Both the position numbers and the translations under genes were made by a program. A DNA stretch of 64,000 nt from Chloroflexota bacterium (GTDB taxonomy: Bacteria; Chloroflexota; Dehalococcoidia; Lucifugimonadales; UBA3495), in the NCBI GenBank assembly GCA_027623675.1, contig JAQBVF010000009.1:1-64000 (forward strand), given 5' to 3'. Under the pieces are notes generated by a model. The model did not search any database. It saw only the letters and a list, made by a program, of their open reading frames with translations, and was not told where the DNA came from. Positions 1 through 64,000 of the stretch are shown piece by piece. Numbering within the stretch: the stretch's first letter is position 1; every line of letters starts with the position of its first letter.

Positions 1-53
1 CATCGGCCTGCCAGCTCAGCGTTGCCATAGGAATATTGTTACCAGAAGCGTGT

Positions 54-272
54 TCATACGCCCGACACCCGTCGCTGCTGGTAGCAGCCCCGGCCTTTTA
101 TCAGCCTCTCCACGCTAGACTTGGTAGTGGACACGTGCAATGGAATCAACAAGTCGGCTATCGCCCGGTAGCCACGGCCCTCGTCGTGGAGCCTGAACAC
201 CGTTCCCCACATCTCCGGGGGTATGCTCGGTTGCCTGCCCCGTTTTGGCGAAGCTAGAGGTTGTGCGCTCAT
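54..272 (-). CDS. Small HTH-like protein
   Basis: RLHDEGRGYRAIADLL...STTKSSVERLI resembles a helix-turn-helix. Confidence 0.5.
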   Translation of the reverse strand: MSAQPLASPKRGRQPSIPPEMWGTVFRLHDEGRGYRAIADLLIPLHVSTTKSSVERLIKGRGCYQQRRVSGV

Positions 273-369
273 GGCGCGGGTGGCCTCCGGGTCGGCTCAG
301 CGGGGTCTATTCCCTGGATTGTAGCTGGAACGCCGGTAACAGGCGTCCCAAAAATCGATTGCTGGGCCA

Positions 370-714
370 CTAGGGGGGATGCTGCGGGTCCAGGATGCGC
401 CCCAGGCGGGCCTGCTCCCGCTTGATGGCCTCGTAGTGGTCCCCCTGGTTTTCTCCCCGGTCCTGGTAGTAACCGCGCACCCAGGACAGGACGTTGTATT
501 TCCGCAGCACGGGGTCCGTGACACCCCACCGGTTCATCAACGCCTCGGCCGCTTCCACCTGGGCGGGGGGCAGGCCGCCGTAGGCACCGGGAGATAATTC
601 GTTAATTTCGTTTAATTCGTAACCCTGGGCGTTGGAATCAATGGGTAGTCTAGGCGTGGTGTCTAGTGTCCCGTCCTGTTTCAGTTTTTGGATTCTCTCC
701 AGGTATCCCGGCAT
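370..714 (-). CDS. Hypothetical element protein
   Basis: Open frame, GGGGAG RBS before ATG at 714, co-oriented downstream of the primase. Confidence 0.5.
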   Translation of the reverse strand: MPGYLERIQKLKQDGTLDTTPRLPIDSNAQGYELNEINELSPGAYGGLPPAQVEAAEALMNRWGVTDPVLRKYNVLSWVRGYYQDRGENQGDHYEAIKREQARLGRILDPQHPP

Positions 715-760
715 CACAGCACTCCCCTTGGGTACGAAATAAACGAAATTAACGAAATAA
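595..760. repeat. Two inverted blocks of ~10-bp iterated AT-rich repeats (AACGAAATTA-like x3 each); candidate element origin
   Basis: 595-625 taattcgttaatttcgtttaattcgtaaccc is nearly the reverse complement of 730-760 gggtacgaaataaacgaaattaacgaaataa. Confidence 0.7.
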
Positions 761-761
761 C

Positions 762-2870
762 TCACCCTCGGTTGATTGCCGCCCAGACCTCGATTGGTCT
801 ACCGTCGCTCTGCTCCATGTGCTGTCGGGCCAACCCGGCTTGTGCCAGTAGGGCCAATGCCTGCGTGATCCGGGTAGCGTTGACGTTCCTCTTGAACAAG
901 TAACTTATTTCGGTTCGGTTCAATGGGCCTATCCGTAGACCTTCCAGAATCCGGTCTGCTACCGGGTCTCCCGTGGCGTCTCCGAAGATATAGGCCGCTG
1001 AGGCTTCACAGTATTCCCAGACGGCCATCGCCGCCTCCAGATGCGGCAGTTGAATCTCCGATGCCCGGTCCATCGCCGCGTACAGCACTGACAGCCGAAG
1101 CACCTGGGCCTCTGCCCTTGCCGTGATAGCTCCAAAGAGTCCCGGCTTGCCGCTCGACAAGGCCCTGTAGATGTCGTTCCAAGCAATCTTGGCCTGGGGG
1201 TCTCTCGCTATTAAGCGGTCAGTCTTGGCATGTTCGAGGGCGGCTTGTAGTGGCTTGATCAGATGGCCCGTGGCGGCTTCGCCCCCGCCTTCGGGCAGGT
1301 ATTGTGCCCGGTTCGCGCAGGCCCACAAGAAACGGTTGGCAAAGCCGTTGGCGGCTTCGATCTCGTTCAGTTCTCGTAGTAGCTCATCCTTGGTGATGTG
1401 TCCTAGGATGCTGATGTGGGCGCCGGTGGCCTGGGCGGGAGTGTTCTTGGTCATGGTTCTCAGCATTCCGGTGTCCCACGCTTGGCGGACTTGGGTACTC
1501 AGGGTATTCGTTTCGCGGGACATTACCCTAAGCACCTGGGCGTATTCCGGCTCATAGGCCAGAAGCCTCTTGTCAACGAGTCCTTGGTCAATGATGTGGG
1601 TCTGGTATCCGCCGGTAAATTTGTTGTTCTCTTTGATAGCCTCGGTTTTCTCGATGGGGTCGCGGACGTTCCATATCAGCCCCTCTCCGCTGGACATTCC
1701 CCCTTTGATACATGCGTCTGCCCAATCGGGGTCTACTTCCTGATATACCCGGTGAATCTGCTCCCGCGAAGAACCTTTCCTGGAGTTTGAAGTCTCGCCT
1801 ACAATCACCACGTTTAAGTTTGTCCCGTGTCTTGCGGCGTCGGCCTTAGCGTGATACCCACGTCCCGCCGCGTTCCCAAAGTACACAAGATGGGTGAGCA
1901 ATATGGAAACGGGGTCTGCTTCGGTATGAGGCGCGATGGCATCGACTAACTCGCCGGTCAACCCGTGGTAGGCCGCCCGGTCGACCGGGCTAGGCCATTG
2001 CTGCTTCCGGGGCGGGGCTATATCCGTGAGCGGGTCTTGTTGCCGAGGGATTGCCGGAACACCGGCGGGATATTGCGCCACACTAGCGGCAATTGCCTGT
2101 ACCTCGTCCTCTGGTAGTGGTGGCTTGCAGCGAGTCCTATTCTCCACCATGAGGGCGGCCAAGATAGCTTCCTCGCTCATTCCCCGGCGTCTCATTGAAC
2201 CTGCGAGGCTCATTAAAGTGTGGTTCCGCTCGCCCTCTGGAATCTCATCGCCAATCGGCTCTGCCCACTGATCCCTTTCACTGGTAGGGACGCCGTTGGT
2301 GGAACCTGTCCACAGGTCGAGTACCCAGTCTGGAACTGGCGCAATCGCGGCTTTGTGATCCCACTCGTAGCGGTCGCCGCTGATATGTAGGGACGGCGGG
2401 GCGACGATATAGCCGCCTTCGCCCCGGGTGTCGATTCCGGGGCCTAACTTCCCTGCCGTATTCTTGAGGGTTCGGTCCAAAGGGTTCAGGAATACCCAAT
2501 GGTTGCCGCCACTGCCGGTCAGCACCGTCAAAGTCTCGATGGGGCCATGTATATCCTGCAAGTCTGACCAATTGGATGGACCATCGTTTTTTAAATCTGT
2601 GTCAACGACGACGATGCCAGACACCGCGCCGGTAGCTACGCCGATGTTGGCATTGGGCCAGGTAGTCCACCACCCGGTAATGGTGTCGGGGTCAGTAGTC
2701 GCTGCTTTGAGTCCACCTTCAACCCTGGGATGCTTGGCAGGGTTCCGGCACTCCTGGTTACGGCAGGTGCATACCCCGTTTACTTGAGAGTGAAGAGGGA
2801 ACACAGCCCAGCCCTTCTTGGCGTAGGCCAGGCCGCGTTTTAGCATCGATGTCTGACTAGCGGCCATCAC
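762..2870 (-). CDS. Bifunctional DNA primase/polymerase with PriCT-1 and DUF3987-like helicase region
   Basis: GWAVFPL...KHP...NIGVATG..IVVVDTD, GIDTRGEGGYIVAPPS, IPEGERNHTL (PriCT), NVVIVGETSNSRKG Walker-A-like, NGFANRFL. Confidence 0.9.
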   Translation of the reverse strand: MMAASQTSMLKRGLAYAKKGWAVFPLHSQVNGVCTCRNQECRNPAKHPRVEGGLKAATTDPDTITGWWTTWPNANIGVATGAVSGIVVVDTDLKNDGPSNWSDLQDIHGPIETLTVLTGSGGNHWVFLNPLDRTLKNTAGKLGPGIDTRGEGGYIVAPPSLHISGDRYEWDHKAAIAPVPDWVLDLWTGSTNGVPTSERDQWAEPIGDEIPEGERNHTLMSLAGSMRRRGMSEEAILAALMVENRTRCKPPLPEDEVQAIAASVAQYPAGVPAIPRQQDPLTDIAPPRKQQWPSPVDRAAYHGLTGELVDAIAPHTEADPVSILLTHLVYFGNAAGRGYHAKADAARHGTNLNVVIVGETSNSRKGSSREQIHRVYQEVDPDWADACIKGGMSSGEGLIWNVRDPIEKTEAIKENNKFTGGYQTHIIDQGLVDKRLLAYEPEYAQVLRVMSRETNTLSTQVRQAWDTGMLRTMTKNTPAQATGAHISILGHITKDELLRELNEIEAANGFANRFLWACANRAQYLPEGGGEAATGHLIKPLQAALEHAKTDRLIARDPQAKIAWNDIYRALSSGKPGLFGAITARAEAQVLRLSVLYAAMDRASEIQLPHLEAAMAVWEYCEASAAYIFGDATGDPVADRILEGLRIGPLNRTEISYLFKRNVNATRITQALALLAQAGLARQHMEQSDGRPIEVWAAINRG

Positions 2871-3487
2871 TGTCCCAGTCCCATCTGATCCAAAGCCGCG
2901 GCGAGCTCGCCAGCGTATAGGCGCACAAGGGGAAGCAAGGCTTCGTTGCCTGGAGTCTCTCCTGCTCCAGTGACGGTTCCGACCGCTGCAATCCCGTTGG
3001 CGCGAAGAGCATCTCTTGCAGATTCACCCTCGCTGACGACCACCTGAGTTTCGTCGGGTAGTGCTGTAAGGTCTTCTGAGCCGTAGAGTGGTAGAGCCGA
3101 CACTGGCATTCCGTTTAACCCGATGGATCCACCGGGTTGTTCCCACCACATCTTTTTGCCTTTCAGACCGTCCTTCCTAACGTGGACGGCGATAACCCGA
3201 CCATCAAGGTCTCGCACTTGGTAACGGGTCTCAGGGTTGCTGCTCCTCTTAGTTGTCGGCTTAGGCCACACTCCTTTTTCTTGCAATGCGGCGATTACCA
3301 CGTCCTGGGAGCATTTAGCTTGGCAATGAACTAAAGTCGTTCCGTCTTTCTCGCTTACTGAGAAGCTCGGCTTGGTGTCCTCGTGGGATGGGCAGTGGAC
3401 ATGACCCTTGCCGGGTAGCGCCCTCAAGCATTCGCATCCAGCACGCCCGCACCTGAGCGCACCCAGAATTTTTGTCGCGTTACTCAT
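2867..3487 (-). CDS. Zn-binding domain plus truncated TOPRIM primase-like protein
   Basis: CPSHEDTKPSFSV...HCQAKC zinc motif; VVVSEGESARDAL TOPRIM start without the downstream DxD. Confidence 0.7.
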   Translation of the reverse strand: MSNATKILGALRCGRAGCECLRALPGKGHVHCPSHEDTKPSFSVSEKDGTTLVHCQAKCSQDVVIAALQEKGVWPKPTTKRSSNPETRYQVRDLDGRVIAVHVRKDGLKGKKMWWEQPGGSIGLNGMPVSALPLYGSEDLTALPDETQVVVSEGESARDALRANGIAAVGTVTGAGETPGNEALLPLVRLYAGELAAALDQMGLGQ

Positions 3488-3689
3488 TTTCCAATTCATC
3501 CCCCGTCCCGGACATCAACCACTCCTCAAACGTTGCCCGATGAATCACAATCCTTTTGCCCAATCGTCTTGCCCCAGGAAGCCGTCCTTGGTTGGCCAGC
3601 GAATATAGTGTGGCCTCAGAAACTCCGGCTTGAATAGCGGCCTCAGATACCGACATACCTATACGGGTCCCGGTTGGTTTCAGCATCAA
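3480..3689 (-). CDS. Excisionase-like HTH protein
   Basis: MSVSEAA..AGVSEATLYSLANQGRLPGARRLGKRIVI. Confidence 0.85.
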   Translation of the reverse strand: MMLKPTGTRIGMSVSEAAIQAGVSEATLYSLANQGRLPGARRLGKRIVIHRATFEEWLMSGTGDELENE

Positions 3690-3762
3690 TACACTCTCCC
3701 TACACTAATTTGTTCTGACCGTAATCAGCTGTTATAATCCACTTTCTCACGTATAATTATAT

Positions 3763-4668
3763 GTGTCATTCCATTATATATACGAAATGAATGAGGCTTT
3801 TGTGGCGAGAGCAAAGTTAGACAACTCAGTGATATTCGAGATCAAAAGTTACCGTTCTCAGAAAGTGCAACGTGGGGACCGTTGGATTCCGATGCCGCTG
3901 GATGAAATTGAAGGGAAGATGCAAGAAGCTAGGTATACCGGGCTTGTCAAATCCGACATGCCTGGTCGGGGGTCCATACAGAAATATGCCAGGGAATATG
4001 ACGATATACCGGACGAAGCGAAACTTCTCGATGAGCCGTTCACATGGAGTCGAATGGGTGAGTATGGATTGCCCTGGGAAGCCAGTGGGTTCTTGCTCGA
4101 AATGTCTCGGTTCATTCAGGAGTTTGAATACCGATTATCTGACGCACTCTGGCATCCTCCGCCAAGACCGCCGTCCGTTCGGCAAGTGAGATGGTGGTGG
4201 AGAATCCACCAGGCGGTGCCCGATATGGAGGATTACACCAACATTTACTTATGGGCTAAAGAATATGAGCTTTACGAGCTCTTCGACCATTTGCTAGGGA
4301 AAAAAATCAATATTTCAGGTCTTGACGCATATTTCACTTACCGTCCGTGGTCTAGCGCCGAGCATTGCGAACGATACGTTGAGGCCGTCTGCCAAAAGCG
4401 GATTCCTGGCCTAAGTAAGCATGAGGACGAATTCCCACTCATAGAGCAACTCATGGAGTACGAAGAATTCCGGACAGGTATTCCTGGCGGCGTCCCAAGA
4501 TCTGAACCTGGAAAGCTCCCAGCGGCTCGTTTGCGTGAGTTTATGGAGTTCCATTTGCCGTTGAGAGAAGGGAACCGGGAACTTAAAGAAAGGATCATTT
4601 TGGAATTAAGAGACAGGGAACAAATCAAGGCCGAGAGCCAAGTAACGGGTGGGAACACTGCGAACTAG
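3763..4668 (+). CDS. Hypothetical protein divergent from xis (repressor position)
   Basis: 301-aa ORF directly upstream of the integrase; no family recognised. Confidence 0.6.
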   Translation: MSFHYIYEMNEAFVARAKLDNSVIFEIKSYRSQKVQRGDRWIPMPLDEIEGKMQEARYTGLVKSDMPGRGSIQKYAREYDDIPDEAKLLDEPFTWSRMGEYGLPWEASGFLLEMSRFIQEFEYRLSDALWHPPPRPPSVRQVRWWWRIHQAVPDMEDYTNIYLWAKEYELYELFDHLLGKKINISGLDAYFTYRPWSSAEHCERYVEAVCQKRIPGLSKHEDEFPLIEQLMEYEEFRTGIPGGVPRSEPGKLPAARLREFMEFHLPLREGNRELKERIILELRDREQIKAESQVTGGNTAN

Positions 4669-4709
4669 ACATTGGTGCGGACGATGGGCCGATAAGGAGA
4701 AACGCGAAG

Positions 4710-5852
4710 ATGAACGGAAGTATCAGGCAACGATCCAAGGGAACATGGCAGCTCAGGTACGACGCGCCACCAGACGGCACTGGCAAGCGTCGGTTTGTCA
4801 GTGAGACGGTTAAGGGCAACAAGAAAGATGCGGAACGGGTACTTAGGGAACGACTAGCTGCGGTAGAGACGGGCAACTACGTGACCAGAGATAAGGAAAC
4901 CGTGGCGGAATATCTTAACCATTGGTTGGGAACTTATGCTGCCAGCAACACGACCCTACGAACGCAGCAAGGTTATCTAGGTAATATCCGACGCTACATC
5001 GAGCCCTCCATAGGTAGCATTGAGCTACAAAAACTGAAGCCTGATCAAATTCAGAAATTGTACGTCGGATTGCTAGAAAAGGGCCTCGGCAATCGCACTG
5101 TGCTCCACGTACACAGGGTATTACGTAAGGCGTTATCGGATGGGGTCAAGTGGGGCGTTTTAGTCCGCAATGTGGCTGACGCCGCAACTCCGCCCCGGCC
5201 CCAAAACAAAGAAATGGAAATGTGGGACACCGACACCATCAGCGAGTTCATCGCTATTACCGAAGGGCATAGGTTCCGAGATTTCTACCTGTTAGCACTC
5301 CTGACTGGTCTAAGGCGATCTGAACTGTGTGGGGTGAAATGGGAGAGTGTGGACCTGGTCGCTGGCCGCCTAAGCGTTGTCAGGACTCTACAAAGGATCG
5401 ACGGAAAGGGACTTGTAGAAGGGCAACCCAAAACACGTAAATCCCGGCGCTCTATCGCCCTAAGTCCCCAGGCCGTAGAAGTTCTTCACGCCGTCCGTGG
5501 CCAGCAGATCGAGTACCAACTGGCCGCTGGACCACTGTGGCGGAACACCGGATACGTCCTGACCCAAGCTGATGGAAGCCCTCTTAATCCAATCACTGTT
5601 ACCCAAAAATTCACCGCCATTGTCCGGGAGTCTAATCTCCCGCATCTGACCCTTCATGGTCTACGCCATGCCCATGCTACATTGATGCTCACTGCCGGGG
5701 TGCATCCGAAAGTGGTGTCAGAGCGTTTGGGACACTCCAACATTGCGATAACGATGGATACTTACTCGCATGTGATGCCTGGACTTCAGGAAGAGGCAGT
5801 TTTGACACTGGATGCACAGATCAACATCAACCCGGTGTCAGGCATAAAGTAG
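4710..5852 (+). CDS. int: Tyrosine recombinase/integrase
   Basis: TGLRRSEL, PKT, LHGLRHAHAT, RLGHSNIAITMDTYSH catalytic motifs; N-terminal arm-binding region. Confidence 0.95.
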   Translation: MNGSIRQRSKGTWQLRYDAPPDGTGKRRFVSETVKGNKKDAERVLRERLAAVETGNYVTRDKETVAEYLNHWLGTYAASNTTLRTQQGYLGNIRRYIEPSIGSIELQKLKPDQIQKLYVGLLEKGLGNRTVLHVHRVLRKALSDGVKWGVLVRNVADAATPPRPQNKEMEMWDTDTISEFIAITEGHRFRDFYLLALLTGLRRSELCGVKWESVDLVAGRLSVVRTLQRIDGKGLVEGQPKTRKSRRSIALSPQAVEVLHAVRGQQIEYQLAAGPLWRNTGYVLTQADGSPLNPITVTQKFTAIVRESNLPHLTLHGLRHAHATLMLTAGVHPKVVSERLGHSNIAITMDTYSHVMPGLQEEAVLTLDAQININPVSGIK

Positions 5853-5863
5853 GAACCGGGAAA

Positions 5864-5884
5864 TGTCCACGGATTGTCCACGGA
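5864..5884. repeat. Direct repeat TGTCCACGGA x2, probable integrase arm-type sites
   Basis: Copies at 5864-5873 and 5875-5884, between the integrase stop and the att core. Confidence 0.55.
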
Positions 5885-5988
5885 GTACACTAGGCTAGGT
5901 TCGACCAAAAAAACTAGATGCGGTTCCGTGAGCACAAATGCTCAAGAACAATGGACTGGACAAACGCCGTATTACGCCTAGAATACAA

Positions 5989-6046
5989 CTCGAAAACCGG
6001 TATGGGGGCAACCTCATCGTGGGTTCGAATCCCACTCTCTCCGCCA
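5989..6046 (+). other. att site: 3' half of tRNA-Ser(CGA), not an intact tRNA
   Basis: ctCGAaaaccgg, long variable arm, gggttcgaatccc T-arm, ending ccgCCA; 5' acceptor, D-arm and anticodon-stem strand absent. Confidence 0.85.
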
Positions 6047-6062
6047 GAATAGGCACAAGTTC

Positions 6063-6096
6063 GGCCCGGACCACTCAGGTGAGTTCCGGGCCTTTT
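6063..6096 (+). terminator. Intrinsic terminator of the original tRNA locus
   Basis: ggcccgga...tccgggcc followed by tttt. Confidence 0.65.
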
Positions 6097-6443
6097 GATG
6101 CAAAGTACCCGAATCTTTCCCGACCGCTGTTGCTCAAGCACGGATCTTCAGATCATTCTGCTCAACCCCTCGGTCGTGCCAAACCATCCATCTGTCCATG
6201 CCTTGCCAACCCCCTTTCTGCGGAATGGTTGGCGGTCTAGCGGGAGATCTGTTGGCGGGCACGATTCGGAAGTATCGAAGTATCAGGGTCAGCAGTTGAT
6301 ATAGCCTTGGTGCCGCCGAGCGGACGTGGACTGAGGAAGCCCCCAGCGCATGCCGGGCGTGTGGTCCGCCGGCGTGTTGCCTCCGCCGCGATCCGCCAAT
6401 ACAATTCAGGTAACATCAGGCCTGTGAACGGGGAGAATTCAAC

Positions 6444-7151
6444 ATGGCAGAAGAACTGGGCCGCATCCAGCGGCCCCCGGCGAGCCAATACGACGGGCGG
6501 CGCAAGCTGCTGCTCGTGCCATTGATCTACGGACCCCAGGCGGACGACCCGGAAGGCGCGACCGTCCTGAGGAATTACTGGGAGCAGATGCAGACCCAGG
6601 TCGCGGCGCTTGAGGGCGCCATCGGCGGCCTGCAGCATATCTACCATGAAAGTCTCACCGTGGGCGGCGACGAGGGTTTGGAGCAGTTGGGCGCCGCCGA
6701 CCAGCGCAGCCACGCCTTCATCACCGGCAAGACCCAGGCGGGCGCCGTCCTCGAGCCCACCGAGGATATGGACATCCTACTCGAGACGCTGGACCTGCAG
6801 CGTTGCATGATGATTCCTCTGGCCAGCGCCAACGTCGGGTCCCGGCTCCAAGAGTGGCACTCAGAGAGCAACCGTCAGCGCTACGAACATATCGCCAACC
6901 AGATCGACAGCACGCTGGGCGAGAACGAGTCGGGATTGCTACTGATCAGCGAACGCCACCAGATCCAGTTTCCCAGCGATATCGAGGTCTTCTACGTTTC
7001 GCCGCCGGCCCTGGACGACTACCGCCGCTGGATCCAGACCTGGATGGAGAAACAACAGGCGGCGGCGGAAGCGGCTAGAGAGCCGAAGATGGCGGACTTG
7101 GACGAAGATTTTGACGCTGCTGACGAAGTTGGTGAGGAGTCCGAAGAATAG
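6444..7151 (+). CDS. Hypothetical protein with acidic tail
   Basis: 235-aa ORF, GGGAG RBS, host-like codon usage. Confidence 0.8.
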   Translation: MAEELGRIQRPPASQYDGRRKLLLVPLIYGPQADDPEGATVLRNYWEQMQTQVAALEGAIGGLQHIYHESLTVGGDEGLEQLGAADQRSHAFITGKTQAGAVLEPTEDMDILLETLDLQRCMMIPLASANVGSRLQEWHSESNRQRYEHIANQIDSTLGENESGLLLISERHQIQFPSDIEVFYVSPPALDDYRRWIQTWMEKQQAAAEAAREPKMADLDEDFDAADEVGEESEE

Positions 7152-7214
7152 GACCGGAAGTTCGGATCGCCTCTCTCCAGTCATGTGTCTCGGAAGCCAA
7201 ACAGTGTCGGCCGG

Positions 7215-8420
7215 TTACACCACCGCCACGGCCGTAACCTCGATGAGCTGCTCCGGCCGGCCCAATATCTGGTGCATGGACACCCCCGTGGCCGATGGGA
7301 ACCGGCCGCCGAAATACTTGCGCCGCACCTCACCCACCTTCCGGTAATCCATCATCCCATTGGGAGCGACCCACTCGATGGTGTTCAAGATGTCGTCCAT
7401 CGAGTAGCCGCCCTCCTCCATGATCCGGGCGATGTTGCCGTAGGCCTGCTCCGTCTGGGCCACAATGTCGTACCCGCCGACGGTGGCGCCGGTGGCATGG
7501 TCCACCGACGACTGCCCCGATATCTGCAGCAGACGGCCCTTCTTGACCCCGGCGCTGCGGGTCAGCCTCCCGTAGCTCTCCTGCCACTCCGGAACCCGAA
7601 TCTCCTCCCTGGTCCCGCCCTTCACCGCCACCGCCTCGATCTCCACATGGCCATCGGGCCGCAGCAGCCGGTTGACCGGTATGCTCGTTGACGCCGGAAA
7701 CCGGCTCCCGAAGAACTCGCGCCGCGCCTGGGCGGTATTGGGGTACTGGAGCAGTGACTGGGGGGAGATGTAGTCCAGGGTCTTGACCACGTCATCTGGC
7801 CCGGCCCCGGCGGCGGCCAGCACCTCGCCGACGGTGCCATAGGCCAACTTCACCTGCCTGGCCGTGTCCTGGGGATAGACGGCTTGGCCCTCCACCTGCT
7901 CGCTGCCTACGAAACCGGAGGTCCACACCGTGCCATCAACCTCGACTCCGGGCACGTAGGTGAGTTCGCCGTACCGGTCCCAGCCGGGGTTGATGGGCTT
8001 CTTGTCCCCGCGCATGGCCACCATGCTAACTTCGATAAAGGCGTCGGGCCGCAGCAGACGCTCCACACAGATGCCCGTGGCGCCCACCGGACTGTTCCCC
8101 AGATACTCCTGGCGAATCTCCCCGGTTTGGCGGTACAATGGCAACCCGGTGGCGTCGATGTAGTCCACCGTCTGGACCACGTTCTCGAACCCCATGCCCG
8201 CTGCTTCCAAGACCACGGCCAGCTTCTCGTAGACCACCCGTGTCTGGTCCAACAGGTTGCCCTTGCAGACCACCCGGCCCGACCCCGGGTCGTACTCGCT
8301 GGCGGTCTGCCCCGACAGGTAAAGGATACCGGCGTTCTCGGCGCCCATGCAGAAGGTGTACCGGTCCAGGTCCAGCCACGGGAACTTGGCCGGGTCCACC
8401 TCGACGATATTCTTGCTCAT
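7215..8420 (-). CDS. Triple-domain RidA/YjgF family protein
   Basis: Three repeats of the SGQ/SGF...R..Y/F...P.xT.I....L.P...IEV/I pattern. Confidence 0.9.
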   Translation of the reverse strand: MSKNIVEVDPAKFPWLDLDRYTFCMGAENAGILYLSGQTASEYDPGSGRVVCKGNLLDQTRVVYEKLAVVLEAAGMGFENVVQTVDYIDATGLPLYRQTGEIRQEYLGNSPVGATGICVERLLRPDAFIEVSMVAMRGDKKPINPGWDRYGELTYVPGVEVDGTVWTSGFVGSEQVEGQAVYPQDTARQVKLAYGTVGEVLAAAGAGPDDVVKTLDYISPQSLLQYPNTAQARREFFGSRFPASTSIPVNRLLRPDGHVEIEAVAVKGGTREEIRVPEWQESYGRLTRSAGVKKGRLLQISGQSSVDHATGATVGGYDIVAQTEQAYGNIARIMEEGGYSMDDILNTIEWVAPNGMMDYRKVGEVRRKYFGGRFPSATGVSMHQILGRPEQLIEVTAVAVV

Positions 8421-8627
8421 CTCATCTCCGCGGCTTGCCAGTGATATGGGCTAGCCGATGACGCCGCTCGGCTCCAAGCGCCGGGATTCATCGCCAGAAA
8501 CCTAAAGCAGTCCCGGCAGCAGCCACGCCAACGGGCACGGAACGACCCCGGAACCGAGTCGGCCAGCTCGAGCACCTTTGGGCAGGAAAGGGCGCCCGGA
8601 GTGAGCATCTATTTAACCAACTTCCCG

Positions 8628-9071
8628 TCAGGCCACATCCGGCAGCGGGAACCGCAGCAGGGCGCTGGCCGGCTCCACCACCTTCTCGCCCCGCTGGTTC
8701 TCCACCCACAGGCCGCACTCGACCATGCCGCCCTCCGCCTCTTTGGCGACGCTGGTGACCAGGCCACGGCAGGTGAGAGAATCGCCGGGGTAGACCATGA
8801 CCAGGTTGCGGAAGGACAGCTTGCGCAGGAACGCGTCGGGGCCGGCCCAGTCCTGCACCAGTTGGGTCAGGAAGCCGCCCAGCATTTGGCCGTCGACGAA
8901 GGGGGAGTCGAAGCCAAGCTCCCGGGCGTAGTCGGCGTCGTAGTGCAGCCGGATGAAGTCCCAAGTAGCGGCGCCGTAGGCCATCATCCGGGCCATGCCA
9001 ATCTCTTTGACCAGGGGAGTGACCTCGTCGCCGGTCCGGATGTCTTCGAACCGCAGCGTCTGGACAGCCAT
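8628..9071 (-). CDS. MaoC-like dehydratase, catalytic subunit
   Basis: YGAATWDFIRLHYDADYARELGF...GQM...VYPGDSL hot-dog motif. Confidence 0.85.
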   Translation of the reverse strand: MAVQTLRFEDIRTGDEVTPLVKEIGMARMMAYGAATWDFIRLHYDADYARELGFDSPFVDGQMLGGFLTQLVQDWAGPDAFLRKLSFRNLVMVYPGDSLTCRGLVTSVAKEAEGGMVECGLWVENQRGEKVVEPASALLRFPLPDVA

Positions 9072-9072
9072 A

Positions 9073-9594
9073 CTAGGTCCCACCATCCATTGCATCATCG
9101 GGTGCATCATCGGGTGAGCGAGGCCGGTAGAACATGGTCTCGGTGTTCCGGGCCAGCAACTCCTCCCGCTGGTTGTAGAAGGTGGCCTCCATCACCTGAA
9201 AGATCAACGGTCCGGACCGGCCGGTGCGCTCGTAAACATCCTTGACCTTCCAGCGGGCGGTGATCACGTCGTCGGGGTGGATGGGCTGGAAGAACTCGTA
9301 TTCGTTGCCGGCCCGCAGGCCCTCCAGCTCACGGATGGCGCCCCGGCCCAGCAGGCCGCCCCGCTCGTCCATGTCGCTGTCCACGTATTGCCAGGTGTCG
9401 CAGACCAAAGTCGGCGGGGCCATCACATCCCTTAGTCCATGGGCCCGCGCGAACTCCCGGTCCGAATACAGCGGATTAAAGTCGCCGATGGCCAGGGCGT
9501 ATTGGCGCAGTGACGCGCGGCCCATCTCGTCGGGGGCCTGGAACACGATCTCCTGCCCCACGGTCTGTTGCAGTTTTTCCAGCAGGTCAGACAT
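9073..9594 (-). CDS. MaoC N-terminal-type (HadA-like) dehydratase subunit
   Basis: LRQYALAIGDFNPLYSD...APPT...YEFFQPIHPDD. Confidence 0.85.
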   Translation of the reverse strand: MSDLLEKLQQTVGQEIVFQAPDEMGRASLRQYALAIGDFNPLYSDREFARAHGLRDVMAPPTLVCDTWQYVDSDMDERGGLLGRGAIRELEGLRAGNEYEFFQPIHPDDVITARWKVKDVYERTGRSGPLIFQVMEATFYNQREELLARNTETMFYRPRSPDDAPDDAMDGGT

Positions 9595-10091
9595 CTCTCG
9601 CTCTACTCGGCTTTGAGGTTGGGTGCGCGATTCACTCGGCCTAGGCCTATGCGCCCTTGAAGTTGGGCGCACGTTTTTACCTAAACGCGGCCAGGTGTTC
9701 GTCCAAAGACTGGGAGAGGCCCCGGTACATCATGCCCTTGACCATCCGGTTGGGTATGGGCGGCGTTGATACCCTTCAACATGGACTCCAGCGCAGCCTA
9801 CCCCTCGTCCACGGGGTAGCGGTCAACCATGGCCGCCCCTGCCGGATTGGGGCAGATTAACCCACCGCCGGATGGAGGTCAAATCCCCGTTTGTCAGCCG
9901 GTCGCAGCCACTTATTGACGCGTTGCCCAGCCCCGGCTATGCTGGCAGCTATCCAATCCAGGCGCGCTCCTTCATCAAAACAACTCGCGGCATAACCCCG
10001 CATCTTTTCACGGTTGGCCGCATCCTAATCATTCCTGCGTATCTAACTACAGCGCAGATCTGGGCCATCTAGGACCCCAAAAGGAGTTCCA

Positions 10092-10592
10092 ATGGGCGAA
10101 ATGCTGCAACAGGGAGCCCGTCTCCCCAAGATTACACTAAAGCTGCTGGACGGCGGCACCCTCACCCTGCCCGGCGACGCGCCAACCCGGTACACAGCCT
10201 TGCTGTTCTACCGGGGCCATTGGTGACCCTACTGCAATCGGCAGTTAGCCGAATGGGAAGCGAACAAACCGGCTCTGGACGAACTGGAGACCACCATCAT
10301 CGCCGTGAGCGTTGATAGCAAGGAGCAGGCCCGAGAGGTCAAGGATAAAGGTCTGACCTTCCCGGTCGCCTACGGCGCGACCCAAGAGGACGGAGCGACC
10401 ATCGGCGCCTGGTGGTCGGAGGACCGGGGCGGCTACATCCAGCCGGCCGAATTCCTGTTGGGCCGGGGCGGCGTGGTCCTGGGCGCCATGTATGCCTCCG
10501 GGCCGGTCGGCCGCATGGGCCCCGATGAAGCCATCCGCCTGATAACCAACCGGGAGAACCGCCGCCGCGCGGAAGAGGGCGAGGCCCACTAG
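10092..10592 (+). CDS. Peroxiredoxin-like (AhpC/TSA) selenoprotein, UxxC
   Basis: AAGGAG RBS then ATG at 10092; LLFYRGHW-TGA(10224-10226)-PYCNRQL runs in frame into the 10305 ORF; family motif is FYRGxWCPYC. Confidence 0.9.
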
Positions 10593-10650
10593 ACCCGGAC
10601 AGCTTGAAAAACGCGCGCGATAGAGCGATAGCTGATCGAGGGGGGACACG

Positions 10651-11463
10651 ATGGGAAACCAACAGGTAGTAGACCTGATGGAACACGTCTGGCGCTCGAT
10701 AGACTCGTTGTGTTCCCCCTTAAGCGAATCCCAATGGAAAACGCCCACCGACTGCCCCGGCTGGTCGGTGCAAGACCAGGTGTCACACCTGGTTGGCGCT
10801 GAGTCCTCCATATTGGGCAATCCCCGGCCGGACCACACCCCCACCGAGACCGGCCACGTTAAGAATGACGTCGGCCAGTCCAACGAAGTAGTGGTTGACT
10901 ACCGCCGCTCCTGGCCCGGACAGCAGGTCCTGGACGAATTCCGGAAGTTGACCGTACAACGCCTGGAACTGCTCAGAAACCTGAGCGATGACGATTTCGC
11001 CGCCGAGACCCAGACTCCCATCGGCCCCGGCACCGTGGCCGACTTCGTGCGCATCCGCATATTCGATGCCTGGGTCCACGAACAGGACATCCGGCGGGCC
11101 CTAAATATTCCCGGCGAGTTGGACGGACCAACCGCCGCCCATTCGGTGGGCCGGATCGCCAGGGCAATGCCCTTCGTTGTGGCCAGAAAGGCCCAAGCCC
11201 CGGACGGAACGACGGCGGTCTTTGATATCGCCGGAGCAGCGGGACGCACCCTTTCCGTCGCCGTCGAAGAACGCCGGGGCAGAGAGTTGGACTCTGAGCC
11301 GGCTGCACCCACGGTCCGCATCGCCACCGATGTGGAGACCTTCGCCTGCCTGGCCTGCGGGCGGCAGGGCCCCGGCGACGCTCTCGGTTCCGGCAGAGTG
11401 AAAATAACGGGCGACACCGCCCTTGGTGAGACCATCGTCAACCAGATGAACATTATGATCTGA
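10651..11463 (+). CDS. Maleylpyruvate isomerase/mycothiol-dependent (DinB-like) enzyme with SCP2-like C-terminus
   Basis: WKTPTDCPGWSVQDQVSHL, RIFDAWVHEQDIRRAL. Confidence 0.9.
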   Translation: MGNQQVVDLMEHVWRSIDSLCSPLSESQWKTPTDCPGWSVQDQVSHLVGAESSILGNPRPDHTPTETGHVKNDVGQSNEVVVDYRRSWPGQQVLDEFRKLTVQRLELLRNLSDDDFAAETQTPIGPGTVADFVRIRIFDAWVHEQDIRRALNIPGELDGPTAAHSVGRIARAMPFVVARKAQAPDGTTAVFDIAGAAGRTLSVAVEERRGRELDSEPAAPTVRIATDVETFACLACGRQGPGDALGSGRVKITGDTALGETIVNQMNIMI

Positions 11464-11560
11464 TGTTGGGCTGTAATTATGGCGGCGATTCGTTATAATT
11501 CACCAATCGCAGCACCGGTTCACCAACGTACGCAGGGACTCAACGTCTAAACCGATAGGG

Positions 11561-12943
11561 TTGTGCCAATTGGCCCTAATAGATAAGCCCAAGTTTGGAT
11601 TCTCTGCCGCCAGACTGCCCTTCGGGGTCCACTACAGCTGGCTAGTCATCGGCATCTTGGCCACGGTCCAGATATTCGCCAGCTCAATAAGCATGGCGGC
11701 TGGAATCATGGTACCGCCCCTGAACGACGCCAACGGCGATTTCGGCTGGAGCCTGGGCACCATCGGCATGGTCATCGCCAGCTACTACCTGTTCGGCGCC
11801 ATGTACGCTCCCATAACCGGCTGGCTGGGCGACCGCTATGGCTCACGCTGGATGCTATTCGCCGCCGGCGTCATGTACCTGCTCAGCATGTTTCTGCTGG
11901 GCCAGGTGACCGAGATCTGGCAGTTCTTCCTCTTCTTTGGCATGCTGCTTTCCCTGACCCAGTCCCTGGCCATGGTGCCCCTGATGGCCGCGGTCAGTGG
12001 CTGGTTCCGCCGCCACCTGGGCCTGGGCATCGGTATACTCTGGGCCGCCGGAGGGATCGGGACCGGGATCATGGCCCCACTCATGGGCGAGTTCATCGAG
12101 GTCTTCGGCTGGCAAGATACCTTCAGGCTGATCGGTGCAGCGGGCGGAGGAATAATGCTCTGCATGGTGCCGCTCATGCGCAACAAGCCCTCCGACCTGG
12201 GCATACAGCCCTTCGGCGCCAGAGCCACCGACGCTCCCGCGGTGCAAAGAGACCAGGAGGCTGAACGGCTACGGCAAAAGGTGTTCAACCAACACACCCG
12301 CCGCACCAGACCATTCTGGAACCTGCCTCTGATCCACGGCCTGGGCTGCGCCGGACACGGCATCGTCCTGATCTATGTGATTCCCCTAGCCTTCGAGCGT
12401 GGCGTTTTCTCGTCTCTGGCGTCGGCGGGCATCATCGTCAGTCTGATCGCGATGGTAAGCGTGATCAGCCGGTTCGTAACGCCGATCATGGCGGAGCGGT
12501 ACGGCACTCGCAAGATGATGGCCGCGAGCCTCACGATCCAGGCGCTCACAGTCCTGATGCTCTTCTGGGCGCAAGACGCCTGGGCCTTCTACCTATTTGC
12601 GGTGGTGTTCGGACTGGGGTTCGGCGGAGAGTGGACCGGCTATCTGGTGATCAACCGGCAGTATTTCGGCGAAGGGCCGATGGGGACGATCTACGGCTGG
12701 CAGACCACCGGCGCGCTGATGGGACACGCGGTGGCGACCGGCCTGGCCGGTCTGGTCATCTACGCCACCGGTTCGTTCACCGTCGTCTTTGCCTTGTCCG
12801 TTGGGTTCAGCGCCTTTGGCGTCGTGATCATCACCCTGCTGGACGACACATCCCACGTGTTGATACCCGACTGGGAAGACGACGTCGTTCCAGCAACAAC
12901 CCAACTTGAACCTGGCGCCAGCGCGGTACTGGCCGACGACTAA
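11561..12943 (+). CDS. MFS transporter (OFA/MCT-like)
   Basis: About 12 hydrophobic segments, GWLGDRYGSR motif A. Confidence 0.9.
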   Translation: MCQLALIDKPKFGFSAARLPFGVHYSWLVIGILATVQIFASSISMAAGIMVPPLNDANGDFGWSLGTIGMVIASYYLFGAMYAPITGWLGDRYGSRWMLFAAGVMYLLSMFLLGQVTEIWQFFLFFGMLLSLTQSLAMVPLMAAVSGWFRRHLGLGIGILWAAGGIGTGIMAPLMGEFIEVFGWQDTFRLIGAAGGGIMLCMVPLMRNKPSDLGIQPFGARATDAPAVQRDQEAERLRQKVFNQHTRRTRPFWNLPLIHGLGCAGHGIVLIYVIPLAFERGVFSSLASAGIIVSLIAMVSVISRFVTPIMAERYGTRKMMAASLTIQALTVLMLFWAQDAWAFYLFAVVFGLGFGGEWTGYLVINRQYFGEGPMGTIYGWQTTGALMGHAVATGLAGLVIYATGSFTVVFALSVGFSAFGVVIITLLDDTSHVLIPDWEDDVVPATTQLEPGASAVLADD

Positions 12944-12965
12944 GACCGGTCACCAGTAACCTAGG

Positions 12966-14417
12966 CTAGTCCTGATCCAAGAACTCCTGGACCCATCGGC
13001 TCATGGGTTCTTTGTCGTAGCGGCTGTTCATCAAGACCACGTTCCGGTTCCGGTCGCCCTGGAAGAACCGCTCGTACAGGATCTGCCGCGAGCCGAAGGC
13101 GCTGCAGCAGGTGTCCCAAGCCAAGCGAAATAGCCGCACCCGGTCCCTGGCCGAGGCGAAATCGGTCTCCAGATAGCGGCTGATATCGTCGGCGAGAGGT
13201 CCCACGAAGTCATCTTCCGTCGGTAAAGCCATCAAACTGCTAGAGCCCAGCAGATGCAGTATCTCGCCCATGCGCGGGTACATGCGGATGAACGACTGCC
13301 GCGCCACCATCAGCGGCATATCCTGAGGGCACATCACCCCCCACTCGTCCAGCTCGGCATCCACCTCGGCGGCCCGCAGCAGCGCTTTGGTTATCTCCAG
13401 ATTCTCAATGATCTCCGACATCAGGCCGTGCACCTGGGGCTGCTCGGAGGAGCCCAGGGTCTTGACCATCAGGTTGGCCAGGCCCAGAACGAACTCGCAC
13501 TTCACCACATTCTTGGTCACGACCTGATGGCCCGAGTGCAGGAACTGGTGGGTCCGCAGCGACATCTCGTTGCACATGTCCACATCGCCGTAGAGGAAAA
13601 CCCGCTCCCAGGGCACCAGCACATTGTCGAAGAAGGCCAGGGCATCCATCTCCTCGAACCGCGACCCCAGCGGGTGATCGAAGCTGGAACGTTGCAGGTC
13701 GAAGGGCTCTCGGCACTGGAACTTGAGGCCCGGGGTGTCGCAGGGTATGGCGAAGGCAAATGATGTGCGGCCCGGCGCACCGGTGGGCAGTCTGTGGGAG
13801 CGGGCCGGGTAGACCGCGATCTCGTCGGCGATGGGCAGGGTTGCCAGCACCCGGGCGCCGTTCACGACGATCCCCGCATCGGTTTCCTTAACCACCGACA
13901 AAGCAACGTCCAACGAATCGTCCAAGGCCGTGGCCCCTCCGGAGCGGTTCCGCTGGATGTTGACCAGGGTGTGGGTCAACACCAGGTCCTTCTCCCGTAC
14001 CGATTCGTAATAGTCCTGGATGTGCTTCTCAAACTCGGGCCGGTTCTGGCCGAAATACCTGCCCGCCGCCGCCATGGACATCAGGCTCACATTCAAGAAA
14101 TCCGGGGTGCGGCCCATCATCCCGCAGGTGATTCGCGCCCAATTGGTCATCATCTGGCGACGCCGGTCCAGGTCTTCCCGGGTCCGGGGCGTGAGGAACG
14201 ACATGCCCACCTGGTCGCCAGTGGTCGGCGATTCGTAGGTCATCTCTTTGCCTTTCACCCGGTCATGCTGCAGGTCATACAATCGGGCCAGGGTGCCTAT
14301 CCCGCCCATCAGGCCAGGCTGGGTGGTGGGGTCCTTCACTTGCTTGCCGGACATGTAAAGGTTGGGTGGCCGTTCCCTAAGACCGTCGATGTACTGTTTG
14401 CCCGTTCTGGCCGGCAT
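12966..14417 (-). CDS. hpaB: 4-hydroxyphenylacetate 3-monooxygenase oxygenase component family
   Basis: RTGKQYIDGLR, GMMGRTPDFLN, DHPLGSRFEEMDA..FFDNVLVPWERVF, FGSRQILYERF. Confidence 0.9.
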   Translation of the reverse strand: MPARTGKQYIDGLRERPPNLYMSGKQVKDPTTQPGLMGGIGTLARLYDLQHDRVKGKEMTYESPTTGDQVGMSFLTPRTREDLDRRRQMMTNWARITCGMMGRTPDFLNVSLMSMAAAGRYFGQNRPEFEKHIQDYYESVREKDLVLTHTLVNIQRNRSGGATALDDSLDVALSVVKETDAGIVVNGARVLATLPIADEIAVYPARSHRLPTGAPGRTSFAFAIPCDTPGLKFQCREPFDLQRSSFDHPLGSRFEEMDALAFFDNVLVPWERVFLYGDVDMCNEMSLRTHQFLHSGHQVVTKNVVKCEFVLGLANLMVKTLGSSEQPQVHGLMSEIIENLEITKALLRAAEVDAELDEWGVMCPQDMPLMVARQSFIRMYPRMGEILHLLGSSSLMALPTEDDFVGPLADDISRYLETDFASARDRVRLFRLAWDTCCSAFGSRQILYERFFQGDRNRNVVLMNSRYDKEPMSRWVQEFLDQD

Positions 14418-14675
14418 GGGTTGCCCTCCTATCGGTCTCGTTCCGCTCGGTCTCGACCTGATCCTGACTTTTAATGCCGCCATTTTGCTTCATGCCAGAT
14501 GGTTTGACCAGACCTGGCGAAAGCGGCCATGCTTCAAGTCATGTGAACCTGGGGAGTGCCGTGACGACGGTGGACGCATCAGACGCATCATTGGAGAGCG
14601 GAGAGCGAATCATTTGACACTGCTCCACGTTTACCCTAGCCTGTGCCCCACAATCAGTCAGGAGGTCACCCTGCC

Positions 14676-15590
14676 ATGTCCCTCCCTCCCCACCGAGTCG
14701 ATTACAGTCCGATCATCGAGCGTCCGCCCATCAAGTGGCCCAACGGCGAGCGGGTGGCGCTGTGGATCGCCCCCAACGTGGAACACTACGAGTACATGCC
14801 GGTGAAGGACGGCCCCCGCGACCCCTGGCCCCGCACTCCCTACCCCGACGTGCAGCAATACTCCTACCGCGATTACGGCAACCGGGTGGGGTTCTGGCGC
14901 ATGCTGGAGGTGCTGGACCAGTACCAGATCAGGGCCTGTGTCTCGCTAAATCTGGCCGTCTTGGAGCATTTCCCCGAGGTGCGCGACGCCATGGTGGACC
15001 GCGACTGGGATTTCATGAGCCACGGCATCTACAACACCCGCTATCTCTATTCATATTCGGAGGAACGGGAGCGGGAGTTCTACAAAGACAATATCGAAAC
15101 GCTGAAACGCCAGACCGGCAAGCAGTTGAAGGGCATGTTGGGACCCGCCATCTCCGGCACCGAGCGCACCCCCGACCTGATGGCCGAAGCCGGCCTGATC
15201 TACCACACCGACTGGATGCACGACGACCAACCCGTGCCCATAAATGTAAAGTCGGGCAAGCTGGTTTCGGTCCCGTACTCCATCGAGTTGAACGACTCGC
15301 CCCTCTTCCGGGTGAATTACGAAGCCGATTACTTCGCCGAGATCTGCAAGCGGCAGTTCGACCAGCTATATAAAGAGGGCGCAGAGAGCGGCCGGGTCAT
15401 GTGCATCGCCCTGCACCCGTTCCTGATAGGCCAGCCCCACCGCATCAAGTTCCTGGACGACATACTGAGCTACATAATGTCCCACGACGGCATCTGGCAG
15501 ACCACCGCCGACGACATCGCCGAGTATTACATCGAGAACTACTACGACGACGCGGTGACCCACGCCCAACGATTCAAGGTCCAGCGCTGA
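14676..15590 (+). CDS. Polysaccharide deacetylase/PuuE-like hydrolase
   Basis: YSPIIERPPIKWPNGERVALW, RDYGNRVGFWR, DDQP, IALHPFLIGQPHR. Confidence 0.9.
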   Translation: MSLPPHRVDYSPIIERPPIKWPNGERVALWIAPNVEHYEYMPVKDGPRDPWPRTPYPDVQQYSYRDYGNRVGFWRMLEVLDQYQIRACVSLNLAVLEHFPEVRDAMVDRDWDFMSHGIYNTRYLYSYSEEREREFYKDNIETLKRQTGKQLKGMLGPAISGTERTPDLMAEAGLIYHTDWMHDDQPVPINVKSGKLVSVPYSIELNDSPLFRVNYEADYFAEICKRQFDQLYKEGAESGRVMCIALHPFLIGQPHRIKFLDDILSYIMSHDGIWQTTADDIAEYYIENYYDDAVTHAQRFKVQR

Positions 15591-15656
15591 TCGAGCCGAC
15601 CGCCAACCAGCCGGCCCTCAAATCAACGGCCAAAGAGGCCACGGGAGATTCACACC

Positions 15657-16559
15657 ATGCCCGGTGAACGAAGGGAAGGGATGGACCACATTCACCACGA
15701 GTGGTCGCCCATATCCACCCGCAGCAAACTGATCTGGCCCAACAAAGCCAAGGTGGCGCTCTGTGTCATCGTCACCCTGGAGCACACCGAATGGGAGCCT
15801 CCGGAGGACAGCTTCAGCGCCGACCAAGCGGGCGGACTGGGCGTGAGGCCCTTCCCCGACTATCCCCGTTTCTCGCACCGGGAATACGGCCACCGGGTCG
15901 GCGTCTTCCGTGTGCTGGACCTGCTGGAACGCCTGAACATCAAGCCCACCGTCTGCATGGACTCCCAGACCGCCGAGGGCTACCCCTACCTGGTGAAACA
16001 CTGCCTGGACCGGGGCTGCGAGATCATCGCCCACGGCGTATCGGGCAGCCAGATGATCTCAGGCCGGATGTCCACCGAGGAAGAGGCCGCGTTCATTCGG
16101 TCGGCCATGGAGGTATTGAAGAAGGCTACCGGGTCTGTTCCCAAGGGCTGGTTCGGCACGGACTACGGCGAATCTGAACGCACTCCCACTCTGATGGCCC
16201 AGGCGGGCATCGAATACCTCTGCGACTGGGTCAACGACGAACAGCCCTATGCCATGAAAGACGGCCTGTTCGCCCTGCCAACCATGCTGGAGATGGACGA
16301 CCTGTTCACCATGTCCAACCGGCGCGTTACCATCGACCGCTATGCCCAGTCGATCAAGGACGGCTTCGATACCATGCTCCGTGACGGCGCCGACAACGGG
16401 CGTCTCCTGACCATCAACCTGCACCCTTGGCTGGTGGGCCAGCCATTCCGCATCGGCTACCTGGAAGAGGCTCTGGAATACATCATGGGCCACGAAGGCG
16501 TCTGGGCGGCGTCCGGCTCGGAGATCATCGACTGGTACCGGGACAACCAGCCTGCCTGA
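15657..16559 (+). CDS. Polysaccharide deacetylase/PuuE-like hydrolase, paralog 2
   Basis: WPNKAKVAL, REYGHRVGVFR, NDEQP, LHPWLVGQPFRI. Confidence 0.9.
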   Translation: MPGERREGMDHIHHEWSPISTRSKLIWPNKAKVALCVIVTLEHTEWEPPEDSFSADQAGGLGVRPFPDYPRFSHREYGHRVGVFRVLDLLERLNIKPTVCMDSQTAEGYPYLVKHCLDRGCEIIAHGVSGSQMISGRMSTEEEAAFIRSAMEVLKKATGSVPKGWFGTDYGESERTPTLMAQAGIEYLCDWVNDEQPYAMKDGLFALPTMLEMDDLFTMSNRRVTIDRYAQSIKDGFDTMLRDGADNGRLLTINLHPWLVGQPFRIGYLEEALEYIMGHEGVWAASGSEIIDWYRDNQPA

Positions 16560-16589
16560 CCACCAGCGGTGCCCCTGGCGAACAAACAG

Positions 16590-16948
16590 GAGTCATCCCT
16601 GAGTTTAATCAAGGGCAGCACGCTACCGGGCAGATGCCGTCATTGCGACTTTCGCCGAAATGACGGTCCTGTGGAGCAACCGCATTAACAGCCTGTCATT
16701 CTGATCCTTCCGCAGCCTGTCATTCTGATCCTTCCGCAGCCTGTCATTCTGATCCTTCCGCAGCCTGTCATTCTGATCCTTCCGCAGAAGGAGAAGAATC
16801 TCTTTGCCTGGCTTCAACGTTGCTGTCGTTCCGCGGACCGGTAGTTGGTCTCCCATCGGCAACGAGATTCCTCGCTTCGCTCGGAATGACCAAGACGGGC
16901 GGAATGACCAAAGCGTCGGCATCCACTCGGGAAACTCCGGGATGACTC
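16590..16948. repeat. MITE/REP-like palindromic element, copy 1, with an internal 24-bp x4 tandem array (16689-16784)
   Basis: TIRs gagtcatccc.gagtt / aactccgggatgactc; unit cagcctgtcattctgatccttccg; colinear with 61850-62119. Confidence 0.85.
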
Positions 16949-16989
16949 ATGTTTCTCAATCAGTACCCGTTCGCCGGCGGAAAGACCCT

Positions 16990-18681
16990 CTAGACGGTGG
17001 CCGGCCACGCCACCCTGAGGCGGTCCCCAGAGATGGGCGCCAACTCAGCGCCGGGCAGCCGCTGCAAGAACTCCTCTACGTCCAGGCGTGATCTATCCAG
17101 ATCTAAGGTCATCTGAACGCCCTCTTCCCGCGAGACCAACCGGGTGTCAACGATCACTCCCGTGTCGGCAGACTCTTCCACCGCATCCCAAACCGTCTCC
17201 AACCACTCCTGCGTCAGCGAGGCGTCGAACATCAGGTAGACGCGCCCGGAATACGACCTAGCCAGCCCATTACCGGCGGGTTCCGGCGTCGCTTCAAACG
17301 GGTCGGCCGCCGCGTCAGGCTGTGAGCCAGCCGCTTCATCCGTGTCGATCGGGGTGGTCAAGAGGCGCTCTGGGGAGATACTGGCCGGGACCTCCGGTGG
17401 CCTGGCGGTCCGTTCCGTGGGCCTATCCATAGCGGGCGCCGGGTACTCGGATATCGGGGGCAGCCCAGCCATCTCACGCCGCAGCGCCTCGGCGGCGCTA
17501 GCCCCAGGCGTTCCCGGGAAATTCGCGGCGGCCTCGGCGTTGGCGATCTCCAGGTCCAGAGCTGGGTCGCCGGTCAGCGACTCTACCTGTGGAGGGGCCG
17601 ACTGCTGGGCTTCTCGCGAAGCGGCAGCGCTATCGGCGGCCCGAAGTACCTGTTCTTCAATCATCTGTCCGGACATTCCCGGTATCAACAGGTCTGCGGC
17701 CGCATCCGCCAGCTCTCCGGGTACCACATGCGGTTCCTCCCGGGACAGCTCTTGGCGCAACACATACGGCTCTTCCAACACGGGGGGAGTCTGGGCCGGG
17801 CTGGGCTGCGGGGCCTCCCCCGGAGGTGGCATCACGCGTTCGATAAGGTCCGCCGGCATCTCGACGGCAGGTTCGGTATCCGGCTGGGCCAACAGGTCCT
17901 GACGCAGGGATGCAAGTTCATTCCACATCGACTGAACGGCAAGCAACTCCCGTATGGCCGATTCTTTGGCGGCATCGGCGGTTGAGGCTGTCTTGGCTGA
18001 TTCATCCAACTCCCTGGCCACGTTCATGACCGCCGAATTCAAGGAGTCCAATGCAGCTATCAGATGTTGTATCGCGCTTTCTTTCATTCCCATCGCCTGC
18101 CCGAGCACTTCCTGATAGGCAGACTTGTTACTCTCCCGCCTCGACCGAAGCGTCTCGTCCAAAAGTCTGACCTTGGAGGCGGCCTCGAGATTTCCTGGGG
18201 TATTGGACGCAAAGCCCTGTTCGTAAGCATTCTTAGCGCCTTCAACCGAGCGGACCGCTTCATCCATGATCGATTCGCTCTGGGCGAATACCGATCGGGA
18301 CCGGCCCCGCAACGCCTGAGCTTCCTGGTGCTGCTGGAGCGCGGCCTGGACCCGCTTTAGGCTTATCTCGATGCTGGCGCGGAATTCTCCGGCCCGCAGT
18401 AGTTCCCGTGCTTGGTTTACGTCTTCCCCGGTCACCGGCGTTACCGCCGACGTGCCTGTCGGGCCCACTCGGGAGGGGTCGCCAGCATCCGAACCCTGAA
18501 CGCTGGACGCAGACCCTGCAACCGCGGCAGGCCCGGCTTCCGTCGAAACCTGTTCGGCCCCAGTATCTTGGTCCAGGCGTCCCTGGTCTTCGCTGGAGCC
18601 GCTGGCAGAACGTCTTCCACGCCGCTTCCTGCCGCTCTCCTCTTTCGAAGACCGGCGAAATATGCTGCTTAGCCACCCCAT
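16990..18681 (-). CDS. Hypothetical protein: coiled coil, Pro/Ala-rich linker and small C-terminal domain
   Basis: 563-aa ORF, GAGG RBS. Confidence 0.75.
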   Translation of the reverse strand: MGWLSSIFRRSSKEESGRKRRGRRSASGSSEDQGRLDQDTGAEQVSTEAGPAAVAGSASSVQGSDAGDPSRVGPTGTSAVTPVTGEDVNQARELLRAGEFRASIEISLKRVQAALQQHQEAQALRGRSRSVFAQSESIMDEAVRSVEGAKNAYEQGFASNTPGNLEAASKVRLLDETLRSRRESNKSAYQEVLGQAMGMKESAIQHLIAALDSLNSAVMNVARELDESAKTASTADAAKESAIRELLAVQSMWNELASLRQDLLAQPDTEPAVEMPADLIERVMPPPGEAPQPSPAQTPPVLEEPYVLRQELSREEPHVVPGELADAAADLLIPGMSGQMIEEQVLRAADSAAASREAQQSAPPQVESLTGDPALDLEIANAEAAANFPGTPGASAAEALRREMAGLPPISEYPAPAMDRPTERTARPPEVPASISPERLLTTPIDTDEAAGSQPDAAADPFEATPEPAGNGLARSYSGRVYLMFDASLTQEWLETVWDAVEESADTGVIVDTRLVSREEGVQMTLDLDRSRLDVEEFLQRLPGAELAPISGDRLRVAWPATV

Positions 18682-18966
18682 GCTGAATCACCTCATGTCC
18701 GCCGCTCAGAATCGAACTAGATTCCGAACCCGGGCAAACCCTTTTATAAAGTCCCCTGATTCCGCAGGTCTAATTATAGGAAGACCCATTTTTGCGGTCA
18801 ACAAGAGTAAAGGAATCAATACCTGATTCATTCAAATTCTATCCGCGCCGGAATGGCTAAAGCGCAACCTTGTGCTTCACTGCCTCCGAGATTTGGTAAA
18901 CGCGGCGATGGTCGTATCGGGCCGGGGCCGCCGAGCGCAATCACGCGTATGCGAGGCTGAATTCCC

Positions 18967-19001
18967 TTGACACCCATTTCCAGTTGTGATATTTTTCACC
19001 T
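18967..19001 (+). promoter_or_regulatory. sigma70-type promoter overlapped by a Rex-like operator
   Basis: TTGACA (18967)-17 bp-TATTTT with extended TG; TTGTGATATTTTTCACCT (18984-19001) versus Rex consensus TTGTGAA-N4-TTCACAA. Confidence 0.55.
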
Positions 19002-19079
19002 GGCCTCTGACCGGAGGCTTTTTTCAACGCGTTTTCAGTCGTGTAAATCGTTAATTATCTGGTCACCTCAAGGTGCCCC

Positions 19080-19376
19080 ATGTTTGAAGATCCAAAAGCA
19101 TTAACCAGCGTCGAGTGGAACAACATCCACCTCTTTCTACAATGGTTCTGGATATATTCCCCCATCGTAGTAACCTTTGGTGTCACCATGTTGACCGCCC
19201 ATGCGTTCATACCGTCGCTGATTCACACGGGCCAACTTCCGGAGTCAGCCAACCGCCTGCGTGCCCCGCTCACCGGGTTCGCAGCCATGCTCGTTATCGC
19301 CGGAGTGATTCTACTGATTCTGGTCGTCAACTCCGCATTGGACGTCCGCCAAGTCTACAACCGGTTCTTGATCTAA
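19080..19376 (+). CDS. Small 2-TM membrane protein heading the ACIII operon
   Basis: 98 aa, two hydrophobic helices. Confidence 0.75.
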   Translation: MFEDPKALTSVEWNNIHLFLQWFWIYSPIVVTFGVTMLTAHAFIPSLIHTGQLPESANRLRAPLTGFAAMLVIAGVILLILVVNSALDVRQVYNRFLI

Positions 19377-19439
19377 CCCGGAAGCTGAGACTGCCGCCAA
19401 ACCATGAAGATTAAACCCTTACACGGAACGATTAATTAG

Positions 19440-20066
19440 ATGATGCCAAGCGGAAAAATGTTGCCGGTCATGCTGGCTGGAGGGATCGTAACCGTCATCC
19501 TCGGTTTCGTCCTGGTTGTTCTGCTCATTTCCTGGTTCTCCAACCCTCCTTTCGGCCTTGGCAACGCCCCGGCTCAGCCGGTGGCCTTCCCGCACACGGT
19601 CCACGTGGCCCAGAACAATATCCAGTGTGAATTCTGTCACCGCAACGTAACCAAGGGCGAAGCCGCCACGGTTCCTGCGTTGGAGACCTGCCTCTTCTGC
19701 CATAAGGACATCGACGGATCCACCGAAACAGCCAAAGTCGAGATTGAAAAGGTTCGGACGGCCTTCGACACCAACGAGCCGATCAACTGGGAGCGGGTCC
19801 ACCGTCTCCCCGACCATGTGCGGTTCATCCACGAAGCACACCTCCGGTACTTCACTGACGAAGACATACTCGTCAAATACGGGATCAACGGCGAAGAGAT
19901 CACCCAAACGCCCGACGTAGCTCAGACGTGCACCATCTGTCACGGCGACGTGGCGAACAAAACCGAAGTTCAACCCAAGACCGGCCAGTCATTAAAAATG
20001 GGAACGTGTCTCGATTGTCACCGGGCCAATAGCGTCCCCACCGACTGCACGGTCTGCCATAAGTAA
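19440..20066 (+). CDS. actA: Pentaheme cytochrome c, alternative complex III subunit A
   Basis: Five CxxCH motifs, PAQPVAFPHTVH, WERVHRLPDHVRFIH, N-terminal TM. Confidence 0.9.
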   Translation: MMPSGKMLPVMLAGGIVTVILGFVLVVLLISWFSNPPFGLGNAPAQPVAFPHTVHVAQNNIQCEFCHRNVTKGEAATVPALETCLFCHKDIDGSTETAKVEIEKVRTAFDTNEPINWERVHRLPDHVRFIHEAHLRYFTDEDILVKYGINGEEITQTPDVAQTCTICHGDVANKTEVQPKTGQSLKMGTCLDCHRANSVPTDCTVCHK

Positions 20067-20088
20067 CGGAATACAAGGTCATAGGTAG

Positions 20089-22410
20089 ATGAAACTAACC
20101 CGGCGAAACTTTCTTGCTTGGGCCGGCATAGGGGCGGTGGGAGCCGTCGCCTGTGAGGGATTCGGCATCCGTCAAGGCGAGCTGAATATCCAGAGTCCCG
20201 TGAGCCTTCCCGAGGACTTGGTCCGAGGCACCGATAACTGGTACGCCAGTCTGTGCCGGACCTGCCCTTCCTGTGAGGGCATCGTCATCCGGGTTATGGA
20301 AGGCCGGGCCAAGAAGATACAAGGCAACCCCTACTTCCCGACCAACCAGGGCAAGACCCACGCCCGCTGCGAAGCGGGTCTTCAGGCGCTGTACCATCCG
20401 GACCGCGTCCCCTCGCCCATGCGGCGCAGCGGCCCCCGCGGCTCCGGCCAGTTCGTGCCCGTCAAATGGCAGCCCAACGGCATGGATGCTCTGAAAGAGG
20501 CCCTTCGGACCCGAGGTTCGTCCTCGGTGTTGATCACCGAACCCCTTCGCGGACATATGGGCCTCCTGGCCAGCCGGTTCGCCTCGGCCATTAAAGGCGA
20601 GCATCTGGGCTTTGAAGCCATCGACAATAACACCCTTCGGGCGGCATTCAAGAACGTTTACCAGCAAGACTCCCTGCCCGATTTCGACTTTGAAAACAGC
20701 AAGTTCATCTTGTCCTTCGGCGCCGACTTCCTCTCTACTTGGGTCTCCCCCACCCGCTTCAACCGCGGGTACGGTGAGTTCAGGCAGGGCAAAGACCGGG
20801 ACCGGGGCATGCTCTATCAGATAGATTCCCGGTTCTCAGTAACGGCGGCGTCCGCCGACAAATGGCTGCCCGTGCGGCCCGGTTGGGAAGGCCACATGGC
20901 CCTCAGCTTGGCTCAGGTAATCGTCTCCGAGGGCCTCCAAGCCAGCGGAGTCGATGTAGACGCCCTGGTTGGAGGCGATGCCGGAATCGCAACGTTGAAC
21001 ACCTTCCGGCCCGAGGTTGTGGCCCCCCTGGCCGGACTAACCCCGGAGATGACCGGCGGCAACCCCGTCGAATTCTTGAAGGACCTAGCCCGCAAATTTG
21101 CCGGTTCCAGCCCCAGCGTCGCCATCGGCGGCGGCTCGGCCGGAGCACAGACCAACGGCCTATTCGCCTTGGAAGCCATCTACGCGCTCAACTACCTGGT
21201 TGGCAGCGTCGGAGTCAAGGGCGGGGTTAAGTTCAATCCAGGCAGCCCTTGGGACGATGTCCCCGCCAGCGGCAACGTTGGCAGCCTGGCCGACTGGACC
21301 CGCATCACGGAACAGATACGCAGCGGGCAAACCAAGATGTTGATGCTCCACGGGGCGGACCCGGTGCACGGCCTGCCCGAGTCTCTGCAACTACGGGATG
21401 CCATCGCCCAAGCAGACGACCTATTCGTGGTCAGCTTCTCGCCTTTCATCGACGACACCAGCGCGCTGGCTGACCTGATCCTTCCCGACCGGGTTTACCT
21501 GGAAGACTGGGGCGACGATATCTCCGAACCGGGTCCCGGATACCAGGTTGTTGGATTACAGCAGCCGGTGGTGAACCCACTGCCCGACCTTGACCCGCTG
21601 AGCTTCCCCGATGTCCTGCTGACCATGGCGCAGGAACTGGGGAGCGAGTCCCAGTTGCCCTGGGCGAATTACAAAAGCATGCTGCGTGAAGGCTCCGATG
21701 CCCTGTTCGCCATGAACCGGGGTTCCATCGACGCCGCCGACACCGAAGCCTTCTGGAATCATCTGCTGCGCCGCGGCGGCTGGTGGGACGAAACCGCCAC
21801 GGGAGCCACCGATGTTCAGGCCCCCACCGGGCTGCTTAGGACCATCGCCAACAAAGCGTCAGACCCGGAGTTCAACGGGATCGGCGTTGGCGCCGACTCC
21901 TTTTTCCTGGTGCCCTTCGCCCACAACACCTTGTTGGACGGATACAACGGCCACCTGCCGTGGTTACAGTCTGCGCCGGACCCATTGTCCACCGTCACCT
22001 GGCAGACCTGGGTGGAGTTGAACGACAATACCGCCAGCCGGTTGGGAGTGAAAGAAGGGGACATCGTCCGTATCGAGTCGTCCAAGGATTCCATCCGGGG
22101 AGTCGTATACACGACCCCGGCAGCCCCACCGGACGTGATTGGAGTGCCCTTCGGACAGGGCCGGCGGCACGGCTCCGACTATGCCACCGACCGACCCGGC
22201 TCCGAGAGTTCCAATGTCATGGACATCTTGGAAACTACCCAAGTCAAAGACACAGGTTCATTGGCCTGGGCCGGGACCAGGGTCAGAGTATCCAAGACCG
22301 GCGAGAGCGTCAGCATCTCCAAGTTGGAAGGCGACACTCGGGCCGTGGAGATTGGGCATACACCCGCCGAGGAAATCATCAAGACCATCGCGCCGGAAGA
22401 CCACAGCTAA
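20089..22410 (+). CDS. actB1: ACIII subunit B1, molybdopterin-oxidoreductase fold, Tat signal
   Basis: TRRNFL Tat motif with AVAC lipobox-like end; ALYHPDR, ADLILP..YLEDWGD, PDPLSTVTWQTWVE. Confidence 0.85.
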   Translation: MKLTRRNFLAWAGIGAVGAVACEGFGIRQGELNIQSPVSLPEDLVRGTDNWYASLCRTCPSCEGIVIRVMEGRAKKIQGNPYFPTNQGKTHARCEAGLQALYHPDRVPSPMRRSGPRGSGQFVPVKWQPNGMDALKEALRTRGSSSVLITEPLRGHMGLLASRFASAIKGEHLGFEAIDNNTLRAAFKNVYQQDSLPDFDFENSKFILSFGADFLSTWVSPTRFNRGYGEFRQGKDRDRGMLYQIDSRFSVTAASADKWLPVRPGWEGHMALSLAQVIVSEGLQASGVDVDALVGGDAGIATLNTFRPEVVAPLAGLTPEMTGGNPVEFLKDLARKFAGSSPSVAIGGGSAGAQTNGLFALEAIYALNYLVGSVGVKGGVKFNPGSPWDDVPASGNVGSLADWTRITEQIRSGQTKMLMLHGADPVHGLPESLQLRDAIAQADDLFVVSFSPFIDDTSALADLILPDRVYLEDWGDDISEPGPGYQVVGLQQPVVNPLPDLDPLSFPDVLLTMAQELGSESQLPWANYKSMLREGSDALFAMNRGSIDAADTEAFWNHLLRRGGWWDETATGATDVQAPTGLLRTIANKASDPEFNGIGVGADSFFLVPFAHNTLLDGYNGHLPWLQSAPDPLSTVTWQTWVELNDNTASRLGVKEGDIVRIESSKDSIRGVVYTTPAAPPDVIGVPFGQGRRHGSDYATDRPGSESSNVMDILETTQVKDTGSLAWAGTRVRVSKTGESVSISKLEGDTRAVEIGHTPAEEIIKTIAPEDHS

Positions 22411-22468
22411 GGCTGGCATGAGCGTCTAAAAACCAGCACGGCCAAGAAGCATATAAACAGGTTTAGAA

Positions 22469-23299
22469 ATGGTAACTCAACGGATAGACCATAAGTGGGG
22501 AATGGTAGTGGACCTGGACCGGTGTACCGGTTGTCAGGCCTGTGTTGTCGCCTGTCAGGCAGAGAACAACATTCCCATCAACACCAAGGAATATTTCCAG
22601 CAGCGGCGGGCCTACGAGTGGATCCGTATCGAGCGCTACTGGGAAGGCGAGTTCCCCAACGTTAAGGCCAAGTTCATACCGATCCTATGCCAACACTGCG
22701 AGAACGCGCCCTGCGAGCCGGTCTGCCCGGTGTTCGCCACCTACCACAACGACGAGGGCCTGAACGTACAGGTCTACAACCGTTGTGTCGGGACCAGGTA
22801 TTGCTCCGTGAACTGCCCCTACACCGTTCGGTTCTTCAACTATTGGGAACCGCAGTGGCCGGACCGCTTGCGCAACCAGTTGAACCCCGACGTAACGGTG
22901 CGGTCGCGCGGAATCATGGAGAAGTGCTCCTTCTGCGTGCAGCGTCTCCGCCGGGGTGAGGTTAACGTTGAGCGCCGTGGCCTGGATACGCTGACCGGCC
23001 AGAGCATCCCCGTTGCCGAACGCAAGCTGAATCACCGCCAGATGAAAGAGGGCAATTATCTGCCTTCCTGCGTCCAAGCCTGCCCGACCAGCGCGCTACA
23101 GTTCGCCGACCAGCACGACGAGACCGGGCCGGTGAAGAGCTACTTCGACGAGGCCAATGGGCATATAGAGACCCGCGAAGCCGGCGGGCACGTGAATGAG
23201 GAAGAAACCCGGGTTTACCGGTTGTTTGAAGAGGTTGGCACCAAGCCCAACCTGATATACCTGAAGAAAGTTGAACCATTCCCAGTGGAAAAGGCCTAG
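22469..23299 (+). CDS. actB2: ACIII subunit B2, 4Fe-4S ferredoxin
   Basis: DLDRCTGCQACVVACQAENN, CQHCENAPCEPVCPV, NPDVTVRSRGIMEKCSFC. Confidence 0.9.
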   Translation: MVTQRIDHKWGMVVDLDRCTGCQACVVACQAENNIPINTKEYFQQRRAYEWIRIERYWEGEFPNVKAKFIPILCQHCENAPCEPVCPVFATYHNDEGLNVQVYNRCVGTRYCSVNCPYTVRFFNYWEPQWPDRLRNQLNPDVTVRSRGIMEKCSFCVQRLRRGEVNVERRGLDTLTGQSIPVAERKLNHRQMKEGNYLPSCVQACPTSALQFADQHDETGPVKSYFDEANGHIETREAGGHVNEEETRVYRLFEEVGTKPNLIYLKKVEPFPVEKA

Positions 23300-23303
23300 A
23301 TAG

Positions 23304-24734
23304 ATGGCGGCTACCGAACCAAAAGGACACGGTCATCACGCCGGCATGTGGGTATTCCCCGATGCCTCCGCGATGAGTCAAGATGTCTCGGCGAAGACTT
23401 TGTCGATGCCGAAGCCCTTCACTCTCGCACTGATGGTGACGGGCGCATTGTTCATACTCGGAATCGTTGGTTTCATCGGCCGCGCGGCCACCGACGGCTT
23501 CGACGAGATGGCCCCTTGGGGCTATTACATGGCCATCTTCTCCTGGATATTCATGATCTCCAGTGCCGCGCCGCTGGCGGCCGTAGCCTTCCGGTTCACC
23601 AAAAGCCATTGGCGAAGGCCCTTGTCCAGGGTCGCCGAACTGTTCGCCGTTGTCGGCATACTGAACCTGTTGATGTTCATTCCCATGATGTTCCTGCTTC
23701 CCGGCCTGGGAAACCCCGGCGGGGTGGTGGAAGGTCAACTGGAACTGCGCCGGACCATCTGGTTCGAAGGCCCCATCGGCGCTCCTCACGCTTGGGACGT
23801 GCTGGCCGTGGCATCTCTGGCGGTGACGTCGATGGTCATTCTCCTGTTGTCCGCCATGCCCGACATGGCAGAGTCGCGCGGCACCGCCACCGGGTTCCGG
23901 GGCTGGGTCTACAACCGCATCGCCGGTGGTTGGTACGGCACGAAACGCCAGTGGAACGCGCAGAAAGCCGGGTTGGCCCTGCTGGGCGCCTTCTACTTCA
24001 TGATGATTATCTTCGTCCATTTCGTTATCAGCTCGGAGTACGCTCAGAGCTTGATTCCCGGATGGAAGGACTCCATCTTCCCGGTGATCTACAGCGTAAC
24101 CAGCATCCAGATGGGTCTGGGAACGTGTCTGATTGTCCTCTTCATCATGCGCCGCTGGGGCGGATACGAGGGCTACGTCGGCAAGTCGACATTCTGGTCG
24201 GCCAGCAAGGTCATGCTTGGCGTTACGCTCCTGTGGGCCTATCATCTGTTCGCATTCTTCATCACCTTCTGGTACGGCCGGTTGGAGGTGGAGCAGAACA
24301 TAATCAAATACCTGATCGTAGAGTCTTACGGCATCATATTCTTGCTGAACCTTGTATTTAGCTTCATCGCGCCTTTCGTCTTGCTGATCTGGAATCCGGT
24401 CCGCCGGAGCGCCTGGGGGCCAGCCCTAGCCGGACTGTTCGCCATATTCGGCGGCCTAATGTTCAGCATCAGAATATTCGTCGGATCAGCCAACGCCGCC
24501 AAGGGCGATGAGATTTATGCCTTCTTCTTGGAGCACGTCCCCGCGCCGGCTTACCCAGACGTTTGGGATGTATTCATGGTGATTGGCGGGATCGGCGCGG
24601 CTGCCTTCGTCTATCTGGCATCGACCAAACTGTTCCCGTTACTCTCCCTATGGGAGGTCAAGGAAGGCACTCTGTACCAGAAATGGCGCAAATTCATCCG
24701 AGGCGAATACCTGGTACTGGGGAAGCCTGAATAA
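23304..24734 (+). CDS. actF: NrfD-like membrane subunit, ActF
   Basis: About 10 TM segments, WRRPLSRVAE, SLIPGWKDSIFP; degenerate paralog of the next gene. Confidence 0.75.
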   Translation: MAATEPKGHGHHAGMWVFPDASAMSQDVSAKTLSMPKPFTLALMVTGALFILGIVGFIGRAATDGFDEMAPWGYYMAIFSWIFMISSAAPLAAVAFRFTKSHWRRPLSRVAELFAVVGILNLLMFIPMMFLLPGLGNPGGVVEGQLELRRTIWFEGPIGAPHAWDVLAVASLAVTSMVILLLSAMPDMAESRGTATGFRGWVYNRIAGGWYGTKRQWNAQKAGLALLGAFYFMMIIFVHFVISSEYAQSLIPGWKDSIFPVIYSVTSIQMGLGTCLIVLFIMRRWGGYEGYVGKSTFWSASKVMLGVTLLWAYHLFAFFITFWYGRLEVEQNIIKYLIVESYGIIFLLNLVFSFIAPFVLLIWNPVRRSAWGPALAGLFAIFGGLMFSIRIFVGSANAAKGDEIYAFFLEHVPAPAYPDVWDVFMVIGGIGAAAFVYLASTKLFPLLSLWEVKEGTLYQKWRKFIRGEYLVLGKPE

Positions 24735-24809
24735 GCAACACAGCAGATCTCGAACGAGGGGCGCGGAACAAACGCCCTTTAAACCTGGGGGACCATTCAA
24801 CGGAGCATC

Positions 24810-26201
24810 ATGCAGGAAGGCACACCACTACAATCTAGGCAGATAAACCGGGAGCTTCTCGTCTCCATCTTGAACTCGCCAAAATGGTTCTGGATGGCCG
24901 TCGGAATCCTAGGTTTGATCGTACTGTTCGCCATGGGCACCGCCGGCTTGATGATCAACAAGGGCATGGGTGTGACCGGCCTGAATCGCCCGGTGATGTG
25001 GGGCTTCTTCATCACCAACTTCGTCTTCTGGATCGGCATCAGCCACGCCGGGGTGATGCTCTCCGCGATACTACGCCTATCCAAAGCCGAGTGGCGCCGT
25101 CCCGCCACCCGCGCGGCAGAGATCCTGACCGTCTTCTCGCTGATGACGGCCATGATGATGCCCCTGATTCATACAGGCCGGCCCTGGCGTTTGGTCTATT
25201 GGATCTACACGGTGCCCTTCGTGCCCTATGACTACGCACGTGGCATCTGGCCCAACGTTCGGTCGCCATTGGTCTGGGACCCCAGCGCGGTCTACACCTA
25301 CCTAACCTCGAGCATACTGTTCGTTATCATCGCGCTGATACCCGACTTCGCCGTCCTGCGGGACCGCACCACCGGCATCAGCAACAAGATTTACGGCATG
25401 CTGGCCATGGGTTGGCAGGGCAACCCCAGACAGTGGAAGCTGCAGATCATCGCCGGAGTCCTGCTCTCGGCCCTGATTCTTCCGGTGTTCGTCTCGGTGC
25501 ACAGCATAGTGTCCTGGGACTTCGGTATGGCCGTGTCTGTCAAGTCGTGGCACTCCACGATCTTCGCACCTTACTTCGTAGTCGGCGCGGTCCATTCCGG
25601 CGTGTCCGCCGTGGCCTTCGTGCTGATCATCCTTCGCTACATCTACGGCTGGCAGAACTACATCCGGCACGAACACATCGACGCTTTGGCCCGCCTGCTC
25701 ATCGTGGTGGCCACCGGATGGTTCTACTTCCTGGTCATGGAGATTGTCTTTGGCTTCTACGGCCGGGAGGCGGACGAGATCGCGGTTAGAAACCTGCAAT
25801 TCATGATTACGCCGTGGAACATATGGATGATGATCTTCGTCGGAGTCACCTACTTCTTGCCGGTGGCCATCTGGCTGAGCCGTTCCGCCCGTAGGAACCT
25901 CTGGATCATGTCCCTCGCCTGCATCTCGGTCAACGTGGGCATGTGGCTGGAGCGCTTCTTGATCATCGTGCCCGGCCTGGCCCGTAAACAGCTGTTGACG
26001 TTCGACTGGTACACCTACACTCCCAGTGCGGTGGAATGGATAATCGTTGGCGCTACATTCGCCATGGTTTCCATGCTGATGCTGGTCATCGCCCGTGTGG
26101 TGCCTCTGATCCCGCTCTATGACATCAAAGAGGGCGAGATATTGAGGACCGAGATAAAGATCGGCCGGGTTAGCGTCCCCGCTACTTTCCGGGAAGACTA
26201 G
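24810..26201 (+). CDS. actC: NrfD-like quinol-binding subunit, ActC
   Basis: WGFFITNFVFWIGISHAG, HTGRPW, NVRSPLVWD, SVHSIVSWDF, WHSTIFAPYFVVGA. Confidence 0.92.
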   Translation: MQEGTPLQSRQINRELLVSILNSPKWFWMAVGILGLIVLFAMGTAGLMINKGMGVTGLNRPVMWGFFITNFVFWIGISHAGVMLSAILRLSKAEWRRPATRAAEILTVFSLMTAMMMPLIHTGRPWRLVYWIYTVPFVPYDYARGIWPNVRSPLVWDPSAVYTYLTSSILFVIIALIPDFAVLRDRTTGISNKIYGMLAMGWQGNPRQWKLQIIAGVLLSALILPVFVSVHSIVSWDFGMAVSVKSWHSTIFAPYFVVGAVHSGVSAVAFVLIILRYIYGWQNYIRHEHIDALARLLIVVATGWFYFLVMEIVFGFYGREADEIAVRNLQFMITPWNIWMMIFVGVTYFLPVAIWLSRSARRNLWIMSLACISVNVGMWLERFLIIVPGLARKQLLTFDWYTYTPSAVEWIIVGATFAMVSMLMLVIARVVPLIPLYDIKEGEILRTEIKIGRVSVPATFRED

Positions 26202-26281
26202 CCAGTAAGATTAGCCGGAAACACTCGCCCAAATACTAAGTAAACAACTATTCAAGAGTAGGGAACTCGAGGAAACAAAAG

Positions 26282-26806
26282 ATGGCGAAAGCACCGATAT
26301 TAGGGCTGTTTGAGACCGCCGACAACGCCGCCGACGCCGGCGACGCGCTGAAAGCCGCTGGCGTGCCCCAGACCGATTACGACTTTCTTACCGACACACC
26401 GTATCCAGAGGGTGCGTTCGGAGAGCGGCACGAAGGCCACCGGCTCTACATATTCCCCTTCGTTGGCGCCCTGATCGGACTAACCGTGGGAGTCATGCTC
26501 ACGTCGATGACCTCCATGGCCTATCCTCTAGTGCAGGGCGGCAAGCCGATCATGTCCCTGCCTCCCATGGCGGTGGTGACCTACGAAAGCACCATGCTGA
26601 CGGCCATCATCTTCACCATCATCGGAATCATCTTTGAATCGCGGCTCCCCGCGTTCAAGCAGGGACTGTACGACACCCGCATCACCGAGGGGTACATCGG
26701 AGTCTTAGCCAATGTGGAAGAAGACCAACTGACTTCAACGCAAACACTGCTGACCCAAGCCGGAGCCATCGACGTAGTACGGAACAGCGGAGGGCCAGGG
26801 GCCTAA
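26282..26806 (+). CDS. actD: ACIII subunit D (DUF3341-like)
   Basis: TPYP, YPLVQGGKP..SLP...VTYESTML. Confidence 0.88.
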   Translation: MAKAPILGLFETADNAADAGDALKAAGVPQTDYDFLTDTPYPEGAFGERHEGHRLYIFPFVGALIGLTVGVMLTSMTSMAYPLVQGGKPIMSLPPMAVVTYESTMLTAIIFTIIGIIFESRLPAFKQGLYDTRITEGYIGVLANVEEDQLTSTQTLLTQAGAIDVVRNSGGPGA

Positions 26807-27333
26807 TGATTAACCGGGTCAACACGGATTCACCGATTCTGCCCGCTCACAAAGGCCGCGGCATCAAGCGCTGGCTCGTCGGGATTGCCATGCTCTTCGG
26901 CATCGTGGTGGTTGGCTGCTCCCAAGGTAGCTACCCTGTGGACATCTTCTACGAGCAGCATTACCAGCAGTCCTACAAATCGCATGAACCGCCTCGCCTG
27001 ATTGGTGTGGCTGGGGCTGTGGCCTTTTACCCGGCCGCCGCCTCAGTGGTGACCAACTCGGGAGCGGATCTGTACCTCGTCAACTGCCAGGTGTGCCACG
27101 GCGCCGACGCCAAGGGAACCGGGCCCGTGTTGAACAAGATGCAGGACGTTTACGGTTACACGCCCATCGTAGACCCAAACATCACAACCCGTCCGATATC
27201 GTTCATCGCGGCCAGACTCGCATCCAACACTCGCCCGCTGGGCCCCACATCAGTCATGCCGCCATTCGGCAAGTTGCTTAGCGCCGACGAGCGCATGGCC
27301 ATCGCCGAGTACGTCGGCTCCCTGCCAAAATAA
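26806..27333 (+). CDS. actE: Monoheme cytochrome c lipoprotein, ActE
   Basis: VVGC lipobox, CQVCHG, VMPPF. Confidence 0.85.
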   Translation: MINRVNTDSPILPAHKGRGIKRWLVGIAMLFGIVVVGCSQGSYPVDIFYEQHYQQSYKSHEPPRLIGVAGAVAFYPAAASVVTNSGADLYLVNCQVCHGADAKGTGPVLNKMQDVYGYTPIVDPNITTRPISFIAARLASNTRPLGPTSVMPPFGKLLSADERMAIAEYVGSLPK

Positions 27334-27452
27334 CCGGAGCTGATTAGCCGTACCTTTATAATCACTTAAGTAACCATATCGAGAAAGGGATAACCTGGCC
27401 GCACCAGCAAGCCGGAGCACATGGGGGTTGTGCTTCAGGAAGCGGTTGATAT

Positions 27453-28085
27453 ATGAACACTTCGTACTCAAACCCCTATGCCACCCGGCTCTGCCTCAAA
27501 GCCTTCCTGTCTTTGGCCGTCTTGGCCGCGTTGGTCACTCTGTTCCCCAGTCTGAGCGGCCAGGCCAACGCCCAAACCCCTCCACCCGTTTTCAGCGACG
27601 CCGTCGAGAACAGCGCCCAGAGCATCGACCGCATGATCATGTGCCCGGTCTGTCCGTCCAAGACCATCGATCAGGCCCAAGAGGTCGAGATATCCCGTCA
27701 GATGCGGGTGATAGTTCGGGAGATGCTGGCCGACGGCAGCGAACGCCAAGAGATACTAGACTTCTTCGTGCAGCGCTACGGCCAGGACATCTTGGCCGCC
27801 CCGCCCAAGTCGGGCGCCAACCTGGTCGCCTGGCTGTTGCCGGTTGGTGGCGTGGCCGCCGCATTGGTGGCCGTATTCTTCGTGATTCGCGCCATGACCA
27901 ACCGTTCCACGGCGCCCGCGGTTTCCATACCCGCTCCAGACGACAGTCTGTCCCCCTATCTGCAATTGGTTGACCGCCATCTGTTGTTAAACCAAGGCGG
28001 CACATCCAACCGGACCGGTACCGGCGTACAATCCCCTGGTACCGAACCGCCTAAGGCAGACCCCGAAGCTAACAAGGGAGATTAA
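27453..28085 (+). CDS. ccmH: Cytochrome c maturation protein CcmH
   Basis: IMCPVC...ISRQMR...FFVQRYG..ILAAPP. Confidence 0.9.
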   Translation: MNTSYSNPYATRLCLKAFLSLAVLAALVTLFPSLSGQANAQTPPPVFSDAVENSAQSIDRMIMCPVCPSKTIDQAQEVEISRQMRVIVREMLADGSERQEILDFFVQRYGQDILAAPPKSGANLVAWLLPVGGVAAALVAVFFVIRAMTNRSTAPAVSIPAPDDSLSPYLQLVDRHLLLNQGGTSNRTGTGVQSPGTEPPKADPEANKGD

Positions 28086-30077
28086 ATGGCCGACCTGGGA
28101 GCAATAAGCCTCTGGATCGCCCTGGCCCTGGCAGCCTACTCCACCATCGGCTCGGTGGCGGGCAAGATACGCACGTCGCCCGCGTTGGTGGAGAGCGCCC
28201 AGTCGGCCATGTATGGCGCCGCGCTGGCCCTGCTTGTAGCCACATTCAGCCTGGTGATCGGCTTCATCAGCCGCGATTTTGAGATCGCCTACGTGGCCGC
28301 CCACAGCGACCTGGCCATGCCCTCCCAGTTTACCTGGGTTGCGTTTTACGCCGGAAACGAGGGCTCACTGCTGTTCATCGCCGTCACCCTCGCCATCATG
28401 GCGTCTTTGGCCGTCTGGCGGGCGCCGGAGAAGCTCAGAGACGCCCTGCCGTACACCACCGCCGTGTTGATGCTCACTCTGACATTCTTCCTGGCCGTGA
28501 CATCAGTCATGGCCAATCCCTTCGACAAATTGCCGTTCACTCCCGCCGACGGTGAAGGGATAAACCCGCTGCTGACACACTTCGGCATGTTCTTCCATCC
28601 CCCGGCGTTGATGGCCGGTCTGATCAGCATCACCATCCCCTTGGCCTTCGCCACTGGGTCATTGTTGGCCGGCAAGAGCGGCGACGAATGGGTCGATGTC
28701 GGGCGGGTCTGGGGAATCATCTCCTGGGTGTTATTGGCCAGCGGACTGCTTTTGGGTTCGTGGTGGGCCTACACGATCCTGGGTTGGGGCGGCTTCTGGT
28801 TCTGGGACCCGGTAGAGAATGCCGCGTTCATGCCCTGGCTGGCCCTGACCGCGTTCATCCACTCAATCATGGTCCAGAAACGGCGGGGCATGTTCCGGAT
28901 GTGGAACATCGTCCTGATCAACGTGGCCTTCGGTCTTGCCCTGTACGGCATGTTCATGAACCGGGGCGGCTCGGTCCCGTCGGTCCATTCCTTCGGGGCC
29001 TCGGCCTTGGGTTGGATATTCCTGATGTTCCTGGCGATCGGGGTGATTGTCCCCTTCGCGATATTCATCTGGCGCTACCCGCTGCTGAAGAGCGCGCGGA
29101 ACCTGGACTCAATGCTCTCCAGGGAGGCGGCGTTCCTGGTCAACAATCTCCTGTTCTTGGCCATCGCCTTCGTCACCCTTTGGGGCACGGTCTACCCATT
29201 GATCTCGCGCCTGTTCAATAACGAGGAGATCACGGTGTCCCGTCCCTTCTACGACCAGGTAAATGGCCCGCTGATGCTGGCCCTGGTATTCCTGATGGGC
29301 GTCGGACCGCTTATTCCATGGCGCAAAGCCAACTTGGACAGCCTCAGAAGGTCTCTGTTGCCACCGGCCATCGGTGGTCTGGCAACCGTGGCCGTCCTGG
29401 CGGCTCTGGGACTGCATAAGAACTACGCCTTGATCGCCTTCGGGCTGGCGGCCTTCGTGACTTCCGGCATCCTCATGGAATGGTACCGGGGCGCCCGCTC
29501 GCGCCACCGAAGCTCGGGGGAGAATTACGCGGCCGCCTTCCTCCACCTGATCTGGGCCAACCGGCCTCGCTACGGCGGCTATATCGTGCACTTATCGGTG
29601 GTCATGGTCACGCTGGGCATAGTCGGCGCATCATTCTTCAGCATCCAAAAAGACGTTGTGCTCAACCCCGGAGAGTCCGTGTCAATCTCGGACTACGAAT
29701 TGGTCTACCTGGGCAGCGTCGAGACGCCCAAGGGCAACCGCACCGAGTTCGCATCCACCGTGCAGATCTTCCGGGGCGGCGACCTCCTGGAGACCATCCA
29801 GACCAAGCGCGCCTTCTATCCCAGCTTCAACATGGCTTCCACCAACGCCGCCATCCGGTCAACGCCGGTGGAGGACCTGTACATCGTCCCCAGCGAGAAC
29901 ATGCCCGACGGCAGCGTGGGATTCCGGATCCTGGTCAACCCGCTGATCTGGTGGATGTGGGTGGCGGGCCCGGTGATGGTGATAGGCACAGTGATTGCCC
30001 TGTGGCCGCAGACCGTCCCTGTCCCAGCCAGGGCGCCGAGTCCGGGCAGGGTTGCAACCAGGCCCACGGCCGCCTGA
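28086..30077 (+). CDS. ccmF: Heme lyase CcmF
   Basis: EGSLL, GINPLL, HPP, WAYTILGWGGFWFWDPVENAAFMPW. Confidence 0.95.
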   Translation: MADLGAISLWIALALAAYSTIGSVAGKIRTSPALVESAQSAMYGAALALLVATFSLVIGFISRDFEIAYVAAHSDLAMPSQFTWVAFYAGNEGSLLFIAVTLAIMASLAVWRAPEKLRDALPYTTAVLMLTLTFFLAVTSVMANPFDKLPFTPADGEGINPLLTHFGMFFHPPALMAGLISITIPLAFATGSLLAGKSGDEWVDVGRVWGIISWVLLASGLLLGSWWAYTILGWGGFWFWDPVENAAFMPWLALTAFIHSIMVQKRRGMFRMWNIVLINVAFGLALYGMFMNRGGSVPSVHSFGASALGWIFLMFLAIGVIVPFAIFIWRYPLLKSARNLDSMLSREAAFLVNNLLFLAIAFVTLWGTVYPLISRLFNNEEITVSRPFYDQVNGPLMLALVFLMGVGPLIPWRKANLDSLRRSLLPPAIGGLATVAVLAALGLHKNYALIAFGLAAFVTSGILMEWYRGARSRHRSSGENYAAAFLHLIWANRPRYGGYIVHLSVVMVTLGIVGASFFSIQKDVVLNPGESVSISDYELVYLGSVETPKGNRTEFASTVQIFRGGDLLETIQTKRAFYPSFNMASTNAAIRSTPVEDLYIVPSENMPDGSVGFRILVNPLIWWMWVAGPVMVIGTVIALWPQTVPVPARAPSPGRVATRPTAA

Positions 30078-30117
30078 CCGGCCTTCCTTCTCTGATACGC
30101 TAATAAACTGGAACCCA

Positions 30118-30606
30118 ATGGAAGCGGAAACCGTAATATCCCTCGTCCTCGGAACGGCATTGGCTATCTTCAGCGTCGTCCTGGTCGGCTATTCATTCCT
30201 CCGGGGGCAGGCTGCTGTCACGCAGCCACTATCCAATGACTCGTCGGACGATTCGACGGGCCACGCCCGATATATACCAACGGGGAACGATGACCCGGCC
30301 CTGGCCGACATCTTCGACGCCATCCGCACCCTTGAGTTGGAGAACAGCTTGGGCCGCATGCACGAGAAGGATTTCCAAGAACAGTTCCAAGCGTACCGAA
30401 TCCAGGCCGCCACGGTACTAAGAAACCAGCTTGAGGCCGGCCTTGGCGACCCCACGTGGGTGCTGGAGCAGGAGATTCTTCTGGCCCGGGACGCTCAGGA
30501 AAACCCCAACCGAATCACCACCCCGTGCCCCAACTGCAGTGCGGCCGTTTCGCGGTCCAGCGACGACTGCCCGCACTGCGGCGCCGACATGGAACGCCGG
30601 CCATGA
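30118..30606 (+). CDS. Membrane-anchored CcmI-N-like protein with C-terminal zinc ribbon
   Basis: N-terminal TM, IRTLELENSLGRM, CPNC...CPHCG. Confidence 0.7.
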   Translation: MEAETVISLVLGTALAIFSVVLVGYSFLRGQAAVTQPLSNDSSDDSTGHARYIPTGNDDPALADIFDAIRTLELENSLGRMHEKDFQEQFQAYRIQAATVLRNQLEAGLGDPTWVLEQEILLARDAQENPNRITTPCPNCSAAVSRSSDDCPHCGADMERRP

Positions 30607-31844
30607 TCGCCAGACCACTCATGCTGGCGGCCCTGGTCTTCGCTTTGTACCTGGTTTCTGCCGGCGGGACCAACGTTGCCGCGCAGGAAACCACCACCAT
30701 CCGGGGCCAGGTGGTCAACGGCACCGCAGGCGCAGACCTGCCAGACGGGCTTGGCGTTCTGATGCTCATATCCGGAGCGGGCGAAGCGTTGGCGGGCACC
30801 GGACAAACCACGGCCGATGCCCAGGGCCAGTTCGTGTTCAACGACGTTCAGATACAGGATGGAGATAACCTGACCGTCAGCGTGGAACATCTGGGTGTCT
30901 TCTACGGCGTATCATTGACCGCCGAGGAACTGAAGACCACTGACGAGCTCGTCTTGACCGTCTATGAGACCACCAACGATGCATCGATCATCCGGGTGGA
31001 GCGCCAGGTGATGGTGATCGCCGCCGTGGACAGGGGCGAGCAGTTGGTCAGCGCCGTCGAGTTTGTCCGCGTCTTAAATCCCACCGACCAGACGCTGATG
31101 CCCGACCTGGCAAACGTGCCGCCCATCAGCTTCCTGAGGTTCGCCTTGCCGCCGGATGCCGCGGAGTTGAAGGTACAGTCCGACCTTCCCGGTGGGGATG
31201 TCGCGACCATCGGGACCGGGTTCGCCCTCACCTCCCCCGTCATGCCCGGCTCCCACAGCATCGATTTCTCTTACGCCTTCCCCTACGGCAGCGCCACCCT
31301 GTCATACCGGAAGACCCTGCCCCAGGGCGCGGGGATCTTCCAAGTGCTGGTGCCGGACAGCGTCCCGGATCTGGCCGTCTCAGAACTGGACCTGATCGAC
31401 TCAGTTAACATCCAGGGCACGTCATACCGGACCTACGAAGGGAGAAACTACCTTCCGGGCCAGGGACTTGACCTGGAGATCACCGGACTACCCATGCCCG
31501 GGGTCTGGCAGCGACTCTCCAGTTCTGTTTCTGAAGGCACGTTCTGGCAGAACGCGATCCCGATCGCCTTGGGCGCGGTCTTGGCTACCATGCTGCTGTG
31601 GGGCCTGATACGGGGCTACCGGCCAGCCCCGGCGGCGGTGGCGGACGCAAACCGGGCCACAGTGCCCGTGGACCGGGCGAGGAGGACACAGGTGGTCCGG
31701 GCCGTGGCAGCCCTGGATCAGAGTTTCCAGAAAGGCGGCGTCTCCGAAGCCGACTACCGCAACCAACGGCAGGAACTGGTGGCCCGTATCTTGGGTCCCG
31801 GCGCAATACCGGATAAAGAACCAGCAGAGGACCGCCCAGAATGA
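30603..31844 (+). CDS. Exported Ig/carboxypeptidase-regulatory-like protein with TM and CcmI-like tail
   Basis: Signal peptide, TIRGQVVNGT, C-terminal VAALDQSFQKGGVSEADYRNQRQEL. Confidence 0.7.
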   Translation: MIARPLMLAALVFALYLVSAGGTNVAAQETTTIRGQVVNGTAGADLPDGLGVLMLISGAGEALAGTGQTTADAQGQFVFNDVQIQDGDNLTVSVEHLGVFYGVSLTAEELKTTDELVLTVYETTNDASIIRVERQVMVIAAVDRGEQLVSAVEFVRVLNPTDQTLMPDLANVPPISFLRFALPPDAAELKVQSDLPGGDVATIGTGFALTSPVMPGSHSIDFSYAFPYGSATLSYRKTLPQGAGIFQVLVPDSVPDLAVSELDLIDSVNIQGTSYRTYEGRNYLPGQGLDLEITGLPMPGVWQRLSSSVSEGTFWQNAIPIALGAVLATMLLWGLIRGYRPAPAAVADANRATVPVDRARRTQVVRAVAALDQSFQKGGVSEADYRNQRQELVARILGPGAIPDKEPAEDRPE

Positions 31845-32407
31845 GTAAACGCGTCTGGATCATGCTGGGCGGGGGCGTGCCTCTCGCGGCTTTGATCGCC
31901 CTGCTAGCTTGGGCTTCCATCGTCACCGGCGGCAATCCGGGCGGCCTGGCCGTGAACTCCAACTTTTCTGAAGCTGAGGTTGATTCCGGAACGGCCAGGG
32001 ACTTTGAACTGGAACTGATCGGCGCACGGGCCGGCGAAACCATCAGGCTGTCCGACCTGCGCGGCAAGGTCGTGATGGTCGACTTCTGGGCTTCCTGGTG
32101 CCAGCCCTGCCGCATCGAAGCCCCCATCCTGACCAAGGTGTACCAGGAGTACCAAGGACAACCGGTGGAGTTCATCGGAGTGGACATCTGGGACAGCCCG
32201 GGCGATGCCGAGACCTTCATGCAGCAGGAGAGCACGCCGTATCCCAACGGGCACGATGCCACCGGCGCCATCGCCGTCAATTACGGTGTCCGTGGTATCC
32301 CAGAGAAGTATTTCATCGCACCGGACGGTTCCCTGGTCAAGAAACTGTCGGGGCCATTGACTGAAACGGTCCTGCGGAACACGATTAACGAGATATTACA
32401 GAGATAG
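31841..32407 (+). CDS. ccmG: TlpA/CcmG thiol-disulfide oxidoreductase
   Basis: GKVVMVDFWASWCQPCRIEAP, YGVRGIPE. Confidence 0.88.
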   Translation: MSKRVWIMLGGGVPLAALIALLAWASIVTGGNPGGLAVNSNFSEAEVDSGTARDFELELIGARAGETIRLSDLRGKVVMVDFWASWCQPCRIEAPILTKVYQEYQGQPVEFIGVDIWDSPGDAETFMQQESTPYPNGHDATGAIAVNYGVRGIPEKYFIAPDGSLVKKLSGPLTETVLRNTINEILQR

Positions 32408-32429
32408 CGGGTTCCGGTAGGGGGATTTA

Positions 32430-33431
32430 ATGAGTACGCCACGGGTAGCCATAGCCATGGACTGGGGAGGGACCTGGACCAGGGTCGCAGTGATTAACCA
32501 ACAGGGCGAGACCCTCTGGCAAACCAGGGAGCCCAACCCCCAGGGCAGCAGCAAGGAAGAATACCTGAGAAACGCCGAATCTCTGCTTGACACCGCCATT
32601 CAACAGGCCGGCGGGTCCGTGGCCGGCATCGGCGCCGCCTTGGCCGGCCCCATTGAACCCACCACCGGCACTTTCTATCAACCGCCCAACCTGCCAGTGC
32701 TGGACGGCGTTTCCTTCAAATCCCTGTGGGAGAAGCGGTTCTCACTGCCCGTTTGGGTGGGCAACGACGCCAACCTGGCCGCACTGGGCGAGTATCAATT
32801 CGGGGCCGGGAAGGAGTCAGCCGACAACGGCCGCCCGGTGAAAACCCTTTTCTACGTGACCGTCAGCACCGGAGTCGGCGGCGGGCTGGTGGACAATGGC
32901 TCGGTCTTCCTCGGGGCGAACGGCCTGACCGCTGAGGTCGGCCATACCCTGGTCGACTCATCCGATAGCGCCCTTTCCTGCAATTGCGGCTCCAAAGGCT
33001 GCCTCGAAGCCATGGCCTCCGGTACCGGCATCGAACGCATCGCCAGGGCAAAGCTGGCTTCCGGCGCTCACCCCGGCTCAACCCTTGCCGAACTGGACGA
33101 AGACCAGATCGACTCCGAGGCGGTCTTCGACGCCGCAGGTAATGGCGACGCCTTAGCCATCTCCATCCTAGACGGCGCGGTGGCCGCCCTGGCCATTGGC
33201 CTGACCAACATTGTCCACCTGTTCAACCCAGACATGATCGTGCTTGGCGGCGGTGTAACCGACGGCCTGGTGAAGCTGGACCTTCTATCAAAGATCCATC
33301 AGCAGATACTAGACCGCACCATGAGCGAACTGCATAAGGAGTTCCAATTCACCTCAGCCCGTTTGGGCGACTCGGTGGGTCTGGCCGGGGCCGCCGCTCT
33401 GGTCTGGGCGAAGTTGGAGCAGCAGAGCTAG
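32430..33431 (+). CDS. ROK family sugar kinase
   Basis: DWGGT, NDANLAALGE, STGVGGG, EVGH, CNCGSKGCLE. Confidence 0.92.
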   Translation: MSTPRVAIAMDWGGTWTRVAVINQQGETLWQTREPNPQGSSKEEYLRNAESLLDTAIQQAGGSVAGIGAALAGPIEPTTGTFYQPPNLPVLDGVSFKSLWEKRFSLPVWVGNDANLAALGEYQFGAGKESADNGRPVKTLFYVTVSTGVGGGLVDNGSVFLGANGLTAEVGHTLVDSSDSALSCNCGSKGCLEAMASGTGIERIARAKLASGAHPGSTLAELDEDQIDSEAVFDAAGNGDALAISILDGAVAALAIGLTNIVHLFNPDMIVLGGGVTDGLVKLDLLSKIHQQILDRTMSELHKEFQFTSARLGDSVGLAGAAALVWAKLEQQS

Positions 33432-33517
33432 CAGATCCCCGCCGCCCCATAGCCATCTGCCCGGTTTGTGCTACTCTAATCGCTAAATCTGCGATTCGCG
33501 CGCCTTGGGAGTGAGCC

Positions 33518-34195
33518 ATGTCTGAGGTCACCCGGCTTGAAGACGTCGTGGAGTTTGCCGAGAACCCGGAACCGCGGTGCCCCTGCGTGCTGCTCCTAGA
33601 TACCTCTGGCTCGATGCAGGGGGCGCCCATCGAGGCCCTGAACCGCGGCCTCCAAACTTTCAAAGACGACCTGATGCGCGACCCGGTGGCCCCCAAACGT
33701 GTTGAAGTTGCCCTGGTAACCTTCGACAACGACGTAACGGTGGTACAGGACTTTGTCACCGCCGACCGCTTCGAGGCCCCGAAACTGGATTGCCGGGGCA
33801 TGACTCACATGGCCGCCGGCATAAACACCGCTCTCGACATGGTCCAGGCGCGAAAAGACCGCTACAACCAGTCGGGAGTCCCCTATTACCGCCCCTGGGT
33901 TTTCATGATCACCGACGGCCGTCCCCAGGGGGAGATGCCCGACTTCGTCGACCTGGCCGCCCAGCGCATCCAGGAGGAAGAGGCCACGAAGCGGGTGGTG
34001 TTCTTTGGCGTCGGCGTGGAGGGCGCCGACATCCCGGTCCTATCCGAGATTGTGGTGCGCACTCCCATGCGGCTTCGCGGACTGAATTTCAACGAGCTCT
34101 TCGTCTGGTTGTCCCGCAGCATGCAGGCGGTGTCCGGCTCCAAAGTGGGCGACTCGGTGGCGCTGCAGCCCCCAGGGTGGGCGGCGGTCGATTGA
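33518..34195 (+). CDS. vWA domain protein, TerY/YegL-like
   Basis: NPEPRCPCVLLLDTSGSM, YYRPWVFMITDG, LFVWLSRS. Confidence 0.93.
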   Translation: MSEVTRLEDVVEFAENPEPRCPCVLLLDTSGSMQGAPIEALNRGLQTFKDDLMRDPVAPKRVEVALVTFDNDVTVVQDFVTADRFEAPKLDCRGMTHMAAGINTALDMVQARKDRYNQSGVPYYRPWVFMITDGRPQGEMPDFVDLAAQRIQEEEATKRVVFFGVGVEGADIPVLSEIVVRTPMRLRGLNFNELFVWLSRSMQAVSGSKVGDSVALQPPGWAAVD

Positions 34196-35022
34196 TCGCC
34201 AAGAGCCTTAGCTGGCTTAGAGACCGCCGGTCCGCCAGCCCCCGCTTTCCCGACGGCTTGGCCCCCTGGCGGGTGGTCGGAGCAAGCACTGCCGGCACCT
34301 CCCACCAAAAGTTGGGGCAGGCCTGTCAGGACGCCGCCGGTTGGGCGCTGGGTCCGGAGCGCAGCCTCATAGTTGCCGTGGCCGACGGCGCCGGGTCGGC
34401 ATCCCATGGCGGCGAGGGCGCCCGCTTGGCCGTGTCCACCGCGGTGAACTTTCTCTCCAACCGCCGGACCCTTGGCTCGCCAAACGCTCAGAAAGACGCG
34501 CTGGTCTCAGCGTTGGAGCGTGCCCGGTCTGCGCTGCAATCGGATGCCGGGCGCCGGGGAGTTACGGCCAGGGACATGGCGACCACGCTGATCCTGTTGC
34601 AGGCCACGCCCGATTCCGTGGCCGCCCTCCAGGTGGGCGACGGCGCGGCGGTGGTAAACGCCCGGCAGAACGGGCCAACGGGCGTCACCAGTCCGCAGAC
34701 CGGGGAATACATCAACGAGACCATGTTCATCACCGCGGCAGACGCCATGGATCACCACCAAACTGTCTGCCACGGATACGGCCTCACCGGCGGCGCGGTA
34801 TTCTCCGACGGCCTGCAGATGCTGGCCCTGAAGATGCCGGAGGGAACGCCCCATCCGCCATTCTTCGGTCCATTGCTACGGTTCGTTGCCGATGCCACCG
34901 ACGCCGGCCAGGCTGACGCTGCATTAAGGTCGTTCCTGGCCTCCCCGCGCGTGACCGGCCAGACCACTGACGACCTGACCCTGGTGCTGTTCGCTTTGGA
35001 CGCAAGTCCGGCTGGCGAATAG
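34192..35022 (+). CDS. PP2C-family phosphatase, YegK-like
   Basis: GTSH...CQD, VADGAGSA, QVGDG, GEYINET, FSDGL, TTDDLTL; TTG start overlaps the vWA stop. Confidence 0.9.
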   Translation: MIAKSLSWLRDRRSASPRFPDGLAPWRVVGASTAGTSHQKLGQACQDAAGWALGPERSLIVAVADGAGSASHGGEGARLAVSTAVNFLSNRRTLGSPNAQKDALVSALERARSALQSDAGRRGVTARDMATTLILLQATPDSVAALQVGDGAAVVNARQNGPTGVTSPQTGEYINETMFITAADAMDHHQTVCHGYGLTGGAVFSDGLQMLALKMPEGTPHPPFFGPLLRFVADATDAGQADAALRSFLASPRVTGQTTDDLTLVLFALDASPAGE

Positions 35023-35037
35023 GCAAGGGCGGTTGAT

Positions 35038-36498
35038 TTGGCTTTTCAACTAAAGCGAGGGTCCACCGGCGAAGAGCTGGTTTTGCACGACGAAAACACC
35101 CTGGGAACCGGCGGCGAAGCAACCGTATATTCCCTGCCGAGCCACCCGTCGCTGGCGGCCAAGGTGTACCTAAAACCCAGCCCGGAACGCGCCGGCAAGC
35201 TGGTGGCGATGACCGCCCATCCCCCGGCTGAAACATCGCCTGCGGCCAACCCAGATATCGCTTGGCCCACGGACCTCCTCTGGACCACCGGCCGAAAGAG
35301 CCAGATCGCCGGATTCCTGATGCCCAGGGTTGAAGGTATGGCCCCCATCATAGACATCTATTCACCCCACACCCGGATCACCGCCCGCCCCTGGTTCGAT
35401 TACCAGCTCCTGCTCAAGACCTGCGTCAACCTGGCCGAGGCGGTTGAGACGGCGCACCGGGGCGGCTATGTGATCGGTGACCTGAACCACAGCAACGTCT
35501 TGGTGGCCGACGACGCACGCGTAACTTTGATCGACACGGACTCGTTTCAGGTGCGGGACCAAAGCGGGCAGGCGGTCTTCCTGTGTCCCGTTTACACGCC
35601 TGAATTCACGGCGCCGGAGCTGCACGCCCAGGGTCTGATCAAGACCGAACGCTCTTTGGCACAAGACAGTTTCGGCCTGGCAGTCCTAACGTTCTTGATG
35701 CTCATGGGCGGGGTGCACCCCTTCGCCGGCGTCCACCTGGGCAAGGGAGAGGTCCCGCCGCTGTTTTCGCGCATCGCATCCGGTGACTTCCCCTACTCCC
35801 GAAACCGCCGCCCGATGATTTCTCCCGCGCCGGTGGCTTTGCCTTTCGAGACCCTGGCTCCGCCCGTGCAAGACCTATTTCGCCGCTGCTTCGAGATCGG
35901 GCACGACGACCCCAGCCAGCGGCCCACACCCGTGGAATGGCGGGATACGCTGCTTTCGGCAGAGCAGGAATTGGCGGTCTGCGAAACCAATACACAGCAC
36001 CGATTCAGCCCGCACCAAACCGCCTGTCCCTGGTGTATCCGAACGGCTCGATTGGGCGGCCGGGACCCGTTCCCGTCCAGCGAGGCGGTGTTGAACGGCC
36101 TACACAAGCGGCCCATACCGGTCCGCCGCACCCTGCCCCACGACCGGGTGCCTGGATGGCGGGTCCAAGAACGTCAGATGCGCCGGGCGCGTGTCCGCAC
36201 GCCCGTCAACATCAAGACCTGGCAATGGGCCGCGTTGGTCAGCCTTCTGTGGGTGGTGCTGCCCGGCATGTGGGCGCTGTCCTCATTCGTAGTTTCGGGA
36301 CTGCTGGCTGCGACGGCATTGTTGGCGGCCATCTTCTACGGCATGACGGCGGCCATGGTCCCCGTCGCGGCCGGGATGGTCGGCTGGCGGAGCGTGGTGT
36401 CCGCCAGAAGGGGCGGCGGATGGATCGCCGCGTCAGTCTTGGGTCTGGCGGTCGGAAGCGGCCTGATCGGGCTGACATCGGTGCTGGCGTTTTACTGA
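35038..36498 (+). CDS. Ser/Thr kinase, YegI-like, with C-terminal TM helices
   Basis: LGTGGEATVY, AAKVY, VIGDLNHSNVLV, LIDTDSFQ, APEL, GVHPF, CPWC. Confidence 0.92.
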   Translation: MAFQLKRGSTGEELVLHDENTLGTGGEATVYSLPSHPSLAAKVYLKPSPERAGKLVAMTAHPPAETSPAANPDIAWPTDLLWTTGRKSQIAGFLMPRVEGMAPIIDIYSPHTRITARPWFDYQLLLKTCVNLAEAVETAHRGGYVIGDLNHSNVLVADDARVTLIDTDSFQVRDQSGQAVFLCPVYTPEFTAPELHAQGLIKTERSLAQDSFGLAVLTFLMLMGGVHPFAGVHLGKGEVPPLFSRIASGDFPYSRNRRPMISPAPVALPFETLAPPVQDLFRRCFEIGHDDPSQRPTPVEWRDTLLSAEQELAVCETNTQHRFSPHQTACPWCIRTARLGGRDPFPSSEAVLNGLHKRPIPVRRTLPHDRVPGWRVQERQMRRARVRTPVNIKTWQWAALVSLLWVVLPGMWALSSFVVSGLLAATALLAAIFYGMTAAMVPVAAGMVGWRSVVSARRGGGWIAASVLGLAVGSGLIGLTSVLAFY

Positions 36499-36567
36499 TT
36501 ATGCTTCTGGAATCTTCGGAAGCTAGCCTAGACTTTGCTCAGGCCTGTGTATTATCATCTGATTACA

Positions 36568-38793
36568 GTGGTTGCTAAAGATCAGGTAACTTCGAAAGGC
36601 ATCTCGACCCTTATCGAACGGGTCAGTACCTACCTGCCTGAAGACATCACCCGAGTGGTTGAGCAGGCTTATTGGTTTGCGGACGAGTGCCACGAAGGCC
36701 AGATGCGCCAGTCTGGCGAACCATACATCGCCCACCCCCTAGAAACCGCCCTCTTCCTCGCCGACCTCCGCCTGGATTACCACACCATCGTTGCGGCCCT
36801 GCTCCACGACGTGGTTGAAGACTGCGACTGTTCACTGGATGATATTACTGAACGGTTCGGGCCGGAGGTGTCCAAGCTGGTGGATGGGGTCACCAAGCTG
36901 ACCCGCATGGACGACAGGCTCCAACCCCCCGCCGAAGATGTGGCCGGCATGATTGACCATGCGGAGCATCTACACGCCGAGAGCCTGCGCAAGATGCTCG
37001 TCTCCATGGCGGAAGACATCCGGGTGGTGTTGATCAAGCTGGCCGACCGCCTGCACAACATGAAGACCCTGGACGCGCTGGCTCCGGAAAAGCGGAGACG
37101 AATCGCCCAGGAAACCTTGGATATTTACTCTCCCCTGGCCCACCGTTTGGGCATCTGGGAGATCAAGTGGCGGTTGGACGACTTGGCCTTCCGGCACCTG
37201 AACGAAGAGAAATACCATGAGATCTCCAAGATGCTGGCCTCCAAGCGCACCGAGCGTGAAGAGTACATCGAGAAGATATCCTCCACGTTGCTGAAAGAAC
37301 TGGCCAACTACGGGATCACCGCCGAGGTTACCGGCCGGCCCAAAGGCATCTACAGCATCTACCGCAAGATCCAGAAATACCAGCTCCAGGGCAAGGCCAT
37401 CGGAGACATCTATGACCTGTTCGCCCTGCGTGTCTTGGTAAACGAAACCGCCGATTGCTACCGGGCTTTGGGTGTGGTCCATCAACTGTGGCACCCCATC
37501 CCAGGGCAGTTCGACGACTACATCGGCAATCCCAAAGAGAACATGTATCAGGCCCTGCACACCACCGTCATCTGCGAAGGCGGCACCCCGTTGGAAGTGC
37601 AGATCAAGACCTATGAGCTGCACCGGATCGCGGAGTACGGCGTCGCGGCCCACTGGTCCTATAAAGAAGGCGAATCCGGCGACCAGCGCTTCGAAGAGAA
37701 GATGACCTGGCTCCGCCAGCTGCTGGAATGGCAGCGGGAGGTGACTGGAACGGCCGAGTTCATCGAATCGGTCAAACAAGACATCTTCCACGACCAGGTT
37801 TTCGTCTACACCCCCAAGGGACGGATCGTTGAACTTGCTTCCGGCTCCACACCGGTGGACTTCGCCTACAAGATTCACACCGAGTTGGGTCACCGCTGTA
37901 TCGGCGCCAAGGTAAACGGCAAGCTTGTCTCCCTGGACACTTCCTTAGAGAACGGAGACACCGTAGAGATCATCGCCTCCAAGACCGAACGCGGTCCCAG
38001 CTTGGACTGGCTCAACCCCAACCGTGGTTACGTCCGCTCGGCCGGTGGCCGGCAGAACGTGCGCGCCTGGTTCCGCAAGCAGGAACGCAGCGCCAACATC
38101 CAGCGTGGAAAAGAAGTCATGCGGCGTGAGCTGCGGCGGCTGAACCAGAAGGTGGATGACGATGACATCGTCGCCCTGTTCAAGGTCGATTCCATGGACG
38201 ACCTGTTGGCCAACCTGGGTTCCGGCAACATCGCCGAGAGTTTGCTGTCGCACCGGCTGGCCGAGATCGGTCACGAGACCGCGGAACCGCTGTCCCAGCG
38301 GCGCAACGACCTGCCCCTGTCCAGTCCCAGCTCCGGCATCACCGTTCTCGGGGTTGGCGACCTGCTTATACGCATGGGCCGTTGCTGCAACCCCATTCCC
38401 GGCGACGAGATCATCGGCTTCATCACCCGCGCCCGCGGCGTGACCGTCCACAAGAAGGACTGCCCAAGCCTCCGCAATGAGGACGAGCCGGAGCGCTTGG
38501 TTGACGTTCAATGGGGCCGCGAACAACAACTCTATCCCGTTCGGGTCACCATGAAAGCCTACGACCGGGTTGGGCTGCTCCGCGACCTGACCGCCCTGGT
38601 CTCCAGCGAAGGCGTGAACATCGCCTCCGTGGTCACCGAAGAGTGGGCCGACGGCACGGTAACCATGGCCCTCACCTGCCACACCACCGGCCTGGACCAG
38701 CTCAACAAGCTGTTCTCCAAGCTGGAGGGCGTGCGTGGCTGCATCTCGGTAACCCGAGACCGTTCCAGCATGCCTGCCCCGTCCCGCAGCTAG
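36568..38793 (+). CDS. rel: Bifunctional (p)ppGpp synthetase/hydrolase Rel
   Basis: HEGQMRQSGEPYIAHP, LHDVVED, KLADRLHNM, GRPKGIYSIYRK, TGS, CCNPIPGD, ACT. Confidence 0.97.
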   Translation: MVAKDQVTSKGISTLIERVSTYLPEDITRVVEQAYWFADECHEGQMRQSGEPYIAHPLETALFLADLRLDYHTIVAALLHDVVEDCDCSLDDITERFGPEVSKLVDGVTKLTRMDDRLQPPAEDVAGMIDHAEHLHAESLRKMLVSMAEDIRVVLIKLADRLHNMKTLDALAPEKRRRIAQETLDIYSPLAHRLGIWEIKWRLDDLAFRHLNEEKYHEISKMLASKRTEREEYIEKISSTLLKELANYGITAEVTGRPKGIYSIYRKIQKYQLQGKAIGDIYDLFALRVLVNETADCYRALGVVHQLWHPIPGQFDDYIGNPKENMYQALHTTVICEGGTPLEVQIKTYELHRIAEYGVAAHWSYKEGESGDQRFEEKMTWLRQLLEWQREVTGTAEFIESVKQDIFHDQVFVYTPKGRIVELASGSTPVDFAYKIHTELGHRCIGAKVNGKLVSLDTSLENGDTVEIIASKTERGPSLDWLNPNRGYVRSAGGRQNVRAWFRKQERSANIQRGKEVMRRELRRLNQKVDDDDIVALFKVDSMDDLLANLGSGNIAESLLSHRLAEIGHETAEPLSQRRNDLPLSSPSSGITVLGVGDLLIRMGRCCNPIPGDEIIGFITRARGVTVHKKDCPSLRNEDEPERLVDVQWGREQQLYPVRVTMKAYDRVGLLRDLTALVSSEGVNIASVVTEEWADGTVTMALTCHTTGLDQLNKLFSKLEGVRGCISVTRDRSSMPAPSRS

Positions 38794-38951
38794 TCCCACC
38801 GCTCCAATGCCGCTTCCAGCAGACCTCCCGCTCCTTTGACCGGCGCGCCCCCCGGCATTATGTCTCACTGGATATGTATTGGGTATGTATAATGCGCCTC
38901 TGAGACATTGATAAGACATCAACTCGAAACGATCCACTTGGAGGTAGCGTT

Positions 38952-39341
38952 ATGCCAGACAGAAAACCTGTGGTCCCAGCCGGGAGCACCCCCAACCCCG
39001 CCCTGTCCGCCGGAGTAGTGGTCGGCGATCTGCTCTTCGTCTCGGGCCACGTGGCCATAGACGGCAGCGGCAAAGTGGTCGGCGTGGGCGACGCCGAGGC
39101 CCAGACCCGTCAGGTGATGGACAACATCAAGGGAGTGGTATCCGCCGCCGGAGGCAAGATGGAGGATGTGGCCAAGATAACCTGCTTCCTGACCGACATC
39201 GCCAACTACGGCGCCTACAGCAAGGTCCGGGCCGAGACCTGGCCCAAGGACCCGCCCGCCAGCTCCACGGTGGTGGTCGCCGGGCTCGTCCGCCCGGAAC
39301 TGCTGGTCGAAGTAGAGGCGATCGTCCGCCTGCCTGATTAA
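38952..39341 (+). CDS. RidA/YjgF family protein
   Basis: LFVSGHV, PPASSTV, LLVEVEAI. Confidence 0.9.
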   Translation: MPDRKPVVPAGSTPNPALSAGVVVGDLLFVSGHVAIDGSGKVVGVGDAEAQTRQVMDNIKGVVSAAGGKMEDVAKITCFLTDIANYGAYSKVRAETWPKDPPASSTVVVAGLVRPELLVEVEAIVRLPD

Positions 39342-39358
39342 CCAGACCCGGCTCTAGG

Positions 39359-39397
39359 AAAGGTCCGTCCAGATCTTGATTCTGGACGGACCTTTTT
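39359..39397 (+). terminator. Bidirectional intrinsic terminator
   Basis: aaaggtccgtccaga...tctggacggaccttttt between convergent genes. Confidence 0.8.
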
Positions 39398-39425
39398 GTT
39401 TTCTAACGACAGCGGCCTGCCATTA

Positions 39426-40913
39426 TCAGCCGGACCGCGCTCCCTTTGCCTGGTCCGGAAGCCAGGTCGCCAGTTCTGGGAAGGCAATCACCAAGCCAAT
39501 GACAACCATCATGCATAGCATAAATGGCATGACGCCCACGAAGACGTCGTTAATCGTGCCCGTCTTTGCCAGCACCCCTTCATAGAGCGACAACTCCCGG
39601 TCGGTGTCCTGCCGCGCCCCGTGGAGCACGTAGAGAGCCATGCCCTGGGGAGGGCTGATCTGGGCGGCCTCAAGCAGGATGACCATGATTATCCCGAACC
39701 ACAGCTTGTCCACCCCGGCCTCGTTCAACACCGGAATCAGGATCGGCAGCGTGGTCAGCATCATGGAGTAACTCTCCATGAACGTCCCCAACACCAGGTA
39801 GAACACCACCAAGACCAACACCAACTGCACCTGGTTCAGGTCGAACTGGGCCACCCATTCAGGCATGTCCACCGATATCCTCACCGCGGCAAAGGCGAAC
39901 TGCAATGTGAACGCCGCCATCAGGATCAACGCGATCATGGCGGAGGTCCGGACGGTCGAGATGGTGGCCTCCCGCAGGATGCGCAGCATCTCCCCCAGGT
40001 TCTGGCGGACCTGACCGGGGTAGACCGGTCTGGAAGCCCGGATCTCGGCCAGCCACATCATCACCGGCCTCGGGAGGAACGGCAAGCTCAACAACCAACC
40101 GGCGGCCAGGCTCACGAACAACATGCTCGAATTCCCAGCGAAGGCCAACAGGAACGCTCCGGTCACTCCGGTCGCCGCCGCCTCGGTGGGCGTGGCAATG
40201 CCAAAGTAGATGCTGCCCAACACTGCGAAGACCAGAAAGCCGATGGGGAGGAGGCTGAACAGACCCACGAACCGCAACCGCCAGGAAGATGGTGATTCCC
40301 TGGGCGCGATGCCCGGCCAGATCTTGGCGGATATGCCGATCATGATCATGTATGAAACGGCCAATATAGCCCCGGGAACGAACCCGGCAAGGAAGAGCCG
40401 TCCCACCGATTCGCCGACCATCAACCCGTACAGCACCAGTCCGATGCTGGGCGGGATCAGGATGCCCAAGGTGCCGCCGGCGGCGAGAGAGCCAATCACC
40501 AAACGCTCGTTGTAGCCCCGCTGGCGGAAGGCGGGAAGGGCCACCCGGCTGATGGTGGCGGCGGTGGCCACGCTGGAACCCGCACAGGCGGCGAACACGG
40601 CACAAGATGCGATATTGCTATGGATCAGCCCGCCGGGGATGAACGTCAACCACCGGGACAGGACAACGTACATCCGCTCGGCGATGCCGCTGCGGAGGAC
40701 CAATTCCCCCATTAGGATGAACAGCGGGATGGCGATCAGGACGAAGTTGGTGCTGCCTTCCCACGCCCGATTGCCCATGATATTCCAGAGGTTGGGGTTT
40801 CCAAGGTTGAAGAACTTCATGATGAGCAGCGCCAGTGTTCCCAGCGCACCGGCGACATACAGGCCGCCCATGAAAAAGGCGCCCATCATAGTAAAAGCGG
40901 CCGCGATCGCCAT
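39426..40913 (-). CDS. dctM: TRAP transporter large permease
   Basis: AIPLFILMG, GSSVATAA, GGTLGILIPPS, ATPTEAA, ISPPQG. Confidence 0.9.
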   Translation of the reverse strand: MAIAAAFTMMGAFFMGGLYVAGALGTLALLIMKFFNLGNPNLWNIMGNRAWEGSTNFVLIAIPLFILMGELVLRSGIAERMYVVLSRWLTFIPGGLIHSNIASCAVFAACAGSSVATAATISRVALPAFRQRGYNERLVIGSLAAGGTLGILIPPSIGLVLYGLMVGESVGRLFLAGFVPGAILAVSYMIMIGISAKIWPGIAPRESPSSWRLRFVGLFSLLPIGFLVFAVLGSIYFGIATPTEAAATGVTGAFLLAFAGNSSMLFVSLAAGWLLSLPFLPRPVMMWLAEIRASRPVYPGQVRQNLGEMLRILREATISTVRTSAMIALILMAAFTLQFAFAAVRISVDMPEWVAQFDLNQVQLVLVLVVFYLVLGTFMESYSMMLTTLPILIPVLNEAGVDKLWFGIIMVILLEAAQISPPQGMALYVLHGARQDTDRELSLYEGVLAKTGTINDVFVGVMPFMLCMMVVIGLVIAFPELATWLPDQAKGARSG

Positions 40914-41160
40914 CGAAAGTTCGTCTCCGGACCTGCGGATTCGGTTGCTCTAACTGGGTATACCGGCTTCGGGTCAAGAGGTACGGGACTCGTTTATTAC
41001 GAGGGGAATGCCTGGCGAGTGCCCCACGGCGATCGCTGACAGGACCATACAGGAACGGTACGGATGGAGACAGCCGATTGTCAATGACATTTGTTGTCGG
41101 CGTGGGACCCGAAACTGCGCCTCATACCATCGGCGGAACGCCATTCGGCCGGGGAAAGGG

Positions 41161-42486
41161 TCAGTCGTCGGCCGGGGCCGGGGCAGGGGTGGTTGAAATG
41201 GTGTCTTCCCAGTTGGGAATCAGTATGCGGTTGGTCGGTTCCATCGACATGATGACTGTGGCCCCGGCCAAGCTGGTTAGGGTGGAGACCAGGATGGTCG
41301 CGGTGTAGGAGTCGAACAGCCAGAAGAGGGCGCCGCCCACCCAGGCGCCCATGGCCATGCCCGAGCCGGCGCCGAACTGTTGCCAGCCGAAGGATGAACC
41401 CATCGGCCCGCGGCCAAAATACTGGCGGTTTATCACAGGGAAGGCCGATCCCTCGCCGCCGTAGCCGATGCCGAAGATCACCGCGAACATGTAGAACTGC
41501 CAAGGCTCCTGCGCCCAAAAAAGCATCAATACCGGCAGCCCCTGCCACACAAAAGCGGTGGCCATGGTGCCCCGGGCGCCGATGTAATCGGAGATGACCG
41601 GAGTAAGGAATCTGGTGGTCACGCTAACCAGGGCCAAGGTGCTGAGGACTCCCGCGGCCGTCACCTGATTCACACCCGCCAGCACGGCGATGGGGATGAT
41701 GTATATGATGACGATCGCGTGGCTAACGCAACCCAGGAAATGGATCGACACCAGCTTCCAAAAGGTGTGCGTCGATTGCATACTGGTGCGGAACGCCTTG
41801 ACCCGTGCCCGCTCTCCCACCGGGTCCCGCTTCGTGATCAGGGGTTCCGAGTCAGGCGCGCCGAAAGCCCTGCCGCCGATGTCCGAAGGCTGGTTCCGGA
41901 AGAAGGCCATCAAGAGCACCATGATGATGCCGCCGACGACGGCGATGGACCAGAACGCCGATTTCCAGGAAGCTTCCGTAAGCAGAATGCTGACCACGAT
42001 GGCCATCACCGCCGGGCCAAGTCCGTGGGACGCCTGTAGGAAGCCCACCCCATAACCGAGGTGGGTGCGGAACCAATAGGAGGCGGTGGTGATGATCGGG
42101 ACGTTGAAACAGGCTTGGGCCACCCCCAAGAACAGTCCGTAGGATATCCAGAGGTGCCAAACTTCGGACACAACCCCGGTCATCGCCGCCCCGACGGCGA
42201 AGGTGAAAACGCCAACCATGATGACCTTGCGCGCGCCGTAACGGTCGGTGCAGATGCCACTGAGAGGCGCCAATAGCGCGCCGGTGATACTGGCCAAGGA
42301 GTAGGCCAAGGTGACGGTGGCCGGGCTCCAGCCCATATCATCCTGCAACGGTACGATGAGCACGCCGAACGCCTGCCGGATGGACCCGCCAGCCATGTGC
42401 ATGAAAGCCGCGATGGCGATGACGATCCAGGCGTAATGGATCCGGCTGGTCAGGCCGAACGCAGCTTTATTTGTGATTCGTAACAT
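41161..42486 (-). CDS. MFS transporter, paralog of 11561-12943 (start uncertain, 42486-42525)
   Basis: DRYGARK motif; shared HxLGCxxH and xLIPxWED...ADD tail. Confidence 0.88.
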   Translation of the reverse strand: MLRITNKAAFGLTSRIHYAWIVIAIAAFMHMAGGSIRQAFGVLIVPLQDDMGWSPATVTLAYSLASITGALLAPLSGICTDRYGARKVIMVGVFTFAVGAAMTGVVSEVWHLWISYGLFLGVAQACFNVPIITTASYWFRTHLGYGVGFLQASHGLGPAVMAIVVSILLTEASWKSAFWSIAVVGGIIMVLLMAFFRNQPSDIGGRAFGAPDSEPLITKRDPVGERARVKAFRTSMQSTHTFWKLVSIHFLGCVSHAIVIIYIIPIAVLAGVNQVTAAGVLSTLALVSVTTRFLTPVISDYIGARGTMATAFVWQGLPVLMLFWAQEPWQFYMFAVIFGIGYGGEGSAFPVINRQYFGRGPMGSSFGWQQFGAGSGMAMGAWVGGALFWLFDSYTATILVSTLTSLAGATVIMSMEPTNRILIPNWEDTISTTPAPAPADD

Positions 42487-42496
42487 AAACAGGGCC

Positions 42497-42550
42497 ATTC
42501 TGCGCCTACCGTATACCCATGTCAATATTGATAAATCGGCATTATCAATA
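42497..42550 (-). promoter_or_regulatory. Promoter with upstream AT-rich inverted repeat operator
   Basis: Minus strand TTGACA (42525-42520)-17 bp-CAGAAT; tattgataa-N7-ttatcaata at 42526-42550. Confidence 0.5.
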
Positions 42551-42663
42551 TCAATTCGCCAGCGATTACATCGTTACGCCGGCGATTTTTGTGACATCGG
42601 GTATGATTCCCGGCAAGGCAGACCGCGACCTAACGGAAGAACAAGCCTAAGGGCCGGCCACGC

Positions 42664-43431
42664 CTAGAGCGCGGCTTCGACCCGTTTCTTGAAATCTTCG
42701 CCGGCCAGACGAAGCAGGCCCTGGGATGAAACGGTAATGAAGTCGGCCCCCAGGTTGATGAACTCGGCCACTCCAGCGGCGTCGGCCGGCGAGTTGCCTC
42801 CGGCCCCCACATGTTTTCCCGAGCTCTTTATCTTGGGGATGACCTGCCCCATCAACCTTCGGACCTCGGCAGCCCCTGGATTGCCCATGCTCTGTCCCAA
42901 GTCACCGGCAGCCACGTGGAGCACGTCCACGCCGGGAACCGCCAGGATGGCATCCAGGTTATCCACCGCTTCCGTTTCCTCGACCATTGGAATCACCAAG
43001 ACCTGAGAGTTGATCCACTTGGCGGATTCTTCCCGGCCAACTCCAACCCCGTAGTCGTGGGCGCGCCCGCCTGCCACGCCCCGGCGTCCCTCCGGGTAGT
43101 AACGCGCGGCCTGGGCCACCGACTGGGCGTCTTCGGCGGTGTTGATGTGAGGCACGATGATTCCCTGCACGCCCCGGTCCAAGAAACGCAGTATGGTAGC
43201 GTCGGCGTGGTCCGGGATCCGGGCGATGGGGGTGATGCCGAAAACCTCCGCCGCCCGGACCATGTGCTCCACCTGGTCCAGGTCCATGGGGCCGTGCTCG
43301 CAATCGATCATCACGAAGTCGTAGCCGATAGCGCCGAATATCTCGACGATGTCTGGGGCGAAGCGGCTGACAATGGCGCCGTAGACCACTTTGCCCTCGG
43401 CCAGTTTTGCCTTGGTTGTGTTGGTTCGCAT
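42664..43431 (-). CDS. HpcH/HpaI aldolase family
   Basis: GYDFVMIDCEHG, LDRGVQGIIVPH, YYPEGRRG, MVE..EAVDNLDAI. Confidence 0.92.
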   Translation of the reverse strand: MRTNTTKAKLAEGKVVYGAIVSRFAPDIVEIFGAIGYDFVMIDCEHGPMDLDQVEHMVRAAEVFGITPIARIPDHADATILRFLDRGVQGIIVPHINTAEDAQSVAQAARYYPEGRRGVAGGRAHDYGVGVGREESAKWINSQVLVIPMVEETEAVDNLDAILAVPGVDVLHVAAGDLGQSMGNPGAAEVRRLMGQVIPKIKSSGKHVGAGGNSPADAAGVAEFINLGADFITVSSQGLLRLAGEDFKKRVEAAL

Positions 43432-43508
43432 GGTGTGTGGAATCCTCTCCGATGATTGAAATGTTATCTCTATAATTTCTGGTATCTATGAGCCCCAGAC
43501 TCAAACAG

Positions 43509-43638
43509 TTGACAAGATGTCTTCCCGCATGCTATGATAGCGGAGCGTTGTCACAAATTGGTGGCGGCGCTCTTTTTTTGCCCTTTTATCTGGCGCTTAC
43601 ATCTGCTCACTCAAGTCCCTCAACCGAGGGGCTTTTTT
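43509..43638 (+). ncRNA. Candidate small RNA: promoter followed by two hairpin/U-tract units
   Basis: TTGACA-18-(TG)TATGAT; gagcgttgtcac/gtggcggcgctc+T7; aagtccctc/gaggggctt+T-run; no credible ORF. Confidence 0.4.
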
Positions 43639-43651
43639 GTTGGCCGGGATC

Positions 43652-44651
43652 CTACTGATCGGTGGCCGATTCGGGGCCGCCGGCGAACCCAGGCATCACG
43701 TCCTTGGCGAAGCGCCGCAATGTGGGGATACTGGCCGGACAGTTCAGCAACACGTACTCCACCCCGATATCGTGGAGGGCCTGGATCTGTCCGCTAACGT
43801 GGTCCGCCGACCCATAGATGGTCCCCGCCTCGGCGCCCTCGCGCGTGTCTTGGAAATTAGCCTGCTGGGCCAGAGCTTGGGTCCGGCGGCGGGCGGCTAT
43901 GCGCGACTCGATGGCCCGGTCGTAATCGGACTGAGATTCGATGATATTCACGGAACGCGCCACCGCCACGCTCATGGGGTCGAAGGTGCGCCCCAGGGAC
44001 TCTACCTCCGCTTTGAAAAGGGCGACTTCCTCGGCAATCATCTCGAATGAATCGAATTGGCCCAGCAGCATGTTGAACCCCAGCTTGGCGACCTGCTTGA
44101 TGGACCTGGGGCTGCCAGCCCCCATCCGCAGCTGTGGATGGGGGCTGCTGGACGCTGGGCGGCTCGACCACCACGTCGTGGTACCGCCAGTAGGTCCCTT
44201 GGTGCGACCACGGTGCGTCCGACGTCCAGGACTTCAGCAGCACCTCCAGGCACTCCTCGAAGCGAGCGTCCGCCTCATCCATTGACATGCAGAACCCCTC
44301 GAATTCGCTGCGGCGGTACCCCTTGCCGATCCCGGCGTCGACCCGGCCGTTGGACAGCAGGTCCAGTGTGGCGATCTGTTCCGCCAGCAGGACCGGGTTG
44401 TGCCAAGGAAGCACGATGACCGCCGTGCCCAAACGCAAAGTGGTCGTGCGCGCCCCGATCCAGGTGAGCAGGTTCAATGTCGCCGACACCTGCCCAAAGC
44501 CGGTGAAGTGGTGTTCCACCAGGAACGTGCTGTGATAGCCCAGCGACTCTGCCTCAACGTTGCGCTCGACAAACTCGCGGAATCCCGCGCCGCTATCCAC
44601 ATTTGGCCCGCCGCGGCCCGCCTGTGCGCTCCCGAACATCCCGAATCGCAT
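43652..44651 (-). pseudogene. Luciferase-like (LLM) flavin monooxygenase, frameshifted near 44140-44144
   Basis: EHHF, LRLGTAVIVLPWHNP..LAEQIATLDLLSNGR in one frame; C-terminal half in another frame after a C5 run. Confidence 0.85.
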
Positions 44652-44699
44652 GGTCTCTCCTGATCTTGGTGTACCGCCTATTGGTCTGAGAGCCGGGCG

Positions 44700-46487
44700 T
44701 CAGCCACCGCTGTGCTGCCGGTAGCGGTTCACTATGGGCAGGCGCCGGTCCTTTCCGAAGGCCCGGTGGGTTATCTTGACTCCCGGTGCGGCTTGGCGGC
44801 GCTTGTACTCGTTGCGGTCGACGGCGGCCATCACCTGGCGGACCACCTGGGGGTCCATCCCCTGGTCCACCATGTCCTGATAGCTGAGGTCATCCTCCAC
44901 GTAGGCCTGCACCACTGGGTCCAAAACCTCGTAGGGCGGCAAGCTGTCCGAGTCCAGTTGGTCGTCGCGCAGTTCGGCGCTGGGCGGCTTGTCGATGATG
45001 CTGGCCGGAATCACGCCGTCCCGAGTCCCGAAAGCCTGGCCCTGACCATTTCGCCAGCGGCATAGCTCGTAGACCTTGGTCTTAGGCACGTCCTTCAACA
45101 CGGCAAAGCCGCCGGCCATGTCGCCATATAACGTGGCGTAACCCATGGCCATCTCCGACTTGTTACCCGTGGTGAGCACGATCCACCCGAATTTGTTGGA
45201 CACGGTCATCAGCACGTTGCCCCGCACCCTGGCCTGTACGTTCTCCTCGGCCACGTTTGGGTCTGTCGCCTTAAACCGGTCCTTCAGCATGTCCTCGAAG
45301 GCGCGGTGGGCCGGCTCGATGGGCACCTCCCATAGCTCCATGCCCAGGTTCTTGGCCAGCGTTTCCGAGTCGCCGATGCTCCCCTGGGAGGAATACCGGG
45401 ACGGCATGGTGATTCCGACCACGTTCTCCTTGCCCAAGGCGTCCACGGCGACCACGGCGGTCAGGGCCGAGTCCACCCCGCCCGACAGGCCGACGAGCGC
45501 CTTGGAGAAGCCCGACTTTCGGAGATAGTCGCCGGTGCCCATGACCAAGGCGCGGTAGACCTCTTCGGGGCCGTTGATGGCGTCGGCGATGGTCTTGCCC
45601 GGCAGCGGCGTTTTACTTGCGGTTCCGGGGCCGGAGACGGTCATGGCTTTGGGCGTGCCCACGGCTGCGACAGCCGCGCTCGTAACGCCGGCCGGACCCT
45701 GCTTCCGGCTGGCTGGAGCGTCCTGGAATTCCAGGTCGGTCACGATCAGCGCCTCTTCGAAAGAGGGGCCGCGGGCCAACAGTTCGCCGGCCGAATCATA
45801 GATGATGCTGCCGCCGTCGAAGACCAGTTCATCCTGCCCGCCAACCGTGTTCACGTAAGCGACGGTCAGTCCGTGGTCCACGGCGCGTTGGGCGATCATA
45901 TCTTCCCGAAATGCGCGTTTGCCCGCCTGGAACGGCGAGGCGTTGATGTTGACGATCAGTTCGGCCCCGGCTCGGCACTGGACCGTCGTCGGCCCCACCG
46001 GATACCAGATGTCTTCGCAGATATTCACCCCGATGGACACCCCCTCGACGCGATACACCGGACAGACCGAGCCCCTCTGGAAATAACGCTGTTCGTCGAA
46101 CACGCCGTAGTTGGGCAGAAATATCTTGTGGTAGGTGTCCACGACCCGCCCGTCATGGGCCAGGGCGGCGGCGTTGGCGATCGGAATGCCCATGTCTTCG
46201 GGCCCGCGGTCATGGGAAAGTATGTTCACGTAGCCGATGACCGCCGTGATGCCCTTGGCGGCGGCGGCGATCTTTTCCATGGCGCCCACGTTTTCGGTCA
46301 GGAAAGAGGTCTTGAAGAGCAGGTCTTCGGGAGGGTAACCCGTGGTGGCCATCTCGGGGAAGGCAACCAAGTCGGCCTGGGCCTCGCGGGCGCGTTCCAG
46401 GTACTCAAGAATCTTGGCGGTGTTGCCGGCGATGTCTCCGACAGTTGGGTTGATCTGCGCCAGCGCCAGGCGTAAGGTCCGTGCCAT
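44700..46487 (-). CDS. nadE: Glutamine-dependent NAD+ synthetase
   Basis: FPEM..GYPPEDL, LPNYGVFDE, ICEDIW, GLSGGVDS, TGNKSE..GYATLYGD, PSAEL. Confidence 0.97.
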   Translation of the reverse strand: MARTLRLALAQINPTVGDIAGNTAKILEYLERAREAQADLVAFPEMATTGYPPEDLLFKTSFLTENVGAMEKIAAAAKGITAVIGYVNILSHDRGPEDMGIPIANAAALAHDGRVVDTYHKIFLPNYGVFDEQRYFQRGSVCPVYRVEGVSIGVNICEDIWYPVGPTTVQCRAGAELIVNINASPFQAGKRAFREDMIAQRAVDHGLTVAYVNTVGGQDELVFDGGSIIYDSAGELLARGPSFEEALIVTDLEFQDAPASRKQGPAGVTSAAVAAVGTPKAMTVSGPGTASKTPLPGKTIADAINGPEEVYRALVMGTGDYLRKSGFSKALVGLSGGVDSALTAVVAVDALGKENVVGITMPSRYSSQGSIGDSETLAKNLGMELWEVPIEPAHRAFEDMLKDRFKATDPNVAEENVQARVRGNVLMTVSNKFGWIVLTTGNKSEMAMGYATLYGDMAGGFAVLKDVPKTKVYELCRWRNGQGQAFGTRDGVIPASIIDKPPSAELRDDQLDSDSLPPYEVLDPVVQAYVEDDLSYQDMVDQGMDPQVVRQVMAAVDRNEYKRRQAAPGVKITHRAFGKDRRLPIVNRYRQHSGG

Positions 46488-46662
46488 CTACATCCTCATT
46501 TGGGCTTGAGCCGAGTATACAGACTTCCAAATCGACATGCCAATCCAACCGGCCTTCGGCCCAGCGGCGGGCCGGTGGTGGACAAGCATTGCCTGCCAAG
46601 GCTAACATTCGGACACCGAATACGGACGCCGAGCACGGGTACAAACACACAGGAGAAGAACC

Positions 46663-47058
46663 ATGGAATACGCCATCAACCATGTCCACATCAGGGCCGC
46701 CGACCCCAGGGCGTCCGCAGCCTGGTACGAGAAGATATTCAACGCCAAGATCGTTTCGGAGCGCGAGGTAATGCCCGGCACCGTCACCATCGGCATGCAG
46801 GTGGGCGGCCCGACCCGGCTGAACATCTCCTCACAGCCCCAGGGTTCGTCACCCAAACGTGCCTCCGCCGAACTCAACCAGTTGGGCCTGGAGCATTTTG
46901 GATTCCATGTGGAAGACCTGGCGGCGGAGATGACGCGGCTGGAGGCCGAGGGTATCCGCGTGGTGCTGCCCCTTACCGTCACGCCCCAGGGCATCAAACT
47001 CGCCTACATCGAAGGCCCGGACGACGTCCTGATCGAGCTTGTCCAGGCCGCCGCTTAA
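46663..47058 (+). CDS. VOC/glyoxalase family protein
   Basis: INHVHI, GLEHFGFHVED, YIEGPDDVLIEL. Confidence 0.9.
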   Translation: MEYAINHVHIRAADPRASAAWYEKIFNAKIVSEREVMPGTVTIGMQVGGPTRLNISSQPQGSSPKRASAELNQLGLEHFGFHVEDLAAEMTRLEAEGIRVVLPLTVTPQGIKLAYIEGPDDVLIELVQAAA

Positions 47059-47106
47059 CAACTAGACCCGCCTAGATATAGATATAGATTAATAAGGTTG
47101 GATCCA

Positions 47107-48777
47107 ATGTCCCAAATGATGACCGGCAAACAGGCGCTGCTGGAGATGCTGAAAGTGGAGGGAGTGAAACACATCTTCGGCAATCCCGGCACCAGCGAAG
47201 CTCCCATAATCGACATGCTCGGCGACTACCCCGAATTTCAGTACTTCCTCACGCTGCAGGAAAGCGTCGCCATGGGCATGGGCGAGGCCTACGCTAGAGC
47301 CACTGAGAAGCCGTCCTTCGTTAGCTTGCATGTGGACAGCGGGCTGGCCAACGGCATCGCCATCATGCTGGACGCCCTGAACACGGGCACGCCCATGGTG
47401 GTGACCTCCGCCAACTACGACGCCCGCAAGATCAACGAGACCAAGACCGATCTGGCGGAACTGGTCCGCCCGGCCACCAAGTGGTCGGTGGAACTCAACC
47501 TGCCGGACCAGATCCCCTCGGCCATCCGCCGGGCGTTCATCGAGGCCAACAGCCACCCCAAGGGTCCGGTCTACGTCGGGTTCACCGCCAACGCCCTGGA
47601 GGGTGAGGCCGAGATGAACATCGTGCCGTCCAGCAAGGTACACGACGCCTACCGGCCCGACCTCCAGGCCATCGGGGAAGCGGCGTCGCTGCTGCTGGCG
47701 GCCAAGCAGCCCATGCTGATCGTCGGCGACCGGGTGTCCGAGGACCACGCCAACGACCAAGCGGTGGAACTGGCCGAGCTGCTGGGCCTGCCGGTCTACC
47801 AGTCCCGGGGCGCCGAGGTTTCCTTCCCGACCACCCATCCCCAGTTCTTCGGCAACCACACCCTGCGGGTCGCCCGGGGCCGTGAGGTGCTGGAGGAGAT
47901 GGACCTGGTGCTGGCCGTGGGCATGGACGCCATGGACGAATTGTTCTATTGGGGTGACATCATCCTTGGCCCCAACACCAAGTTGATCCACATCGACCCC
48001 ATCCCAGGCCGGGTTGGCCGTTCGGAACCCACCGATGTGGGCATCATTTCCCACTGCAGGCTGGGCCTGGAAGACCTGCTGGCCGCCATCAAGCCCCAGC
48101 TCACCCCGGCCCTGGAGCGGGAGATTGAAGCCCGCAAAGCCGAGGTCACGGCGGAGGCGGCGGCCAAGCGGAAGGCCTTCGATGACTCTGTCGCCGCCAA
48201 ATGGGACCAGAAACCCATGACTCCGGCGCGGATGATGTCGGAGTTGGCCGACGCCATCCCCGACAACGCCATCGTGGTGGACGACTCCATCAGCAACCGG
48301 GCGACCATGCGCCATTACTTCCAGGGCCAGAAACGGGGCGACCTGCGGGCGTTCCGGGGCCAGTCGATCGGCGGCGGCATCGGCACGACCATGGGCACCC
48401 AGGTGGCCAACCCCGGCCGGCCCGTGTTCGGCATCATCGGCGACGGCAGCGCCATGATGACCATCCAAGGCCTGTGGACTGCGGCCAACGACAACATCCC
48501 CTGCATCTTCGTCATCTGCAACAACGGCATGTACCGCGTCTTGAAGGTCAACTTCGACGTGTACCAGCGGGACGTGTTGCATCAGGAGGAATCGGCGGGC
48601 GCCAACCTGCCGTACTCCGACTTCCCCACTCCCTTCGACGTGGCGGCCATCGCATCCAGCATGGGCGTCCACGGCGAACGCATCACCGACCCCGCCGAGA
48701 TCGCTCCAGCCGTGCAGCGCGCCGTGGCGTCTGGCAAACCGGCGGTGCTGGACATAGTCATCGACGGGTCCTTCTAG
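47107..48777 (+). CDS. ThDP-dependent enzyme, benzoylformate decarboxylase-like
   Basis: IFGNPGTSE, LQESVA, GDGS...NN ThDP motif. Confidence 0.92.
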   Translation: MSQMMTGKQALLEMLKVEGVKHIFGNPGTSEAPIIDMLGDYPEFQYFLTLQESVAMGMGEAYARATEKPSFVSLHVDSGLANGIAIMLDALNTGTPMVVTSANYDARKINETKTDLAELVRPATKWSVELNLPDQIPSAIRRAFIEANSHPKGPVYVGFTANALEGEAEMNIVPSSKVHDAYRPDLQAIGEAASLLLAAKQPMLIVGDRVSEDHANDQAVELAELLGLPVYQSRGAEVSFPTTHPQFFGNHTLRVARGREVLEEMDLVLAVGMDAMDELFYWGDIILGPNTKLIHIDPIPGRVGRSEPTDVGIISHCRLGLEDLLAAIKPQLTPALEREIEARKAEVTAEAAAKRKAFDDSVAAKWDQKPMTPARMMSELADAIPDNAIVVDDSISNRATMRHYFQGQKRGDLRAFRGQSIGGGIGTTMGTQVANPGRPVFGIIGDGSAMMTIQGLWTAANDNIPCIFVICNNGMYRVLKVNFDVYQRDVLHQEESAGANLPYSDFPTPFDVAAIASSMGVHGERITDPAEIAPAVQRAVASGKPAVLDIVIDGSF

Positions 48778-48853
48778 GCCGGAGCGGTCCGGTGAAAGGG
48801 TGTCAGGACAGAAACAGATGACCTAGGCAGGCGGGGGTAGACAGAGGTAAACG

Positions 48854-49351
48854 ATGGAAGCTGAGTTGGATATCTTTCAGACCGTGGTAGCCAAGGCGGC
48901 CGGCATCTCACCCGGCGGCCCATTGGCAGCGGTTTTCGCCGGCCGCCGCGACATCATGGAGTTGACCGAGCGGTCCCACAACGCCTCGCTCAAGCCCAAC
49001 AACCCTGGCGGGCTGAGCCATTCCGAGCGGGCGGCGCTGGCCTGCCGCATCGCCAAGCTGAACAACGAACCAGAACTGGCCCGGCACTACGAAGGCCTGA
49101 TGGACGGCGAGAACCATGGCCTGGCCGATACCGGGTTCGACGGCGGAAGTGACGCCCGGTTGAAAGCCATGCTCCGGCACACCGACTTGGTGACCCTGGA
49201 TCCCAAGTCCGCCGTGGCAAGCGACGTATCCGCACTCCGGGCGGTGGGAATGAACGACCCGGATATCGTCCGGCTGTCCCAGTTGATTGCCTTCGTGAGC
49301 TACCAGATACGGGTGGTGGCCGGCCTGCGGCTGATGGAGGAGGTGGCATGA
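48854..49351 (+). CDS. CMD/AhpD-like protein (YciW-like, no CxxC)
   Basis: GLSHSERAALA, DIVRLSQLIAFVSYQIRVVAGL. Confidence 0.85.
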   Translation: MEAELDIFQTVVAKAAGISPGGPLAAVFAGRRDIMELTERSHNASLKPNNPGGLSHSERAALACRIAKLNNEPELARHYEGLMDGENHGLADTGFDGGSDARLKAMLRHTDLVTLDPKSAVASDVSALRAVGMNDPDIVRLSQLIAFVSYQIRVVAGLRLMEEVA

Positions 49352-49941
49352 CCGAGCCGCTACGAAGATTCACCACCGTCATCCCCTTCTGGGAGCCCAG
49401 GGTTAAGCCGGTTGTGCTGGAAGAGGCAACCGCGGAACAGTTGGAAGCCATGAAGGTGACCGTCTCGGACACGTCCATCGGCAATTACACCCTGACCCTG
49501 GCCCTTGACCCCGAAACCCTGAAAGAGCGCACCCCTCTCTTCAACGGGATCATGTACGGCCGGGGCGGGCTGTCCCGTCAGGAGACTGAGATGGGGGCGG
49601 TGGCGGCCTCGGTGGTTAACCGCTGCATCTACTGCGCCGCCGTCCACGCCAACCAGTACAACCAGTTGACCAAGGGCGAAGCAGTGATGGACAGCATATT
49701 CGCCTCCGAAAAAGGCGACGGCGCCGGGGAAGCCGATATCGACTCTCGCCAATCGGCGCTGATGAACTTCGCCACCAACCTTTCCCGATCTCCTTCCCAA
49801 GCCACCAGAGAAGACGTGGAGCGCCTGGTAGAGAATGGCATGGGAATGGATGAGGTCTTCGACCTGGTGCTGTCGGCATCCCTGTTCGGCTGGGCCAACC
49901 GCCTGATGCACGTTCTCGGCGACCCCCTGCCCCAAGATTAA
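49348..49941 (+). CDS. AhpD-like peroxidase-related enzyme
   Basis: IMYGRGGLSR..E, NRCIYCAAVHA, FGWANRLMHVLG. Confidence 0.88.
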   Translation: MTEPLRRFTTVIPFWEPRVKPVVLEEATAEQLEAMKVTVSDTSIGNYTLTLALDPETLKERTPLFNGIMYGRGGLSRQETEMGAVAASVVNRCIYCAAVHANQYNQLTKGEAVMDSIFASEKGDGAGEADIDSRQSALMNFATNLSRSPSQATREDVERLVENGMGMDEVFDLVLSASLFGWANRLMHVLGDPLPQD

Positions 49942-49946
49942 AGCCG

Positions 49947-51320
49947 GTGAACTTCGCCCCGTTCCGCGCCCGGATCGCCAATTGGCTGCCGTTCTATTAC
50001 GGCTGGGTGATTCTGTCCACTGTCTCGGTGCCCAGTTTCGGAGCAAGGCCGGTCATGGCCGTGGCCACCCTCTCCGTGTTCGTGGTGCCCATGACCAACG
50101 AGTTCGGTTGGTCGCGGGGGCAATTCTCCGGCGCGGTCAGCCTGGGAGCCCTCTTCGGACTCATCGTCTCGCCCTACGCCGGCAAGCTGGTGGACCGTTA
50201 CGGCTCCGGGGTGATGCTCTCGGCTTCGTCGGCAGTGGTTGGGTGCTGCGCCATCGGACTCTCCCTGATCTCGCCGATCTGGTCTTTCTACGCGCTCTAC
50301 GTCCCCGGACGGGCGGTGTTCTCCAGTCCCCTTGAGTTGGGCACGTCCACGGCGGTCAGCAACTGGTTCATCCGCCGCAGACCCATGGCGCTGGCCTACA
50401 TGGGCATCATCCAGGGTGTGGGTCTCACCATCTTTCCCCTGATCGCCCAGGTGCTGATCAACGGCTGGGGCTGGCGCACGGCCTGGTTGGCGCTGGGGAT
50501 CTTCACCATCAGCAGTGGCATCGCCCCGGCTCTGGTGCTCATGGCGCGCCGTCCCGAGGACATGGGACTGGAGGCCGACCCCGATAAGAAAAACTCGAGT
50601 TCGGCCATCGAAACGCCGGTCTCTCAAGTACAGCCAGCCCAGGATGATTCCATTCCAGCCGGATCTGGCCAAGACCAGGCCAGCCATCGAACCGAATCCG
50701 ACTACACGGTCAAGCAGGCTCTGGCGACCAGGGCATTCTGGATATTGGCGCTCTTCTCGGTGTTCGGCTTCGTGGTGCAGGCCGGAGTCAGCCTCCACCA
50801 GGTGCCCCACTACATCGAACAGGGCGTGCCCACTCATCTGGCTGCATTGACCGCCAGTGTGTTTGCCTTTGGCCAGGTGCCGGGAGGGCTGTTTTGGTCG
50901 ACGCTGGCCCGGCGTGTCCCACTGCGGATATTGCTGGCGGCCTCGGGAGGCGCAATGACCGTGGGGGCCATTGGCACGGGTTTCAGCAGCACGTTATCCG
51001 CCGGACTGCCCATGGGGTTCTTGCTGGGTTTCGGGGTCGGCGGCATCCATCTGCTGCTGCGGCTGACCTGGGCCGACTACTACGGGCGGCTGCACCTGGG
51101 GGCCATTCGAGGGCTGACTCTCCCCGCCCAGATCGGCGGGCAGGCCATGGGACCCATCTTCGCCGGGTTCATGTTCGACGCCACCGGCGGCTATCAGGCG
51201 CCCTTCCTCGTGTTCGGCATCATCGTGGCCATCGGCGGGGTGATGGTGCTCGCGGCCACGCCACCCGGACCGCTCCCCCGGACCAGTGTTTCGGAACAGC
51301 CGGCGGTCAAGCCTGCTTAA
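49947..51320 (+). CDS. MFS transporter
   Basis: FYYGW, GKLVDRYG, WFIRRR, ADYYGR..LGAIRG. Confidence 0.9.
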   Translation: MNFAPFRARIANWLPFYYGWVILSTVSVPSFGARPVMAVATLSVFVVPMTNEFGWSRGQFSGAVSLGALFGLIVSPYAGKLVDRYGSGVMLSASSAVVGCCAIGLSLISPIWSFYALYVPGRAVFSSPLELGTSTAVSNWFIRRRPMALAYMGIIQGVGLTIFPLIAQVLINGWGWRTAWLALGIFTISSGIAPALVLMARRPEDMGLEADPDKKNSSSAIETPVSQVQPAQDDSIPAGSGQDQASHRTESDYTVKQALATRAFWILALFSVFGFVVQAGVSLHQVPHYIEQGVPTHLAALTASVFAFGQVPGGLFWSTLARRVPLRILLAASGGAMTVGAIGTGFSSTLSAGLPMGFLLGFGVGGIHLLLRLTWADYYGRLHLGAIRGLTLPAQIGGQAMGPIFAGFMFDATGGYQAPFLVFGIIVAIGGVMVLAATPPGPLPRTSVSEQPAVKPA

Positions 51321-51958
51321 GGCCAGCTAGCCCGGGCCTTACGGCTGATCACGGCGAACATGGGGTCGTCGGGCGGGCTGGTCTTGGCGTTCAGGAAATT
51401 GCCCTGGATGTCCTCGAAGTTCTCCGCCGCCTCCATGTAGGTGCCCACCAGGTCGACCCGGCCCCGGTCGGTGGAGTTCCGCCAGATCAGCACGGCCTTG
51501 GTGGCGAACATGCGGTTGGAAAAACTGACGATGAAGACCCCGCCCGGCCTCAAAATACGGTTGACCTGGGCGAATGTCTCGATGGGCTTGGTCAGGTATT
51601 GGGCGGAGACGGTAATCACCACGGCATCAAATGACTCGTCGTCAAAGGGCAGTATGGGATTATTGTTCACGTTATGAACAACGATGCTGTCCAGGTCCGG
51701 ATTGTCCATCATCTCGACCTGGTTCAGGCCCAAGCCAACCAGGCGTTTCTTGGGGTGGCCGGCGGGCCAATGGGAGCGCCAACTGCTCATCAGGTCCAAC
51801 ACTTCCGAGTTCTCCGGTATCTCGTCCCGGAAGCACTGGGACACAGCTGCGATGGCCCCCGGGTCGATATGCACCACCAGGCGGGGAGACTGGTAGAAGA
51901 CGCCGTCATCCTCCTCGTCCTCGCGCTGGAAAAGTTCGGGTGTCAGTCTATTCTCCAT
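51317..51958 (-). CDS. SAM-dependent methyltransferase (type 11)
   Basis: DDGVFYQSPRLVVHID, VLDLMSSWRSH, SFSNRMFATKA. Confidence 0.9.
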   Translation of the reverse strand: MENRLTPELFQREDEEDDGVFYQSPRLVVHIDPGAIAAVSQCFRDEIPENSEVLDLMSSWRSHWPAGHPKKRLVGLGLNQVEMMDNPDLDSIVVHNVNNNPILPFDDESFDAVVITVSAQYLTKPIETFAQVNRILRPGGVFIVSFSNRMFATKAVLIWRNSTDRGRVDLVGTYMEAAENFEDIQGNFLNAKTSPPDDPMFAVISRKARASWP

Positions 51959-52183
51959 GATTGAATCTCCGTATCTCTCACGGACCGCATGAAGCGGCCC
52001 TTTGGTTGCGGTTCAAACGTGCCCCCTGGCACCGGCGGATTGTACCACGGCCTTGGCCGGCTCCAGATGGCTGGTGGCGCAGGCGGTCAGGGATTACAAT
52101 CCCGGCACTCTCCGTCCAAGTGGAGCGATTGAAGTGGAGCATCGGACCGGAGCACGAATCAGATTAACAAAGAGGTGATTGCC

Positions 52184-52561
52184 ATGGCTGAAGAGACCAA
52201 AGAGGAGATGCTGAAAAGGATCTCGGAGAACCGGGGTTACTCCCTGGAGATGCACCGGATCATGGCTGAGGTGGACCTGGATTGGGTCACCGCCTACAAC
52301 CAGTTCATCGACGCGACCTACACGGGGCAACGGCTATTGGACCGGAAGACCAAGGAATTGTTGCAGGTGGCGGTGGAAGCCGCTCTGAAAGCCGACGTTG
52401 ACCAGATACAGGCCCACATCCACGTGGCGATACAAGAGGGCGCCTCACCCATGGAAGTGCTGGAAGCCATGCAATGCGTGATCATGCCCATGGGCGCCCT
52501 GGCCTACCGCCGCGGCCTGCAAGCCTGGTCCGCGGAGACCGGCATCGGCCTGGACAAGTAG
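52184..52561 (+). CDS. Carboxymuconolactone decarboxylase family
   Basis: LDRKTKELL..AV, HIHVAIQEGAS..EVLEA. Confidence 0.85.
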   Translation: MAEETKEEMLKRISENRGYSLEMHRIMAEVDLDWVTAYNQFIDATYTGQRLLDRKTKELLQVAVEAALKADVDQIQAHIHVAIQEGASPMEVLEAMQCVIMPMGALAYRRGLQAWSAETGIGLDK

Positions 52562-52593
52562 GACATTACTCAGGTTGAGACCACGTTAACCAG

Positions 52594-52627
52594 TAAGGGG
52601 CATCCCGAAACTATCGGGATGCCCTTA
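52594..52627. terminator. Inverted repeat terminator
   Basis: gggcatcccga-aacta-tcgggatgccc. Confidence 0.6.
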
Positions 52628-52702
52628 ATTTCTCCGAGGAAAGACCAGCGGAGACACACTCCCGGCGAGGTGCCTTGCCCCAAAACTATCATTCAGACGA
52701 GT

Positions 52703-52773
52703 GAGTCATTCCGCGGAAGGAAAGAATCTGCCAATCATCAACTTGGCAGACCCTTCACTACGTTCAGGGTGAC
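52703..52773. repeat. Short degenerate member of the GTCATTC..GAATCT / AGA..TGAC palindromic repeat family
   Basis: gtcattccgcggaaggaaagaatctgccaa...ttggcagacccttcactacgttcagggtgac. Confidence 0.55.
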
Positions 52774-52857
52774 ATCTAAGCAGCACACTTCATGCCCTAA
52801 ACCGTTGCTGTTAGGGCAACGCCCCCGGCGAAGCCGGACCAACCCCGGCCGTGCCGG

Positions 52858-53640
52858 TTATTTTTGCCAGTTGACCTTGTTGGTCAGCGTGCCGATGTCG
52901 TTGATGGAGATGGAGCAGACATCGCCGTCGACCATGTTCTCGGTGGCGCCGTCGGTGCCCATCCACAGCACATCGCCGGGCACCAAGGTCAGGTACTCGC
53001 TCATCTTGCTGATGAAGGTACGCACGCCGAAGATGGCCGTGGCCACATCGTACTCACCCACTATGCGGTCATTAATCTTGATCACCACGTGCAGGTCGTC
53101 GGGGTTCAGATCGGTGACGATCCAGGGGCCCATGGGCTTGAAGGTGTCGGTGTTCTTGGCCCGCCACATGGTGCGGTCGCCCCGCTGCCAGGTGCGCTCA
53201 CTCACGTCGTTGCCGATGCTGTAACCCAGCACGTAGTCCAGCGCCTGGGCTTCGGTGACGTTGCGGCAGGTCTTGCCGATGACCACCACCAGTTCGCCCT
53301 CATACTGGAGCATCTCAGTGGCGTCCTTGGGCACGATGATGTCATGGCCGTCGGGCACCAGGGCGTTGATGGCCCGGTAGCCCACATCAGCCTGCTTGGG
53401 CAGGACCGGCTCTTCACCGCGCATCTGGGCGGCCCAGGTCACGTGTTCCGGATAGTTGATGCCGGCGGCATAGAATGTGGGGGGAATAACCGGCACCTCC
53501 AGCTTCACCGCGTTCAATTTGTGCGACTTGCTGGTTTTCTTGTAGCTGTCGAAGGGGCTTCCTTCAACCGCGGTTACGGTGTCTCCCTCGATTATCCCGT
53601 AGGAGATGGGGCCACCGGTGGAGAATCTGCACCATTTCAT
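52858..53640 (-). CDS. Fumarylacetoacetate hydrolase family
   Basis: GINYPEH, YEGELVVVIGK, GNDVSERTWQ, AKNTDTFKPMGP. Confidence 0.93.
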   Translation of the reverse strand: MKWCRFSTGGPISYGIIEGDTVTAVEGSPFDSYKKTSKSHKLNAVKLEVPVIPPTFYAAGINYPEHVTWAAQMRGEEPVLPKQADVGYRAINALVPDGHDIIVPKDATEMLQYEGELVVVIGKTCRNVTEAQALDYVLGYSIGNDVSERTWQRGDRTMWRAKNTDTFKPMGPWIVTDLNPDDLHVVIKINDRIVGEYDVATAIFGVRTFISKMSEYLTLVPGDVLWMGTDGATENMVDGDVCSISINDIGTLTNKVNWQK

Positions 53641-53763
53641 ATCGTTCACCTCGTTTGTTGGCGATACCCAAGGCCGGTCCATCTCGCTGCCGGGCCGTGA
53701 GTCATGCAGGCCAATTTTACACCGCGCTCCGGCCCGGTCAAGCTGACGCCAACATCCTCTGGT

Positions 53764-53803
53764 TCACGGGTGTCTCACGGATGTCTCACGGATGTCTCAT
53801 GGA
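53764..53803. repeat. 11-bp tandem repeat TCACGGATGTC x3.5 in a divergent promoter region
   Basis: tcacgggtgtc tcacggatgtc tcacggatgtc tcatgga. Confidence 0.7.
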
Positions 53804-53896
53804 ACCCGCCGAAAATGGTAGAATCTAGCCCGCCAGACCTCAAATGCTCTGGGCGGCGGGGCCGGCAACGATACTAGAAACCAAGGTGGATGTGCC

Positions 53897-54667
53897 ATGC
53901 GACTGGAAGGAAAGACGGCCCTGATCACCGGCGCCAGCCGGAACATCGGCAAAGAGATTGCGTTGACCTTTGCCCGTGAGGGCGCCGACCTGGTTCTGAA
54001 CACCCGGAACAGCGAAGCCGAACTGGAAGAGGTGGCCAGCGAGTGCCGGGAATTGGGCGTGAAGACCCACACGGTGATCGCCAACGTCGCCGAATCGGCC
54101 AGCGTCACCAAGATGGTGGCAGATGGGATCCAGGCGTTGGGCAAGATCGACATCCTGGTCAATAACGTGGCCGTCCGCCCCCACAAACCCATCTTGGAGA
54201 TAACCGACGAAGAGTGGCACACCACGCTGGGAATCAACCTGCACGCCGCGTTCTACCTGTGCCGGGCAGTGCTGCCCGGCATGATGGAACGGCAGAGCGG
54301 CAGTATCATCGCCCTGGGCGGGCAGTCGGCCATCACCGGCCGCCCCGGAACCAGCATCGTGACCACCGCCAAGACCGGGGTGCTGGGCCTGATTCGCGCC
54401 GTTGCGGCTGAGATGGCACCCTACAACATCCGGGCCAACATGGTGAACCCCGGCTCCACCGACACCTCCCGGGGCAATCCCGAGTGGTATCCCGAGTTCC
54501 AAGCCGGCACCGACCGAGGTTCGTCGGAGCACCTGAAATCCATCCCCATGGGCCGTCAGGCGACCGTGCAAGACATCGCCAACGCCTGCCTGTTCTTCGC
54601 CTCGGACGAGTCGGGCTACATCACCGGGGACAGCGTGAACGTCATGGGCGGCCGCTACATCTTCTAG
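53897..54667 (+). CDS. SDR oxidoreductase
   Basis: TGASRNIG, DILVNN, VTTAK in place of YxxxK, NMVNPG. Confidence 0.9.
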   Translation: MRLEGKTALITGASRNIGKEIALTFAREGADLVLNTRNSEAELEEVASECRELGVKTHTVIANVAESASVTKMVADGIQALGKIDILVNNVAVRPHKPILEITDEEWHTTLGINLHAAFYLCRAVLPGMMERQSGSIIALGGQSAITGRPGTSIVTTAKTGVLGLIRAVAAEMAPYNIRANMVNPGSTDTSRGNPEWYPEFQAGTDRGSSEHLKSIPMGRQATVQDIANACLFFASDESGYITGDSVNVMGGRYIF

Positions 54668-54809
54668 CCAGGCTGAGCCTGGACCCGATTACCTCCGGAG
54701 CCCCATCTCGCTGCGCCGCACCGACAGAAGTCCCCCATTTCGTAAAGTGGGCTAGGGGGATTTTTCCCTGGTAGCGAAATGCCCCCTAGCGCGCCCACCA
54801 ACCCACTAC

Positions 54810-55373
54810 CTAGATGGGCAGCGGCAGCTCCGTCAGGTTGTCGGGAAGGCCCACATCGAAGGCGTTGATGTTGAAGGCCAAGGCCGAGTAGTACCCCATC
54901 AGGTTGGTCAGTTCCACCAAGCCCAGGACGCCGAACTGCGCCTTGGCCGCGTCGAACGTTGCCTGGCTGACCCTGTGAGTGCGGAAGAACTCCCGGCCGT
55001 AGTTGACCACCGCCGACTCCTGGTCCGAAAGCCCCGTCAGTTCCTTCTTGTCGCGGAGATTGTCGACCAACGCGTCGCTCACACCGGCCTTGCGGGCATT
55101 GGCCGAGTGGGCGTTCCAGATGAACTGGCAGTCCAACTCCCGGGCGGTCAGTATCATGGCAAGCTCCCGGACGTTGGCCGGCAGGGTGATCTCATCTCCC
55201 CGGAAGTAGGCCCGGTAGTGCTCGCCGCGGCTGGCCAACTCGGGGCCGTTCAGCATGATGGCCACGGGGCCGATGTCCGGCACCACGCCGCCGCGTGACT
55301 TCACCAATTCGTCAAAGGCGGCCAGTTGGTCTTGTGGCACGCTCTCTCTACTGACTATAGGTATTCTCGACAT
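54810..55373 (-). CDS. Carboxymuconolactone decarboxylase family
   Basis: RELAMILTARELDCQFIWNAH, GLVELTNLMGYY. Confidence 0.88.
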   Translation of the reverse strand: MSRIPIVSRESVPQDQLAAFDELVKSRGGVVPDIGPVAIMLNGPELASRGEHYRAYFRGDEITLPANVRELAMILTARELDCQFIWNAHSANARKAGVSDALVDNLRDKKELTGLSDQESAVVNYGREFFRTHRVSQATFDAAKAQFGVLGLVELTNLMGYYSALAFNINAFDVGLPDNLTELPLPI

Positions 55374-55494
55374 TTGATCCTCCCGATCTTCACATTCCTG
55401 ATACCCGCCAACGTCGGGCGGGCACCACATGATACAACAGCCCGCCGGCGTCCGGTGTGACAAGCGATCCGGAACTAAAGTAACCTTGTCCATT

Positions 55495-57012
55495 ATGTCT
55501 TCGACCGACCTGGACCATGCCGGCGGCACCTCCCTGACCCGCAGCCCAAACTACAAGTATTGGGTCTTTGGGGCCTTGGCCATCGGCACGTTCGCATCGG
55601 TGGTGGACCACGGCAGCGTCAACGTGGCCCTGCCGACCATCGCCACCAGATTCCAGACCGACCTGCCGACCATCCAATGGGTGGTCATAACCTACGCCCT
55701 CACCATCAGCGCGCTGCTGCTGCCCATGGGGCGTCTCTCGGACCTTATCGGCCGCCGTAAGGTGTACATCGCAGGAATGGCGGTGTTGGCCATCGGAGCG
55801 GCATTGGCCGGGCTGTCACCCAACCTGGAGATGCTGTTCCCGGCCCGGGTGCTGCAGGGCGTGGGCGCCGCCATGACCCAGGGCACGGGCATGGCCATCA
55901 TCACATCAGCATTCCCGCCCAACGAGAAAGGCCGGGCCATCGGACTGATCATGACCATGGTGGGGGTGGGCGCGGTTGCCGGTCCGGCCATCGGGGGGCT
56001 GGCCGTCGACGCCTTTGGCTGGCGCGCGGTGTTCTTCCTGACCATCCCCTTGGAGGTCATCGGCGTGGCCGTCACTCTGTGGGTGATGCGCGGCTGGGCG
56101 GACGTTCGGGAATCCGGGAGAGCCCGGTTCGACTGGTTGGGAGCCACACTGTCGGCGGGGATATTGGTGGCCTTGCTGATCACCATGACCACCGGCAACA
56201 AGACCGGCTGGTTTTCGCCGGTCATCCTGGCCGCCTTCGCCGGGTCCGCCGCCATGCTCGCCACCTTCATATGGTGGGAATTGCACACCACCGCCCCAAT
56301 GTTGGACCTGCGGCTATTCAAGGGCGTAACTTTCTCGCTGGGCGTGTCGGCGGCTTTCCTGACGTTCCTGGGGTCGTCGGCGGTCCTATTCCTGATGCCC
56401 TTCTATCTGCAGAACGTGTTGGGCTACAGCGCCAAGACCGCCGGCTTTGTCGTGGTGCCCGGAGCGTTATGCATGGCGGTGCTGGGGTCGGTCAGCGGGG
56501 TGCTCTCCGACCGGTTCGGGTGGCGTCCATTCACGGTGGGTGGCCTGGCGTCTTCGGCCACCGGACTTATCATCCTGTCGCGGGTCACCGAGACATCGCC
56601 GCTATGGATGGTGGTGCCGGCGCTGATGCTGATGAACAGCGGCATGGGAACCTTCTATTCGCCCAACTCCAGTTCGGTGATGAACTCGGTCAGTCCCGAC
56701 AAGTACGGCGTGGTGTCCGGGTTCTTGAACCTGGTGCGAAACGCCGCCAACGTCACCAGCATCGCCGTCGCCACCATCATCGTCACCGCCACCATGGGTT
56801 CATTGGGCTTCGAGCCAAGCTTGGAAGCGGTCCGGGGCGGCAGCGAGGGGGTTGGCCACGCATTTACCGTGGGACTCCGCTACGCCTTCTTGGTGATGAT
56901 GGGGATGGTTCTCTCAGCCATGACCATCTCCGCCCTGCAACGGGGACGCTCCGGAGAGGAGGCCGCTGACCCGGCGGCCGACGCCCTGGGAAGGTCCCAG
57001 GCCGACGATTAA
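55495..57012 (+). CDS. MFS DHA2 (EmrB/QacA-like) transporter
   Basis: VNVALPTI, GRLSDLIGRRK, RVLQGVG, GPAIGG, PMLDLRLF. Confidence 0.92.
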   Translation: MSSTDLDHAGGTSLTRSPNYKYWVFGALAIGTFASVVDHGSVNVALPTIATRFQTDLPTIQWVVITYALTISALLLPMGRLSDLIGRRKVYIAGMAVLAIGAALAGLSPNLEMLFPARVLQGVGAAMTQGTGMAIITSAFPPNEKGRAIGLIMTMVGVGAVAGPAIGGLAVDAFGWRAVFFLTIPLEVIGVAVTLWVMRGWADVRESGRARFDWLGATLSAGILVALLITMTTGNKTGWFSPVILAAFAGSAAMLATFIWWELHTTAPMLDLRLFKGVTFSLGVSAAFLTFLGSSAVLFLMPFYLQNVLGYSAKTAGFVVVPGALCMAVLGSVSGVLSDRFGWRPFTVGGLASSATGLIILSRVTETSPLWMVVPALMLMNSGMGTFYSPNSSSVMNSVSPDKYGVVSGFLNLVRNAANVTSIAVATIIVTATMGSLGFEPSLEAVRGGSEGVGHAFTVGLRYAFLVMMGMVLSAMTISALQRGRSGEEAADPAADALGRSQADD

Positions 57013-57028
57013 CCGGCTGACAGTCAGC

Positions 57029-57364
57029 CTATAGAGGACTTTGTCCCAGCAATCCCGCGAACCGCAGGCCCCACAAGACTCCAGCCAGTCCCGTGGACAG
57101 TATCAACGTGACGGTCGCCCGGTTCTTCCACGCCGACCCCCACCAGCTGCCATGAGACTGCGCCAGCCACCAGCCCCGCGCCAACATGAGCACGGTTAAA
57201 GCCAAGAAAGGCCAGGTCATCACCCGCAACGCGGGCGCCAAGGCCAACCCGGCCGACGTTCCCCCCAGAACACCGAGCAGGCCCGGGACCACTCATCACC
57301 AAGGAAGCGGCAACAGTCCACTGAGCAGGCTTACGAACGGCTTTTCCAACGCAAATAGTTTCAT
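57029..57364 (-). CDS. merT: MerT-like mercuric transporter with tandem TGA-TGA (putative Sec23-Sec24)
   Basis: MKLFALEKPFVSLLSGLLPLPW-TGA-TGA-VVPGLLGVLGG...RVMTWPFLALTVLMLARGWW; TGAs at 57298-57293; 3 TM segments; directly after merA. Confidence 0.75.
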
Positions 57365-57503
57365 TGTTTCCCCAACTCTCTCGTCAGATATCTGCCACGC
57401 ACTACGGCTGCTCCGGGTGAGTAAACTCAAGGGCAGCGGTGGAACGGCCAGTCAGATCAGATTTTCCCAAGGCCCGCTGTCTGAAACTCAAGCGCAGGGT
57501 CAC

Positions 57504-58940
57504 CTACTCGACGCAGCAACTCATCTGAGACACATCCCGCGTGAAGGCTTGCGCCGCTCGCTTTATACCCTCGCTCAGGGTCGGAAATACGTGGACGGTA
57601 TCGATTATGTCGTCGATGGTCAGGCTGAATTTCACCGCCATAGTGGCTTCGTGAATCAGGTCCGCGGCATGGGGCGCGACGATGTGAACGCCAAGCACCT
57701 TGGAGTTACTTGGATCGATGACCATCTTGAAAACGCCACGGTCATCCTTGGTGGCCTCTGCCTTTGGGACCGCGTCCATGTAGATGGTGCGGCAAGCGCA
57801 GGCTTTGGTCCTGCGCATCAGCTCCTCTTCAGTGATGCCAACCGACCCCACCTCAGGGTCCGTGAAAACGGCATGGGGCACTTCGTCATAGTTGATGCTC
57901 CTACGCGCGGAAGTCAGCGCATTGTCCGCGGCCAACGCCCCTTCTTTGGCCGCGACCGTCTCCAACGCCATCTTTCCGACACAGTCGCCGGCGGCGAAGA
58001 CGTCCGGGTTATCGGTCTGGTAATACTCGTCGACCTGGATGAAACCGTTTCCGTTGGCTTTCACACCGGCTTTCTCCAGCTGTAACGCGCCGGTATTGGC
58101 CTGGATGCCCGCGGCCAGCAGCAATTGGTCCGCCTCCAGGTCGGTTGCCGTTGTAACAAGACTTCGGTTCCGTTGGACCCCGCTGCCGCCCCGGACCGTG
58201 ACGATCTTCCTGCCGTTCCGTTCAGCCACCTTGTCCACCGTTACACCCACGTGAAACTCGATCCCCTCGTTCTCCAGGTTGCGTTGTAGTTCGGCGGCTA
58301 CCTCCGGCTCCTCACGGGGCAGAATTCGGTCCATGGCCTCCACCACGGTTACCTTCGTGCCAAAGCGAGCGAACATCTGGGCGAATTCCAATCCCAAGGG
58401 CCCGCCGCCAATAACGATCATTGATTCAGGCAGTTCTTGAAGCGCGAGCGCCGAGACGTTGTTCAGCCAGCGAACTTGGTCGATGCCGTCGATCGGCAGA
58501 ACCCTAGTGGAAGACCCGGTGGCGATGATTATCTTCTCCGCTTCGTAGGTCTGACCGCCGGCTTCCACGGCATTCGGCCCAACGAAACTGGCCACAGCCT
58601 CTAGCAGGGTAACCGTATCCAGGCCATCCAGAACGTTGCGGTAATTCCTCTGCCGCAAAGCGCCCACAAGCTCATCCTTTTCTTGGATGGCGGTCTTAAA
58701 ATCGAAATCGGGGCGGCGCCCATTGGAGATAGAGTTGAAATTTGAGTGGGAGCTGTAAAAAAGGTCATTGCCCACGCTGAGCAGGTGTTTACTGGGAACA
58801 CAGCCAACGTTGACGCAGGTGCCGCCCAGGGGCAGGCCGCTGTTGATCATGAGCGCGCTCTTGCCAAGATCCGCCGCTTTGGTCGCCGCTGCGAAGGCCG
58901 CCGCTCCGCCTCCGATGATTATCAGGTCAAGCTTATCCAT
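57504..58940 (-). CDS. merA: Mercuric reductase lacking the N-terminal NmerA domain
   Basis: [13 protein letters not shown] redox centre; C-terminal vicinal pair [15 protein letters not shown]. Confidence 0.92.
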
Positions 58941-59147
58941 GGTCGCCTCTCAGTTATTGTTGTTTTAATCAGGTTAGTTTGGCTTTTGACGAGGGGACAT
59001 TTAGCTCAAGGATGAACACATCCTAAGTGCGCTATTGAAGACTCGAGGCATACCCTCTCTCCACGAGTTGCTTCAGCAATGTTTCGGCGTTACTGGACCG
59101 AAACTTTCCCCCACTGTCTGGATTCCGATAAACGATCGAGGCCTTGA

Positions 59148-59672
59148 TCACAGCGTCCGTTCAATCTCGGTCTTCAAAACGTCGTACGACGTAGCGCCGC
59201 CGTCACGGTAGGAGACGAGTCCATTTCGATCCAGGATTATGGTCGTGCCCAGGCTCGTCACTCCGAACTCCTTGACCAACCGGCCGCCGGTATCGTTTGC
59301 CCAGGTCACATCTTCAGCCCCCTTGCTATGCCAGTAATCGCGCCATTCCTCCACGGAGACCCAGGCGGCGGTATTGATGGCCAGAACCTGGACTCCCTGG
59401 GACTGAAATTCCCGTTGCGCCCGCCCTAAGGCTGGAGCCTCCAGCCCGCAGGTGGGTCAACCGGGAAACGAGAAGTAAAGGACCACGGTTTTACCCAGGT
59501 AGTCGTCCATCGCCAAGGAGACTGCTGGAACAGCTCCGCCGGGTCCGTCGGCGGCCGGAGGGCCGGAATCGTTCGCCCCTGAGACGGCCGTGTTGCCTCC
59601 GCAGCCGGCCAGCGCGGCGGTCAATGCCAACATGATCAGAAAAGCGAGCGCCCTGGGGTAGGTTGATCTCAA
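59148..59672 (-). CDS. TlpA-like thioredoxin-fold lipoprotein selenoprotein, UxxC
   Basis: LAGC lipobox; GKTVVLYFSFPG-TGA(59459-59457)-PTCGLEAPAL continues in frame to FGVTSLGTTIILDRNG. Confidence 0.88.
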
Positions 59673-59687
59673 ATCAGCTCCGGAGGG

Positions 59688-59852
59688 TCAACTTGGAATA
59701 TGGTGGTCAAGCGAAGCGGTCGATCCTGGTACCGGGTCTGGTGTTTCGGGTGGCCCGCTTGGGGACCGGCGGAACACCATGGCGCCCAGCCCGATCATGG
59801 CCGGGATCAAGATACAGCAGATAACCGGAAATGCGGCCAGGAAAGCTCCCAC
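59688..59852 (-). CDS. Small single-TM peptide with vicinal Cys-Cys; could start at 59885 through a TGA
   Basis: VGAFLAAFPVICCILIPAMIGLGAMVFRR...; fills the operon gap. Confidence 0.5.
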   Translation of the reverse strand: MGAFLAAFPVICCILIPAMIGLGAMVFRRSPSGPPETPDPVPGSTASLDHHIPS

Positions 59853-59940
59853 GATTACCTGCTTCGCCTTTCAGAAGTAGTCCATGAAACCGACCGCGGC
59901 TTTTGGCTCCGGTAGAACGCCAATTTCGGTGGTGCGGCCA

Positions 59941-60177
59941 CTATTCAGCCAGCAATTTTTCGAAGCGGGCGCGGTCAAATCCCACCACGACCTCGCCGTC
60001 GATCACGGTAACCGGGGTGGTCAACACACCCAGCTTCATCAACTCGTCCATTGCGGACTTGTCGTTCATGACATCCCGTTCCACAAAAGGAACATCCCGT
60101 TGCAAAAGATAATCTTTTGCCATCTCACAGAAGTGTCAACCGTCGGGTTGGGTGTAAACGAATATCTCGCGTGTCAT
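59941..60177 (-). CDS. Glutaredoxin/NrdH-like selenoprotein, UxxC
   Basis: AAGGAG RBS; MTREIFVYTQPDG-TGA(60138-60136)-HFCEMAKDYL...TTPVTVIDGEVVVGFD. Confidence 0.9.
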
Positions 60178-60227
60178 GAACTCTCCTTACTAAACTGATG
60201 GCTGGCTAAACACCTGAGCGTGGCGTA

Positions 60228-60671
60228 CTACCGAGGACGTTTGACGGCTGGGGCGGTCCGACGGTGTGCGACGTCGCTCTGTTCGATTATCGAGCAGATC
60301 TCCCCTCCCTCGGTCTTGCAGTCGACCAGGCCGATCGAGTGCTCTCTTAGCTCGACCAGGTCGCCTTTGAGGGCTTTCAGGTCTTCTATTGATGCCTCAA
60401 CATCCGATATCTTTTGGTCCAACAGGTCGCGGACGTGGATGCACGTCGCTTCTTTCGCGTCATGCAATCGAAAGATTCCCCGAATCTCATTCAAAGAGAA
60501 CCCCAATCGCTTCGCTTTAAGGATGAATTCCAGCCTACTCAACGACTCCCCATCGTACGAACGGTAGCCCCCAGTTGTCCTTGGGGGCTCCGGCATCAGG
60601 CCTTCGGCCTCATAGAACCTGATGGTCTTGGTGTTCGTGCCGGTGGCGCGGGCCAATTCGCCAATCTTCAC
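60228..60671 (-). CDS. merR: MerR-family heavy-metal regulator
   Basis: IGELA..TIRFYE..GL...RT.GGYRSY; three Cys (EATC, VDC, EICSII) spaced like the MerR Hg site. Confidence 0.9.
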   Translation of the reverse strand: MKIGELARATGTNTKTIRFYEAEGLMPEPPRTTGGYRSYDGESLSRLEFILKAKRLGFSLNEIRGIFRLHDAKEATCIHVRDLLDQKISDVEASIEDLKALKGDLVELREHSIGLVDCKTEGGEICSIIEQSDVAHRRTAPAVKRPR

Positions 60672-60700
60672 TGATCGCTCCTGGATAGCTGCTGAATCCG

Positions 60701-60732
60701 ATTCTAAACCTTCCAGTATACTGGAATGTCAA
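60701..60732 (-). promoter_or_regulatory. MerR-type promoter/operator
   Basis: TTGACA-20 bp-TAGAAT with perfect 16-bp palindrome TTCCAGTATACTGGAA (60711-60726) in the spacer. Confidence 0.9.
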
Positions 60733-61036
60733 GCAGCATTATAAGCTATACCGGTACGGGGTTATTTGTTGTAAACAATGTCCGGGTCATCAGATTTGCC
60801 AGGCCCAACAGTTAGACCTCCGGCTGATTGTCCCTTTGATGATTGATGCACTCGGCGGCCGTCCTCGCCGGCATGGTCTGGCCTCCGTTGACCGAGTGCG
60901 CGATTCCGGGTGGTCGACTCCGGCGGTGGGATCCAACCAAGGGCTGCCACAACCTCGTTGCCCCGGACCGCCAAAGGCGTTAACATTCGCCTGCTGAGGC
61001 TTGGAACTCGCGGCAAGCGATAAAAGGAGAATCAAA

Positions 61037-61354
61037 ATGTACGTGGTAATCGTGCCCATACAGATCATGGAAGGACACCGGGACGAGTTCCTGGAAGCAC
61101 TGATGGTAGACGCCAAAGGGGCCAACAACGACGAGCCGGGGTGCCTGCGGTTCGACGCGGTCCAAGACGCCGAAGACGACCACCGCATCTGGCTGTATGA
61201 GGTATACAAGGACGAAGACGCCTTCAAGGCCCACCTGGCGGCCCCCCATTTCGCCGTGTTCAAAGAGGCCGCCGACAAATGGCGGGTAGAAGGCATCCAG
61301 GGTTCCGCGCGGGGCAGCAAGAACCTTTGGCCCACCGACGCCGACTGGCGGTAG
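61037..61354 (+). CDS. ABM-domain (putative quinol monooxygenase/LsrG-like) protein
   Basis: DEPGCLRFD, LYEVYKDEDAFKAHLAAPHF. Confidence 0.88.
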   Translation: MYVVIVPIQIMEGHRDEFLEALMVDAKGANNDEPGCLRFDAVQDAEDDHRIWLYEVYKDEDAFKAHLAAPHFAVFKEAADKWRVEGIQGSARGSKNLWPTDADWR

Positions 61355-61410
61355 CGGTACGGGAGTGATGTCCAGCAGCATCAAGATTGAGACGAATCTG
61401 GAGGATAGCC

Positions 61411-61806
61411 ATGGCTAAAACCATCCTTCAAAGCTCTAGGGTGTCCGCGCCCGCCGGGATAATGTCCCAGGGGGTGGAGGTCCAAGCAGGTAAGATGGTG
61501 TTTGTGTCGGGTCAGGTAGCACGAGACTTGGACGGCAGTGTTGTGGGCGTGGGCGATGTCGCGATGCAGACCAGAAAGGTGCTGCAGAACATGCAGGCGG
61601 TGCTGGCCGAGTCCGGGGCCACCATGGACGACGTGGTGAAGGTCACCGTGTTCGTCACGAATCTGGAAAAGCATTTCGCCGATATCCACAAGGTGCGCGG
61701 CGAGTTTTTCAAGAGCGACTACCCCGCCAGCACCATGGTGGAGGTGAAATCACTGGTCCACGAGGACATGCTGATCGAGATCGAGGCCATCGCGGTGATG
61801 CATTAA
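61411..61806 (+). CDS. RidA/YjgF family protein
   Basis: VFVSGQV, YPASTMVEV..L, LIEIEAIA. Confidence 0.9.
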   Translation: MAKTILQSSRVSAPAGIMSQGVEVQAGKMVFVSGQVARDLDGSVVGVGDVAMQTRKVLQNMQAVLAESGATMDDVVKVTVFVTNLEKHFADIHKVRGEFFKSDYPASTMVEVKSLVHEDMLIEIEAIAVMH

Positions 61807-61849
61807 GAGCCGCCGGCCAACAGCTAGCAACCCTTTAGGTAATTAACCT

Positions 61850-62119
61850 GAGTCATCCCGGAGTTTCATCGCGGTCGGCACGCTTCCGGGCAGATGCCGT
61901 CATTTCAACTTCCGTAGAAATGACGCTCGTGCCTAGCAACCACACTCGGTACCTGTCATTCTGATCCTTCCGCAGAGGGAGAAGAATCTCTTTGCTTGAC
62001 TTCAAAGTTGCTAGCGTTCCGCCGGACCAGCAGTTGGTCTACCATCAGCAACGAGATTCCTCGCATCGCTCGAAATGACCAACACGGCGGCATTCACCCG
62101 GCCAACTCCGGAATGACTC
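61850..62119. repeat. MITE/REP-like palindromic element, copy 2
   Basis: gagtcatcccggagtt...aactccggaatgactc; colinear with 16590-16948 but only one 24-bp unit. Confidence 0.85.
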
Positions 62120-62474
62120 ATGTTTGTTGGCGTGCGAGAACAGGTTCACTGGGCGATGCCATTGGTCCCGCGGCGTCTCGTGGAAGCACTCGATGCCGTG
62201 ACCGCCGGTATTGGGTTTACTGGGGTCCGGGGTTCTTTGCCGTACCTAGATGTTGTTCGAGTCCATCGCCCGAACGACCGGGCAGCCACCCGAATAACCC
62301 GACTGCCGAATACCCCAGGTCTCGAGGGCAAGTCGCCCCATCGTCGAATCAGGGCCGCCAGCCTGGGTCGAAATGATACATGGTATTACGATCGCGGTCC
62401 ATGTCTCCGGTCAGGCTCGGGTGATACAATGAACCAGCCGGAGCGATAGACTCGGCACCCCCCCTTTCCTCGAT

Positions 62475-62547
62475 GGGCCGTTAGCTCAGTTGGCAGAGCA
62501 CCGGACTTTTAATCCGGGTGTCGTGGGTTCGACCCCCACACGGCCCA
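62475..62547 (+). tRNA. tRNA-Lys(TTT), CCA not encoded
   Basis: gggccgt acceptor, tagctcagttggcagagc D-arm, ccgga-ctTTTaa-tccgg, ggttcgacccc T-arm. Confidence 0.96.
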
Positions 62548-62782
62548 CTTCTACTTCCTCGGTTTTGACAGACACCTAGCCACTGCTTGGTCTGGAGCAT
62601 CAGGCCATACGGCTCGGCGCCCATTGGCTCCCTCCTCGGTGTCGTCAACGGTTCTTTGATAAACGTTGGATCACCCGGTCGCCACGGCGACTCATCCATT
62701 GCAAAGACATCACGATAGGCAGTAGTCATCCGTCCGGGGAAAGACGGCGAGTCAATCTGGCCGGGTAGTATCATATCGAGAC

Positions 62783-63253
62783 ATGATTCTGATAGTGAAG
62801 TTACTATTTGTCGCCCTCGCAGTAAGCCTGCTTGCCGGTTGCGCGACATCCAGAACCATCTCCGGCGCTCTCGATTCCGAAGCAACGAACAACATTGAAG
62901 TAGTCAGGATTATCGACGGCGATACTCTAGATGTCTTGATCTCCGGCGTCCCGCATAGGGTCCGGCTATTTGGGGTCGACACACCTGAGTGGGGAGAGCC
63001 GTGTTACCAGGAAGCAAGCGACCGCCTGCGGCAACTGGCCGGTGACGTAGCGCGTATCGAGGCTGGGCCGAGGGCTGAAGATACCTACGGCAGACTGTTG
63101 TTCTATCTTTATACTCTAGACGGAGAAAGCATTGACGCGACGCTGATCTCAGAAGGCTTGGCTAAAGCCCGGACCGGCGACGGCCAGTACCGAGACCTTC
63201 TGGTCAACCTGGAGGAGGAAGCTAGGACGCAGGGAGTTGGTTGCCTGTGGTGA
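62783..63253 (+). CDS. Thermonuclease (SNase) family lipoprotein
   Basis: LAGC lipobox, RIIDGDT, VRLFGVDTPE, DTYGRLL, G.GCLW. Confidence 0.9.
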   Translation: MILIVKLLFVALAVSLLAGCATSRTISGALDSEATNNIEVVRIIDGDTLDVLISGVPHRVRLFGVDTPEWGEPCYQEASDRLRQLAGDVARIEAGPRAEDTYGRLLFYLYTLDGESIDATLISEGLAKARTGDGQYRDLLVNLEEEARTQGVGCLW

Positions 63254-63278
63254 TTTCGGCGGCCCGGAACGAATTCTG

Positions 63279-63319
63279 ATACGAAAGCCCCCGATGTGAT
63301 ATCGGGGGCTTTCGTATTT
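63279..63319. terminator. Bidirectional terminator hairpin
   Basis: atacgaaagcccccgat...atcgggggctttcgtat between convergent genes. Confidence 0.8.
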
Positions 63320-63361
63320 CTGCTGGAGATCTGGCCCACTGCCCGGCGACGGGGTGCCCCG

Positions 63362-64000
63362 CTACGACTCGGTGCCGGACAGCATGTACATCTTGCCTCC
63401 GGAGGCGACGGCGACCCTGCCGGTATTGGCGCCGACCGCCAGGCTGGTGATTGGACCGCCGAGATATACCTCCCACAGCTTCAGACCCTGGCTGTCGAAT
63501 AAGAACACCCTCCCATCGGAAGACCCGGCCGCCATGCGAGTGCCGGCGGGGTTAATAGCCACGGCCGTTATCGACGTACCCGCGACATCCACCTGGTTGA
63601 TCAGTAAGCCTTGATTGTTCAGCAGGTAGATCGTGCCGTTCGCCGTTCCAGCTGCCACTCTGGCCCCCGCGTCGGCGACCGCAACATCGTTGACCGGGCC
63701 GTTGACGGCGAGCGAGAAGATTGCGGCGCCGTCGTTGTTCAGCAAAAAAACCTGGCCCGCTTGGGAGCCGACCGCCGAGCGCGTGCCGTCGCCCGAAACA
63801 GCGGAGCCGTTAACCTGCCGGACTTCACCCGCCGGCGTCTCAAATATCCAGCGCTGCAGACCATCGGCGTTCAGAGAATGTGAATTCTGGTTCGCTGTCC
63901 CAACTGAAATCCGGCCCCCGTCGCCGGAGATGCCAACGTCGCTGACCGGGCCGCTCACCGCGACCGACCATAATTTGAACGGTCGTTCGTCCAGGAGATA
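63362..64000 (-). CDS. WD40/PQQ-like beta-propeller protein, 5'-partial
   Basis: Repeats V..VAIS.DG..AVGS..G.V.L; frame open to the window end. Confidence 0.85.
   Translation of the reverse strand, partial: YLLDERPFKLWSVAVSGPVSDVGISGDGGRISVGTANQNSHSLNADGLQRWIFETPAGEVRQVNGSAVSGDGTRSAVGSQAGQVFLLNNDGAAIFSLAVNGPVNDVAVADAGARVAAGTANGTIYLLNNQGLLINQVDVAGTSITAVAINPAGTRMAAGSSDGRVFLFDSQGLKLWEVYLGGPITSLAVGANTGRVAVASGGKMYMLSGTES

Follow-up and report, generated by a model that had tools for sequence, protein, structure and literature searches.

The mer operon of pI258 from Staphylococcus aureus (NC_013319) has the gene order merR-tlpA-ccdA-merT-merA-merB. MerT proteins of the RC607 type, and the MerT/MerF/MerC clan (PF02411), are small helical membrane proteins with a vicinal Cys pair in the first helix. 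Mercuric transport proteins with a single selenocysteine (Sec) have been predicted before, as a preliminary description of the present locus had supposed: a C/SxxU protein in PF02411 (Table 1 of PMC13188914) and a CU MerT family (bioRxiv 10.1101/2022.07.06.499078). Operons with at least three selenoprotein genes per unit are represented by SAO and Tso (PMC13188914 section 9; bioRxiv 10.1101/2022.07.06.499078 section 32). SAO has been linked to heavy-metal chemistry (same sections); its authors favour a role in metabolism, and regard Sec-dependent mercury resistance as plausible while having met no example (PMC13188914; bioRxiv 10.1101/2022.07.06.499078). Two consecutive Sec residues are found in the GUGUU motif of algal PDI_e (PMC7539508).

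Organization of the gene cluster

The gene cluster lies within a 64,000-nt stretch of DNA (the window) of an uncultured member of the Chloroflexota, entirely on the minus strand, in the order merR-grx-CC peptide-tlpA-merA-UU gene. UU denotes adjacent Sec-Sec residues, and UU gene or UU locus the gene or locus of a membrane protein with a double TGA. The features are as follows.

60701..60732, minus strand: MerR-family promoter/operator with a TTGACA -35 box, a perfect 16-bp dyad, a 20-nt spacer and a -10 box
60228..60671, minus strand: merR, MerR-family regulator with Cys77, Cys118 and Cys126 (Pfam MerR match)
59941..60177, minus strand: grx, predicted glutaredoxin-like selenoprotein, U14-H-F-C17, TGA at 60136-60138
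60102..60120, minus strand: SECIS-like hairpin of grx, 8-bp stem and 3-nt loop
59688..59852, minus strand: 54-aa Cys-Cys peptide, single-helix membrane protein by hydropathy
59148..59672, minus strand: TlpA-like lipoprotein, predicted U72-P-T-C75, TGA at 59457-59459, homologous to pI258 TlpA
59429..59447, minus strand: SECIS-like hairpin of tlpA, 8-bp stem and G-first triloop 17 nt after the UGA
57504..58940, minus strand: mercuric reductase MerA without NmerA, with a C-terminal Cys-Cys (TIGR02053 over cut-off)
57029..57364, minus strand: MerT-clan membrane protein of 111 aa (UU gene), predicted Sec23-Sec24 at TGA-TGA 57293-57298, no other Cys
57242..57283, minus strand: hairpin 1 of the UU gene, pairing kept across related sequences
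57221..57237, minus strand: hairpin 2 of the UU gene, 7-9-bp stem and GUU triloop, recognized by compensatory changes and locus counts

The preliminary description had proposed four in-frame TGAs in three genes, a minus-strand unit under a MerR-type operator and the absence of merP. All four TGAs are in frame, the operator was located at 60701-60732, and HMA/MerP matches were absent among the 7 ORFs scanned. Like the pI258 operon, the unit is co-oriented with merR first, encodes a lipoprotein TlpA, a MerT-type membrane protein and MerA, and has no MerP; the two MerR proteins are 39% identical over 110 aa, with differently spaced cysteines (Cys77/118/126 in the window, Cys79/114/123 in pI258). 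Unlike pI258, it has four Sec codons, an extra Sec glutaredoxin and the Cys-Cys peptide, lacks merB and a ccdA beside tlpA, and encodes a MerA without NmerA.

The UU protein resembles the single-Sec MerT predictions and the MerT/CopZ fusion NF045683 in being MerT-like with Sec at a metal-binding position, whereas the single-Sec predictions have one Sec and another motif or domain layout; against NF045683, the UU set reached an E-value of 0.63 at best. The UU motif is absent from the 119 listed families (PMC13188914; bioRxiv 10.1101/2022.07.06.499078). SAO and Tso share the multiplicity of selenoprotein genes, but consist of other genes without MerR-MerA. Algal PDI_e is a eukaryotic thioredoxin-fold protein, whereas UU is a bacterial membrane protein with putative recoding signals inside the coding region. 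Neither a multi-Sec mer operon nor a bacterial UU protein was found in the literature searched.

Reading of the in-frame UGA codons

A search of the genome for Sec machinery, suggested as a check in the preliminary description, recovered selA, selB and selD, each above its cut-off, and a single canonical tRNA-Sec (UCA, G73). At default stringency, the tRNA scan of the genome gave this as the only UCA tRNA, with a long variable arm in addition to G73; the many low-score matches of a relaxed scan were treated as noise. The selD gene carries its own in-frame TGA. Elsewhere in the genome TGA is a normal stop, since it terminates 156 of 682 long ORFs. Among relatives, selB passes its cut-off in 55 of 61 genomes and in 16 of the 20 with a UU gene, the 4 exceptions being 78-86% complete.

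Conservation of the codons was assessed in 39 related UU loci (38 titled Chloroflexota), retrieved with patterns that do not select for TGA. TGA-TGA is kept in all 39, with the reservation, valid for every locus or genome count given here, that kin are not independent. As had been proposed, the pair stands in place of a thiol in homologues, aligning to Cys-Cys in 110 of 114 distant sequences. Of the 7 genomes with a match to grx, 6 keep its TGA and the remaining one holds a distant match; the tlpA TGA is kept in 7/7 copies neighbouring the UU gene. The frame is conserved on both sides of the UGA, which is itself conserved and aligned to Cys in homologues, and the UU gene codons before the UGAs are under purifying selection (dN/dS 0.05-0.32).

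Most of the 64 database matches are pieces of 83-88 aa starting past the double TGA, bearing out the earlier expectation that gene callers fragment Sec genes; the database version of the UU protein is an 87-aa piece. These short calls can also be taken to mean that the UGAs do not encode Sec, and are either true stops (in decayed genes, or between a short peptide and an 87-aa protein) or codons for Trp or Cys. The codon after the UGAs is a start codon (GTG) in 23/39 UU loci, gene decay is common in the genus, and a UGA-to-Cys tRNA (tRNA-ReC) is reported from some UxxU genomes (PMC13582414). That only 23 loci have the start codon, and that the alternative frame is closed in 18/39, speaks for Sec. 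We regard a non-Sec reading as very improbable, given the invariant TGA-TGA at Cys-Cys-equivalent sites, the ordinary use of TGA as a stop elsewhere, the single UCA tRNA with its G73 and long variable arm, and the further TGA within selD. The four UGAs almost certainly represent Sec recoding at conserved Cys-equivalent positions in a Sec-using genome.

RNA hairpins downstream of the UGA codons

In the usual picture of bacterial Sec insertion, one UGA is served by one hairpin just downstream. Even for UxxU motifs, a single SECIS is taken to serve both codons (PMC13582414). The SECIS model places a G in the first two loop positions and the loop 16-37 nt after the UGA (PMC13188914 section 5). The tlpA hairpin fits this model and recurs in 9/9 copies folded. 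The grx hairpin deviates in the window, where its loop is without G: the first loop base is T, and G in 7/7 relatives. Across the genome, a G-first triloop occurs at 17-27 nt in 12/15 hand-picked Sec candidates, a partly circular count because the candidates were mostly taken from a scan that filtered for hairpins; the pattern also fits three candidates absent from the list of that scan.

The UU gene has two hairpins. Hairpin 1 starts 9 nt past the second UGA, with its apical loop mostly 25-31 nt downstream, the canonical SECIS distance. It fits the model in 39/40 sequences, partly forced by Gly codons, and 96.1% of its cells are paired over 36 sequences, as against at most 62.8% in slid controls. 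Hairpin 2, whose GUU triloop lies at +62 nt from the second UGA, falls beyond the distance range of the model. It was seen in 29/38 loci against 1.0 expected, and double-sided (compensatory) changes were counted in 11/36, with as many in 0/500 shuffles. These counts indicate that hairpin 2 is under RNA-level selection. A terminator was considered and rejected, as no U run follows the hairpin and the terminator scan did not flag it; so was a DNA palindrome, as the presence of G-U pairs on the mRNA strand points to RNA. In folding energy, the window hairpin regions of the three genes do not exceed synonymous shuffles in stability (z -0.2 to -0.9), and support for the hairpins is drawn from comparison across relatives.

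From this comparative evidence, the UU mRNA with its two conserved hairpins is a new arrangement, and hairpin 2 may serve the tandem UGAs as a second SECIS. The literature searched gave no description of adjacent UGAs with two SECIS.

Relation of the UU protein to MerT

MerT has a second Cys pair on the cytoplasmic side. The UU protein, which contains no Cys at all, lacks this pair, and differs from RC607-type MerT also in having Sec-Sec for Cys-Cys. Its vicinal Sec pair is placed in the first membrane helix, with detectable MerT homology. The predicted model (pLDDT 69.5) consists of a short N-terminal helix followed by three long helices; fold searches with it returned generic helical bundles (best Z 7.7) and no Mer transporter, a result with which a Mer transporter fold is still compatible. 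PDB sequence searches gave no Mer transporter, single-sequence family scans including Pfam gave no family name, and searches of plasmids for the UU protein and for one Cys homologue gave no match. Profiles compared directly with pI258 MerT gave no significant match.

All 14 UU members examined match a MerTP fusion weakly (best E 7.8e-4), and PF02411 is found on 14% of members among the atlas neighbours of the UU protein. The Cys-Cys homologues match NCBIfam merT_RC607 (NF033560) in 87 of 113 cases (best E 3.4e-9), with scores far under the cut-off (37 bits vs 130 for the first member), and their five most-matched families are all MerT/MerF types. These profile comparisons relate the UU protein remotely to MerT of the Bacillus RC607 type, with scores below the family cut-offs. 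The name MerT used previously holds in the sense of this remote homology, but no curated model (PF02411, NF033560, NF010314) reaches the protein.

Regulator, reductase and accessory proteins

The long-spacer promoter layout recurs upstream of 11/12 related merR genes; a promoter scan limited to 16-18-nt spacers missed the 20-nt-spacer promoter. MerR scores 104 bits against TIGR02051 (Hg-sensing MerR, cut-off 150.85) and 118 against the CadR/PbrR model (cut-off 151), and is also under the cut-offs of ZntR and CueR, so that no metal-specific model is passed. All three of its Cys are present in 9/11 relatives, one of the others lacking Cys118 and one being truncated. MerA scores 537.5 bits on TIGR02053 (cut-off 454.45), has a redox-active Cys pair and a C-terminal Cys-Cys, and its best PDB matches are mercuric reductases. 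The match starts at residue 4, in agreement with the earlier observation that NmerA is missing.

The preliminary description had the Sec lipoprotein replacing MerP. It aligns over its full length with pI258 TlpA, including the lipobox and CxxC (probability 96.6%, E 6e-10), and as a Sec version of a standard pI258-type mer member it need not replace MerP. Replacement of NmerA by the Sec glutaredoxin is likewise unsupported in the form proposed, as NmerA-less merA occurs without grx at six loci (L051, L078, L084, L085, L089, L095). Nor is grx tied to merA, being kept without it in three genomes (G004, G005, G011); grx has a dN/dS of 0.04-0.14. The Cys-Cys peptide gave no match in family scans, and adjoins the UU gene in 7/39 loci.

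Distribution and proposed function

The merA gene adjoins the UU gene in 7/39 loci, one of them split, and is thus optional rather than part of a fixed Hg operon as first described. Three same-genus relatives retain merR-grx-CC-tlpA-merT, and merA was not found in their genomes. Five of 61 genomes have this merA; all five carry an intact UU gene, adjacent in four. The UU gene is present in 15 of the 56 genomes without merA, intact in 9 and broken in 6, which are all the broken copies seen. From the earlier interpretation, Sec recoding of three genes, the mer context and the truncated calls stand; MerP/NmerA replacement and the fixed operon are not supported in the form proposed.

We favour as probable a monoderm-type operon for Hg(II) capture, import and reduction, like pI258 and RC607, with Sec in place of the thiols that contact metal in three of its proteins. 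MerR with bound Hg(II) would activate the promoter with the long spacer. At the surface, Hg(II) would be captured or relayed by the outward-facing TlpA with its UxxC and by the Cys-Cys peptide, and bound as Se-Hg-Se by the two Sec residues that open the first membrane helix. From there it would move, perhaps via the glutaredoxin with its UxxC, to the Cys pair at the C-terminus of MerA for reduction to Hg(0). This assignment is favoured by the intact UU gene in all five merA genomes, the restriction of broken copies to merA-less ones, the gene set matching pI258, and merE-like genes flanking 3/39 UU loci. It is weakened by the rarity of merA near UU loci (7/39) and near Cys-Cys homologue loci (1/42, many of these loci being short), and by the nine merA-less genomes with an intact UU gene, because Hg import without a reductase should harm the cell. 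CsoR and CopA at 3/39 loci instead, a regulator that passes no metal-specific model, the missing second Cys pair, window hairpins of ordinary stability and the lost G of the grx loop weaken it further, and Hg release from selenolate to thiolate is uphill.

Several of these points would suit a module for the capture of soft metals in general (Hg, Cu, Ag, Cd). Its Sec-Sec protein would bind metal, or sequester it, at the membrane; merA or CopA would be lineage-chosen add-ons, and a relay of Hg to MerA would not be required. Selenium may bind Hg too tightly for release, and the UU gene of a merA-less sister clade is under purifying selection (dN/dS 0.11-0.27). Besides CsoR with CopA (3), neighbours at the 39 UU loci include GDCCVxC (6) and ArsR (4), and Cys-Cys homologues sit with MerR-family genes (18/42 loci), HMA proteins, CsoR-type repressors and P1B ATPases, in a scan that covered 127 of the 165 ORFs around them. 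We hold this to be rather unlikely: the UU gene accompanies merA in 5/5 genomes against 15/56 others, its broken copies occur only where merA is missing, and merA-adjacent copies are scattered over the UU tree. The trees, unrooted and without a test of one clade, fit a single loss of merA in the sister clade as well as a gain in the present lineage.

The pairing of TlpA with CcdA in pI258 suggests a redox relay, in which the Sec-Sec protein would take the place of CcdA. It would receive electrons from the UxxC glutaredoxin in the cytoplasm and deliver them to the UxxC TlpA on the outside, so that thiols at the surface stay reduced under metal stress as MerA disposes of Hg. No ccdA-like gene was found in the 39 UU loci or in window positions 50000-64000, and one is present at two Sec-TlpA loci (L139, L140) whose genomes (77% and 82% complete) gave no UU match. 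Such a relay is improbable, since the UU protein descends from the MerT clan and not from CcdA, TlpA is missing from 32/39 UU loci, the complementary UU/ccdA pattern is seen at two loci only, and a ccdA-like gene elsewhere in the genome (contig C42) could serve in trans.

Implications

We tentatively propose, as a possibility at somewhat less than even strength, that bacteria naturally decode back-to-back UGAs by two in-frame SECIS. Hairpin 1 would act as a SECIS at normal distance and, once folded, loop out ~42 nt, bringing the GUU triloop of hairpin 2 to the ribosome at an effective distance of roughly 20 nt; hairpin 2 would carry another SelB complex, allowing the two UGAs to be read. The product would be a Sec-Sec membrane site for selenium-based Hg capture, widespread and unannotated in Dehalococcoidia. 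Mercury-gene surveys in this group see hypothetical fragments because gene callers cut the proteins at UGAs, and the cluster offers a concrete case of selenium-dependent mercury-handling genes. If soft-metal capture were the true function and the Sec-Sec site traps metal, the protein would act as a metal sink in the membrane and not as an importer. A UGA-UGA gene with two conserved hairpins is a ready-made reporter for SelB reloading between adjacent codons, a question that bears on making multi-Sec proteins in bacteria.

Operon organization and selenocysteine machinery

The operon runs from 60732 to 57029 on the minus strand, in the order MerR-type promoter, merR, grx, CC peptide, tlpA, merA and UU gene. 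With in-frame TGA read as selenocysteine (Sec, U), grx encodes U14-H-F-C, tlpA U72-P-T-C and the terminal membrane protein W-U23-U24. Two products bear names used below:

Minus strand, between grx and tlpA: CC peptide, 54 aa with Cys-Cys
57029-57364, minus strand, last gene after merA: UU gene, encoding a 111-aa membrane protein (UU protein)

MerA starts at the FAD motif, ends in Cys-Cys and passes TIGR02053 (537.5 bits, cut-off 454). A 39-aa ORF between tlpA and merA (59032-59151, minus strand), overlapping the tlpA stop, has no family match, is absent from 20 related loci and is probably spurious. A tRNA-Lys(TTT) gene (62475-62548, plus strand) lies 1.7 kb off the operon promoter. At 60812-60874 (minus strand) is a 20-codon remnant of the hpaB 5' end, 12/20 identical to the intact gene at related locus L063; in relatives the full hpaB, deleted in the window, sits between the operon and ABM/RidA genes.

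All the Sec machinery sought is in the genome: selA, selB, selD (which itself contains an in-frame TGA) and a single tRNA-Sec (selC) with a UCA anticodon, G73 and a long variable arm. Elsewhere TGA is a normal stop, ending 156 of the genome's 682 long ORFs.

Evidence for selenocysteine at the in-frame TGAs

UU protein matches were found in 20 of 61 related genomes, and a GTDB search yielded 39 UU loci, 38 of them assigned by record title to Chloroflexota, Dehalococcoidia or SAR202. TGA-TGA is present in 39/39; the search patterns lay away from the UGA site or demanded Cys codons, so TGA was not selected for. Full-length distant homologues recovered by profile search carry P-W-C-C at this position, with Cys-Cys in 110 of 114 database proteins, although some bias towards such matches is expected from a seed profile with C for U. 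The profile of these Cys homologues recovers the UU protein of the window (E 2e-19). One homologue reads P-W-C-W, probably reflecting a Cys-Sec protein predicted with a different genetic code. The TGA of grx is kept in six of seven genomes with a match, and that of tlpA in all three best matches among 301 genomes of the class.

Purifying selection acts on the UU-gene codons 5' of the UGAs (dN/dS 0.05-0.32), the codon after the UGAs is GTG in only 23/39 loci, and in 18/39 the overlapping frame is not open; stop-and-restart reading is therefore disfavoured. The proposal that the TGAs are Sec codons thus held, given the conserved TGA-TGA, Cys-Cys in homologues and upstream purifying selection, and it is very improbable that they are not. 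The predicted TGA/Cys alignment was borne out; merA lies near 7/39 UU loci. As proposed, gene callers cut these proteins short: the 64 database matches are for the most part pieces of 83-88 aa.

Hairpins downstream of the UGAs

Among 15 hand-picked single-Sec candidates of the genome, 12 show a stem of 6-9 bp capped by a triloop that starts with G and lies 17-27 nt past the UGA, a count that is partly circular. The tlpA hairpin fits this pattern. In the grx hairpin (loop at 60110-60112, minus strand) the stem is intact and the loop begins with T, with G in 7/7 relatives; the loss corresponds to an Asp codon replacing Glu, and may either weigh against efficient recoding of this gene copy or be a sequence error. 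Motif inspection by eye yielded at least 13 more selenoprotein candidates, on contigs C5, C10, C12, C13, C17, C20, C35, C36, C39, C40 and C43 of the genome; six are of the UGSC type, their G-first triloops lying exactly 19 nt past the UGA.

The UU gene carries two hairpin elements:

57242-57283, minus strand: hairpin 1
57221-57237, minus strand: hairpin 2, GUU loop, 62 nt past the second UGA

Hairpin 2 occurs in 29/38 loci (1.0 expected from synonymous codon choice), with both sides of one pair changed in 11/36 sequences, all such counts being inflated by relatedness of the loci. Its loop Leu codon is TTG in 38/38, compared with 79/434 at other Leu positions of UU genes, and its Pro codon follows an Arg/Gln change (CCC-CGG 22, CCT-CAG 11, other 5). 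Across 35 Cys loci no hairpin position recurred in more than two, and the protein motif encoded by hairpin 2 was found in 0/114 Cys homologues. These sequence comparisons give good support for selection on hairpin 2 as an RNA structure, and the hairpin may bind SelB. Folding of hairpin 1 would bring it to an effective distance of ~20 nt from the UGA, in line with the genome's pattern.

Identity of the membrane protein

No curated family model reaches the UU protein. Of its Cys homologues, 87/113 match NCBIfam merT_RC607 (best E 3.4e-9, far below cut-off), followed by MerTP, MerF, MerT/CopZ and MerT; Pfam MerT matches 8/113 and MerC 4/113, and a protein atlas likewise places one on the MerT side. 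The predicted structure (pLDDT 69.5) opens with a short helix at the N-terminus, followed by three long helices, with the Sec pair where the first of these begins; a second Cys pair is absent. As judged from its relatives, the protein would work like a MerT-clan protein by descent, while not being a member by score.

The operon is most readily understood as the pI258 design in Sec form, since pI258 carries merR-tlpA-ccdA-merT-merA-merB and the two TlpAs align over their full length. Unlike pI258, it has an added glutaredoxin and CC peptide and lacks ccdA. A Grx-UU-TlpA electron relay in place of CcdA is hinted at by the absence of ccdA from 39/39 UU loci and its presence at two Sec-TlpA loci that gave no UU match; however, ccdA occurs elsewhere in the window's genome, and we consider such a relay improbable.

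Gene neighbourhood and proposed mechanism

Neighbours no further than 3 kb from the 39 UU loci, some on short contigs, were merR (11), merA (7), tlpA (7), CC peptide (7), GDCCVxC (6), grx (5), ArsR (4), HMA (4), merE-like (3) and CsoR with CopA (3), at least one being present at 21. Window-type merA occurs in 5/61 genomes; each of the five also has an intact UU gene, next to merA in four. A UU gene is present in 15 merA-less genomes too, intact in nine and broken in six. In three same-genus relatives (G004, G005, G011; 78-92% complete), merR-grx-CC-tlpA-UU occupies the corresponding chromosomal site, and no MerA scored above the cut-off. The UU copy of G005 is split, and dN/dS among the three is low (grx 0.07-0.14, tlpA 0.08-0.19, UU 0.11-0.27). 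In the tree, five merA-less orthologues are sister to the window's UU gene. Cys-homologue loci mostly contain MerR-family, HMA, NHL and barrel genes, with merA near 1/42.

Several other features were observed at related loci. A recurring module at L096-L137 (metagenome contigs with Cys-Cys homologues, mostly without merA) comprises a MerR-family or CsoR-type regulator, an HMA protein, an NHL-repeat protein and a MetA-pathway barrel. Upstream of the UU gene in L058 (~4730-5750, plus strand), a thioredoxin-like ORF with an extra in-frame TGA (P-T-U-P-V-C) clusters with Sec-TlpA, merE-like and GDCCVxC genes. L051 has a short copy of the merA 3' end just past the UU gene (4370-4440, plus strand). 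In two MerR loci (L082, 5274-5876; L089, 5341-5955; plus strand), an unnamed Met-rich lipoprotein of ~200 aa is encoded immediately 5' of the UU gene. A hydrophobic 76-81-aa ORF outside NCBIfam families sits no more than 3 kb from the UU gene at 9/39 loci (L059, L062, L069, L070, L072, L086-L088, L092).

In the Sec operon merA is optional, and capture of soft metals, with merA or CopA optional, is a lesser possibility for its function. The most likely reading, which we favour with some confidence, is an operon for Hg(II) capture, Sec-Sec binding, import and reduction: Hg(II) would induce it, TlpA and the CC peptide would catch Hg(II) at the surface, the Sec-Sec pair would bind it, and it would be handed inward and reduced by MerA. 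Mercury release from selenolate to thiolate is a difficult step; this and the persistence of merA-less copies are the weak points of the relay. The preliminary description overrated it: merA is optional and, of the three replacements suggested there, two are unneeded, among them a Sec glutaredoxin standing in for NmerA, because NmerA-less merA is common without one.

Single-Sec mercuric transport proteins have been catalogued (PMC13188914; PMC2398784; PMC1976440; bioRxiv 10.1101/2022.07.06.499078), and the 119 families in Table 1 of PMC13188914 include no UU motif. Sec-Sec is reported in algal PDI_e (PMC7539508), and one SECIS has been proposed for UxxU hydrogenases (PMC13582414). The literature searched contained neither a multi-Sec mer operon nor a pair of SECIS elements serving adjacent UGAs. 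Genomes of Dehalococcoidia rank with the richest in selenoproteins (PMC13326102), and the Cys-to-Sec swaps may therefore be a habit of the lineage, not a mercury adaptation. What stands out more in the operon, and lends itself directly to testing, is the tandem Sec with its pair of hairpins. The Sec mer-type operon itself is real, conserved and under-annotated.

Follow-up and report, generated by a model that had tools for sequence, protein, structure and literature searches.

The window analyzed in this study is a stretch of 64,000 nucleotides from the genome of a marine Chloroflexota bacterium. Its minus strand carries, in order, genes for a MerR-family regulator, a glutaredoxin-like protein with a predicted selenocysteine (Sec, U), a short Cys-Cys peptide, a thioredoxin-fold lipoprotein also with a predicted Sec, and MerA. 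The last gene, which comes after that for MerA, contains two adjacent in-frame TGA codons, and it and its relatives are referred to here as the UU gene and the UU family. The features are listed below with coordinates in the window; UGA1 and UGA2 are the two codons of the pair.

60228..60671, minus strand: MerR-family metal-responsive regulator (Pfam MerR and MerR-DNA-bind)
59941..60177, minus strand: glutaredoxin-like protein with TGA at 60138-36 in the motif PDG-U-HFC (TIGR02196, NF041212)
59688..59852, minus strand: 54-codon ORF encoding a peptide with one helix, a Cys-Cys pair, and then Pro (tblastn)
59148..59672, minus strand: thioredoxin-fold (TlpA/ResA-like) lipoprotein with TGA at 59459-57 in the motif FPG-U-PTC
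57504..58940, minus strand: MerA, mercury(II) reductase core, 478 aa (TIGR02053, 537.5 bits; cut-off 454.45)
57029..57364, minus strand: gene for a predicted Sec-Sec membrane protein, ATG 57364-57362, stop TAG 57031-57029, 111 residues, with homologs, and with coding periodicity both 5' and 3' of the pair
57293..57298, minus strand: tandem UGA-UGA, predicted Sec-Sec; codon 23 at 57298-57296 and codon 24 at 57295-57293
57241..57284, minus strand: hairpin 1, candidate SECIS, a 44-nt stem-loop with its base 9 nt after UGA2 and 12 nt after UGA1
57220..57238, minus strand: hairpin 2, located 55 nt after UGA2, with a stem of 7-8 bp and the loop GUU; 94.2% of cells paired

The initial annotation of this region had proposed a frame beginning at ATG 57364 behind a purine-rich ribosome-binding site, with TGA at codons 23 and 24 between the peptides LLPLPW and VVPGLLGVLG. 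All of these elements were re-derived on the minus strand. The purine-rich stretch is GGGGA, located 6 nt 5' of the ATG, and the peptide around the pair is predicted to read LLPLPW-U-U-VVPGLLGVLG. The protein had also been said to lack Cys, and the 111-residue frame indeed contained zero Cys codons; its ten Trp codons were all TGG. A GTG at 57292-57290 lies directly 3' of the tandem TGA. Contigs from two public DNA runs had the same letters as this stretch, at depths of 9 and 52; because both runs may be the source sample, they are not independent of the window. No RNA runs with the stretch were listed among public sequencing runs.

An AF2 model built with a 52-row alignment was poor (pLDDT 62.2). 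At this low confidence it placed helices at residues 7-17, 22-35, 43-70, and 78-103, with the UGA pair at the start of the second segment (22-35). The product is most likely a three-helix membrane protein with the pair within its first membrane helix. A profile search of PDB sequences gave just a chance-level match to an epimerase, and a promoter and terminator scan gave nothing above chance.

The neighboring genes were assigned from family models and from their relatives at other loci. The regulator matched CadR/PbrR (118 bits), ZntR, and MerR (104 bits), with all scores below the cut-offs. Matches of the glutaredoxin-like protein to TIGR02196 (E = 5e-18) and to the Uxx_star model NF041212 (E = 6.5e-15) were also both below cut-off, and the TGA of its gene was kept in four related loci. 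The in-frame TGA of the lipoprotein gene, which also ends with TGA as its stop, was kept in 13 related loci. The Cys-Cys peptide ORF had tblastn relatives in three related loci and no match among the family models. MerA is without the N-terminal metal-binding domain and has a C-terminal Cys-Cys.

A search of 5.8 billion proteins yielded 64 relatives of the UU protein, 61 of them with fewer than 90 residues. Because nearly all 64 records were 83-88 residues long with the first residue right after the pair, we conclude that gene callers cut the gene there. The only full-length record among them, P0013, reads W-W-W at the site, and the DNA behind it (L102) is TGG-TGA-TGA. The presence of Trp in homologs had been named beforehand as an observation that would count against the Sec reading; this 'WW' record therefore leaves that reading standing. 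Three collections were searched for DNA relatives. The 401 genomes of the window's class yielded 6 matches, including 2 spurious ones; a one-genome-per-species collection yielded 51 loci, and metagenomes yielded 80. All of the species-collection loci belonged to Dehalococcoidia, Chloroflexota/Chloroflexi, Dehalococcoidales, or SAR202, except L038 ('uncultured bacterium'). The total was 137 loci (L016-L152), including the window itself (L016) and two repeats (L061 and L071, repeating L017 and L018), and their codons at the pair were as follows.

TGA-TGA: 119 of 137 loci
TGC-TGA (Cys-Sec): 8 of 137 loci (L108, L109, L121, L136, L138, L146, L147, L149)
TGA-TGA, broken further on: 4 of 137 loci (L043, L122, L125, L127)
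TTA-TGA amid frame errors: 1 of 137 loci (L079)
N-terminal part absent: 3 of 137 loci (L046, L072, L129)
chance-level matches: 2 of 137 loci (L020, L021)

The pair was thus present in 127 of the 137 loci, in proteins with identity down to approximately 50%, and is thus no chance occurrence; the initial annotation had argued that two independent nonsense mutations at these adjacent codons are unlikely. The 127 loci represent 110 distinct proteins, 104 with UU and 6 with CU. The alignment of homologous variants suggested earlier gave 119 UU and 8 CU loci within the family and CC in distant relatives; among the 137 loci there was no CC or UC form and no Cys at the second position, and the first position was exchanged with TGC (Cys) and never with TGG. 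Among 52 representatives with mutual identity of no more than 80%, P21 and W22, just 5' of the pair, were invariant, P27 in the layout U23-U24-V-V-P27 was kept in at least 90%, and a single extra Cys was found in just two. In at least four counted copies (L019, L028, L105, and L150) the frame is interrupted by one more stop outside the pair, and the family may therefore include decaying copies. Sequence comparison confirmed that the UGA pair is neither an error nor a pseudogene, and because more than 100 relatives keep both UGAs, the pair is most likely read as Sec-Sec.

Coding constraint was examined in 104 distinct 222-nt segments by determining entropy at each codon position. The values were 1.15/0.76/1.58 for the 22 codons 5' of the pair and 0.83/0.49/1.34 for the codons 3' of it, with the frame unchanged; the upstream 22 codons, whose conservation the initial annotation had left to be checked, were thus conserved with coding periodicity. 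Of the 104 distinct sequences, 64 had a start-like codon after the pair, GTG in 63 of them and otherwise ATG. In the other 40 it was ATC, GTC, GTA, ATA, GTT, or ATT, and the next in-frame start was 1-21 codons farther on, within conserved sequence. A start at GTG 57292 had been named beforehand as another observation that would count against the reading; because 40 of the 104 sequences have neither ATG, GTG, nor TTG at this codon, restart after the pair is not a general rule. A frameshift or a hop over the pair was considered as well and was rejected because the reading frame continues unchanged across the pair and both positions are occupied by residues in relatives.

The 3' side of the pair contains two predicted RNA hairpins. 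In bacteria a SECIS element is a stem-loop a short distance 3' of the UGA whose small apical loop contains a G, and the E. coli spacing rule is 11 nt. The stretch of hairpin 1 folded as a single hairpin in all 104 distinct sequences. It has 13 pairs, with 87.5% of cells paired and both-side changes in seven of the pairs; its loop of 3-10 nt begins 25-31 nt after UGA2 and has a G within the first two bases in 100 of 104 sequences. Of 97 distinct rows, 46 had C-G and 35 had U-A at the central pair (columns 69-77) of hairpin 2; in this pair the synonymous third base of a Pro codon covaried with the choice of Arg or Gln three codons on. Third-codon positions in the hairpin arms were unusually fixed, and in hairpin 2 they were nearly invariant. 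For the 21 pairs together, 90.0% of cells were paired vs. 33-51% when the partners were slid. The covariation score of these pairs was 0.225 vs. 0.161 in shuffles, with none of 500 shuffles reaching 0.225, and 104 cells were changed on both sides vs. 54.5 in shuffles; the hairpin model was built from the same sequences on which it was scored, and kinship inflates the shuffle test. Because the arms encode the conserved peptides PGLLG, AGLA, and PALR, the pairing could follow in part from protein constraint. Rfam gave nothing relevant for the region 56900-60400.

Hairpins were also found 3' of the in-frame UGA in three other genes of this genome.

Sec-thioredoxin lipoprotein gene: 8 bp stem and 3-nt loop, 9 nt after the UGA codon
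Sec-glutaredoxin gene: 8 bp stem and 3-nt loop, 15 nt after the UGA codon
selD: 7-8 bp stem and GUC-type loop, approximately 16-19 nt after the UGA codon

Hairpin 1 has a canonical SECIS-like position, and hairpin 2 is nearest in shape to the selD element. An arrangement with one hairpin per UGA was set aside, since the six distinct Cys-Sec sequences keep both hairpins, though by a quick tree these sequences may be derived from UU ones.

The genome of the window (3.07 Mb in 48 contigs, 91% complete, GC 60.9%) encodes the machinery for Sec insertion. It contains a tRNA-Sec (70.4 bits; called by ARAGORN as tRNA-SeC with anticodon TCA), SelA (453 bits), a SelB frame of 622 codons, and SelD, whose gene has a single TGA in frame (context CAG-U-AAK). 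Three other genomes holding a UU gene all had tRNA-Sec and SelB, and two of them had SelA, which was not found in the third (G021, 95% complete). Across the class, SelA was found in 308 of 401 genomes, a count that includes the unpublished genome G244. In the window's genome TGA was the stop for 425 of 1682 ORFs of at least 300 aa, and 25 genes of the UU family use TGA as their own stop; in-frame TGA was absent from MerA (478 codons), an MFS gene (527 codons), and SelB (622 codons). Because TGA is also a normal stop here, reassignment of TGA is not the explanation for the pair. The Sec decoding first proposed for this gene thus gained support from the full Sec machinery, the conserved hairpin at SECIS distance, and the Cys-Sec sub-clade.

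More distant relatives were sought by comparing a profile of the 52 representatives with 1.84 billion cluster representatives, which gave 58 hits. The distant full-length hits carry (S/A)LPW-C-C-(I/V)-x-P, and in these Cys-Cys relatives the LPW-CC-x-x-P stretch lies within one continuous protein. Alignment of the UU family with 29 LPWCC proteins by hhalign had a probability of 99.6% (E = 3.2e-24) and placed UU on CC, as the initial annotation had anticipated in describing the pair as standing in place of Cys-Cys followed by x-x-Pro. The LPWCC proteins have 27-43% mutual identity, come from several phyla, and are recorded only as hypothetical proteins; the clusters of one of them, P0080, are named 'hypothetical protein' only, and MerT-named clusters are weak structural neighbors. 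In a quick tree made from few alignment columns, with the root placed for drawing only, the four Cys-Sec representatives grouped in a single clade (support 97) lying within the UU forms, which hints that the Cys-Sec form was derived from UU, and a long branch separated the Cys-Cys proteins from the UU family.

Kinship with MerT was much more remote. In MerT, MerF, and MerC the metal is bound by a Cys-Cys-x-x-Pro motif in the first helix, and Tn501 MerT has a second Cys pair in the cytoplasmic loop that connects helix 2 to helix 3. The window's protein matched zero Pfam families; its best NCBIfam match was MerTP NF033556 (E = 0.055, 13.1 bits vs. a cut-off of 180), and NF045683 was absent from its matches up to E = 1. 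None of the 52 members passed the MerT, MerC, or MerF models, MerC being matched in four and MerT in two at E of at least 0.12. The family profile did match P0119 (E = 6.1e-4), a MerT-HMA fusion that passes the Pfam MerT model (42.6 bits vs. 32.9). The LPWCC proteins matched NF033560 over nearly the full length of that model with E from 3e-9 to 9e-3, far below the cut-off. Apart from P0119, the link to MerT is transitive, through the LPWCC family to NF033560, and sub-threshold. By these comparisons the UU family, from Dehalococcoidia/SAR202, is probably a remote relative of MerT and no more. The earlier description of the protein as MerT-like thus holds only at superfamily distance; it fails in that no MerT model was passed and that the second cytoplasmic Cys pair is absent.

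Gene neighbors were compared by scoring a locus as having a mer-type neighbor when MerR, MerA with at least 50% identity, Sec-thioredoxin, or Sec-glutaredoxin was nearby. Of 48 genome loci, 17 had such a neighbor and 31 had none with the queries used; among 75 metagenome loci the numbers were 18 and 57. When only loci flanked by 2 kb or more on each side were counted, 15 of 56 had one, and so did 5 of the 8 Cys-Sec loci. MerA with at least 50% identity adjoined the gene in 14 loci, including five of the eight Cys-Sec loci. Five close relatives of the window (L025, L030, L080, L081, and L085) have the operon without MerA, that is, regulator, Sec-glutaredoxin, Cys-Cys peptide, lipoprotein, and UU gene. 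In two other loci the upstream genes were those for ArsR and a cation-efflux protein, or for CsoR. Many loci had unrelated neighbors.

Three explanations that do not involve Sec were weighed against these results. It is very unlikely that the UGAs are read as an ordinary amino acid without selenium, whether by near-cognate Trp or Cys decoding or because UGA is reassigned. Two database translations, P0013 and P0086, do show W-W at the site, but the P0013 translation results from the gene caller's choice of code, its DNA being TGA-TGA. The frequent use of TGA as a stop, the three long genes lacking it in frame, the use of TGG for all ten Trp of the protein, the exchange of the first position with TGC and never with TGG, the Cys-Cys of the distant relatives, and the presence of both Sec machinery and a SECIS-like hairpin all argue against such decoding. 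A 22-residue peptide ending at the double stop and a separate 87-residue protein starting at GTG 57292 would fit the short database records, most of which start right after the pair, and the GTG that the window shares at that point with other family members (63 of 104 distinct sequences have it). This division into two products is nonetheless highly improbable, because it leaves 40 of 104 sequences without a start codon directly after the pair, the Cys-Cys relatives are continuous through LPW-CC-x-x-P, P21 and W22 are invariant, only a single stop is present in the eight TGC-TGA loci, and the invariant TGG-TGA-TGA leaves no room for a ribosome-binding site. A decaying pseudogene, with both stops as inactivating mutations, deserves almost no weight. 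Further stops or frameshifts do occur in a minority of loci (L019, L028, L105, L150, L043, L122, L125, and L127), whereas the same two codons are found in 119 loci with proteins down to approximately 50% identity, purifying selection acts on both sides of the pair, and synonymous hairpin sites are conserved and covary. Decay would also call for a family-wide dN/dS close to 1, with which the entropies by codon position disagree.

The more substantial alternative accepts the Sec-Sec protein and gives it a task other than carrying mercury. It could be a membrane redox relay working through a diselenide/diselenol, or it could handle another soft metal or a metalloid. CcdA and DsbD pass reducing power to ResA or TlpA; in the relay version the Sec-glutaredoxin of the cytoplasm would likewise supply reducing power to the Sec-thioredoxin-fold lipoprotein outside it. 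We regard such a role as somewhat unlikely. Consistent with it, the gene set shared by the closest relatives is without MerA, the regulator scores best on Cd/Pb and Zn models and not on Hg models (all below cut-offs), ArsR with a cation-efflux protein or CsoR stands upstream in other loci, and two-thirds of the loci have no mer-type neighbor. On the other hand, MerT-type proteins are the only detectable kin, the position of the pair corresponds to the Cys-Cys metal site of MerT, MerF, and MerC, and MerA with at least 50% identity stands beside the gene in the 14 loci noted above, the five Cys-Sec loci among them. The relay version in particular finds no similarity to CcdA or DsbD in the Pfam and NCBIfam searches.

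We return to the reading in which the UU gene encodes a mercury or soft-metal carrier. It is very probable that both UGAs are read as Sec, and the gene probably encodes a membrane selenoprotein with a Sec-Sec pair and a distant resemblance to the MerT type. Whether its job is the transfer of mercury or another soft metal is, in our estimate, an evenly balanced question, although no other function considered here has better support. Bacterial Sec insertion needs a hairpin at a fixed short distance and a fresh SelB-Sec-tRNA complex for each UGA. Hairpin 1, whose base follows UGA1 by 12 nt and UGA2 by 9 nt and whose loop begins 25-31 nt beyond UGA2, would recruit SelB and Sec-tRNA; the ribosome would decode UGA1, shift three bases, and use this one hairpin again to decode UGA2. 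Hairpin 2 may serve as another SelB site or may even be the true one. Within the membrane, the Sec-Sec pair would bind Hg(II) or another soft metal and hand it inward to the cytoplasmic Sec-glutaredoxin and the C-terminal Cys pair of MerA, while the Sec thioredoxin-fold lipoprotein would serve as the outer acceptor in a MerP-like role. Handing Hg from a diselenolate over to the thiols of MerA is a step without a precedent known to us, and it may be unfavorable. The full proposal is more tentative, and we give it rather less than an even chance: one two-hairpin platform would direct natural Sec-Sec insertion, the first in bacteria, and the product would take part in an all-selenium mercury relay of lipoprotein, carrier, glutaredoxin, and MerA in deep-ocean SAR202-type Chloroflexota.

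The UGA pair in more than 100 natural genes would directly test the spacing tolerance of Sec insertion and would show whether SelB reloads within one translocation step. A vicinal diselenol placed within a membrane would bind mercury or other soft metals very strongly and would bear on mercury handling by abundant deep-ocean Chloroflexota. Because gene callers truncate the UU family, annotation pipelines overlook the actual protein together with the metal site predicted in it.

Comparison with MerT (PF02411; NF010314 for the Tn501/Tn21 type and NF033560 for the Bacillus RC607 type) revealed several shared properties. Both proteins are small (approximately 100-116 residues), both have three predicted helices (at low confidence for the UU protein), and in both the first helix contains two adjacent ligand residues with x-x-Pro after them. 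Both MerT and the window's UU gene are found in an operon with MerA; across UU loci approximately one-third have mer-type neighbors. The UU protein differs in having predicted Sec-Sec instead of Cys-Cys, in the invariant LPW 5' of the pair, and in being without the second cytoplasmic Cys pair of Tn501-type MerT. The LPWCC family (P0080, P0078, P0082-P0085, and others) is closer: it has the same length, the same LPW-xx-(V/I)-x-P at the start of helix 1, and, like the UU family, both the LGRA/G-x-Y-L and ST...LW..R motifs, with Cys-Cys in the place of the predicted Sec-Sec.

Selenoproteins related to mercury transport have been described previously. The accessible parts of the surveys of GOS and Olavius sequences list a 'putative mercuric transport protein' and 'MerP' (PMC2398784, PMC1976440). 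Later sources, also as far as their accessible parts go, describe a PF02411 selenoprotein with one Sec in the motif C/SxxU, e.g., ABB16073.1 (PMC9312934, PMC13188914), and a small Cys-Sec MerT group with one Sec, e.g., WP_250634603.1 (10.1101/2022.07.06.499078). MerT-family selenoproteins with one Sec are thus known, and we found no paper on adjacent Sec in bacteria within the accessible literature: searches for bacterial Sec residues or UGA codons that are adjacent, consecutive, or in tandem returned no report, although an earlier supplementary listing may exist, and no UU-type motifs were found in the accessible text of the 2026 review PMC13188914. The known MerT-family selenoproteins, including the MerT/CopZ fusion NF045683, share with the UU family a Sec, predicted in the latter, in a membrane protein of the mercury-transporter type, and the dipeptide of the Cys-Sec MerT group is also found in the UU-family sub-clade of eight loci. 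As described in the accessible sources, they have one Sec and match MerT models, whereas the UU family has two adjacent predicted Sec and passes none of those models. The UxxU metal-binding (seleno)protein NF041115, a 'putative mercuric reductase' of HMA type, has two Sec in one predicted metal site according to the available portion of its description (PMC13188914). On the same partial description, it has a soluble HMA fold with the UGAs 9 nt apart, leaving two residues between them, whereas in the predicted UU membrane protein the two UGAs are adjacent.

The make-up of the operon holding the UU gene, the minus-strand gene with the tandem TGA codons, was compared with that in the closest relatives. 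The features concerned are as follows, with selD lying elsewhere in the same genome.

54810-55529, minus strand: CMD-family gene, next after the MFS transporter gene
55429-57012, plus strand: MFS transporter gene, convergent with the UU gene
59148-59672, minus strand: gene for a lipobox-bearing lipoprotein of thioredoxin fold (ResA/TlpA-like); in-frame TGA at 59459-59457, motif FPG-U-PTC
59688-59852, minus strand: ORF of 54 codons whose peptide product has a single helix and a Cys-Cys pair, with Pro after the pair
59941-60177, minus strand: glutaredoxin-like gene; in-frame TGA at 60138-60136, U-x-x-C motif
G000:C3:53424-54344 (locus L012), minus strand: selD; in-frame TGA, context CAG-U-AAK

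The closest relatives (loci L025, L030, L080, L081, and L085) retained the regulator, the Sec-glutaredoxin, the Sec-thioredoxin lipoprotein, and the UU gene, and MerA was absent from among their operon genes. Because this core operon occurs without MerA, the MerA gene looks like an insertion into a conserved core operon or a loss from it. The Cys-Cys peptide ORF was additionally visible in L025 and L030. In the window it sits between the two predicted Sec genes, glutaredoxin-like and lipoprotein; it had no family match, and three related operons contained weak relatives. The peptide might act as a second small carrier of metal.

On the downstream side, the MFS and CMD-family duo adjoins the UU gene in about 20–30 related loci, and stays beside it even in loci without mer-type genes.

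Eight UU-family copies (L019, L028, L105, L150, L043, L122, L125, and L127) were interrupted by a frameshift or by a further in-frame TAG; gene decay or faulty assembly may account for them. In two of them, TAG replaces the invariant Trp immediately before the pair. Two public protein records (P0013 and P0086) show Trp-Trp for the two TGAs, apparently because a gene caller picked a code with TGA as Trp for the contig; such records could mislead checks that rely on homology.

The in-frame TGA of selD is followed by a 7–8 bp hairpin with a GUC-type loop. The predicted Sec codon of the lipoprotein gene, whose true stop is also TGA, was retained in 13 related loci. The standard code splits or truncates the glutaredoxin-like gene. 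The scores of its product for the YruB and Uxx-star families were below the cut-offs; the protein is probably a selenoprotein akin to these glutaredoxin-like families.
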